Notes: generated from the letters alone by a model not told the origin. Positions 1 through 64,000 are shown, counted from the stretch's first letter. The stretch: 64,000 nt of DNA from Piromyces finnis finn (GCA_002104945.1 MCFH01000001.1:868001-932000); one strand, 5' to 3'. A program made the numbers and translations.

Positions 1-1881
1 TTTAAAGTTTATAGTATGGTACATTGGCGAGTAACATAAAATAATGATAATATATATTTGGAATAATTAATTAAAAATTAAAAAAAGAGTAAGGCATGAA
101 ATTTCGAAAGAAAAAGAAATCTCAATGGCCTACTTTGAAAACTTTAAATATTAGGTCCAGGTAGAACTATTTAGCTTAATATTCTTTTTAATTCTATTTT
201 TAAGCACCTTTATTGCTAATACTAAAGATGATGCTGCTATGAAACTACTAAATATTGTGTTCTATATTAAAAAAAAATAAAGTCCTACTCTCTAAGGAAA
301 TAAATGGAAGGCATCACCAATAATTAAAAAATCATTCCATTCATTTAATTTATTTTGATGTTTTTTTTTTGTTCTTTATCATTGTTGGTAAACATTTTAA
401 TAATATATGGTTGCAATATACTACAATATATAGTGATTGCAACCAATAAATTTTAATTAGATAAAATTAATATATTCATTATCAAAAAAAAAAAAATTAA
501 TAAAGGTTAAGTTATTAAAAATTAATATAAAAAAAAAGTTGAAATTAGCATTTCAAAAATAAAAAAAAGTTAAAAAAGGGAAATGGTAAGGGGGTAAGGA
601 GTAGTAATGCTTTTATGGAAATAGTTATTTCAAATTTATAATTTCTTAAATATCACCTATTATTATACCTACATTTAAATATTGATTAAGATAATGAATA
701 GAGGCTGTAGTTTCTTGCCATATTTTAATAATAAAAATTTTTATTTCTTAATTGTATTACAAGTGTATTACATTATACAGAAAACTCGAATGCATCAATA
801 TCTCTACCCAAATAATTAATAAATAAAATAATATATTAATTTATAAAGTCAACTTTATCAATATATTTTGATTATCATTTCTTTTAATAATGATTACAGA
901 TAGGCAGAATAATGATAATAATAAGGAAAAAAAAGAATCAACACTGGTTAATTTCAAATATAAAGAAAAAGACTTTTTAAATCATTTTTATTATCTTTTT
1001 ATATTTTTAGGCAATGATAGGTAGTAAAAATCATTTTTTGCTTTTATGATGTAAAAGTGAAAATAAAAATCTATCTATAGAATGATACTAAAATATTTAA
1101 AACATAATAATTATATATTATATATAAATAAAATGAAAATTCTTTCATTTTAAATATCTGATTATGATTTTTTTTTTGAATAAAACTAAATTTCTTTTTC
1201 TTTCTTTCTTTTTTTTAAAAAAAAGTGATACTATTATTATTTCCTATCTTTTATAAAATTATTGTGATATGTAGCAGTTTGAGTTTATTTCATTGAACAT
1301 GCGATGTACTATTTAATATAATATATAATGCGTATATGATACTAAAATATGTCATCGTACTACTACTACTGTAGGACTACTTTAATTAAAATGAATATTC
1401 GTTTATAATGATAAGAAAATACTTTAAAATAATTACTAAACATTATCTCTATCGAAATAAAAATTGTGATAACATTCAAAAAATTCATTTTTTTAATTAA
1501 TAGGCCAGTTTCATATTTATTTTTATCAAAATAAGGTCATGGATTGGGTTTAAAGTTAGCAGTCCATGAAAAACTGTAGAAATTTCTTTCTTTAGAAAAA
1601 AAATTAAAATTTAAAATATATTAAAAAAAATAATCAAATTATTTTAATAATTAAGATTTTAAAATTTTAATTAAAAAATAAATAAAATAACAAACATTTT
1701 TTATAATTATAAATTTCATTAATTATTAATTTAGTAAAAAAAAAATTTTTTTTTTTTAAATCTTTATCATTACACTTTTTACTCACCACATACACAACAA
1801 TCCTACACCTTTTAAATACTAAAAATAAAAATTATTAATATACCCAATTGTATCTATTTTTTAATATATAAATAAATTAAC

Positions 1882-5830
<3,949 letters not shown>

Positions 5831-7401
5831 TATACCATCTCATTATAAAATTTATAATTTAAATTGTAATTACTACGTCCATTAATAAAACTTTTTTTTT
5901 AAGCTTTTAGTACAATTTGTTAAAATATAATACAAAATACTTTTTCAAAGACAAATAACATTTTAACACTATTATTTAATATTAGTGTTTTTAATAATAA
6001 TTTAATTTAATATAATAATAAATATATATAAATAATAAGAAAATTATATTAATATATATTTTTATAAAATAGTAATTTGTTGTTTATTTATAGTTACACA
6101 AGTACTATTCTAAATAATAGGAATTTTCAAATAACTTGGCTAAATTATAGTTGTTGTAACTTTACATGAATTGTAATATTTAGGTAAATACTTTTTTTTT
6201 TTTTTTTAATATTAATAATAAAAAAGAAGGCTGACTCAAAGTTTTTTTTTTCTTTTAATAATTAAAAGTATTTGTAATTACTAATATAATAATAATTAAT
6301 TAAAATTCCGCTTAATATTTTATTTTATGTATCATACTTTATCTTTTTGTTATCCTATTTTTAATTAGGATTTTTTAATTTAACATACACTTTTTAATAA
6401 ATTATATTTTGTTGATATTTTTGAATAACTATAATAATAATAAAACTTTTTTTTTTCTTCTTACTATTAATAAATTATTAATGATAATTAAAAAAGAGTT
6501 CACTTTTACTGGTTCTTTTTTCCTTTGAAAAGCGAAATGCCTAGTCTTTCACCTATTTAAATTGTAATTTTTAATATTATTTTCCTTTATTATTAATATT
6601 TTCCTTTTAATAGTTAATATATTATTTATATATTAATAGTTCATTGATAATATATGGATTTGTCATTCTTTTACCAATCAATATTTTAAGTTTTAATCCT
6701 TCAATATCTATTTAAATTGCTGAATTCAATAGAGCCATTTAAATTTATATTTTATTTTATATATTAATATATATATTTTATAATATATATTTAATTACTT
6801 ACCCAAAAGGTCAAGAAATAAAAAGAAAAAGAATTAATAATAGTAATACTAATAATTAATAATAATAATAAAATACACCAAACCCTATAGAATAATAAAC
6901 TATTAAATAATTATTTATAAAATAATAAAAATTTTTTTTTTTTTTTCTTTTTTCAACTTTCATAAATTAGTAAATAATTTATTTAATCCTTTGATTATAT
7001 TTGTTTTTTTAGTTTATAAAAAAACGAATTCAAAAGCTATTTTTTTTTAAAAAAAAAATAGAAAAGAAAAACATAAATCTATAAAAAGCGATACTTTTTT
7101 TTTTTCCTTTTTTTTAAAAAAAAAATAAAAAAAAGGCAGCAATAACATTTTTTTTTTCATCAAAAACAATAATTTTATATTATAAAAAGTAAAGGCTTGC
7201 AAAAAGCTAAAGCAATAATAAAAAGAAAAAAGTGAATTAATTAGTGTACTATACAGAATTAATTTTTAATCCCAGAATCTGTTATCTCTTTAAACATTAC
7301 AAATAAAAAACACATCAAATTTTATATTAATTAATTAATTAATTAATTTTTAAATCAACTTTAATTTTATTATATAATTTTTATTCAATAATATATTCAA
7401 T

Positions 7402-7455
7402 ATGGGTTACTTCTTCTTCCAAAACGGTAAGCACGTTGGTAATGACGTTGATTAA
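7402..7455 (+). promoter_or_regulatory. Candidate peptide-coding upstream ORF (MGYFFFQNGKHVGNDVD) in the leader of the GATA gene
   Basis: GC-enriched 54-nt ORF in AT-rich DNA with codons typical of the strongly biased genes in this window (TAC, TTC, AAC, AAG, CAC, GAC). It contains a GTAAGC donor-like site at 7427 and lies about 440 nt upstream of the GATA ATG. Confidence 0.45.
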
Positions 7456-7896
7456 AGAGATACGGGATTAAAATAAATTTAGTATATTCATATTTATATA
7501 TAAATTAAGAATAATTCAATAGTACATTTAAATTTTATAAAATAATTAATTAATAATTAAATAATAGAAAACAATACACTTTTAATAATTAATTTCACTT
7601 TTAATAATTCATATAAATCAAATTTCTTTGAAAGTTTTTTTTTAAAAAAAAAAAAAAAAATTAAATATATATATATAAATTAAAGTAATAATAATTATAC
7701 GAATAAATAAAAATAACTTTTTGATAATTTAAAAGATACAATTTAATAATTAGTCAATATATAATAATCAATACGAATAAGAAAACAATAATAAACACAA
7801 TATATTCATATAATATTCCTCATATCACACATTTCATATTCACTTATAGATTAAGAAATATAATCATACACCTTTTAAATATTAAAGTATAATATC

Positions 7897-9363
7897 ATGG
7901 ATAACAAGAATTTAACTAATTTATTAAATATGATGGTTAGAATGCCATCCACTATTTCTTCACAAGAAAATAGTATCACTAGCAATGAACTTGAAGCTTA
8001 CATCAAAAATTTACAAGCCTTAAACAACACTTTAAATGGCTCTTCCCCAGTAAACAACACTCTTTTAAAAAGAAGTGAAAATAACAATAAATTAGAAATC
8101 AGTAACAATGAAGTCTATGGATTTGCTCCACTTTCTCCAATGTCCGATTCAGAAAGTGCTTTTGGAAATGAATTAAATGAAAATCCAGATTCTATTCATA
8201 GTCCACCAGCAACACCACCAATGGATGATTTTAATACAAATACAAATTTTTTAAACAAAGATGAATTAAATATTAATCTTTTAAATTATCCATTTCTCTT
8301 CAATAATAACAATTACATGCCATTAGTTAAGGAACAAAATTTAAAGAAAGCTCACCCACAACCAGAACAATGTTCTCCATCTTCTAAAAAGATTAAATTA
8401 GAAAGTGGTTATTCCAAGGAAGTTGCATATAATGAAACTAAGATTGAAAAGAAGAAGAGTAAAGAAAATGGACGTAAAATTACTTGTTATAATTGTCATA
8501 CGGATTCTACACCTCTCTGGAGAAGAACTCCAGATAGATTACATTCTTTATGCAATGCATGTGGTCTCTACTACAAGCAATACAATACTCACAGACCATT
8601 GAATTTACAACATAAATCTTCTAAAACCAACAAGAAATGTAATACTACTTCTTCTCCATCTACCACTTCCTCAAAAATCTCTATTAAACCAATCTTAAAG
8701 AAGGAAATCTCAATTTTAACTCCAGAAGTTGCTAGTCCAACCGAATTACTTTTAGCTAATAAAAATGCTGAATTATTAAATTCTGTCAACTTTACTAATA
8801 ATTTAGATTTATTAAATCAAGTTTCTTCTGGTACTTCTAGCTTATTAGCTGCTAGTAGTCCATTAGCAACTGAATCTTTATTAGCATCTTCTGTCTCTAC
8901 CAATCCTCAACTTCTTGGTTCATTAGCTGCTGCTACTACTACTACTAATAATGATATGATGAACTCTTCATTATTATTAAATAATTCTGATCTTTTGAGT
9001 ACCGTTGCTCTCTTAAATAATCAAAATCTATCTTTAAAGAGAAAGCATAGTGAAGATCTTTCTAGTGATAACGAGTTTTTATACCAAAATAATGAAAATC
9101 TTTTCTTAAATCAAGGTAATACTAGCATGAACAATGTCATGAACGACCCATCTTTCTTACTCTCAAAAGCTATGAAAAATGTTACTGAAGAATTATCCAA
9201 TATATCCACAGAGAGTTTAGTAAATTCACAATTAGAAGAAAAAAAATTCAGAAGTGAAATTGAATGTATGGAAAGAGAAGATGTTCAACGCTTGTTAACA
9301 AACTATGAAAAGCGTTGTGAATTTCTCCGTGGTTATTTAATGGCTACTCGTAACAGAAATTAG
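7897..9363 (+). CDS. GATA-type zinc-finger transcription factor (single C-X2-C-X18-C-X2-C finger)
   Basis: CYNCHTDSTPLWRRTPDRLHSLCNACGLYYKQY followed by a basic region; single 488-aa exon; C-terminal coiled-coil-like segment. Confidence 0.92.
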   Translation: MDNKNLTNLLNMMVRMPSTISSQENSITSNELEAYIKNLQALNNTLNGSSPVNNTLLKRSENNNKLEISNNEVYGFAPLSPMSDSESAFGNELNENPDSIHSPPATPPMDDFNTNTNFLNKDELNINLLNYPFLFNNNNYMPLVKEQNLKKAHPQPEQCSPSSKKIKLESGYSKEVAYNETKIEKKKSKENGRKITCYNCHTDSTPLWRRTPDRLHSLCNACGLYYKQYNTHRPLNLQHKSSKTNKKCNTTSSPSTTSSKISIKPILKKEISILTPEVASPTELLLANKNAELLNSVNFTNNLDLLNQVSSGTSSLLAASSPLATESLLASSVSTNPQLLGSLAAATTTTNNDMMNSSLLLNNSDLLSTVALLNNQNLSLKRKHSEDLSSDNEFLYQNNENLFLNQGNTSMNNVMNDPSFLLSKAMKNVTEELSNISTESLVNSQLEEKKFRSEIECMEREDVQRLLTNYEKRCEFLRGYLMATRNRN

Positions 9364-10321
9364 ACGAACAATAGATAATACTTTAATAATTATTAGGCAT
9401 ATGTTCTATTTGCTAACTAGTTATTAAATAATGAAGTAAGGGGAAAAAATAACTAAGAACTATGATACAATAGATAAATAGAATAAGAAAAGAAAAAGGA
9501 GGCAAATTCTGATAAAAAAAAAACTATAATTTTTTTTATCAATGAATACTTTTTCTATTTCAGTAAGACTTTATCCACCAATTATGGTCAAAGTTATTAA
9601 AAGTATACTTACTTTTATAATTATTATTATTTTTGAAACTTTATATAATTTATTTTTTCTTTTTTTTTTATTGTTTCTTTAAAAAAAAAAAAAGATTTTT
9701 AATTATGAATTGAAATTTTTTCATATTATTCTCCACAAATATCAATATTATTCTATTCTTTCTTTTTTTAAAAAAAAAAAAAAAAGAAGGAAAATCATTA
9801 TTTGTTTTTTATTATCTAATATTAATGATTTCTTTATAAATTTTTATTTTTCTAAAAAAAAAAAAAAAAAAAAGCAATGACCATATATATATTTTTAATT
9901 ATTAGCCTTAACTAACAACAAATCACCATAACTTTTATTATTCAATAGTTTAAGTATTAATATAGAATATACTTTTTTTTTTTTTTTTTTTATTATTTTA
10001 TTTATTTTTTTTTTAATAGTTTTTACAAATTTGTAATTATTTTACTCTAATCATATGTAAATTTTTAATAGGTTTTCATTTTTTTTTATTTTTTCTATAG
10101 GTAGTTTTTAACAAAGAAAAAATAATTAATAAAAAATAATAATAATAATAATGGCGTTGTTTAAGAGTGTATTTAAAATTATTAGAGCATTTTTTTTGTA
10201 TTTTTATTGCTTTACTTTATAATACATTTAAAATTATGGTATATTTAAAAAAAAAAATGTTTTTTTTTTTTTACGAATCGATGCTCATACGCTGTTACAA
10301 AATAAATAATTAATACCTATT

Positions 10322-11796
10322 TTATTTGGAACGATGACCAAGATAATACATTAATAAAAAGTATAAAATAAACAAGATGATAAGAAAATGACCATGAATA
10401 AATTTTATTATTTTATTACTACTTGGTTTCCTATAGGAATAGTATTATATTTTAATATTGTTAAGGAAAAAAAAAAAAAAGGTTAGTTAAAAAGCACCAC
10501 TTTATAGAGTTATACCTATAGATATATAAAAAATATTTACATATATTCTTTTTTATCAACATATACTAATAAATGAGTCACTCGAATATGCGCATTATTC
10601 TTAATAATAAAATATTCCTATAAAATATTGAGTAGAAAATGAAAACATATATATACATATTTATATAGTAATATTAATAGAAATTTTATTTAATAAAGGA
10701 AATGCTATATATATAAAACACTCTTACATTTGGTGGTAAATCATCATATAAACCACTATCATCTAAAAATAATAATAACAATAATAACAATAATAACAAT
10801 AATAATAATAGAAAAAAAAAAAAATATATTATTATAATTTAAAAATTAATATATATACATCAATTAAATTTTATCATCATAAAGTAAAAAAAAAAAAAGA
10901 TAAATACCTATTTGTTTTTGCATAATATCTGGATGCTTAATAATTTCACAAAGGGCTACTGCAACAATTTGATTACCTTTTCCTATAATACTTTTAATAC
11001 CTCTTCCTGTATTACCTTTTGAAAATGTAAACGAAAGTTTTAAATCGACGGATGTATATATACCTTTTCCAAATGCACTCCTCTATTAAATAATTATTAG
11101 AAAGAAAGAAAGAAATAATAAATATATTTAATTCCTATTAATTTATTAAAAAAAAAAAAAAAAGACTTAAATAATAATACCTTATTTAAATTTGTTTGAA
11201 GTCCATAATGTAAAATAGAATGAAAATTTTCAAAGGATGAACCATGATATGCGTAAAATGATCCATATTCTTTTTTCAGTTTTTCAAATTCAAGATTATG
11301 TTGAATACATCTTGGTAGCTTGGCATCAGGATCATCTGAAGATGGTTGAACATAATTTACTTTAAAAATATATGATGGAACATAATCACATAAATCATTA
11401 TTTTCCATATCTAGACTTTCCGATGATAAATATAAAGATGAATTATTTAAATTTAGAGAATGAGACATTGTTAAATCGTCAACAGAATCGCCATGAACTA
11501 ATTCACCATTTTGTATTACAACTTTTAAAACTCGTTTAAGCTGAACTTCCGAGTTTATTATCCAATTCAATAAAGAATCATCTACAGAAAAAAAAAAAAA
11601 AAAAAAAAACAATAAGAATAAATAAATAAATATGTAATTTTATTTAAAAAAGGATAAATTTTTAATAAATATATATGTATGTATGAAAATGCAAATATGA
11701 ATTTCTAATTTAAATTTTTTTGAAATTTCAATTTTTTTGAAATTTAAATTCAAATTTCAAAATTTGGTTTAAATTCCAATTGAGCAGTCAAAAAAA

Positions 11797-11833
<37 letters not shown>

Positions 11834-12331
11834 ATTTTATAAAATTATATACATGTATATATATACCTTCTGGATTTTCAATTCTCGTAAGTTTTTCCAT
11901 ATTTTCTAATAAAGATTTCTATATATTATAAATTTTACAAACTAATTAATGATTTGTTTATTTATTTACTTTTTATGTATTTATTTTATACTTTATTCCT
12001 AGTATTATTAATTCTATTCTTTTTATTATTCCTTGATATCATATTATAGTAAAATATAGGTATATATATATATACATATACACTTTACCACTCTTTTAAT
12101 ATCTTTCAAGTTTTTTCTATATCTTAGGTTTGGTGAAGTGCCGTCACCACTTGTTACACTCTTGTTTTCTAAAAAATATTCTTTTGGAAAGGGATCGCAT
12201 AAATATTCTGCATTACTTGAACTTACGGAAGCATAAAAGAAATCTACAAGAAGATCACGTCCTAGAACATTATGCATTCTTTTTCTAACATTAGTTTGTT
12301 TATTATTATTATTACTATTTGGTAATGCCAT
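10322..12331 (-). CDS. PARP16: Multi-exon PARP16/ARTD15-like tail-anchored ADP-ribosyltransferase
   Basis: Exons give DPFPKEY, YAYHGSSFENFHSILHYGLQTNLNK / RSAFGKGIYTSVDL / VALCEIIKHPD / DLPP / EYFIIKNNAHIRVTHLLVY and a C-terminal hydrophobic helix FLIILFILYFLLMYYL. This is the motif order of PARP16. The last exon junctions are less certain. Confidence 0.75.
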
Positions 12332-12353
12332 ATTATATTATATTTATTATATT

Positions 12354-12397
<44 letters not shown>

Positions 12398-13495
12398 TTA
12401 TCTATATATTTTGTTGATAATGTTGCCAATTTTCTTTTATTATTTTAAAATTTTGTTTTAAAATTATTCCTGATTTGAAAGTTTATTCTTATTTTTATTA
12501 TTTATACTATTTTAGAATTTATATATATTTGTATATATATGTTTTTTTATTTTAAAGTTATTTTTATTATTGATTTTATTGGTATTGTTGTTGTTGTTGT
12601 TTCATTCAAATTTACTAATTACCTATTAATTTAAATTCTTTATTAAAGTAATATTATATATTAAAATAGGTATTGATATTATCTCTTGCTATTAATTTTA
12701 TTATTAATTATAGAGTTTGATTCTTTTCTTTATTATTAGTATTATTTCTTAAAGAAATAATAATAAAATATGCAAGGTCTTTTTTTTTTTTAAAAAAAAT
12801 AATATTGATGTATCAATAACTTTTAAGTTTATTTTTTTTAATTAATTTTTTAAAAAAAAATGTTAATTATTTAAATTAAAAAAAAATATATATAAACTTT
12901 TTCATTCTTTAAAGATTCTTCAAAAACGAAAAAATAAAAATTAATTATTGTAGCTTTAATATTATAACACAAAGGAAGGTTTTATTTCTAAAATAACAAT
13001 GAATAAGAATAAAATAATATTATTTATTTATATAAATGTCTTGTTAATATACATTTTACCAATATAACATAGTTTTAAATTTAAAAGGTTTGATTTTCTT
13101 ATTAAAAATCTGTAATTGTATCTTCTTTTAAAATTGATAATAAATGTATTTACTTTATAATAAAACCTAAAAAATATATACTGATATTTGCTTTATATTA
13201 AAAAGGTTTATCCCATATTAATAATAAAATATACGTATGAATATATTCTTCATTTTCTTTTTTTAGTTTTATTATAATCTCTCTCCTCTATTTAAAAAAA
13301 AAAAAAGTATACGTATACTTTTAATAATACAAATTATGAAATCAACCAATAAAAAATCAATTTTCAATTCATAAACTTTAATAATTTAAAAAAAAAAAAA
13401 AATTATTTAGTTCCAAGAAAGTAAATTATATATTTATTTTAAAACTAAAAAAGGGAATTAACTTTAAAATTTCTTAATATACAAAATATATAATA

Positions 13496-14026
13496 ATGTC
13501 ATTTGACGAACTCTTATTTATCGAAGAAGAGTATTTATTTTGTTAATTAAATAAATAATAATTTGACTTATTATTATCCATAAAAATTATTAAAAAAAAA
13601 AAAAAAATTAAACCAAAATTATTAATATCAAAATATATTACATATATATGTAATTGCTTGTAATTTTTAAATATTATATAATATATTTTTGTTTAAAAAA
13701 AAAAAAGTTTCATAAAAAAAGGATATGACTCAGGAATTGCTGCTGGAGAGGAATTTGGTAAAAGAGAAGGTTTTGAATGTGGAGTTGAAAATGGTTATTC
13801 ATATGGTGTTGAACTTGGTTATTACCGAGGTTTCTTAAAAGTTTACAAATCTCATTTCATTGATGTTGAAAGTGATCCAAAAGTAAAGTAAGTTGAATAT
13901 ATATATATAGTATATATATTATTTTATTATAAAATAACTATTTTTAAAATGACTTTTTTTAATATTAATAAATTTTTAAAAATTTAATTTTATGACAAAT
14001 TTCAAATTATAAAATTTGTTTTTGTT

Positions 14027-14069
<43 letters not shown>

Positions 14070-14291
14070 CATAAAGAAAAATTATATAATTCTATCATAG
14101 AAATGATAAATGATTTTACTAGTAACCCAGACCAAATAGTTTTGGTGAAATTAAGATCCAAATTTAAAATGTTATTAGGAAATATAAAGTCTAAAGCGGC
14201 TATTAACGACCAACTTGACAGTCTTCAATTTAATAATAGATCACAATCCGAAAAACCATTATGCTTTAAAGGAGAAGATATAGATTTTTAA
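13496..14291 (+). CDS. LTO1: LTO1/ORAOV1-like (Yae1_N deca-GX3 family) Fe-S assembly adaptor, three exons
   Basis: MSFDELLFIEE / GYDSGIAAGEEFGKREGFECGVENGYSYGVELGYYRGF (GX3 repeat) / LVKLRSKFK...DIDF; GT-AG introns in consistent phase. Confidence 0.72.
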
Positions 14292-14706
14292 ATGTAATGC
14301 ATGTTTTACTTATAGATAATATGATAAATAGTTAAATATATATATATATTCTTAACTAGATGAAGAAAAAAAAAGAAAAAAAAAAAAAAAAAAAAAGCTA
14401 ATGACATATTACAAATAGATAGATTCGTAAATAATTATATAAAAAATCGGTTTGTTAATTTTACGCACCCATTTTAGAATTTCATAATTTAAGATTAACC
14501 GTCTAGTTTTTTTTTTTTTTTTTTTTTCAACTATCTAATACCTTTGTATATTAGAAATAATAAATAAATAAATATTATAGAATTATCTTTTTTTTTTTTC
14601 TTTAATGTAAATAAATTATATAAATTACTGAATAAAAATAAAAAATAAAAGGTTACATTTTATTATTTATTAAAAATAAAAAAGTAAAATTTTCACATTT
14701 ATATTT

Positions 14707-14748
<42 letters not shown>

Positions 14749-15295
14749 AAGAGAAAAGAAAGAAAATTACGTTTTTTATTTTTTTTTTTTTTTTTTTTTT
14801 TATTGTCAAAATATATGTAAAATTTGAAAATAATACAATAAAAACAGATAAATTTTATTTTTTAAAAAAAAAAAAAAGTATGTTTTATATAGAAAATATT
14901 AATAATATTATGAATTAAAAAAAAAAAGTGAATAAAAAATAAAATTTATGAATAATAAAAAAGGTTGAAAAATAAAAAAAGAAAGTAAACAGTAAACAGA
15001 AATAATTTATAAACTGAAAACTTTTTTATAGAATAAAAAAAAAAAACTCAGTTTAGAATAATGAAAAATATATGTATATATATAAATAATAATTATAAAA
15101 ATAATAATAATTAAAAAATAATGAAGGAATCTCTATTTTTTTTTTCTCTCTCTCTCTCTCTCGATAATTAAAATTCTATAACAATAAATAAAATATATTT
15201 TTTTATTATAATGATGATACCGATATATATAAAAGTTGCAAAAGTATACATATATATATATATATATATTTAGATTTTTCTTACTTTTTTCTTTT

Positions 15296-18200
15296 CTACT
15301 TCTTTTTTTCTTTTTTGTTTGAACTCTTATAGGTGGTGGAATTAGTAATACTCTTTTTTCTAACAACATTTCTAAGTTGATTAGGAGAATATACGGTTTC
15401 ATCTTTCATATGTTGTAATTCATCAAAGGAATAAAGTTTAGGAGTTACCTCACCTAAAGATACTTGTTTTTTGCTTTTTTTTTTTAAAGATTTACGACGA
15501 TTAAAATTATCATCATAGTCACTATCTGTATCAGATACAGCTATAGATTGTTTCTTTTTTGATTTCTTAATAGGTATTTCTATTTCTTCACTATCCGAAT
15601 CAGATATAGAATCTGTTACTTTATTCTTTGATGGTTTTTGACTTTTTGAATTTTTACGGGATTTTTCTTCATATTCACTTTCAGTGTCGGAAATAGAAGT
15701 CGCTTTTCTATTTTTTAATGATTGTTTATTTTTTACCAACTTTTTAATTGTCCCTCTTTCATACTCACTATCGGAATCGGAATCAGAATCAATAATGGAA
15801 TTTGTCTCCGATGTTACATATTCACTATTGTTAAAAGTATCAGAGGTATTGGGAAGAGAAGAAGATGAAGTAGCTTCAAGTTCATTATCATTTTCATCAC
15901 TACTAATAATTTCTTCAATATCATCGTCATCATCAACAACCATAATCTTTTTCTTTTTAAAATTTTTTATACTCTTAATATTGATTGTAAAATCTTCATC
16001 ATCATCACTATTAAACTTTCTCTTTAACGAATAATTATTCTTTAAAATTTTGTATTAAAATTAAAAACATTGTATGTAAAAGGTGAAATAAAAATAATTA
16101 TTAATATATATATTTCATAAACTTTTAAATAATATAGATGTGTGTATGGTGTATTAAATATAATATACTATACTTACAACTGGAATTACAATTTCTATAG
16201 CATCATTACGCTTTGGTTTTATATTCTAATATATATTTAAAATAATTAGTATTATTACCATTTAATATACTACATAGTATATATATAATTTTTCCTCTTT
16301 ATAATTCTTCATTGCATTAAATACCTGACACATGATAGATTTTTGTTCTTTTACAAAATTGGATATACTTTCTAAACAATATTTCATTTCCTTTGTCTTG
16401 GTCTCGTTTAAAATGGTATTAATGTTTGTGGAAAGATCACAAAGTAAAGATAAATCGTTCATAACATTATTATCAACAACCTTATAAGGCTTTGGAAGAG
16501 TACTCTTTTTACTACTATATCTTTTTTCTATTCTTATTGGTTTTTCTTTATCATAAATGGTTGTATCATACTTAGTTTCATCAAATTCATCATCAATAAC
16601 CATGATTTTATTATCTCTTTTTTTAACAACCTTCCTTGGAACCTCTACAATCATAATTTTATCGTTATTATTTACTTTTTTCTTAATTAGGCCTTCTCTT
16701 TCATAAAGATCTTCATTTAAATCAACCAATAATTCACTTTCCTTTTTGATTCCATCACTCGATATACCTTTGTATATTGTTTCATTGCCATCACCACCAT
16801 CATCAACATCATTTACAAATAAACGAATAATTTCGTATAAAGTAATTTTCTTAATATCTTTGGATATTTGCTTATTATTACTCATCTTATTGTTCTTTTC
16901 AATTAAACTATCAATTGATTCATTTAATATTTCATCTAATCTATTTTCTATAATTTTATCAATTTTTCCATCAATTTCTGAGAAGAAATACTTTTTAATT
17001 TTATCTTTTTCTTCTTTATTAATATTTAAATTATTGATTAAAAATTCTTCATCTTCTTCCCCGAACTCTTCAATGCTTTTCGTTATTTTTGATTTTCTGT
17101 CTTTACGCTTCTTTTCTGCACTATTATCTTTGCTATCTATGATTTGAATATTTTCTGATAGTTCATCGTTTTTATTTTCCACCATTTTTTCATTATTTAT
17201 CTCAGATATACTTTTTCTTTTTTTGGATTTAATAGATTTCTCTAATTCATTATCATCAATACTTTTCGATTTTTCTTTTTCTGTAATTATTTGAACTTCT
17301 TTACCACTTTCGACATCTTCAGGTATATTTTTATCTTTTGAAGGTTTTCCTTTTTTCTTTGAAATTATCTGAACGTCATTATCAATCTCTAAAACTTTCT
17401 CGTTAGTTTCTTCTGTGTTATTATTTTGATTAATGATTTGAATATCTTCTTCCTGCTTATCTTTTACATTAATAACATCACTTATTTCTATATTTTTATT
17501 TAATTCATTTGATTCCTTTTTACTTTCATCCTTTTCTAAGTTTTTAACATTCTTTTCCATAATACGATCATTTTCATTATCAATCATTTGAACTTCATTA
17601 TCATGATTTTTGTCCTTTTTTCCACTTTCACTTGTTTTGTTTTTATCTTTATCTATTTGAATATCTACTTCTTCAATAGTTGCATCAACATCTATACTTT
17701 TTAATTTATTTGAATCCTTATTAATAACATTTTGGAAATTTTTGTTATCTTCTCCAATAGCCGGATTTTTTTTTTCTTTTCTTGATAAATTATTATCTTG
17801 AATATTATTTTCGCTATCACTAATTTTACTTGTTACAATTAATATGTCTTTGTCCTCCTCCATTTTTTCTTTCGTTTCATCATCTTCAATTATTATATTT
17901 TCCTTTTTATTAATTTTTATTTCATCAGTTAAATCCTTTTTATTATTATTATCCTTCATTTTATTAATTTTAATATCATTAACATCATTTTCTTCTTCAA
18001 TAATTCTATTTTTCTTAATAATAATTGTTGTATCACTGTCCTCTTCTATTATATTATTTTTATCTTTATCCTTTTCATTATTTTTCACTACTAAAACATC
18101 ATCATCTTTTTCTATAATTATAGGTTCAATATCAATGTTTTTCTTGTCGTTCTCACTATTAACATTATTATTATCTTTGTTCCTCTTAGACTGTTCACCA

Positions 18201-20177
18201 ATTTTTTCATTTTCTTCTGTTAATTCCTGGCTTAAACTTTTCATTTCAAAACTGAATATATTACTAACACTAAATGATTTATCTTTCTTTAATTGGTTTT
18301 CTGATGATGGTTTATCAGATATTTGATTCGAGGTAATTTTATCTTTAGAATTATCTTTAATAATATTTACTGTATTTTGAGATTTGTTCTCAATTAAACC
18401 AGTACCTTCCTTTATTTCTTCTATTGGATCTATTTCCATTAAATCTTCATCTTCATCCTCAAATATCATAATATCATTTATTTTAATAGGTTCAGAATCT
18501 TTTTTCTTTGATGACAATATACTATCAAATTGGGGTATCAATTTTAAATTACTTTCATCTTTTTGAGATACAGATTTTTCATTATTACTATTATCTAAAA
18601 ATTTTGAATTCTTTATACTTTCTAATGAAGATATTTTATCAATATCCATTGGAGAATTATCCTTTCCAATTAAATTAAAAGTTTCACTCTTCTCACCTAT
18701 ATAATTAATACTAGTTTTTGATGAATCATTTTTTTCATCATTACGATGAATTGAAATTTCATGAGTAGAAAATTTCAATTTATCATCTTTAGAAGAATAA
18801 TTTTCTTCAATCTTATCTGACAATAATGACTTAGTAGTAGATGTTTTTGATAAATCTAAAATAGATGTTTTTGGTTTAATGTCTGAAGATTCAAGAATTA
18901 TACTTTCTTTATTTGATAATTTCTTTGCTGATGAAGGTTCATCAGTAATAATTATATTTGTGGATGGTGATTTCAACAAACTTGATTTAAATGTATTATC
19001 ATTTTTGTTATCATCGTCGTTAATAATTTCATTTTCGATTAATATTTCTGTAGTTTTATTTTTAGTGGTTTCAATAGTGTTAGATAAACTACCACTTGAT
19101 ATTTTTAATTGATCATTTTTGGATGAATTTGAAGAATTATTTAGTAACTTTGATACACCGTTTTTTAATGATGAATTTTTTAATCCTTCATTAGATAGAG
19201 TACTATTTTTATTTGTTATTTTTATAACGTCGGGTTTGGATGAAGTTATTGTATTACTATTTGATATAGATGATTTTGGTAAATTACTCTTGGATGATTT
19301 ATCTTTTGTTATACTTTTATTAATATCCTTATCTGTTAATTTGGTTTTTGAAGTTGATGATGAATCCATATTTACTATAAAGAATTATAATCAATTTTTT
19401 TTTATGAAAAATAAAAAAAAAAAAAAAAAAAAAAAAAATAATAATAGTATATAATATATTATTAAATGTATTTATTATAAATTATTTTAAATTACAAAAA
19501 AAAAAAAAGAAAAAAAAGAGAGATAACTTACTATTCATTGGAATTATTACATTACTACTAAAGGTTCCTATTTTTTTTAACTCTTTTAATACATTAACAG
19601 CATGTTTATTAATTTCTTCTTTATTATTGATATCTATTTTATTTGTTACTACTTTATCAACAATGTTTTTCAAAAAGGTTTTATCAAAAGAAATGCTTTG
19701 AATATTCGATATTGTTTCTCTTCTATTTGTTTTGTTTTCTTTATATAAAATATAAATTAAAAAAATAATTAACATTAATATTCAAATTAAAATGTCAAAA
19801 ATAGTTTTTCAAAAATAAATTCTTTTTTAAAAAAAAAAAAAAAAAAAGGTATATACCACTTTTCCTTATATTTTCTGTAGTTTTTGTTTCTATAATTTAA
19901 TAATATATATTAATTATTAAATTTTACTTATTAATATTATATTAATTTTTATAATCTAATATTTTTACCATTTGCTTCAGTCTTATTCTTATCTTTTTTT
20001 AGATATTTATATACAATAATTAATTAAATAAACAAGTTTATATATGGTTTAATTTAATATTAATAATCCAAAATAGATAATAACTTATATATACATACCA
20101 TTGTATTTAATTTCTAATTTATTTATTTATTTATTTATTTATTTTATTACAATAAATTATTCAAAATCATTTAATAT

Positions 20178-20248
<71 letters not shown>

Positions 20249-20525
20249 CCATCCTTTTTTTCTACTTTACTCTTCTTTCCTAAAAAAAATATATATAAAA
20301 AGTACAATAATTAATTTATATAAAAATGATTATTTAATTTACAAAATATATAAATATATGTGATTATAAATATTGTTATATTTTTACCATCAATATTCAA
20401 ATCTGAACTTTTTTCTTCTATATTCAAAATTAATTTGATTTTATATATTTTTAACATTGTTATTATATTAATTAAAATTAAAAAATGAACATTATAAATT
20501 TGAAAAATTAACATTAAATTTCAAG

Positions 20526-20559
<34 letters not shown>

Positions 20560-20853
20560 TAACATTATAACATTGTAACATTATAAAAAGACTTAAAATG
20601 CGTACGATTAGAAACAAGTATTTTAGATGTTTGTGATTCCATATTTTGAATTTCATCTTTATCATTTCCTTCACCATTAGATTTTTTTGGCACATAAAAT
20701 ATGGCCTTTCCGCCTTTAATATTCAATCCATGGCTATTACTCTTTAAATAAAAATATATAATGAAATTAATAATACATTATTTTATATAACATATAAAAC
20801 TATATTTATTACCTTTTTATTCTTTTCCATTTTATATACTCTTTTTTATATAT
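15296..20853 (-). CDS. Large multi-exon low-complexity (S/D/E/K/N-rich) protein of unknown function
   Basis: A 1035-codon ORF (16262-19369) and a 215-codon ORF (15296-15943) link through a small exon near 16160-16225 and several short upstream exons with GT-AG ends. No recognisable domain; start codon not resolved. Confidence 0.55.
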
Positions 20854-21645
20854 CTATACATATATTGCATAAACCTGGTATTATTCAATTAAGATATATA
20901 TATATATATAAAAAAAGTACTAAAATGAAATTAAATTTTATTTTGAAAATACAAAAATAATATATTCTTTTGTAAAAAAAATATGTTATATATTATTTAC
21001 CATTGATTTAATTAATTTCAATCATTAATAATTAAGATAATTAATTATGATTGAATAACAAAATATTTTTTTTTGGTTATATAATATTCAATAAAGGTTA
21101 GGTTAGATTAAAGTGAATAAAGTTATATTAAATAATGATAAACCTTTAGTATAACTAGTTTTGGAAATAAAGCAAATAAAATGAAATGAAATTTCTACAA
21201 ATTAAAGCATTATAAGATATTTCATATAATGGTTTAAATATTTTCTTACCTGGATTGTTATTATCAAAAAAAATAATATACTAATGAATAATTATAATAT
21301 CATAATAACATACATGGTTTATTTCTTTTATATAAATTTCATAACTTGCACATTTTAGTTTATATATGAAAATAAATATTAATACTTTTTATTATTTTTA
21401 TTATTTATCTTGCATTATATAAAAACTTTACATGTATTAACACTTGATTATATATATATATTATTACTAAAGGCCTTAATGAATTATAACTATTTTTTGT
21501 ATCAGAAAAGAATTCTTGTTTAGTATTTTTTTTTTGAAGATGATAATAAACTTTAACCTAATCCTCTTATATATTTTTTAATAAATATGAATTATTAAAT
21601 AAAGATTTAATTTAATTATATATATATTTTTTACTATTATTAAAA

Positions 21646-22803
21646 ATGCCATTGAACATTTTACATCATAAAAGGTATATTATTACCTCAACAATTTATA
21701 TATATATGAATTTTCATTTATATTAAATGAAACATTTATCTCTTTTGATAATTAAAGTTTTTCTTAAGATTTAAATTTTATACATTTGTTATATAAAACA
21801 AAAATAGTTGGAATGTATATAATACAGAGAATATCGAACGAGTGAGAAGAGATGAAGCAAAAGCAAAAGAGGAAGAACAGAAGAAAAAAAAGAAAGCGAT
21901 ACAAGCTGTATATATAATAGTTTAATATTAAGTTTATTATAAAATTTAGATAAAAAATATTTAATTTTTAATATATATATTATTTTTTTTTGAATAGGAA
22001 TGGGAATTTCGACTATCATTATTAAGGAATAAAAATTCAACAAAAGGTGATTCAACTTCAAATGATTTGCCATTAAACAGTCATCTGAATGAAAATGGAC
22101 ATGTTAATTTATTTTATGAAGAAGAACAACAAGTATTTATTATTATCATTATCGTTTTTGTAATCTTACTTTTTTTTTTTTTTTTTTGAAAAAAATTAAT
22201 TTATTTTTTAATATTATTTTTATGAAAAAAAGTTAAATTCAGGAAAAAATGAGGAAAGAGAAGAAGAAGAAAAAGCAAAAAGAGAAAAATTTGAATCCCA
22301 ATTCATATATTCATTAACAGGAAAAGATAAAGGTATAATCTTTAAAGTTTATACATATATTTAATGTATAAAAGAAAGTCAATTTTAAATTTTAATATAT
22401 ACAATTGTTTTTAACAAAGAGAAACCATGGTATTCTCTTGACAAATCATCAAAATCGTTAAAAGTTCCATCTATAAGTGACAACAATAATAAATTAAAAA
22501 AACTGAATAAAGAGTAATAGTTGAAATTTAAATTTATTTAGATAAAAAAAAAAAAGACATTAAATTTTTTATGAAAAATATGTTAATTATTAATTAATAT
22601 TATATTGATAACTAGTAAAAAGAGAAAAGAACTTGAAGATCCATTGGAATTGATAAAGAAAAACTCTGCAAAAAATAAAGAAATTGAATTGAAATATAAA
22701 GAATCCCTACCATATTATGAGAGAAGGATAAACAAAACAAATGTATTTAATTTAATATTAATTTCATTATTTATTTATATTTTTAATTTATATATAACAT
22801 ATA

Positions 22804-22837
<34 letters not shown>

Positions 22838-23332
22838 TTCAAATATATATAGGAAATAATCAAAAATACAGAAACTTTTTTAAATCCAACAAAATTATTA
22901 AAAGAGTTTAGTAAAGATAGGAAAATAAAAGATTATTCATATTCTTCATCTTCTGAATCATCTAATTCTTCTATTGAGTCAGATTCTTCATCGAATTCAA
23001 GATCTCATAAAAAAAGAAAGCATTCTAAACATCATCATCGTCATTCTCACCATCATCATCATCATTATGATCATAAACATGAAAAGAATTCTAAAAAGAA
23101 TTCTAAAAAGAGAAAAAAGCATCATGAAGAGTCACATCAGAATGGGAAAACAACAATAGAAAAATTAAGGGAAGAAAGAATGAAACGTGAACAAGAAGAA
23201 AGACAAAGAGCATTAAGAGTTAATGGAATTCAAGCTTCACCAGCTCCTCAAATGGATAAAATTTCAGAGGATAAATATTTCTATAATAGTCAATTTAATC
23301 CAGAAAGTATACGTCAACTTAAAAGAAAATAA
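21646..23332 (+). CDS. LENG1: LENG1-like (CIR N-terminal domain) splicing-associated protein, multi-exon
   Basis: MPLNILHHKS / WNVYNTENIERVRRDEAKAKEEE at the N-terminus, an S/H/K-rich tract, and YNSQFNPE near the C-terminus, as in LENG1-family proteins. Confidence 0.75.
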
Positions 23333-24483
23333 TATAATGATTGTATCAAAAAGATGTAAATAAAAATGTAATAAAATTTTACTTCCAAATAAAAATATAA
23401 AAGACATAAAAATAAAATCGAAAATTATTTATTCTTATTAATTAATGGTTATCGTTTAATTGAAACAACAAATTAATTATATATAATTAATTTGTTTCCA
23501 TGTCATTGTGATATATGTGTATTTTAATAATTTATGAAAAAAGTGTATTTTCAGTTAATTATTTTTTAGATAACAAATTATATTATATATTATTAATTTG
23601 TTTCCATTGTGATATATATATTTTAATATAATTAATTAATATATAATAATTAAGTGTATTAAACACTTTCAGTTATTATTTATTGAAAGTTTACTTTGTA
23701 AAAAAAATCTTTTGTTAAGTCTAGTGGTTAAATTATATTTTCATTGGTTATATATATTTGGTATATTTATTAATTAATACTTTTAATTTTTGTTCTATAA
23801 ATAAAAGCATACTCATTTGTTAATTTGTTATTAGAGAATTAATATTCAAATAATTTAATATATTTTGATTAATAAAAGCACAATAGAATGCTTATTAATT
23901 TAATTAAACTATTAAATTTGTTAATTAAAATCAAACTTAACAACGATGTAATAAAATATTAAAATAATAAATATTGAATAAAAATAATAAATTGTATATT
24001 GTTATTATTACTATTTTTTTTTTTTTTATAATTTATTAAAAAGTTTTTCCAACAAGATAAATTTAAATAACCAAGATAATTTAGATAGATCCATAATTAA
24101 AAATGAATGATTTTCATTTATATTAAAAGGAATTAATATTATTATTAATAGTTATTTTTTTTGTTTTAATATTAAATACTATTTAATAATTTTACTTTTA
24201 AATATTAATTAAATTTGATACTGAAAAGTAGATGCTAAGTTAACTCTTTATTCATTGTATCTTAAAACTATATAACTTTGAATGATTATATTAAGGTTAA
24301 AAACTGTAAATTTGTAAATATATATAGAAATAAAGTTTAATAGTGTAATTCTAAAAATTTAAAAATATTTAAATTGTACAACATGAGTTGTTATTTTATG
24401 GAAAATTTTCCAATTTTATATTTTTAACGATTCTCTCTAAATATATAGTATATATAGTTGAATTTTATATGTAATAGAAGAAG

Positions 24484-27151
24484 ATGATGATATCAAAAAT
24501 AAATACTATAATCATATTTATTATATTTTATTTTTGTAAGTTTAATGAATTATTGAATGGAAAATAAGAATGATTAATAAGAAATAATATAAAATAAAAT
24601 AACAAATTTAAATATTTTAATGAAATATTAAATATAAACAAAAATTTAATAGCTAATATGAATAAACAATTATTGATTGTATATATAAATAATTAAATTT
24701 TGACTATATCATTTCAGCAATACTAGTCAATGGAAATTTTTGGAAAAATGTGAAAAGAACTGAACTTTATGAAATGATGGATAAAAGCATTCCAGAAATG
24801 CATATAAATATAGATGAATTAGATTGGGAAAATATGTGTAATAAAGCTCAAATATCAAGTCAATATCAAAACATTGATTTTGAAGTAGATGCTAAATTAA
24901 CATTTATATATGAGGGGTAAAATTTAAAAAAATGAAACTTAATAATAAAAAAAAAATATAAAAATTTGTATTAATTTATCAATTATCAATGCTCTTTGTC
25001 ATTTATACACAAAACTATATTTAACAGAAAAAGTGAAGTATTTAATATTGAATTTAAATTAGGAGGAAAATCCTCTACTGAATATAAAAAACCTGGTTTT
25101 AATATTAAAATTAAAGGAAGTAAGAATAATTTACACGGTACTAAACATTTTCGTTTAAGAGGTGATATTCGCGATGCTTCCATGATGCGTTCAAAAGTTA
25201 CATCGGATATTTTACAAAGAAGTGGTTTGGTTTCAGTTGAAGTTGGATATACTGAATTATATATTAATAATAAATATCTAGGATTGTAAATTATTATTAA
25301 TCTTTTTTTTTAATATTAATAATTTTTCTATTTTTCTATTTATCTTATATTATAAATCTAATTAAATTTAAATAATATGTATTATTATTATTATTATTAC
25401 TATCATATAATATTGAAAACATTAATTATTAATATGTATGGATAAAATTTAGTTGGGTAGTTTCTGATTCTGTAAAAAACAAATGGATTCAAAGAAAGTT
25501 TAAGAATGTTGACGATAACATTGCCAATTTGATTCAATGTAGGGATGATCGTATTCGTTTTGATGATGAATCAGCTAAAACAAAATGTGTCAATTCTAAT
25601 AACGAATATTCTGATTACATGGATGAATTTAATGTAAATATATATATTGCTATAGATATAAATTAAACAATAAAATTATTATTATTTATTATATGTGTAT
25701 TTGTATTTTAAAATTTTAATATATATATATATTTAAAAATATATTTAAAAATATATTTAAAAATATAAAAGAATTTTGTTGATCAAGTAAATGCTGCAAA
25801 AACTAGATCCGATTTGGAAAAAATTATGGAAGTTGATAATTTTATTAAATAGTATGCTTTTTTTTATTAATACTACATATTATTTAATATAATTTAAAAA
25901 AAAGAGTATATTATTATGAATCAAGAATGCATTTATTAATTGTGTAAATATATTAATAATATTTTTAAATAGTATGGCTTGGGAATATATTACTCTCAGC
26001 TGGGATCATTTTATTGGTATTTTTGGTCATAACATATATTGGTTTAAACAACCAAATGGTAAATGGGTTTATATACCATATGACTATGATTTAGAACTTG
26101 GTCAAGATTTATGGGTAGCAAACTTCCCTGGAAGACCTTTTTATATTGGTGGTGGTGATATTGATTTTACTAATATTTCTTTTGAAGATTATGAATTAAA
26201 TCATCCAATATTGAAAATTCTTATTCGTGATGATGATACTTTTTTTCGTGAATGTATAGGTGATATTATTAGTAAGATTTTTAATCCAGATATTCTACTT
26301 ATTCATATTGATGAAATTAGAAATTTAATTTCACCCTATGTTAAAAGGGATAGGGATTTAGGTGCAGGGAAAATAAAGTTAGTATAAAGTATAAATATTT
26401 GTTTATTTATATATGTAAAAAAAAAAAAATACATTAATATACATATATTTAACCAAAAATAATAAATACATTTTTTCTATATGTCAGTAATTCTGGTAAA
26501 GATATCAGTTATTCATATCAACACTTTATAGATAATTCTGAGTATAAATATTTATTTGATTATAAGGGTTCAACTCGCGGGTATGGTTTAAAAGATTGGA
26601 TTAGACGCCGTTATTCTTATCTTGCAGTTCATTATGGTATTGATAGAAATCATAAATTAATAATGCCACGCCCTGTTACAGTAAATATTTCTTATATTTT
26701 TAGTTCAGCTCTTAGTTATATAGGATACGATAAAAATGTAAACGAAATATATAATCCAAATCAGCTTCCACCATATACTCCAGATCCAGATTATTCTGAT
26801 GATACAATTCCAACTATTGGTGTTAATGTTAATGCAAATGTTGTTAAAAATTCGTCTTTATCAAATTCAAATGTATCCACTTCTACTTCATGTTGGGCAG
26901 AGGAACAAGGGTATCAATGTTGTTCTGATTGTGATGTTATCTATGAAGACAATAATGGTTTGTGGGGAATAGAGAATGGTACTTGGTGTGGTATTAACTC
27001 TACATGCAAATTAAATACTACTGATACTGAATGCTTTTCAATTAATTTAGGCTATCCATGTTGTAGTACTTGTACTTTATACTTTGAAAATTCTATTGGA
27101 AGATGGGGCATTGAAAATAATGAGTGGTGTGGTCTAAAAAGTTCTTGCTAA
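24484..27151 (+). CDS. cotH: CotH-family kinase with signal peptide and two fungal dockerin domains (paralogue 1, six introns)
   Basis: Signal exon MMISKINTIIIFIIFYF; FKLGGKS, RSKVTSDILQ, SWDH, WVYIPYDYDLELG; C-terminal CWAEEQGYQCC...WGIENGTWCG and CFSINLGYPCC...WGIENNEWCG dockerins. Confidence 0.88.
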
Positions 27152-27220
27152 TTGATTTATCAATACTCGTTTATATTATTTAATTTAATAATTACTATAT
27201 ATATAGAAACCAAACATTCA

Positions 27221-27254
<34 letters not shown>

Positions 27255-28416
27255 TCATTAAATTTTTTATTTTAAACAAATAAAAAAATTCCATTCGTTT
27301 TTGTTTTTGTATTTATATTAAATCTATTATATAAATGAATAATACATCATTAAATTCTGTATAACAATAGTTAAAGTTAAATATATATAAATAAATTTCA
27401 TAAAATAATTTTATGTTATAATAAAATCTTAATCTATAGTACATACTTTCAAAAAACTCATTTTGAAAATGGACAATGCTATGTATACATTATTTGTTTA
27501 TGTACATAAATTTGTAAACTATAAACTTATCAGAAATTAATAATTAATAGTTTAGTTTCAATCTACATTATAAATTTTTTTATTTCACCAAACACAATGA
27601 AATTTATTATTCTATAAATAAATGTCAATTTATTTTTTAATATATTATTAATAATGTTAATAAAAAATAATATCTTGCCATTATTCTAATGTGTATTTTT
27701 AAAACATATATTTTTTAATATAGACTTAATATAAAAATATATATATTTATTTAATACTTATATTATTTGATTCTTTGTAAAATTATTAATTTTTTTTATA
27801 TATATTTCATATTTCTATATTAAATTATATGAGTAATTCATTATATTTATATATTTATTAATAATATTATTCTTTAATTTTTATAAATAAAACTATAATA
27901 TCATTTTATTATCTTTCTTCATTTCAACATGAGTAGATTGCTAATAAACATTCATGTTTTACTAACAGAAATTATTTTATTCTTTTATATAAAAGTGATA
28001 ATTTTTTTGTATTCTTTATATTTTTACTAATATTCAAAACAAATTATAATAATTATAGTTAAAATTAATAATTAAATAACATGGTGCGGAATAATTTTTT
28101 AATAACCTATATTTCATGTGTATATATATAGGCAAAAAAAATTCATTTCTTAAAAATCTAGACTCAGCTATTATAAATTACATTGTATTGTTAAATATAA
28201 ATTATTGATATTATTTATAATATTTAATATTTATACTAGTTTTTTTTCTTTTTTTTTTTTTTAATTTATTTTTATATATTTTAATATTTTTCTCAAATTA
28301 GAAAAAGAAATGAATGTTACATTTTTCTTTCTTTCTATTTTCCTTAATAACAATAAATTTTAGATGAGAAAATAAAAAAAAATTAATTAATATAAAGGAT
28401 AAACATGTGTGTAATT

Positions 28417-28633
28417 TGTTAGAATATGTGAAACGTTATGTCACATGTATTCAAATGTATTTAAATGTATTAAAACGTATTTGTATATATTATATTTAAT
28501 TATATGTTTAAGCCACAATGTAAATGTATAAATATATGTAGTTTGAGAAGAATGTAACGCAAGTAGTTCTTTATCATAAAATATATTAATAAAGTTGACA
28601 TAATTATAAACCTAAATTAAACAACTCTTAATA
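28417..28633 (+). repeat. 5' LTR (217 bp)
   Basis: About 98% identical by eye to 32856-33073; starts TGTTAG and is preceded by the TSD. Confidence 0.9.
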
Positions 28634-29556
28634 GATTAAGAGTCTCAAGACTCTCAAGAGAGAATCTCATTAATTCTCAAATGATTCTCTGAAAGATGAA
28701 TCAAACCGCCGGATATGACATTTTGTCATAGGAGAAAACTGTAGGAAATTCTAACTATCAGAACTAAATTATTTAATCTGAAATTTTCTATGTTTGATAA
28801 AATTATCTTGAGATCTAAAATTTGAGATTTCAAAATTTTAAGATTGAAATATTATTTTCGCCATAAATAAAAGATTCGAAGTAATTTAATATAGAAAATA
28901 AGGAAATAATCAATCTGATAAATAAAACATAGAAAGTAGTATATTTTCTAATATGATATAAGTTAATCTACAATGATAGAATTCAAACATTAAATTTCCG
29001 AAAAACTAGTAAATTATTAAAATTTAAATTATTTTGAATTCAATAAACTCAGAAAATATACAAATCAAATTAAATATAAATAAATAGCTTAAACCCCCAA
29101 GGAACAATACCTATATCACTATATTGATTTGATAACTTTGTAGCTTAAAACAAATCGTCAATAGTAAACTACAAAAAGCTTTCAGTAAATTTAATATTCC
29201 TTGAATATAGACATAATATCAATAGTAACAAAACTTCTATTCTCAAGAAGATATGATATAGAAGTATTAATATTAAGAATATAATATGTGAAATTTGAAT
29301 AAATAAGTTCCTTAAGCTTAGATTATTTATCAGGATAATTTTAAAATTTATGTAACAAAAAGAATATTTCCTAGCATTCCATATTAATTCTATAATAAAG
29401 CAAAATTTTATAAAGATCTCTACATCCATTATCTAAAGAAAGGATATGAGAACACAATTATGAAAATTAGTATTTATCAATTATGATATATATTGAAAAT
29501 TGTAATATGTAATATCTCCGATAAGGATCTTAACACTGATGAAATTAGAAATCCTA

Positions 29557-30296
29557 TATGGTTTATATTTCCTTAAGAAGCGTGGTTACAGAAAGATTTT
29601 AATTCCACTCCTTATGAAGAGTGATGTTATGACCAAGACAGCTCAATTATCTGATGTTGATGAAGAATTATACATGGTTTCTAAAGTTAATGATAATCCA
29701 GAACCAAAATGTTAGTGAACAACCAATGAGTACTTTCTATAGAGGTGAATGGTTCAGTGAACCAGAAAAGTAATTATTAGCCAGAGATGCTAGTTATTCA
29801 ATTTGTTTCAAAAAGAAAGCTGGTGCTCACTGCAAAAAATACTTAGGGTCTTTTCCAGCAATCCATTTTTTGTCAATCAGAAAAGAGCTGGGAAGAATTA
29901 GAACAATTAATTAGTACTACTGAAGATTTCTACCAATCTCTTAAACTTCCATATCACGTTATTGCCATTGTTTCTGATGTCATAAACAATGCTGCTACTA
30001 AGAAACACGATCTTTAAGCTTATTTTCCATTCCAACCTGAATACAAGGAATTAGATAGTTGTCGTAACTATACTGATTACCAATCTAGAAACTTAGGTAA
30101 CATGTTTGGTGTTAAGAAGATGAACTCCCATGTTAAGAACTACGTTTACTTATTAAACGGTACTCTTTGTGTTAACGGACGTACTTTTTTCTGTACTCTC
30201 GAAAACTATCAAACCGAAAATGTTTTAATTGTTCCAGAACTATTAAGACCATATATAGATGTTGTTAAATTTATTTGTCAAAGAACTCACTTCTGA
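29557..30296 (+). pseudogene. SES1: Intronless, degenerate fragment of cytosolic seryl-tRNA synthetase inside the LTR element
   Basis: YGLYFLKKRGY, VMTKTAQLSDVDEELY, SEQPMSTFYRGEWF, CFKKKAGAH, EDFYQSLKLPY, NNAATKKHDL, YKELDSCRNYTDYQSRNL, LENYQTE, VPELLRPY. This is the eukaryotic SerRS catalytic domain with stops, a frameshift and an internal deletion. Confidence 0.88.
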
Positions 30297-31042
30297 CAAG
30301 AAAATAGTTAAAATATAATTTAGGAAGATATAAAGTTTATTATATAGCATGAAGATTATTCAACTTGATATTAATCTACTCATTATGTCAATTTGCATAC
30401 AATAACATTAAATATCCATATATCCAGTTATTAAAATATCCATTCACAAATATTCATGAACACATAATTACATATATTTACCAATATTTCATCTTATTTT
30501 CAAAAGAACTAGTTTTATTAACATTCATAAAATAGCATTATTGTTATTGAAAGCATACATATTTATTTCAAGTAAATAAATTGTTTGTGAAATATTCAAA
30601 TACTTTAACTACTACTATTTTAATGAGAAAATATTCTTTCCGCCATAGAGGAAAGATAGAACATAAAGAAAATACATAAAATTTATACAATTAGAAACAT
30701 GAATTAGAATAATTAAACATTATCTGATAAGTTTGTATAAAATACCCTATTGTAATGAAATTATGCAATGAACATTGAAACTATCCTTGTGAAAATGTCA
30801 ATCAATTTCTTTATGATAATTTCACTCAAATCAGTATTATATAATTTAATCCAGTATACTATTCTTTGAATTAAATCATTATAACAATACTTTAAGATAA
30901 TATTTAGCCTCAAAAGCATTATTTAAATTATTGCTACCTATAAAGCAAATATATTACTGGTCAAATGCTCATCCCGTAGGCTGTTATTGCTAATATACAT
31001 AGCAAATATTTCAAATGAGGTAATTTATTAAAGTTAGAAATG

Positions 31043-31167
31043 CTTAGCGTGAAATGAGCATATTCTACATATATATATACTTTGAATAACCTAGCGTGAA
31101 ATGGGTATATTCAATAATATTTTAACAACTTATCATGATTTAACTTAGCGTGAAATGAGTTATATTC
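31043..31167. repeat. Three spaced copies of an approximately 23-bp motif, consensus CTTAGCGTGAAATGAGYATATTC
   Basis: Copies start near 31043, 31090 and 31144, separated by unrelated AT-rich stretches of about 24-31 nt. Confidence 0.7.
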
Positions 31168-32250
31168 ATAGATAATTATTAATGATGGTTTTAGACCTAT
31201 ATATATTTAATTTGGTCCCATCAATAACAATGTAGCACCTTCATAGTAAGGGCTCCTTAGATTTAGATGACATTGATTCATCATATTTATTTATTACCAA
31301 CATTCAAGAATGTTGTGACGCCGTTTTAAAATATAATTTACGGTGATTTAGTAACCTCATATATAAATCGCCACTTTCAACGTAGTGAGTGATCGCCGAC
31401 CAATTAGCTGACATTCTAATTAACCGAGCCGACTTCGATATAATTTAGAAGAACTTTATTCTCTTCAATAATCGATATTTTAAATGTCATTATCTTACAA
31501 TATTAACTTGTTATAATTTTACTGGTATATCTACTTATTTTAATTTGAAGTAAAGAAATACATAATTGAGGAATATTTTATTCATTAGTTTGATATTCTA
31601 TGATTATCACTACATTAAAATATATTATCATGAAAATATTATTTCACTATATTTTAAAGGATAGGCAATTGAGAAAAATGAATGAAAACATTAGAATATG
31701 TTATTTATTATTTATATAGGTATTAATACTTATCGTATATGTTATGGAAAATTATTCATTATTATGAAAATTTGATGCAAAATGAATGAAATTTTATGAA
31801 ATTTAAATTTCTCTTTTTCAAATCTAAGTATTTATTACTAAACATCTAGATTTGAGGGGGAAGTAGTGAATATACGAAATTTAAAATTCAAGATAATAAT
31901 TTTTGTTTCTAGTTAAACATTGGAAATAACTAAAACATTGCATAGAAACTAAGGCTTAATAAATAGAATGAATTGAAATTCAAATTGTAAAAATTTATAA
32001 GATTCAATATGTAAAAATGAAAAGAACAAAATTTCAAATACAAAGTAAAATATTCTTAAATATTATAAGAATAATTAATCAATACAAAAGGCATAAAAGG
32101 AAGGAAAAACACCTAAAAGAAAATGTTAAAATTCAATATACATATACTAAATAACTATTAAGGATTTAATTAAAATTTTACCATTATTAATTAGTATTTA
32201 CAAATAGATTGAAATACAATTATGCTAATATTCTAAAGAAAATTGTAATT

Positions 32251-32489
32251 ATAAGGACATAAAACCAGAGAGTTATCCATAGGTTGTCCGAAGAACGTAA
32301 AACCAAGAAGATTAACCATAGGTTGTTAAGAGAACGTAAAACCAAAAAGAGTTATCCATATGTGTTGTCATTAGGACGTAAAATCAAAGGTTAACCATGA
32401 GTTGTTAAGAAAACGTAAAACCAAAGAGGTAAACCATGCGTTGTCATAAGGACGTAAAATCAAAGAGATAAACCATGTGTTGTCTATAA
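32251..32489. repeat. Degenerate tandem repeat, about six units of 38-41 bp, inside the LTR element
   Basis: Recurring GTAAAACCAAAGAG(T/G)TAACCAT..GTTGT motif. Confidence 0.8.
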
Positions 32490-32855
32490 TTCTGTGTAAA
32501 TCTCAGAGAGATTACCAATATAGTTTATAGGATAATGTAAAACCGGAAGGGTTTTCAATCCTTAATGGATGGTATAACAATTTATGAATATCCAATCCAA
32601 ATTTTAAACTTTAATACTACCAAATTATACAAAGGTTTTCAGTTTATCCATAAAAACGAAGTTATAGGGTAATATTTAAATTCTTTAAAGCAATTAGCGA
32701 ATAATATATGTGAAATATTTTAAATTCCAATTAATGAAATATAAAAATTTTAAACATTAGATTTAGTTTATAGTTAATAGTTTAGAAATAATAAAATGCA
32801 CATATTCACCAGCAAACCAAATTTTACTTAGTAGAAAATTAGGTTTGAGGGGGAA

Positions 32856-33073
32856 TGTTAGAATATGTGAAACGTTATGTCACATGTATTCAAATGTATT
32901 GAAATGTATTAAAACGTATTTGTATATATTTGTATTTAATTATATGTTTAAGCCACAATGTAAATGTATAAATACATGTAGTTTGAGAAGAATGTAACGC
33001 AAGTAGTTCTTTATCATAAAATATATTAATAAAGTTGACATAATTATAAACCTAAATTAAACAACTCATAATA
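32856..33073 (+). repeat. 3' LTR (218 bp)
   Basis: Follows the polypurine tract at 32847-32855 and is followed by the TSD TAATT. Confidence 0.9.
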
Positions 33074-33716
33074 TAATTTAATAAATATTAATAAAAGCCA
33101 AAAAAAACTATTTATTCCTTAAAAATTTTTATATTAATTATATATATATTTAATTTATATTTAATATATTGGTGTAACATTAATGTTGATATTTTTTTTT
33201 TTGGTAATCAAACCTTATAAATTCTATGTTTCTAGCCAATACACTTTTTCTTAAATCATTAATAAATATAGTACACAACCAAATAATAGATTGTATACAT
33301 GGTATTAATTGCTAATTTATTTAATTTAAATCTATTGTTTTATGATATAGCAATTGTTCAAAAAAACAATATAATAAGGTTTAAGGAGTCTTGATTCATT
33401 ATTAGAATTATTAAATGAGTGAAACCTAATTAATGTATGTTCTAGACTAAATTCTAAAAAAACTATATATTAATATTAAACAAATTAACTATTTCTATTT
33501 TAATATATTCAAAATATATATATATATAATAAATTTAAATATATAAATAAAACTATATAAATAGGCAAAAATCTTTTTTAAATTTTTTTAAAATTCAAAA
33601 ATTCTATTAAAAATAAAAATATAAAAAATTAAAATAATTAATAATAGGATTTTAATAAAAATTAAAAAAGCTTTTTTATTAGTACATCATAATATAAAAA
33701 ATATTGTATATATAAA

Positions 33717-35652
33717 ATGAAGTTCTTAAATATTATTTCTACATTATCTTTCTTAGCATTATCTGTTAATGCTGGATTTTGGGATAATGTCAACAGAACT
33801 GAACTTTTTTCAATAATGGAAGAAAGTGTCCCAGAAATGCGTATTACTTTACCAGAAAAGAAGTGGAAAAAGATGATTGAAGAAGGTCAAGTTGTTGAAC
33901 AAGAAGAAAAGTCTGAAACTGATTATGCTGCTAATTTAAAATTTATTTATGAAGGGTAATATATTTAAAATATATTTATTAAAAGTTTAATTAAAAAAAA
34001 AAAAAAAAAAAGAAAAACATCTAAATTAATATTTAATTAATTTATCAAACTTTAGAAAAGAAGAAAATTACGATATTTCTTTCAAGTTTGGTGGAAAATC
34101 TACTGCTACTTTTACTAAGCCAGGTTACAACATTAAAATTAAGGGTAGTGAAAATACTTTACATGGAACTAAAAATATTCGTTTAAGAAGCGATCTTCGT
34201 GACGCTTCTATGATGCGTTCTAAGGTTACCACTGATATTTTACAAAAGAGTGGTTTAATTGCTACTGAAGTTGGTTACACTGAATTATATATCAATGATG
34301 AATATATGGGTTTCTGGGTTGTTTCAGATTCTATTAAGAGTAAATGGATCCAAAGAAAGTTTGGTGTTTCTGAAGAACAAACTAAGCCATTATATCAATG
34401 TAGAGCTGATTTCATTAGATTAGATAATGGCTCTGCTAAGCAATTATGTGTTAATGCTAATGAAGAATACAAAGATTATATGGAACCATTCAACAATTTT
34501 GTTGATGCTGTTAATGCTGCTAAAACTAGAGAAGATTTAGAAAAAATCATGGATGTTGATAACTTCATTAAGTACCTTGCTTGGGAATACTTAATGGGAT
34601 CATGGGATCACTTCAGTAACGTTTATGGTCATAATATTTACTGGTACCAACAACCAAACGGTAAGTGGGTAATTATTCCATACGATCACGATATTGAATT
34701 AGGTCAAGAACTTTGGACTACTTATTGTAAGGGTACTGCTCCATACTGTGATTACGATGATGTTGATTTTGCTAGAGTTCCATACGATCAATTTGAAACT
34801 GGTCACCCAATTATTAGAACTTTAGTTCATAATGATGATACTAAGTTCCGTGAATGTCTTGGTGATATTGTTAGTAAGGTCTTCAATCCAGATACTATTT
34901 TAATTCAACTTGATAAGGTTAAGAAGTTAATTTCACCATACGTTAAGAGAGATAGAGATACTCTTGCTGGAAGAATCAATAAGAAGGGTAAAGAAATTAT
35001 TTACACTTATGAACACTTCCTTGGAAACACTGAATACACTTATGTCCATAATATTGTTAATACCGTAAGAGATTATGGTCTTAAGGATTGGATTCGTCGT
35101 CGTTACGAATATGTTGCTGCTTACTATGGTATTAATACTGAAGCTACTACTTCCGATAAGAAGCATAAGTTAATCGAACCAAGACCAGAACCAGTTATTT
35201 TACCATACAACCTTACTGTTACTTCTGAAAAGATTAATGATGATTACGCTTACCTTACTATTCAACCACCACTTCCAAAATACACTCCAGATAAGAACTA
35301 CGCTGATGACCGTGTTCCAGTTATTGGTGTTAATCAATACCTTCTTTCAAAGTCCGAAAACCCATCTAACCCATCTAAATGTTGGTCTGAAGCTTTTGGA
35401 TACAAGTGCTGTACTAAGGGATGTAAAACTATTGTTAATGTTATTGAAAATGGAAAATACTGGGGTGCTGAAAATGGTGAATGGTGTGGTATTCCAGATA
35501 ACTGTGAATTTGAAAAGGATGAATGCCCAGGTATCAAGTACGGTTATGAATGCTGTGAAAAATGTGATGTAGTTGAAACTGATGAACTTGGACAATGGGG
35601 TGCCATTAATGGTGAATGGTGTAGTATTAAGAAGTCTTGCAACAAGCAATAA
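33717..35652 (+). CDS. cotH: CotH-family kinase with signal peptide and two dockerins (paralogue 2, single intron 33956-34055)
   Basis: MKFLNIISTLSFLALSVNAG signal; FKFGGKS, GSWDH, IPYDHDIELG; two C-terminal dockerins (CWSEAFGYKCC...WGAENGEWCG; CPGIKYGYECC...WGAINGEWC). Confidence 0.93.
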
Positions 35653-36290
35653 ATTTAAAATATTTTATTATTACAATAAATTATGTTGTACTATCCGTAT
35701 AATTGTTTACAATTATAATAAATAGAATTATAGACAAAAACTTTAAAAAAAATAATTAATGAATATATTGTAGCGTTAGAAAATTTATGAATATATAAAA
35801 TAACGTTTTACAAATATATTATTAATTATTAAAAAGTTTTTACTAAACAAATATTATATATAAATATTACTAATATTTAATATTTAATTATATAAATTAT
35901 TATTAATATACAAATTATTAATAATCAAAAATTAAAAAAAAAATAAAGTAATTATATATATAAAATATAAATTATTTATATATATATTAATAGAATTTAT
36001 TTATTAATTAAAAAAATTATATAACTTATTAAAATCATAACTAATAGAACATCCACTTTATAATTTAAAAAAAAAACAAAAACAAAAAATATATAAATGA
36101 AAATAAATAAAAAAAAATAAAAGAATAATTACAAATAAAGTTTTAAACAATCAAAAAAAAAAAAAAAGGATAAATAATAACCGTTTTTTTTTTATTAATT
36201 TTATTTTTATATTTATTTATTTGAAATTTAATTTGAAAATTTTATTGATATGAAAGCTTATTTTTTTTTTTTAGCTATCATTGTAATCCC

Positions 36291-37071
36291 ATAAATGTAG
36301 TTTCTCAAGGGGGTCTACTCATGCTCATGGTACTGAGAGAGTAGAAAGAATTAAATCCAAGTATCGCGCAATGGATGCTTGGTGCCCTCTTGGAAACGTG
36401 CCTTCATTTATTTAATAAACGTAGTTTATCAAGGGAGTCTACTCATGCTCAACCTCTTGGGAACGTGCCTTCATTTATTTAATAAATGTAGTTTCTCAAG
36501 GGGGTCTACTCATGCTCATCCCTCTTGGGAACGTGCCTTCATTTATTTAATAAATGTAGTTTCTCAAGGGGGTCTACTCATGCTCATGGTACTGAGAGAG
36601 TAGAAAGAATTAAATCCAAGTATCGCGCAATGGATGCTTGGTGCCCTCTTGGAAACGTGCCTTCATTTATTTAATAAACGTAGTTTATCAAGGGAGTCTA
36701 CTCATGCTCAACCTCTTGGGAACGTGCCTTCATTTATTTAATAAATGTAGTTTCTCAAGGGGGTCTACTCATGCTCATCCCTCTTGGGAACGTGCCTTCA
36801 TTTATTTAATAAATGTAGTTTCTCAAGGGGGTCTACTCATGCTCATGGTACTGAGAGAGTAGAAAGAATTAAATCCAAGTATTGCGCAATGGATGCTTGG
36901 TGCCCTCTTAGGAATGTGCCTTCATTTATTTAATAAATGTAATTTCTCAAGGGGGTCTACTCATGCTCATGGTACTGAGAGAGTAGAAAGAATTAAATCC
37001 AAGCATTGCGCAATGGATGCTTGGTTAGTCTTCAAGGGAAAATTATTAGGACTAAGCTCATGGTACTGAGC
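36291..37071 (+). repeat. Higher-order tandem array at the LINE 5' end: module A (67-68 bp, about 8 copies) and module B (about 56 bp, 4 copies), 259-bp period
   Basis: Order: partial A, B, AAA, B, AAA, B, A, B, then a variant hairpin. The duplicated spurious ORFs at 36379 and 36638 are exactly 259 bp apart. Confidence 0.92.
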
Positions 37072-37668
37072 GATTAAAAAACATTTTATTCATCAAATTT
37101 AAGTATTTGATGAATAAGTGAATGTTTGATTTTTCAGGTAAGTTTGTATAGTATTTAATTAGAAGAGTAATACATTTTGTTGCTGTATTTTTTCTTTTAT
37201 TCATGTATTCATGTAGTACTACTCTTCTCTTGTAAGAATCCAATGTAGTCAACTTTAGCATTTGCATTGTACTTTTATATTCATGTAGCTATTGTTGTAT
37301 TGTTTCTTGTAAGAGACTGATTCACTCTACATCATGTAAAAATACTATTCACAAGCTTTCTGGTGTCGACATTCTTGATTCAAATTTTTTACCAATTTAA
37401 ATATTTAATGAAAAGTAAAGTCAAACAAGTTTAGTGTCAAAAAGCGAATCGAATTTACTAACAACAAACCAAAACTAGAATTTTTAAAGAAAATTTACAA
37501 CTAGAATTCAAAAAAAGAAACTTTAAACAAAGCATCGTAACAATTTTTGTACTATCCAGTACTTTTAAGAAGAGAGAGAGAGACAAATTTTTTTCCATAT
37601 ACGTTATATTTGTAATTTTTATTAGTATTTATTTTATATTCAATATTTTTTAATTAGAATTTATTATC

Positions 37669-40600
37669 ATGTCAGTCCTTTATTTTAAAGATAAGAATTA
37701 TATCAGACGTGGTACCCGGTCTTATGGTATCCCCTTAGATGATATTCGCTCCTTCTTTATCCGTGGTATTCGATCATGGTCAGTAAATATGCTATGGGAA
37801 AAACTCGAGGTTATTCTAGAAGATAAATTTAATTCAGTTATTAGTGTTAAATATTTTCAGACTTTCAATGATCACTTTTTCTTAGTCAAGGTTCATGGTT
37901 CATCAAAAGATTGTATTAAAATCTTACACATGTTAAAGAAGAAACTTTCAGTTACCTCAATTTCCTTTTCAGCTCGTAGTAGAAGGAATCACAAATACAC
38001 TTTTTCCACTCTCAAACGTAAAATTTTAGTTTCTAATAAACATCAACATTCTATTCAACAATCATTTCAACAATCAGTTCAACAATCAGTTCAACAATCT
38101 CATCAACAATCCGATCTTCAACAAGATCTTCAACAGGATCTTCAACAAGTTTCCCATCATGAAAATATTCCAGATCTACAGCAAACACAATTTCAATCTC
38201 AACATTCAACAATTAATTCTAATAGTTCTATCAACTCTGATAACAGTTCAATAGTTGATAGTTCTTCAGTTTCACAGCCATCTAGTAATAGTTCTACTTA
38301 TTCCTCTGATGCATCATCCATTAATAACGATGACTTTAATAATAATAATAATAGCAACGATTCTTCCTCATCCAACAAGCCTGATAACTTTTCTTTTTGT
38401 CTTAGTTGGAACACCAATGGGTGGAATCATGAAAAGAGAGATAGTATTAGCTATTTCACAGCTATTTTCAAACCATTATTCTTATGTTTCCAAGAAACTG
38501 GTAATGGTTCTGGATCGAATACAGATTATCCTTGTCGTGTTACTTTGCGAAACTATAGACACTTTTTCAAGAAAGCTGACGAATCAGTTCCGGGAATGAG
38601 AGGTTTATATTTAGGTTTTCACAATTCATGTCAAGCCTCACTTGAAAACTTCTCTGGAAAGTATATTATTTCTATTTATACTTTTAGTCTCTGGAATAGA
38701 TTCAAATGCTCGATTGGAAATGTTTATATGCCTCATAGTCATCACAACATCTATGTTGATCATGCAAAGTTAGAAGTTCGCTTGTGGTTACAAACTCATT
38801 CATCCCATCCATCGATTCTTGTTGGTGATTTTAATATGTCTAAAGTAAAATTATCCAACTGGTTATCAACTAATGGATTAGGAGATTGGGAAATTCTTCC
38901 GCTTAGAGGGTCTACTATCTCTTGGACTCGAGGTGATCAATCTTCCGACATTGACCATGCTCTTATCAATTCGAAGATGAAAGATCTTATTCACTCAGGA
39001 TCATTTATAAATAATTTTTATCCTGTATCAGACCATAAGCCACTTCTTATTAATGGTAAAATTATTCCTATGGAAGATTTTTCTAATGACTTTAATGTTC
39101 CTAAGAAAATTCTGAAATGGAATAGATTAAAATGTATTGAGGAAAAGGAATCTATTCTCAGTCATAATAAATTCCAAATACTTTCAGCAAAATTCAACGA
39201 TCCTAATGTTTCTACAGATGAACTTTCCAAAGAGTTTACTTCAACTGCTTTTTCAATTGCAGACGAGCTCAGTATTACCTCAGCAAATAATGTTATAAAG
39301 TCTTCATTTCATATTTCACAACAAATTTTTAATCTTCAAAAAATCAAAATGAAGTTGTATAAGAGATTTAAAAAAGAAAGAATTTATGATATAGATGAAT
39401 TTATTAAAAGAATTAAAATCTACCGTAAGCTCATTGATTACATCCACAAAAGATGTAATGAATTTAGGAAGCAAGAATATCTTCATTGGATTAAAACAGG
39501 ATGTGAGTATATGAAGAGTCATAATCCTAAGAAGGCCTGGAAATGGATCAAGAAAACTGCAAAAATTGGAAAAGATTCTTTCTTTATTGCTCAACCAATT
39601 AAAAATAAAAATGGAGAATTAGTTGTTGCTACGGAAGAACTACTAGATGTGTGGCATGATCATTTCGAAAATCTTGCATCAGACCCAAGTGGTGTAAGTC
39701 TTGATTTGGAGCATTGGTATGAAGAACCAACGAATAAACGTTTTTCACTTCCTATGCTTGATGAGTGGGATATCAACCAAGATATTAGTATTGATGAAGT
39801 CAAGTCAGCTATCCTCACTACTCCAAATTATAAAGCATCAGGTCCGGATGGTATTCCAATTGAATTTTACAAAGCATTAGTTCCATCAAGTAATGATTCT
39901 AATAATGCTACAGATAATAATTCTTCTGGTAATACTACTTCAGATAATGATGCTCATGGTTTAAATTTTATTCTTAAATTATTCAACCGTATTTGGGATG
40001 GAGATTTCCCCAACTCATGGAATGAATCCAGTATTGTTTCTATTCCTAAGAAGGGTGATTTGACAGATTGTGATAACTATCGAGGTATATCACTTATCAA
40101 TAATGGCATTAAGTTGATTTCCAAAATTGTCACCACTAGAATCTCAGAATATGGTTTAAAGAATAATTTCATTAGACCTGAACAATTTGGTTTTCGAAAA
40201 AAGGAAGAAAGTATTAGTCTTTTCATTTCAATCCAAGAAATATGCCGTAGACGTCAATTAGATAATAAAGAGACATATTTGGCCTTTTTAGATCTCAGGA
40301 AAGCATACGATTCAGTCCCAATCGGTAATATTCTCCATAAATTAGATTGTTTAGGAATCCGAGGTAAGAGTTTACAATTTATCAAAAATTTATATTTAAC
40401 ATCTAAGGCTAATGTCAAATTAGATGGACAATTCTCGAAATCTTTTGATGTGAAGAAAGGAGTCCGTCAAGGTTGCCCTCTTTCTCCTATTCTCTTTAAT
40501 CTCTTTATTAATGATATATTTAGAGAGTGCGAAGATCTAGGAGTCAGTTTAGGTGACACTCGATGCTGTGGTGGACTTTTTGCAGATGATATAGTTATTT

Positions 40601-42204
40601 GTGCTCCAACAAGAGGATGCTTAAAAAAGATGCTTAGAAGAGTTAATGAATGGGCATTGTATAATGAAATGGAATTTGGTATCCAGAAATGTTCAACGAT
40701 GGTGATTCGTCCTGAATCAATAGAAAATCAGAACAAGAGAGATCCAACATTTTACTTAGCAGGACAACCCATTCCAACTACTGATTGTTATACTTATCTT
40801 GGTGTTCCATTTGATAAGAATCTGTCCCTTAAACCAGTAATTAAAGCTCTTAATAACAAGGTTTTGAAAGGGCTTTTCTCAGTCAGTAAATTCTTAAGAA
40901 ATCCTAATATTCCTATTCCTTTCAAAAAACTAGTACTTAACTCACAAGTGATTAGCAGAGTTTCATACTTTGCACCATTACTTGGATCCAACAAAGCTAG
41001 GTCTAGGATTGCTCAGAAGCATGTTAACAAAGGAATACGATGGGTTGCCGGAGTTCATAAAGCTGTATCGTTTATATCTTTATACTCTATTTCAAAAGAT
41101 TTGAATATTCCTCCATTGTCAGCCAAATGTGCGTTAGCTCAGGTTAGATGTTTTAACAAATGGAAAAACTCAAATTGTATTATCTCACACCTTGTCAATT
41201 ACATTCCTAAATTTAGAAAATACACGTGGTGCAAATCAAGTAGGACACTTGATAAAAAATTAAAGAAACATGGAGATGTTAAAGCAGTTAAAAACTTTTA
41301 TTGGAAAGATCTCAAAGGGAATTCAATCAAAGCGCAATATTATGATGATAATAAATTTATTGAAACTAAAGATTTTATTAAATTATGTTATGAGTACCCA
41401 GAGTTTGCCTATGGCTTCTACTGGCTATTGAAAGCAAGAAGCGGATACAAGTTGGATGCTAGAGTTGCCAAAGCTGCCAAATTTGTTGATCCAGTTTGTC
41501 CTAACTACTGTCCATGTTGCAAGTGTGGAGATCAAAGTATTAAACATTGGTTATTAGATTGTCCAACATTTAGAGATATCCGTATTAAACATTATGATTC
41601 TATAGTCCAGCTATTAAATTTTTTCAGTCAACGTAATTCCAATAGTCCTATCAATAATAATGAAATTGATAATATCAGTAGAGATAGTAATAACATTAAT
41701 ACTAATAGTAACAATAGTAGTAATAACAATAGTAATAGTAACAATAGTAATAGTAACAATAGTAATAATAACAATAATAGAAATAATAATATTAGTAATG
41801 ATAGCAATAGTGAAGATAATAATTCTAATTTAGATAGTAATTTAGTTAATGATAGTAATAGTTCTAATAATCCGGTGAATATTAATGTGTATGATTATTC
41901 TAGTGTGTGCAGTAAAATATTTAAATTCCTTCTTGGGGGAAGAAGTTTTAACAATATTAATTACAATTCAAGGGAATGGAAAGAACTTTGTAAGCGTCAG
42001 ATTCAATCTGGTACTAACGAAGGAACACCATTCTTGACGGTAACCGCGGAACTTCTAACCAAAATCATGCCTTTTGCTATTGGCCAGCAATGGTCAATGT
42101 TCAAAAGGTTTGAAGCAACATCCAAGAGCGTCAATGCTGAAGAAACAGTAAGACAGGCCAGGAGGGCCAGCGCAACCAATGGAGATCATAATTTTGTTCC
42201 ATGA
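37669..42204 (+). CDS. LINE polyprotein: AP endonuclease, reverse transcriptase and C-terminal Cys/His zinc finger
   Basis: APE motifs SWNTNG, FQET, VGDFN, IDH, SDHKP; RT motifs GPDGIP, NYRGISL, EQFGFR, LDLRKAYDSV, GVRQGCPLSPILFN, LFADD, YTYLG; CPCCKC...IKHWLLDC. Confidence 0.96.
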   Translation: MSVLYFKDKNYIRRGTRSYGIPLDDIRSFFIRGIRSWSVNMLWEKLEVILEDKFNSVISVKYFQTFNDHFFLVKVHGSSKDCIKILHMLKKKLSVTSISFSARSRRNHKYTFSTLKRKILVSNKHQHSIQQSFQQSVQQSVQQSHQQSDLQQDLQQDLQQVSHHENIPDLQQTQFQSQHSTINSNSSINSDNSSIVDSSSVSQPSSNSSTYSSDASSINNDDFNNNNNSNDSSSSNKPDNFSFCLSWNTNGWNHEKRDSISYFTAIFKPLFLCFQETGNGSGSNTDYPCRVTLRNYRHFFKKADESVPGMRGLYLGFHNSCQASLENFSGKYIISIYTFSLWNRFKCSIGNVYMPHSHHNIYVDHAKLEVRLWLQTHSSHPSILVGDFNMSKVKLSNWLSTNGLGDWEILPLRGSTISWTRGDQSSDIDHALINSKMKDLIHSGSFINNFYPVSDHKPLLINGKIIPMEDFSNDFNVPKKILKWNRLKCIEEKESILSHNKFQILSAKFNDPNVSTDELSKEFTSTAFSIADELSITSANNVIKSSFHISQQIFNLQKIKMKLYKRFKKERIYDIDEFIKRIKIYRKLIDYIHKRCNEFRKQEYLHWIKTGCEYMKSHNPKKAWKWIKKTAKIGKDSFFIAQPIKNKNGELVVATEELLDVWHDHFENLASDPSGVSLDLEHWYEEPTNKRFSLPMLDEWDINQDISIDEVKSAILTTPNYKASGPDGIPIEFYKALVPSSNDSNNATDNNSSGNTTSDNDAHGLNFILKLFNRIWDGDFPNSWNESSIVSIPKKGDLTDCDNYRGISLINNGIKLISKIVTTRISEYGLKNNFIRPEQFGFRKKEESISLFISIQEICRRRQLDNKETYLAFLDLRKAYDSVPIGNILHKLDCLGIRGKSLQFIKNLYLTSKANVKLDGQFSKSFDVKKGVRQGCPLSPILFNLFINDIFRECEDLGVSLGDTRCCGGLFADDIVICAPTRGCLKKMLRRVNEWALYNEMEFGIQKCSTMVIRPESIENQNKRDPTFYLAGQPIPTTDCYTYLGVPFDKNLSLKPVIKALNNKVLKGLFSVSKFLRNPNIPIPFKKLVLNSQVISRVSYFAPLLGSNKARSRIAQKHVNKGIRWVAGVHKAVSFISLYSISKDLNIPPLSAKCALAQVRCFNKWKNSNCIISHLVNYIPKFRKYTWCKSSRTLDKKLKKHGDVKAVKNFYWKDLKGNSIKAQYYDDNKFIETKDFIKLCYEYPEFAYGFYWLLKARSGYKLDARVAKAAKFVDPVCPNYCPCCKCGDQSIKHWLLDCPTFRDIRIKHYDSIVQLLNFFSQRNSNSPINNNEIDNISRDSNNINTNSNNSSNNNSNSNNSNSNNSNNNNNRNNNISNDSNSEDNNSNLDSNLVNDSNSSNNPVNINVYDYSSVCSKIFKFLLGGRSFNNINYNSREWKELCKRQIQSGTNEGTPFLTVTAELLTKIMPFAIGQQWSMFKRFEATSKSVNAEETVRQARRASATNGDHNFVP

Positions 42205-42439
42205 CAAAATTTTGATCTTTGGCTCGGTGTCCCATTGGAAGTCAAATACAATTATTATACTTTAGTATGATAGTGGCTTTCTTACTTTAATTAAAATTAC
42301 TAGAATACATTATACCCAAATTTTATTCATTTGTGTTTATTTAAACATATTTTTTTTATTTTTATTTTTATTTTTATTTTTTATTACATGTATTATAATT
42401 TTAATTAAATTAATAATAAAGTTTAAAATATTTGATGCC

Positions 42440-42482
<43 letters not shown>

Positions 42483-45299
42483 TGTAATCCCTAAATCTTT
42501 TAGGAGGAGATTAAATTATATTAATAAAAAAGGAGGTTTTTTCTAGGTACTAAACTAAAACATTTTATAGGTATCTACTCTAAATATAATTATTTTTTTC
42601 TCTCCAATTTTAATTCAACAATAATAGCAATGTTTAGAAAGATTAAAACCAATGATCAAGAGTATCCTCTATCCTTATACTATATTTCTTATTTTTTTTT
42701 TCCTTTCTATATTTTTACTTGTATAAAAACTGTTACCATTAAAACAAATTTAAATTAAAAGGTTTCAAAATATATTTGCACTGTTATATAGATATATAAA
42801 AAAAAAAAAAAGGAAATTTAAATATTTTTTATATATTTTTTATACCTATATTTTTTTTTTAGCTTAATATTCCTATTCATCTTAAGTCTACTTTTTCATT
42901 TAGCTTAGCTTGTATTAGTTTTTTTTTTTTTCTTCTTGTTGCTTATTTAGTTATTTTTAGTAGAAATTATATACATATATATTATTTCTCTATCATTTTT
43001 TAGGGGAAAATGAATAATTAATTTAATTATTATATAATAATTAAAATTTATTTTTATTAAATTTATTTAATGAATTTATTTAATAATCTTGTATTTGAAT
43101 ACAAAATTTATACAAAAAAGCTTATATTAAAAATTTCCTTTTTTGATAACGGCAAAAAAGTAAATACATGTGAGGAAAATTTAAAAATTAAAATATTTAA
43201 ACTCCTTATATTACCACGAATAATTCAACCAATAACAATAAGTTTGGTATAAATTGAAATTTTTTTAGTCATCATTACTACTTTTTGAAACCTTGATATT
43301 TTTAATATAGAAAGTAAAAAAAATATATATAATATAGGAGTAATAAAAAAAAAAAAAAAGCCTATTAATAAGAAAATTATTAATACGGTATAATTTTAAT
43401 TAAAAAAAAAAAAGTAATATAGAAAACAATATAATAATAAAATATTTTAATTTAATAAAGATAGAAATTATTTATTAATTTTTTTTTTTTTAAAAAAAGA
43501 AAATTAAGTAAAGCTTTGATTTTCATTTCCTAATTTAACACAAAATCTTTCCCTTTTTTTTCTTAAATTAAATAGAAAAAAAAAAAAAAGTTTTTTTAAT
43601 TAATTAATAGTAATACTAATTTTATCCTAAATAATATAATATCCTTCATTTATGATATTATGTTTAAGAATGACTTTTTTATACATAACATTTTTGTATA
43701 TATATATATATAATTCATAAAATGCTTGTTATGAACTTTTAAAATAATTTAAGCTTTCATTATAAATTAAAATTTGCTCTAAAGAATGAAATGGCTACAT
43801 TACCATAACAAGAAAAAAGAAGTAGCTTGAAAGTTTAATTCATAATAAATGTATTTATTATATTTATAGGTTTTATTTAATTATAGAATTAAGTTTTTTT
43901 AATACAAAAGTTTATTAGTTTTTCCTGAAGAGGATAACTTTTTTTATTTTAAAAATATAATATATATATAATTTTTAAAATTGTAAAAAGTAATATTACA
44001 TGGTGAGGTTATAATAATAAAGGAAGGAACTAAAAATTAAATATTATATAAATGGTATTTTTGTTTGCATCATCTTCTGATATAGTAAATGATATGAAAT
44101 GGACTATTTTATATTGTTGTTAACTATTAATAGTTTTATTTTAAACTTTATATTAGTGCTTATACATTGTTTTTTTTTTTTTTTAAACATTACTATTTTA
44201 AATATAAATTATATTATATTAAATGAAATAATACCAAAACATTTTTATATCAATGTTTTCAAGGTTCATTTTTATGCATAAAATAGATTTATTTTTTTTT
44301 TTTAGAAATCATATTAAATATTGAGTAGTATAAATCATAAAAAAAGATTTTATTATTACATAAAATGATAAAATGCTATCAAAAAGCGATACCTACAATT
44401 TTTATATAAATATAATTACTCATTAAAGAATAGTTTATTCTATTAATATGCTAATTAAAATATAAAAATTAAAACTTTCAAAATTACCCAAAAAATAATG
44501 AGACGCTCAACTATACTAAATGTCTTATGTGATTACTAATAATACCTATAAGAATCTCTTTATTTAAAAAGTTTTCCAAACTTTCTATTATTGAACATGA
44601 AATTCAAATATCTTTATGAGTATAATTTTTCTTAATTAAATTTATATAAATTTTATTTTATTTTATTTTATTTTTTTTAATTAATATGAATATAATGTAA
44701 AAGTAATATTGTAATTGTATGATTCATAAATTGAAAAATGTATAAAGAAAAATGGCTTATTATCAGGATTAGTATAAACAAACAAACAAAAAAAAAAAAA
44801 AACTTTTAATATTAAAAAAGGGCTTATTATTATTTTAAAGTTACTAGTTAAACGATGAGAAGTACAAGAAGTATTTTAAGAGTTAAAGAAATATTAACGG
44901 TAATAAAATTATATAATATAAAATTTTATTAACATTAATATTTCTCTAAGAATAAAATTTTAAATACTATTTACTAATGAATCTTCTTAATAATAATGAT
45001 CTATTAGATTACGAATTTAAAAAAAAAAAAAAAAAAAAAAAAAGCAATATCTAAATTAGCTATAATATTTATTATATTTTTAACTTTTGAGTTTTATATT
45101 TAAATAACATTTAAATAATTAAATATTACTATAATAATAATGTATATATATATATATATCTTTGTTCTGAATCTTATACAGTATATCCAACATTTAATAA
45201 AATTTTATTTATAATAAAAAAAAAAAAAGCTCTTTTTTAATTAAATATTGTGTAAATAAAAAAATATTATTAATATATTTATCCCTTTTTTTACTTTTA

Positions 45300-47400
45300 A
45301 TATTCCCTGTATAAATTAAATATCTGACTTTTTACAATTACGGAAAATACTAAACCATAATTAGATTAATACATGAGTGAATATCAAGGCATATTAGATT
45401 ATATAAAAATCATATTAATTATTTTTGTGTTACACCGTTTTTACCATTATTATTGTTTTTGTCCCCCAAAACCCTTTTTTGTGTTGGATTAAAAAAAATA
45501 TATAAATATAAGATAATAAAGAAATACTATAAATTTATCAAAAGAAAAGATATTTAGCAATAAATATAATATAAATAAATCAGTACCTAAATAAATTAAA
45601 ACTGATAGTTCTACCCTTTTAATAATAAAAAAGCCAAAAATATTGTACAAAAGAAATAAATAATGCTCAACGCAACAATGGATAAATAAACTAACAAAAT
45701 TGTTGAATCAGGTTTAGTGATTTCTAGTAAAGAGATAAAGAAGAAAACAAATACTAAAAGATATTTTTATCGAGTTATGAGATTTATATGAATAATATAT
45801 TTGTTCTCTCAATGATATTTATCTAAATCCATAATCATATATTTATATACTTTTAACCAATCATGTACCTTAGTATTTGAAGATAAAGTAAAAATAGGGT
45901 ATATTGTTTGACGTTTTGAATTGATATTAAATAACATTAATTGTAATAATATGTAAACTATTTTATTGATAAAATGATATTAAATTATTTAGAAAAGTCA
46001 ATAAATACTTGTTCAAGGTTAGATTGACTGATTGTGTAATCCTTAATAAGCATTTTTTTCATGGCATCTTCCATCATTTCAAATAATTTTTCTATACATA
46101 TTAGTAATCGGAAATTGATATTTGAAATGGTTATCAGTGATACATTCGAATTTATAATTATTTAGGGAAAAGTAATTTTTGGATCTAAAAAGTAACTCAT
46201 GTACAATTTCTTTGTTGATTATTTTGAATTTCAACAATATAACTATCGGCATATTTCTTTTTTAAATATTCTGGTGATCCCATACACACAAGACGACCAT
46301 TGATTAAACTAAACAGTCACATAATTCTTGTGCTTCTTCTATTAAATATGTAGTTAAAATGATGGAAGATTTATTATTTTCTTTCACTTCTTTAATCATA
46401 TCCCATACGAATAGACGAATAACTGGGTCAATACCAGCTGTGGGTTCATCTAAAATAATTTGATTTGGGGAAGCGCAAATAGTTAATAAAATGCATAATT
46501 TATGCTTCACTCCTCCACTTAAATTTTTAACCGGTTTGTTTTTGTGTTCATCAACTTTAAAATATTTAATATACTAATCAATGTATTTATTAAGTTGTCT
46601 GGAACACCACAAAGTTTTAAGAAGAGGCGAACATAATCAAGAATACTTAATTCACCCCCATATAACATTTTCTTGAGGACAATAGCTAATGATTTCTTTA
46701 GATTTATATGAATCAATACCATTGAAATGAACATTTCCGGTAGTTTGAGGGAAATTAGAGGAAATGATATTTAAAATAATTAATTTACCAACACTGTTTG
46801 GTCCTAATAAACCAAAACATTCCTTTTTCTTCACTCCAAAAGTAACATCCTCTATAACAGTTTTAATATACTTTTTTAAAAGAATAGGCTGAACAGTGGA
46901 TATCATCGTATTGATAATTTTTATTTTTTTTTTTTTGAGTTTTTCTTTTTCACTTTTATCAAAATCAATATCAACAGAAAAATCATTAGTTATATGTAAA
47001 ATGGTATGGCCGCTTTGATGTACGCTGTTAAAAATACAGATTTTATTTCTGTTATTAATACTTTTATTAAATATAATAAATTATTAAATATCATAGATAA
47101 AAACTGAGAGAACGTTTTTTTTCATTCCTTGGAAAATAATGAAGTCCTTTAAAATTAATGGAAACAAGTTTTAATAAACCATTTTAATAATATTCTTTTA
47201 TATTGTTATAAAAATGATATTTCTAAACCACTTAAAATATTAATTATCAATAAACAACTTATATAAAAATGATATTTCTAAACCACTTAAAATATTAATT
47301 ATCAATAAACAACTTAATGTAAATTTGGCTGACACTGAAAATAAAACAGCAGGAAACACTGAATAAATAATACTTGAAACAAAAATTATTTTTAATTATA
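45300..47400 (-). pseudogene. Fragmented ABCA-subfamily transporter pseudogene
   Basis: ECFGLLGPNSVGK (degenerate Walker A), YCPQEN, SGG signature preceded by a stop, IILDEPTAGIDP, LTTYLIEEAQELCD and SNLEQVFIDF are spread over several frames with stops. Hydrophobic transmembrane-like remnants flank them; outer limits are approximate. Confidence 0.78.
47207..47316. repeat. Exact 55-bp tandem duplication within the ABCA pseudogene region
   Basis: TATAAAAATGATATTTCTAAACCACTT...AAACAACTTA occurs twice head to tail. Confidence 0.85.
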
Positions 47401-48614
47401 AATGTAAATATTTAATATACTTTTATACAAAATATTACATTTTTTTATAATTAAAATAATTGTATTGTATTGTATTGTATTGTATTTATATATTTATTGT
47501 TAGATTATTATAATTATATCTACTTTAATCTATGGTAAAGAGTCTTTTAAAAGTATACAAATTGCTATTATCTTAAAATTTGAATATTTATTTTATTTAT
47601 ACTCTAATTATGACTTATTACTACTACACCTAAATTTAATAATACATTTCAAAAATAACTAAACTTTTAATTATTTATAAAATTATTTATTTATTTATAA
47701 AATTATTTATTTATTTATTTATCTATTTATTTAGTTATTTATTTAGTTATTTATTTATTTATTTATTTATTTATATATTGTATACAATATGATAAAATGA
47801 CACATTCATAAAAATAAATTAATTTTATGCATGTGATCTATACAATCATAATTTTTGATTAAATACTACTTTGAATAATTAATAAGCTGGATTAATTCTA
47901 CAAGTATTGTTCATATAAATAATGAAATAAGTTACTTTAATATTTATTTTCATCTTTTACTCTGTTTTTTTTTTTTAAAATATATATATATAATATTAAA
48001 GAAAAGAAAAATTAAAATAGGAACACTTTAAAAATCTTCACTAGTTACATTTATTTTATCTTTTCATATTTTAAAATGTTTTATAAATAAGAAATAGAAA
48101 ATTGAATTTAATTTATTCTTCAAAAAATATTCCTTAATTTAATTAGAAAGGAAACTTTAATTATTATATTTTTTGAATTTTGAACAATTTTTTAAATTAA
48201 ATAAATTCATTTGTTTTGACACTTATTAATATTTTGTTTAAAATCATAAAATATGAATAAATGGACAAATGAAATTAAAGCAAAAAAAATTACATTATCA
48301 TTTTACATTCATAAATACTACATTCAGTTTTTAAGTTATTAAATATTAATTTATTTTTAATTTAATTAAATGAATAATGAATATATACATTTGTGATATG
48401 TTTCAGCACTGGAAAATGATAAACTTTATTTTATAAGAAAAAAAATGGAAAAAAAAAATGCAAATATAAAAAAATATATAAAAACTGTAATTTTTCTCAT
48501 TACTCAATTATTTATTTATTTATAAAATAAAAAAAAAATAAAAAAAAAAGTATAAACAAATAACATACAATAAGAATAATAATAAAAAAATATAAAAATA
48601 AAATAAAAAATAAA

Positions 48615-51654
<3,040 letters not shown>

Positions 51655-52637
51655 AGAAAAAAAAAAAAAGAAAAAAAAAAAAAAAACTAATTGGGTACAA
51701 TACATCTAATTACTATATATAAAAAATAAAAAGCAATTAAAAAATGGTTATTATTTATAAATTTAGAGATAATATAAAATACTTGTATAAATAAATGTAG
51801 CAAATCAATAGATATATTCAATAAATAAATATGTGACTTTTAATATTGAAAATAAATTAAGGATTAAACAATTCAGTGTACAAAATGTTTTAATAATTTA
51901 TTCCCCTTTTTAAATTTCTTATATAAAAAAAAATATTCATATTTATATTTATATTAAATTGGTAAAGGAGTAATTAGATGGAAGGCAAAATAATAATTCT
52001 AATGAAATAAATTCCTATTTTCCAAATTAAAAAGTATAAATAAATTACTTTTTAAATAAAAAAAAAAAATTCACCAATATACCTTAATTCTATTATGAAT
52101 TAAGCTATTTTATTATTTTTTGATGTTTATTTGGTTTTAATAATAGTTTATTTATTAATATGATATTAAAAATTATAATATCAATAAAAAGTTGTTTTCC
52201 TAGTCTAAAAAAAAAAAAAAAAAGGGTTGTTTAATGAAAGAAAGAATTTTTTTTTTTTTTTTTTTTTTTTGTTATAAAAAATAAATAATTATTTATTTAT
52301 TTATTATATATAATTTTATTACATAAATATATAAAATAATAAAAAAAAAAAAAAAAAAATAAGAAAAAAATAATATACAATGTATATATATTTATGAGCA
52401 ATATAAAAAAGTATTTAATTATTATTTATTACAACTGATGTTGTTGAAAATTGGTGATGTGATTCTTCATTTCTAATTTTTTTTTTTAAAAAAAAAAAAA
52501 ACTAATTAATAAAAACAAATTACTATATAATTATTTTATATATTTATGCAGTAGTATATATAAAAAGTTTCAATATCTTTAAATACTATTAAACAAGATA
52601 TTAAATTCGAAAAGAAGATTCTTGACATCACAGACAT

Positions 52638-52799
52638 CTAACAAAGTGCTATCAAACCATCAGCAACCCATCCCATTAATGCACCAGAAATATTGATGAT
52701 ATGACCGAAAGCTTCGAATCCAATTCCATTTGCAACAATTGTTTCAACAACTTGAGTTCCAGCAGTAATAATAGCATGAACAATTCCAATGATAGGCAT
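52638..52799 (-). CDS. 53-aa hydrophobic/amphipathic microprotein MPIIGIVHAIITAGTQVVETIVANGIGFEAFGHIINISGALMGWVADGLIALC
   Basis: Isolated GC-enriched island whose limits match an open frame from ATG (A-rich context AATAAAAATG) to TAG, with host-like codons (GCT, GGT, GTT, ATT). It falls below the length cutoff of the ORF track. Confidence 0.7.
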   Translation of the reverse strand: MPIIGIVHAIITAGTQVVETIVANGIGFEAFGHIINISGALMGWVADGLIALC

Positions 52800-53116
52800 T
52801 TTTTATTCTTTTTATTATTATTGAGTAGAATTATATAATAGATAAAGAAATAAATAAATATATTGTAAGTGCTTTCTTTTTTTTTTTTTTTTTTTTAATC
52901 TTTTAAGAATATTTAATTGAATAAATTAAATATCTTTTTTTTTTTTTTATTATGCCAAAACAAAAATCAAAAATAATAAATTGAATCGTTTTTATAGAAC
53001 TTTTTTATAATGTCCAAAATTTTATCAAAAAGACCAATACCTAGATTTTATGAACATATTTATATAGTAAATTTAAAAAAAATGTTAATAATAATTTTTA
53101 AAAGAACATTTTTTTT

Positions 53117-53334
53117 TTAATATAAAAAGGTTCATGTTCATTAATTAATAATTGATATGATTAATATAAAAAGGTTCATGTTCATTAATTAATAATTGAT
53201 ATGATTAATATAAAAAGGTTCATGTTCATTAATTAATAATTGATATGATTAATATAAAAAGGTTCATGTTCATTAATTAATAATTGATATGATTAATATA
53301 AAAAGGTTCATGTTCATTAATTAATAATTGATAT
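53117..53334. repeat. Perfect 44-bp tandem repeat, about 5 copies
   Basis: TATAAAAAGGTTCATGTTCATTAATTAATAATTGATATGATTAA units start at 53121, 53165, 53209, 53253 and 53297. Confidence 0.95.
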
Positions 53335-55166
53335 AATATGAATTATATGGGATATGCTTTATACATTTTTATGTTATGTTGAGTCGTATTAATATATTAA
53401 TATAAAAGCTGTATAAACATAAAATAATAATAATTGTAGAACAAAAATATTATTATATTTTATAATTAATATTTTTTTTTTTTTTTTCATTGTAAAGTAA
53501 TAATGAAATGCAATTCATGGATTCTTTTAGAGTATTTACCCAACTTACATGTCCAAAAAGAAATATTCATATTTATATTTATATTAAATACAATACATAA
53601 AAATACATAAAATATGGGTTGAAAATGTATTTATTTCACAAATATATTTATCTATAAAGGGTTAGTTTTTATATTGAAAGGATTAGTTAATTTCAATATA
53701 TATTATTAATTAATAATAATGAATAGTTTACCAATTAAACATTTTTTTTAATTAATATATAAAACTTTATTAATTAATACATTAATTAATATATACAAAG
53801 GGTTAAATTATATATTTTTTTCTCAAAATAATTAATAGTATATATTTATTAAAAAATATTAGCTAACTCTAAAAAAAAAAAGATAAAAACTAAAAACATA
53901 TTTTAAAAGAATAAAAGCTTTTTTTTTTTACTATTACTAATTCTTTTTGGCAAAAAAAAAAAAATTAATTTTTATTATATAGTTGATATTTATATTTGTT
54001 TAAAATATGAAATTTTTTTTAAATATTAACATATTTATAGATAATGATCAAGTTCTTTTATAAAAATAATTTAAAAGGTTTATATAATTATTAATGTAAA
54101 GAAAAAAAAAAAGAGATCATTTTAAATACATTATAAAAATGAGAAAGAGAAAAAAGTTAAGCTAATATACTCTTTGTTATTTATGTTTTATTATAAATAG
54201 ATAATAAAGTTTTTTTCATTTTTTAGAAAAAAAAAGATTTATATAGAAATTGACATAAACTCTTTAAAGAATAATAGTACATTATTCTTTGTTTGAAAAA
54301 TAGTTAATTTTGTGTTTTGTATTTGTATTAATTAAATCCTTCAATAATACAAAGAAAAAATAAGTTTAAACTTTTTTGGATAAATTAGATATTTTATAAG
54401 GTGTTAATATTTAAAAAAAAAAAAAATTATTAATATATAAACTATTAATTAATTAAAAAATAAAAAAAAAAAAGAAATAATTAAATTTCATATTTATTAT
54501 TAATTATATATTTAATAAAGTATGATTTATTTTAATTAAGGTCAATACTGTAAATACAAATTAATTAAAAAAAAAATGTAATAAATAGTAATGAATATAA
54601 ATGATAATATATATTTATAATGAAAGTTTAGATATATATAGGTTTGCATTCTATATTAACATATAAGTTATAGAATAAATAAATAAATATTTCAATAATA
54701 AAAATTTCAAATTTTTTTAACTTATAGGACAACAGTTATTAAAAGTTGCTTAACATTGTTTTTCTAAATTATATATATAAATAGAAAGAAAAAAGCGCAA
54801 AAATATAAGAAGATGAACAAAGTTTTATTAATTATATTAATCATTTGTTCATTTGTTTGGTTATTCCTAAGTATTTATAATTAATAATAATAATAGTATT
54901 CCATGAAAATTATTATAACTTATTAAAAGTGATACACCAAAACATTACAAATTATTACTAGAAGATAAAAGGTAAAGCAATTCTATTTTAAAACCATTTT
55001 TTTTTTTTATTTTTATATATCATTCTTTTTTTAATTAATATACATTATTGTACAATAGATTTATCTTAATTAAAAATAAAATATTAATATTAAATAAACT
55101 TTGTAATTATATGAAACCTATTTTTTAAAAATAGAACAATTTAGTATAAATATAAATTATAAATAT

Positions 55167-55204
<38 letters not shown>

Positions 55205-55236
55205 ACTGCTGCATATATTGTATTTCATAAAACCAA

Positions 55237-57195
55237 ATGACCAATGTTAAAAAAGATAGTTTTGTAGAGGAACCTGTATGTCTAAAAATCCCATTAAATT
55301 TGGATAGTGACTTTGTGGATTTACTTAATAGAGATCCTAGAGGAGAATTAAATCAAGAAACATGGAAAAAATTATTAGCTATAGAAGGTTTAGGTTTGAA
55401 TTTTTTAGATATTATAAGAAATTTTCATGATGTGATTAATTATGGTTCGGATCATAGTATTGATCCTAATGCCAACTTTTCAATTGGACGTTACAAATTT
55501 TACACTAAAGAAATTCATGAAGCATTGGCTTCCCATAAAAAATTTGTTAATTTTTCCCAATTTTTTAATCATGTAAAACGTCTTTATGGTGCTGAAGAAG
55601 CAAAAGATCTATTTCGTACATGTATATGTGGAGATAATTATTTACATGATTCTTGCTATCTTTTTGTTCCATATTGTTATGCCATGTCAGTGGAACCTAT
55701 CATTAAAAATGGTATTATATTTAATAAACAACTACGTTCTTTTCCACCAAAACATGCTAGAAGTTTCATTGGTCAAGTTGCTGAAACTGTTACTAGTATG
55801 TCTCAAGAATTAGCTGGTGCTATTGCTATTGCTGACATTTTTGTGTATTATACCTATTTTCTTCAGAAAGAAGGTATTGAAACATTGGAAGGTTATTCTA
55901 AAAAAATTCTGAAAATTGAAAATGATTTTCAATCCCTTATCCACATTTTAAATTCTTCATATCGTGCTAATGGTCAAAGTGCTTTTACCAATATTTCCAT
56001 TTTTGATATGCCAAGTTTAGAACACTTATTTGGTGAACTTTACTTTCCAGATGGATCTCAACCAAACTTAAAATTAGTTATGGAAATTCAAAAGATTTTC
56101 TGTAATTGGTTTGCCCGTGGTCAATTAAAGGATTCTCTTTTACCATACCCATTCCCAGTTGTTACCTTAAATTTAAAGGTTAATGATAACAAGGAAGTTA
56201 TTGATCAAGAAACCTTCAAATATTTCTGTGAAATTAACTTGAATGGTCTTTTCAACTTTTTTGTTAGTGATTCTAATAAATTAGCATCTTGCTGCCGTGT
56301 TGTTAATAATCTTAATGTTCATATGAGTGTTTTTGGTGAAGGTGGTGTTAATATTGGTAGTTTAAGAGTTATTACTATTAATTTAGCTCGTATTGGTAAC
56401 GCTGTGGCTAAAGAAAATGGGGATATTAATGTATATTATGAAAAATTAGATAAACAATTAGACAAAGCCTATCGAATGCTTTTAGCTCATCGTGAATTTA
56501 TTAAGATCCAAATTCAACGTGGGGCTTGTCCATTCTTTGGTGAAAAATTAGGTTTTATGTTTTTAGAAAGATTTTTCCTTACTATTGGTATTAATGGTCT
56601 TTATGAAGGTTTAATGGAGATGGGTTACAATATGCTAGAAGATGAAGGTTTAGAGCTTGCTCGTAATATATTAGATCGTATTTCTAATTATGCTAATGCT
56701 AAATGTGATACCAAAGAAAAGATTTTATTTAATGTTGAACAAGTTCCAGGTGAATCTTTAGCTATTAAAAATGCTCTTAAGGATAAAATTGTTTGTGGTA
56801 TGAATTATCCTATTTATGCCAATCAATTTGTACCACTTTGGTCTGATGTTGAAATAGAAGAACGTATTAAAATTGATGGTGATCTTGCTAAATATATGAG
56901 TGGTGGTTGTATTAGTCATATTAATTTAGGGGATCGCATTGGAAGTGTACAACAAATGGAAAAAGTAGTAAACTATGCTATTAAGAATCATTGCGAACAT
57001 TTTGCTATCAACTATTGTTATAATTGTTGTGAAAATGAACACGTAACAATTTCTGGTGCGACGGAAATTTGTCCAATTTGTAGTGGAAAAATTATTGATC
57101 ATGTTACAAGAATTGTTGGTTATTTCACTTCAGTCAGTTCTTGGTCACCCGAAAGACGTGAAGAATTTAAAACAAGAAAGTTTACTAAGATTTAA
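55237..57195 (+). CDS. nrdD: Class III anaerobic ribonucleoside-triphosphate reductase, catalytic subunit (copy 1), intronless
   Basis: YLHD, PYCYA, PPKHARSF, AGAIA, QSAFTNISIFD, PYPFPVVT, ASCCR finger loop, IGSLRVITINLAR, EQVPGES, GGCISHI, CENEH...CPIC metal site and the TRIVGY glycyl-radical motif; no N-terminal ATP cone. Confidence 0.95.
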   Translation: MTNVKKDSFVEEPVCLKIPLNLDSDFVDLLNRDPRGELNQETWKKLLAIEGLGLNFLDIIRNFHDVINYGSDHSIDPNANFSIGRYKFYTKEIHEALASHKKFVNFSQFFNHVKRLYGAEEAKDLFRTCICGDNYLHDSCYLFVPYCYAMSVEPIIKNGIIFNKQLRSFPPKHARSFIGQVAETVTSMSQELAGAIAIADIFVYYTYFLQKEGIETLEGYSKKILKIENDFQSLIHILNSSYRANGQSAFTNISIFDMPSLEHLFGELYFPDGSQPNLKLVMEIQKIFCNWFARGQLKDSLLPYPFPVVTLNLKVNDNKEVIDQETFKYFCEINLNGLFNFFVSDSNKLASCCRVVNNLNVHMSVFGEGGVNIGSLRVITINLARIGNAVAKENGDINVYYEKLDKQLDKAYRMLLAHREFIKIQIQRGACPFFGEKLGFMFLERFFLTIGINGLYEGLMEMGYNMLEDEGLELARNILDRISNYANAKCDTKEKILFNVEQVPGESLAIKNALKDKIVCGMNYPIYANQFVPLWSDVEIEERIKIDGDLAKYMSGGCISHINLGDRIGSVQQMEKVVNYAIKNHCEHFAINYCYNCCENEHVTISGATEICPICSGKIIDHVTRIVGYFTSVSSWSPERREEFKTRKFTKI

Positions 57196-60100
57196 TTGTT
57201 ATATTAGACCGTCAATTAATAATCTTATATTTCTCATAATTCCAAATATTTAAATCAATATTATATTACCAATATTATCTAAATATATTTATATATCATT
57301 TTTAATTTATTTATTTATATTTAAAAATAAAATATATATGTTTTTTTTTTTCTCGTTTTTCACATTCATTTTATTTTAATACAGATTTTATTAGAATCTT
57401 AATAAATTAATTTTTTAATAAAATAATTATAATAGTAATAGTTTATGTAATGTGGATTAATAAAAAACAGAATTATTCCACATACCAGCATTATATTATC
57501 AAATGATATATTTGATTAATAAACCAGTATAATATATATAGTATTAAATACACACCTATTAAAGTTATTAAAGGTTTACACATAACAAAAAAAAAAAAAA
57601 AAAAAAAATATATATATATACATAAAACAATAAAGATTACATTATTATAAAATTAACTTTTTCTCAAATATTTTAAAACTTTTTCTTTTTTCTTTTTTTT
57701 TAGAAAGCATAAAACATAATTGTTATTTAAATATAAAATTTTGTTAAAGGTTAATTAATAAATATATATTATATTTTAAAATGATCTAGTGTAAAGACTT
57801 TTTTTTTTATGAAGAAGTCATAGTAACTCATAGTGCAGATATAAAGTTTCTTTTTTTATGATTACTTTAAGGATATATACCATTTTACAAAACTTGCTTT
57901 AACGATATATATAACATGTTATATATTATATACATTTAATTAACATATAGAAAAGATAGTATATATTTTTTTATTTTATTATTTTATTTCAAAAATAAAA
58001 AATACTTATAAATTATATCTTTTTTACATATTGTACATATTTTTTAATAAAATCAAAAGTTTAAACTTTTTTTTTTCATTGTCCCAAATTTAATTAAATT
58101 TTCAAAGATTTTATTTGTTGAAAATGATTTAATATATAATACAATATAATCATAATATATTATAATTTTAATTCAAAAATTTTCAATACAAAAGAAAAAT
58201 TAAATTAGAATTGATGTTAATGTAACTGTATGAAAACCTTGACATATAATTAAAACTGAAATTGAGGTAAAGATGAATAAGCCATAGAATAATATGTTTC
58301 TGTAAAAATATAACATCAATTTTATTTTTCACGAACCTAATTTTATCAAGGCTATAGAGTTTTATCTATAATTTGTAATAATTAAAATATGTGGAGAAAG
58401 TTTTGTTTCTTTAAAGAGCTTTGTGATAATAACCATTTCTTCTTTGACATTAAAAGAATGCTGATACTATCAATGCTATTAACAATGAATTATATCTTTA
58501 CGTATAATAATTTATTTCTAATGACAATATTTATTTCAAAAGAATTTAATTAACCATATTGAGATTCATTAGATTTTCTATTTTTTTATGAATTTTTATT
58601 ATATAATTTTTCATTTCTTTCAAATTTATATTATATATTTGTTTAATGAATAAGTTAATTGATTATATGAAAAGTATAAATTAAAGATTTAAAATTAAAA
58701 CATGTCATAAAAACGATCTTTATAATATATATTTCTATATAAGCACTATTTAAGTATACATAATTAAGCAAAAGAGAAAAATCATCATTTATGTAATAAT
58801 TTTAAATTAGGATATAAAAACTGGTCGCAAAACAATAGTAGATAGTTTTGATTTATAAATGTAATTTAATAGACATTTAATTGTTAAATATTTTTATAAA
58901 TGCTTATTTCTTTTTTAATTTAAATTTTAAGAAACATAATAGTAAATATAATTGAAATATAATAATAAATAGAATAGATGGATGGTGGTCAAGTCGTTCA
59001 ATTATAAAAAAATATATAAAAAAGATATTGTCCTTTTTTTTTTATTATTTAATAATAATATCTTTTCCATTTTAAAACTCATATTGCTGCTCAACTTGAT
59101 GATACGATTTTATTTTTTTCATTATATATAATTAATATATTAAAAAATAAGCAATTATTTTTTTATATATTAGGAATTATAATTAAATTTAGGTTTAAAA
59201 AAAATTTATTTTATTATATTGTATTTTTTTTTTTGCAAGTTACGGACAACATATTTTTTTTTAAACTATATATTAATAATTAATATCGTTTTTTTTTCCA
59301 TGACGATTATTATTAGTATTATTATTAATATATAGGTAAAGAAGATGATAGCGGAAAAAATTCCAGATAATTAATATTATCTTTTTTTTTTTTTTTTCAT
59401 AATAAACCTAAAATTAGTTATTACATATGTTTATAAAAGTTAATTTCGATTATTATATGGAAAAAAACTCATTATTAATTATTAATATAATAGTATAAAA
59501 ATAGAATAACATAATAATATATAATATAATAATATAATAATATATAATGCTCATTTACTTCCTTTATAATTCATGTATTATACATTTATTAATTCTATAT
59601 TTCACAATTAAGAATAAATGAATTTATATCCTTTAAGAGATGTTAATATTATTTTGTTGGTGTGTGTTAAATCATTAATTCTATTAATTCTTTTACTACA
59701 TTTGATCGTAGGAAGAAATCATTTATTTGTAAATTGATTTAATCTTTTTTTACACTACTAATAAATCTTAAATCATTTAGTAAAGATGTAAATTAAATAT
59801 TCTACAGAAATAATAATTATAGATAAAACTAATGAAATATACATTTTTTCTTTTTAGATTATTAAATAACCTATCGTTTGACTATTGTAATAAGGCTATA
59901 ATAGTATTAATTTCATAAGAATATCTTTCAGAATAAAAGTGAATTCAAAGGAAATCAGAAGTATATAAATTATAAATTGATTCGTTTATTACAATTATTA
60001 ATAAAAACAATAATAATAAAAAAAAGGTTTAAATACAGATTATTTTTAGTGAACTATGTTTTATTTTTTTTATGAACATGTGAAGAGAATTAAAAAAATG

Positions 60101-60983
60101 TAGTTTACTTTCTCTTTTGATCTACTTTGGTTTATTATAGCCTGACTTATTCTTTAAATGTAGGATTCTTTACCAGTCGCTAAACACCAAAAAAAAATAA
60201 ACTAAATAATATATTATTTTATAATAAATTAATATGTTGTTCAATATACTATTTTCATAATTTAATATATTGATCCATATATAAAATTAATACATAATTA
60301 TAAATATTTATCCTATTTATTTTGAATATATTTAATATAATATAAAATATTTTTAAATGGCTTCATATATAAAGAGTTGTTGAAATGAATTCATATAAAT
60401 ATATTATAATAAATTATACTTATATATTAATGAATCATAATATATTTTATAATTTTTTATATTTTAATTATTATTTTTTATTATATTGTGTCAATATATT
60501 ATAATATATTAGACTTGATTTATATATTTTATATTTTTTTACTTTTTTTTTTCTGATAATTAAAATCAGTTTTTATATATAAAAATTTAGAAAAAGGATG
60601 GACAATAAAAAAAAAATTTTTTTTTATTATAATATGTACTTAGCAAACTATTATTGAAATCACTTAAATCTCTGAAAATATAAAAAGAAGGAGAATGACC
60701 TAAAAAAAAAATTACTCATTATCTTATTCAAAAGTATTCTTTAAAAAAAAATAAAAATAATATTTCTTAAATAAAAAGATATAATAATAATAAAAGAAAT
60801 ATTATTTTTTATTAGTGTAAAAGAATTAAATCAAATTAAATTACAAAAGGAGAATATAATAAATAAAATTAAAAAAAATTTATAACATTTTAAATTGCTA
60901 AAAGAGCATACATTAGTTTGAAAAAATAAAAGTACAGTTTAAAATATCATCAAAGTATATAATATATATAACAATATTACAAA

Positions 60984-63005
60984 ATGTTGACTGAAGCTGA
61001 ATTTAATAACTCTACTGTTCCAAAGACTGTTGATATTAATAAAATTAAGGAAGCTCAAAAGACTGAAAAGACTGAAATTAAAACTGTAAAGTTACAAGTT
61101 CCACTCGGTCTTGATAGAGATTTCATAAACTTATTAAATTATGATCCAAAAGGTGAAATTGATGATGCTACCTGGAGAAAATTATTATCTCTTGAAGGTT
61201 TAGGCTTAAACTTTTTAGATGTTGCCCGTAATTATCATGATGTCATCAACTATGGTTCTGATCATAGTATTGATCCAAATGCTAACTGTTCTATTGGTAA
61301 ATACAAGTTCCACTCCAAGGAAATTCACGAAATTTTAGCTCCACATCAAAAGCTTATCAATGTTTCTCAATTCTTCTCTCATGTTAAATCTTTATATGGT
61401 GCTGAAGAAACTAAAGATTTATTCCGTGCTTGGATTTATGGTGACAATTATTTACATGATTCATGTTATCTTTTCGTTCCATATTGTTATGCTATGTCTG
61501 TTGAACCAATTGTTAGAAATGGTATTACTTTCAATGCTCAACTTCGTTCCCTTCCACCAAAACATGCTAGAAGTTTCATTGGTCAAGTTGCTGAAACTGT
61601 TACTAGCATGTCTCAAGAATTAGCTGGTGCTATTGCTATTGCTGATATCTTTGTTTACTATGCTTACTTCCTTCAAAAACGTGGAATTGAAACTTTAGAA
61701 GGTAGAGAAAAGGAATCTTTAGAAGTTGAAAACGATTTCCAAAATTTAGTTCACATTTTAAATTCTTCCCACCGTTTCTCTGGTCAAAGTGCCTTCACTA
61801 ATGTTTCTATTTTTGATATGCCAAGTTTGGAACACTTATTTGGTGAACTTTACTTCCCAGATGGATCTCAACCAAACTTAAATTTAGTTATGGAAGTTCA
61901 AAAGATTTTCTGTAATTGGTTTGCCCGTGGTCAATTAAAGGATTCTCTTTTACCATACCCATTCCCAGTTGTTACCTTAAATTTAAAGGTTAATGATAAT
62001 AAGGAAGTTATTGATCAAGAAACCTTCAAATATTTCTGTGAAATTAACTTGAATGGTCTTTTCAACTTCTTTGTTAGTGATTCTAATAAATTAGCATCTT
62101 GCTGCCGTGTTGTTAATAATCTTAATGTTCATATGAGTGTTTTTGGTGAAGGTGGTGTTAATATTGGTAGTTTAAGAATTGTCACTATTAATTTAGCTCG
62201 TATTGGTAATGCTGTTGCCAAGGAAAAGGGTGATTTAGATAGTTTCTATGAAAAATTAAATGTCCAATTAGATAAGGCTCACCGTATGCTTTTAGCTCAT
62301 CGTGAATTTATTAAGATCCAAATTAAACGTGGTGCTTGCCCATACTTTAGTGATGATTTAGGTTTTATGTTTTTAGAAAGATTCTTCCTTACTTTTGGTA
62401 TTAATGGTCTTTATGAAGGTTTAATGGAGATGGGTTACAATATGTTAGAAGATGATGGTTTAGAACTTTCACGTCAAATTTTAAATTACATTACTGAATA
62501 TGCTAACTCAAAGTGTGACTTAAAGGAAAAAATCTTATTCAATGTTGAACAAGTTCCAGGTGAATCTCTTGCCATTAAACATGCTCTTAAGGATAAAATT
62601 GTTTGTGGTATGGATTACTCTATTTATGCCAATCAATTCGTTCCACTTTGGTCTGATATTAACTTGGAAAAGCGTATTAAGATTGATGGTGATCTTACAA
62701 AATATATGAGTGGTGGTTGTATTACTCACATTAATTTAGTTGATCGTATTGGTAGCGTTCAACAGATGGAACAAGTTGTTCGTTATGCCATTAAGAATCA
62801 ATGTGAACATTTTGCTATCAATTACTCATATAACCGTTGTGAAAACGATCATATTACCATTTCTGGTAATACTGATGTATGCCCAATCTGTAGTGGTAAT
62901 GTTGTTGATCATATCACTAGAGTTGTCGGTTATTTCACTTCAGTTAGTGCTTGGTCACCAGGAAGACGTGATGAATTCAAAACTAGAAAGTTTACTAAAT
63001 ATTAA
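60984..63005 (+). CDS. nrdD: Class III anaerobic ribonucleoside-triphosphate reductase, catalytic subunit (copy 2), intronless
   Basis: Same motif set (ASCCR, EQVPGES, CENDH...CPIC, TRVVGY); collinear paralogue of copy 1 with a longer, acidic N-terminus. Confidence 0.95.
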   Translation: MLTEAEFNNSTVPKTVDINKIKEAQKTEKTEIKTVKLQVPLGLDRDFINLLNYDPKGEIDDATWRKLLSLEGLGLNFLDVARNYHDVINYGSDHSIDPNANCSIGKYKFHSKEIHEILAPHQKLINVSQFFSHVKSLYGAEETKDLFRAWIYGDNYLHDSCYLFVPYCYAMSVEPIVRNGITFNAQLRSLPPKHARSFIGQVAETVTSMSQELAGAIAIADIFVYYAYFLQKRGIETLEGREKESLEVENDFQNLVHILNSSHRFSGQSAFTNVSIFDMPSLEHLFGELYFPDGSQPNLNLVMEVQKIFCNWFARGQLKDSLLPYPFPVVTLNLKVNDNKEVIDQETFKYFCEINLNGLFNFFVSDSNKLASCCRVVNNLNVHMSVFGEGGVNIGSLRIVTINLARIGNAVAKEKGDLDSFYEKLNVQLDKAHRMLLAHREFIKIQIKRGACPYFSDDLGFMFLERFFLTFGINGLYEGLMEMGYNMLEDDGLELSRQILNYITEYANSKCDLKEKILFNVEQVPGESLAIKHALKDKIVCGMDYSIYANQFVPLWSDINLEKRIKIDGDLTKYMSGGCITHINLVDRIGSVQQMEQVVRYAIKNQCEHFAINYSYNRCENDHITISGNTDVCPICSGNVVDHITRVVGYFTSVSAWSPGRRDEFKTRKFTKY

Positions 63006-63789
63006 ATTTAATAATTTTTTATTATAATAACAAATATATATCTAATTTATATACCGTCATTTTAGTAGAGTGAACAAATTATATATTTTATAATTATCAT
63101 ACATTTACAATAATTTAATTTTTAAAATAATCTTATTTATTTTTAATATACCATATGTTTGTAAAAAAAAGCATAACTACTTTATTTAATCATCATCGTT
63201 TTCAGAATAATTTTGTAATTTTAAAATATTTTTGTTTTTAGTATTTATCATTAATTAATTAATAAATAAATTCATCGTATTTAAAAAAATATAAATTTTA
63301 AAAGAACCGAAAAAAGTGTTCGTTTTTGGTGTGCTTTTAATAACAGTTTTGGAATTACAAATTTGTGAATTGAATGATTGAGTTTTTCATTTATCAATTT
63401 GTGTATTAGAGACGACTTTCCACCTTAATTTTTTTTACCCCATCAAATAAATTTATATGATTTTTTATTAAATAATTAAAATAAAAAATTATTTGATAAT
63501 AATTTATTTCTATATCTCTGATATAAAATATATATTAATTGAATGCTTTCATTTAAATAAACAAAATAATAAAGATTCTATTATATTTATTATATTTTAT
63601 GTACTTGTAATAATACTAAAAAATATATTTTGACAGTATATGAAAATTAATGAATTAAATCAATCAATAAATAATTATTTTAATAGAAATCTTAAAGTTG
63701 TATAATAGATTGATAAGCTTATCATAAAATATTCAATTTCAATTTATAATATAAACAATGATTTAATTATTTTTTAATTTTAAAGAAGA

Positions 63790-63824
<35 letters not shown>

Positions 63825-64000
63825 AAATTACGAGTATTGACGTATATATACCAGGAAGACATATTATATTATTTTTCAAAAAAGTAAAAAGCAAAAAGTT
63901 AAAAAAAAAAGTATATAAAGTAATTTATTTTTAGGATTAATTTTTATAATTTTATTGATAATTTAAAATTTATTTTTATAAATAAGAATTAATTTAATTA

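Follow-up and report, generated by a model that had tools for sequence, protein, structure and literature searches.

To our knowledge, dNTPs can be made de novo solely by ribonucleotide reduction, for which eukaryotes nearly always use an O2-dependent class I ribonucleotide reductase (RNR). In the anaerobic gut fungi (AGF), NrdD is described, in the accessible parts of three studies, as an oxygen-sensitive class III RNR that was acquired horizontally and whose nearest bacterial relatives are Dependentiae/TM6; of the chytrids compared there, AGF alone have the NRDD Pfam domain (Murphy 2019, bioRxiv 10.1101/487215, Fig. 5D; Wang 2019, PMC6712302; tortoise-AGF study, Nat Commun 2024, PMC10978972). 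The genes analysed here belong to the same gene family and the same phylum as those published there. In Babeliales/Dependentiae, an nrdG-nrdD operon (e.g. GCA_023133515.1, L009), with nrdG directly upstream of nrdD and overlapping it, encodes an NrdD which is 43-47% identical to the fungal copies and has the same residue pattern, whereas in the fungus nrdG lies on a different contig from nrdD, which is present in three copies and has eukaryotic, AT-rich flanks.

Among the enzymes that have been characterised, the T. maritima NrdD contains a SCCR motif, its C329A and C330A mutants are inactive and its reductant is a protein of >10 kDa (PMC4493059). In the crystal structure this motif sits apart from the active site (PMC4493059), which leaves unsettled how exactly the Cys pair contributes. 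The N. bacilliformis class III RNR uses thioredoxin as reductant and has a Glu at position 438 (PMC4390871); this enzyme (Wei et al. 2014, cited in PMC4493059 and PMC4390871) resembles the fungal proteins in its extra active-site Cys and Glu base, a likeness of motif as described in those two papers and not of alignment. The E. coli and phage T4 enzymes share with the fungal ones NrdG activation of a glycyl radical, a zinc ribbon and NTP substrates, but the T4 enzyme carries only one Cys, within an MGCR loop, and takes formate as reductant, and the E. coli enzyme carries an ATP-cone.

A tandem pair of nrdD genes

The window, a stretch of 64,000 nt from Piromyces finnis, corresponds to positions 868001-932000 of a 2,625,575-bp contig, so that the nrdD pair lies 0.9 Mb inside it. 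Two ORFs on the plus strand, nrdDa (55237..57195, 652 aa) and nrdDb (60984..63005, 673 aa), were the only ones of at least 100 aa detected by an ORF scan of positions 53000-64000. Between them lie 3,788 bp with 16% G+C. Within this spacer, the part at 57196..60514 (16% G+C) is free of ORFs of 100 aa or more, and a sequence comparison of both copies revealed no similarity between their flanks outside the coding sequence. The later analyses drew on positions up to 60514 and from 60554 onwards. The Pfam NRDD model (PF13597, cut-off 26.2 bits) matched nrdDa with 288.3 bits, nrdDb with 291.2 bits (E-value of about 1e-85 for both) and a third copy, c, with 286.3 bits, covering model positions 14-560 of 562 in each. 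Since this match is uninterrupted over nearly the whole model, the coding sequences of nrdDa and nrdDb, whose products are 83% identical, contain no intron, and the original prediction of two intact, intronless nrdD genes 3.8 kb apart proved correct. All top NCBIfam models for these ORFs were anaerobic RNRs. The best one, NF006127 (PRK08271), scored 525.0 (a), 515.3 (b) and 517.8 bits (c) and remained the top model although its equivalog cut-off of 545 bits was narrowly missed; judged by these scores, the three copies are not strict members of that equivalog family. In line with the host-like codon usage that had been claimed, GC3 was 0.16-0.21 in the nrdD copies and 0.20 in thioredoxin reductase, a multi-exon gene of this genome.

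The 5' end of nrdDa differs from those of its relatives. A comparison with P0002, P0005 and P0010 at the N-terminus showed a run of 35 A (55168-55202) where the closest copy-a relatives have their first 13 codons ('MLT...'). Within the feature at 55168..55213 (+), this run is followed by an out-of-frame ACT ACT GCT GCA, a remnant of the ancestral N-terminal codons. Since these codons have been replaced or put out of frame, the ORF begins at an internal Met. Either the ancestral start codon would be missing from nrdDa, or the homopolymer would be an assembly error.

The three copies and 84 aligned relatives share the catalytic and zinc-binding residues, with the RxxGY glycyl-radical motif being invariant in 83 of the 84. 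The bottom-face cysteine of the PYCYA motif, Cys147 in nrdDa, Cys168 in nrdDb and Cys213 in copy c, corresponds to the conserved reducing residue C125 of T. maritima and C79 of T4. The SCCR pair is found at Cys352/Cys353, Cys373/Cys374 and Cys418-419, respectively, and the glycyl-radical residue is Gly628 (RIVGY), Gly649 (RVVGY) and Gly697 (RIVGY). A zinc pattern C-x3-H...C-x2-C, which in nrdDb comprises C619/H623/C633/C636, precedes the glycyl-radical loop in nrdDa and nrdDb and aligns with that of T. maritima NrdD. The residues of the redoxin type, namely the Cys-Cys pair of SCCR and the Glu of FNVEQVP (Glu501 in nrdDa, Glu522 in nrdDb), occur in all three copies and do not vary in a 13-sequence alignment. 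Together with the Pfam scores, this residue set bears out the prokaryote-type class III identity proposed for the pair.

The top solved structural match of nrdDb was T. maritima NrdD (4COI/4U3E; RNRdb subclass NrdDh), with an E-value of 4e-78 over residues 66-670. Both have the reducing cysteine, the SCCR pair (C329/C330 in T. maritima), the C-x3-H...CxxC zinc site, the RxxGY motif and the Glu, which is Glu495 in T. maritima and which we take to be the equivalent of Glu438 of N. bacilliformis. Although alignable over that range, the T. maritima protein is clearly divergent; the fungal proteins bear N-terminal extensions of 12 to 80 residues and do not have the long disordered insert that follows SCCR in T. 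maritima. Similarity to the E. coli/T4 branch was weak, being restricted to the C-terminal part of the Prevotella copri enzyme (8P23, E-value 4e-9). As in T. maritima, no ATP-cone (PF03477) was detected by profile search in copies a, b and c, nor in the whole genome, and therefore no dATP on/off switch would be expected.

Ribonucleotide reductases of the genome and proposed mechanism

Apart from the tandem pair, the genome contains a third, unlinked nrdD paralog of 719 aa (copy c, G000:C152) and a single, equally unlinked nrdG-like ORF of 198 aa (G000:C211) with CX3CX2C and GGEP motifs. The top three NCBIfam matches of the latter were NrdG models with 59-68 bits, clearly under the equivalog cut-off (68 vs 126 bits). 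Its relatives mirror the kinship of NrdD and lie adjacent to nrdD in sister taxa, which points to this ORF as the cognate radical-SAM activase. Six-frame HMM searches of the one 56-Mb assembly did not detect any of the class I/II RNR domains PF02867, PF00268 and PF00317, while searches of this kind recovered multi-exon control genes, as seen for thioredoxin reductase, which appeared as five exon-sized matches. Copies a, b and c are thus apparently the only RNRs encoded by this genome. The survey of nrdD, nrdG and class I/II genes that accompanied the original prediction has in this way been carried out for this genome, and the oxygen-independent route to dNTPs proposed in it is strengthened by the absence of a class I/II large subunit or R2. 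Four sequencing runs from three studies contained 0.38-0.49 of the words of a 47%-coding stretch; since their RNA nature is only guessed, they were not counted as proof of expression. Similarly, a JGI contig encoding a 96%-identical protein (L011) carries no poly(A) tail, so that DNA and cDNA are indistinguishable.

Taken as a whole, we consider it highly probable that nrdDa and nrdDb are functional class III NrdD paralogs forming an old tandem pair, which together with copy c would constitute the sole RNRs of the fungus, be activated by NrdG and probably depend on a redoxin. The unlinked NrdG would place the radical on the C-terminal Gly628 or Gly649, from where it would be passed on as a thiyl radical to the cysteine pair of SCCR, and NTPs would then be reduced to dNTPs. 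A thioredoxin-type protein, in preference to formate, would most likely supply the reducing equivalents. As for the tandem copies, nrdDb may act as the conserved workhorse, and nrdDa changes twice as fast and has been partly re-homogenised by gene conversion. The two might also form heterodimers or be stage-specific, as had been suggested.

A eukaryote which depends only on an oxygen-sensitive glycyl-radical RNR would have swapped a core replication function via gene transfer during adaptation to anoxia, and its class III RNR could be targeted in the rumen as a fungus-specific, non-host enzyme; the general point is already in the literature for gut fungi. Horizontal acquisition of NrdD by these fungi from Dependentiae/TM6 is published as well. 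The finding is thus genuine but for the most part known, and the added details fall short of a new kind of system. New here are the conserved tandem layout, the apparent status as sole RNR and the existence of linked nrdD-nrdG relatives closer than Dependentiae. The available text of Murphy 2019, Wang 2019 and PMC10978972 describes neither the tandem pair, the third paralog and the unlinked nrdG, nor the absence of class I/II enzymes, the redoxin-type residues and gene conversion, nor the closer Quaeritorhiza and virus-like relatives; the available supplementary text of the first two holds no per-strain NrdD table and does not list Ribonuc_red among the lost domains. A literature search found no statement that AGF lack a class I RNR, and a search on NrdD in giant viruses returned nothing relevant. 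The added details provide testable hypotheses, namely that this genome has no other RNR, that one activase serves three paralogs, that the enzymes probably depend on thioredoxin, that the tandem pair is unequally constrained and subject to gene conversion, and that closer relatives exist in a chytrid and on giant-virus-like contigs.

Origin of the genes and source of reducing equivalents

Published trees put AGF with Dependentiae/TM6, but in our unrooted gene tree the closest non-AGF relatives, with 55-60% identity and a clade support of 100, were sequences of Quaeritorhiza (a chytrid), of a eukaryote and of giant-virus-like contigs, compared with 43-47% identity for Dependentiae. The Quaeritorhiza haematococci gene is on a contig with 52% G+C and intron-bearing annotated neighbours and has nrdG adjacent to it, and the eukaryote gene is on a 677-kb contig with 55% G+C and a LINE, with nrdG 2 kb away. 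The contig of P0026 (26% G+C, 86% coding) carries a neighbour that passes the Pfam threshold for DUF5767, whose Atlas clusters are 100% Nucleocytoviricota, with a pyrimidine-dimer glycosylase beside it; word-search homologs of the DUF5767 neighbour gave no useful taxon names. An IMG/VR giant-virus MAG (GVMAG) contig, 77% identical to P0058, belongs to the next clade out, and NrdG relatives follow the same order of kinship as those of NrdD. These observations suggest, tentatively, that nrdD-nrdG came from a pool which giant viruses (Nucleocytoviricota) have in common with zoosporic fungi or protists, and not by direct transfer from Dependentiae, possibly before the Neocallimastigomycota arose, with nrdG being split off and nrdD triplicated later. 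Against this, the sister position of the GVMAG clade to the AGF-containing clade is weakly supported (SH-aLRT 87), an Atlas search with a neighbour gene of the GVMAG contig gave no viral signal, viral hallmark genes (capsid, packaging ATPase) were not seen on these short contigs, ankyrin, F-box and kinase genes are also typical of Dependentiae, and the direction of transfer is unreadable from an unrooted gene tree. A fuller version seems rather unlikely to us, namely that the universal eukaryotic class I RNR was fully replaced in AGF by a redoxin-type glycyl-radical RNR. Its nrdD-nrdG cassette, which the low-oxygen-adapted Quaeritorhiza has kept in linked form, would belong to a clade that giant viruses share with zoosporic fungi or protists and in which it circulates, and it would have reached AGF by a viral and/or pre-phylum route instead of directly from Dependentiae.

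Gut fungi make abundant formate through pyruvate formate-lyase (PFL), so an alternative reductant is at hand, and at least 15 intact PFL genes are present in this genome, as are genes for thioredoxin and thioredoxin reductase. Formate also serves the best-studied class III enzymes, among them those of E. coli and T4 (PMC4493059, PMC4390871). Nevertheless, formate is an unlikely reductant for the fungal enzymes, which have the SCCR pair and Glu that mark the T. maritima/N. bacilliformis type instead of the single-Cys MGCR-type loop of T4; nowhere in the clade do these residues vary. A thioredoxin-type protein is favoured, since the Cys-Cys pair and the Glu are those of that subclass.

Duplication, gene conversion and chromosomal setting

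The original prediction had proposed horizontal acquisition followed by duplication. The first part agrees with the published work, while the duplication turned out to be ancient and not a feature of this genome alone. The same tandem pair, with both genes on the plus strand, was present in A. robustus (Anaeromyces, MCFG01000342.1) and Neocallimastix (JBODTK010000071.1). In the tree, the upstream copies formed one clade (support 100/99), and a topology joining a and b in one clade was rejected by the AU test (p = 3e-6), which indicates an old duplication, not a lineage-specific one. The order of the two genes has been kept in at least three genera.

Both copies are under purifying selection, to different degrees. 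The dN/dS was 0.17 between a and b, about 0.16 (0.158) between nrdDa and its positional ortholog in A. robustus, and 0.075-0.083 between nrdDb and the downstream copies of A. robustus and Neocallimastix, while amino acid identity between genera was 81% for the a lineage and 93% for the b lineage. Thus, the downstream copy is more constrained and the upstream copy evolves about twice as fast. In a central tract of 369 nt over the catalytic SCCR/finger-loop region, at 55999..56367 (+) in nrdDa and, with an offset of 5810 nt, at 61809..62177 (+) in nrdDb, the two genes show only 6 differences. The dS is 0.03-0.08 in this tract versus 0.5 to over 1 in other parts, and within it the paralogs of this genome are 98.3% identical and the orthologs 86-90%, an order that is reversed outside. 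This pattern shows that the tract has been homogenised by recent gene conversion.

The faster evolution of the a lineage, together with the loss of the ancestral nrdDa start in this genome and the state of the positional ortholog in Neocallimastix 'constans', which has SYDH for SCCR and no glycyl-radical end, could mean that one tandem copy, likeliest nrdDa, is redundant and heading for loss or for a non-catalytic or regulatory role. We regard this as improbable, since all catalytic residues of nrdDa are intact in this genome, a dN/dS of 0.16 still denotes strong purifying selection, and an a lineage with intact motifs is retained in many other AGF sequences.

Although composition alone cannot discriminate the fungus from Dependentiae, whose nrdD (G+C 0.30, GC3 0.16) equals the fungal copies, a contamination or misassembly that brought in genes from an AT-rich Dependentiae-like bacterium is ruled out by the place of the pair within a 2.6-Mb contig among fungal genes and retrotransposons, the preservation of its order and downstream neighbour in independent assemblies of other genera, the identity of just 43-47% and the missing nrdG operon partner. 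The tandem genes are therefore chromosomal genes of the fungus, as had been argued. The claim that they have no operon-like neighbours was likewise substantiated, with tblastn finding neither nrdG nor a remnant of it near nrdD in the window or at the A. robustus and Neocallimastix loci. The AGF-specific neighbours of the pair include a CotH+CBM_10 gene, a GATA factor and a LINE reverse transcriptase. Comparison of the upstream side with Neocallimastix and A. robustus revealed no synteny, and the myotubularin-like gene downstream of the pair is syntenic with that of Neocallimastix, exon by exon.

Structure and fungal setting of the tandem pair

The tandem pair consists of real, intact, chromosomal class III ribonucleotide reductase (RNR) genes, which are part of a system of three paralogs and one activase. 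Between 53000 and 64000, the window has only two ORFs that reach 100 aa or more: nrdDa, the upstream copy (55237-57195, plus strand, 652 aa), and nrdDb, the downstream copy (60984-63005, plus strand, 673 aa). As the original prediction had it, both genes are intact and intronless and lie 3.8 kb apart: the coding sequences are uninterrupted and the spacer measures 3,788 bp, with 16% G+C in a window of 14-34% G+C overall. The analysis was carried through for positions up to 60514 and from 60554 on, which leaves aside a piece of this spacer about 430 nt 5' of the nrdDb start codon. An ungapped alignment of the two proteins shows 83% identity. A 44-nt AT-rich unit is repeated six times in tandem at 53073-53380, about 1.9 kb upstream of nrdDa, and four of the repeats are 99-100% identical. 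For a stretch with a coding share of 47%, four sequencing runs contain 38-49% of its words; that these runs are RNA is a guess.

The proposed host-like codon usage was confirmed, with a GC3 of 0.16-0.21 in the nrdD genes versus 0.20 in the multi-exon thioredoxin reductase gene of the same genome. However, since a Babeliales nrdD gene is equally AT-rich and matches the fungal ones in composition, composition by itself cannot rule out a Dependentiae contaminant. The case made earlier against contamination nevertheless holds. The window sits in a contig of 2,625,575 bp, in a genome of 56,455,805 bp and 232 contigs, and also contains a gene for a GATA zinc-finger protein (7897-9363), a CotH kinase gene with two CBM_10 fungal dockerins (34210-35652), a LINE ORF of 1,511 aa with reverse transcriptase (37669-42204), ABC-transporter fragments with a Walker-A motif (46519-46906, minus strand) and a further CotH exon (50191-50595). 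The decisive evidence is comparative. The same head-to-tail nrdD pair is present in Anaeromyces robustus (MCFG01000342.1), with 6.2 kb between copies, and in Neocallimastix sp. 'constans' (JBODTK010000071.1), with 4.5 kb, and a myotubularin-like multi-exon gene located 3' of the Neocallimastix pair has an exon-by-exon counterpart about 1.1 kb 3' of nrdDb. Contamination is therefore excluded by a pair and a downstream neighbour common to other genera.

Protein family and predicted chemistry

Both tandem proteins match the Pfam NRDD model (PF13597) end to end, with 288 bits for nrdDa and 291 bits for nrdDb against a cut-off of 26.2 bits. In NCBIfam the top-scoring models are without exception anaerobic ribonucleoside-triphosphate reductases, led by NF006127, for which the scores of 525 (nrdDa) and 515 bits (nrdDb) fall slightly short of the 545-bit equivalog cut-off, and followed by the Bdellovibrio-type TIGR02827. 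The closest solved structure is Thermotoga maritima NrdD (4COI/4U3E, E 4e-78, residues 66-670). All three fungal copies (nrdDa, nrdDb and the unlinked nrdDc, respectively) have the reducing cysteine at 147, 168 and 213 (T. maritima C125), the cysteines of the SCCR motif at 352-353, 373-374 and 418-419 (C329/C330), the glutamate of FNVEQVP at 501, 522 and 570 (E495), the C-x3-H...CxxC zinc site, and the glycyl-radical motif RxxGY at G628, G649 and G697, and these features are invariant among relatives. No ATP-cone was found in the three proteins, whose sole additions are short, non-conserved N-terminal extensions.

The NrdDh subclass is recognised by its SCCR motif. It has been shown that both cysteines of this motif are essential in T. 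maritima, where a protein of more than 10 kDa serves as reductant (PMC4493059), and that N. bacilliformis NrdD, of the same subclass, uses thioredoxin as reductant and a glutamate as base (PMC4493059, PMC4390871). In contrast to this cysteine pair, the T4 and E. coli enzymes, which use formate, have one cysteine in an MGCR-type loop (PMC4493059, PMC4390871). The subclass signature, together with the behaviour of these two bacterial enzymes, makes it fairly likely that the fungal NrdDs depend on a redoxin. Activity, reductant and any heterodimer are inferences.

Ribonucleotide reductase genes in the whole genome

[quoted passage not shown] The survey for activase and class I/II genes that had been proposed was run on this genome and returned one nrdG-like gene and no class I/II domain. 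The nrdG-like radical-SAM gene (C211:1221939-1222352; L004:1375-1971, minus strand, 198 aa, with CX3CX2C and GGEP) is unlinked to any nrdD. The three best NCBIfam matches of its product are the three NrdG models, all under their equivalog cut-offs, and the protein is 89-93% identical to those of other AGF and 54% to the protein encoded next to nrdD in the chytrid Quaeritorhiza. The earlier observation that the pair lacks operon-like neighbours stands, and no nrdG remnant was found beside nrdD in the window or in the A. robustus and Neocallimastix loci.

Searched in six frames, with reference genomes as positive controls for each HMM, the whole genome gave no match to the class I/II large-subunit barrel (PF02867) and N-domain (PF00317), to R2 (PF00268) or to the ATP-cone (PF03477). 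Searches of the same type picked up the thioredoxin reductase gene in five exon-sized pieces, 13 matches to thioredoxin and at least 15 PFL genes, and so can cope with introns and AT-richness. Since the controls were recovered and class I/II domains were not, the three NrdDs are apparently the only RNRs of this fungus. A statement that NrdD is the sole RNR of AGF was not found in the searchable literature, and the lost-domain list in the accessible part of Wang et al. 2019 has no Ribonuc_red entry. The PFL genes, at least 15 of them intact and intronless, are spread over nine contigs, some of them a few kb apart on the same or opposite strands, and C44:1-11346 contains clustered, broken PFL fragments that are interrupted by in-frame stops.

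History of the pair and origin of the cassette

In a careful IQ-TREE analysis, AGF NrdDs formed one clade (support 100/99), which splits into the 'long' lineage with nrdDc and a 'short' lineage with the tandem genes. A clade with 100/99 support unites the upstream copies of Piromyces, Anaeromyces and Neocallimastix, and the downstream copies form a short-branched basal grade. Forcing nrdDa and nrdDb together was 151 log-likelihood units worse (AU p = 3e-6, in a post hoc test of this grouping). The tandem duplication is therefore older than the divergence of the three genera. Over a central tract (55999-56367 in nrdDa, 61809-62177 in nrdDb, both plus strand) the two genes show only 6 differences in 369 nt (dS 0.03-0.08), versus about 79% identity and a dS of 0.2 to above 1, at least 0.5 in most windows, outside it. 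Within this tract the Piromyces paralogs are 98.3% identical to each other versus 86-90% to their orthologs, and independently those of A. robustus are 93.9% identical versus 83.9% elsewhere. The catalytic loop has thus undergone lineage-specific gene conversion.

The two copies are unequally constrained: dN/dS against orthologs is 0.075-0.083 in the downstream lineage, with 93% amino acid identity between genera, and 0.158 in the upstream lineage, with 81%. The upstream copy of Neocallimastix 'constans' (L015:10001-11881) appears to be degenerate, with SYDH replacing SCCR and an ORF that stops at 550 aa; neither the CxxC of the zinc site nor the glycyl-radical motif is present in its annotated 616-aa model. 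In place of the ancestral 'MLT...' start, nrdDa has an A35 run (55168-55202) with the next codons out of frame, which reflects a genuine loss of 13 codons or else an error in the homopolymer.

The central proposal, horizontal acquisition of a class III RNR, is correct and already published. AGF NrdD groups with the candidate phylum Dependentiae in the tree of Murphy et al. 2019 (bioRxiv 10.1101/487215), Wang et al. 2019 (PMC6712302) count NRDD as one of 40 Pfam domains found in AGF alone, and a 2024 paper on tortoise AGF (PMC10978972) gives TM6 as its donor in both tortoise and mammalian AGF. What is added here to a known kind of RNR with a known horizontal origin is modest and concerns architecture and phylogeny.

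Dependentiae/Babeliales NrdDs, which sit in nrdG-nrdD operons, are 43-47% identical to the fungal proteins. Closer relatives, with 55-60% identity, join AGF with 100% support. One is from Quaeritorhiza haematococci, a non-AGF chytrid, on a contig (JADGJF010001677.1) with host-like 52% G+C and intron-bearing annotated neighbours, where nrdG and nrdD adjoin divergently (2866-3657 and 4238-6127). Another lies on a eukaryote-like contig of 677,814 bp (ENA ERZ19610909 ptg000166l; 55% G+C, with LINE endonuclease/reverse transcriptase, RING and DM9) that carries nrdD (8001-9929) and an nrdG-like gene 2 kb away (11905-12435). On short metagenome contigs among these relatives nrdG again adjoins nrdD, and NrdG relatives show the same order of kinship as NrdD. 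Given these closer, linked relatives, AGF are not the only zoosporic fungi with NRDD, and the cassette probably arrived with nrdD and nrdG still linked, the two genes separating later within AGF.

Acquisition by way of giant viruses, or before AGF arose, is possible, though we consider it rather unlikely. P0026, another of the closer relatives, lies on a densely coding contig (ENA ERZ27292723 k141_46586, 26% G+C). A neighbour gene there passes the Pfam threshold for DUF5767, a domain that is present in all 120 listed homologs of this neighbour and has only Nucleocytoviricota clusters in the Atlas, and adjoins a pyrimidine-dimer glycosylase gene. The clade that branches next (SH-aLRT 87) includes an IMG/VR giant-virus MAG contig (GVMAG-M-3300009169-13_000001), 77% identical to P0058, which also carries kinase-like, FkbM methyltransferase and ankyrin/F-box genes. 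However, no viral hallmark gene was seen on these short contigs, the Atlas search of a neighbour gene on the GVMAG contig was uninformative, and the tree, being unrooted, gives no direction of transfer. Quaeritorhiza, with its linked pair, is also reported in a 2026 preprint to be alone among fungi in having the anaerobiosis gene rquA, which fits a low-oxygen gene kit.
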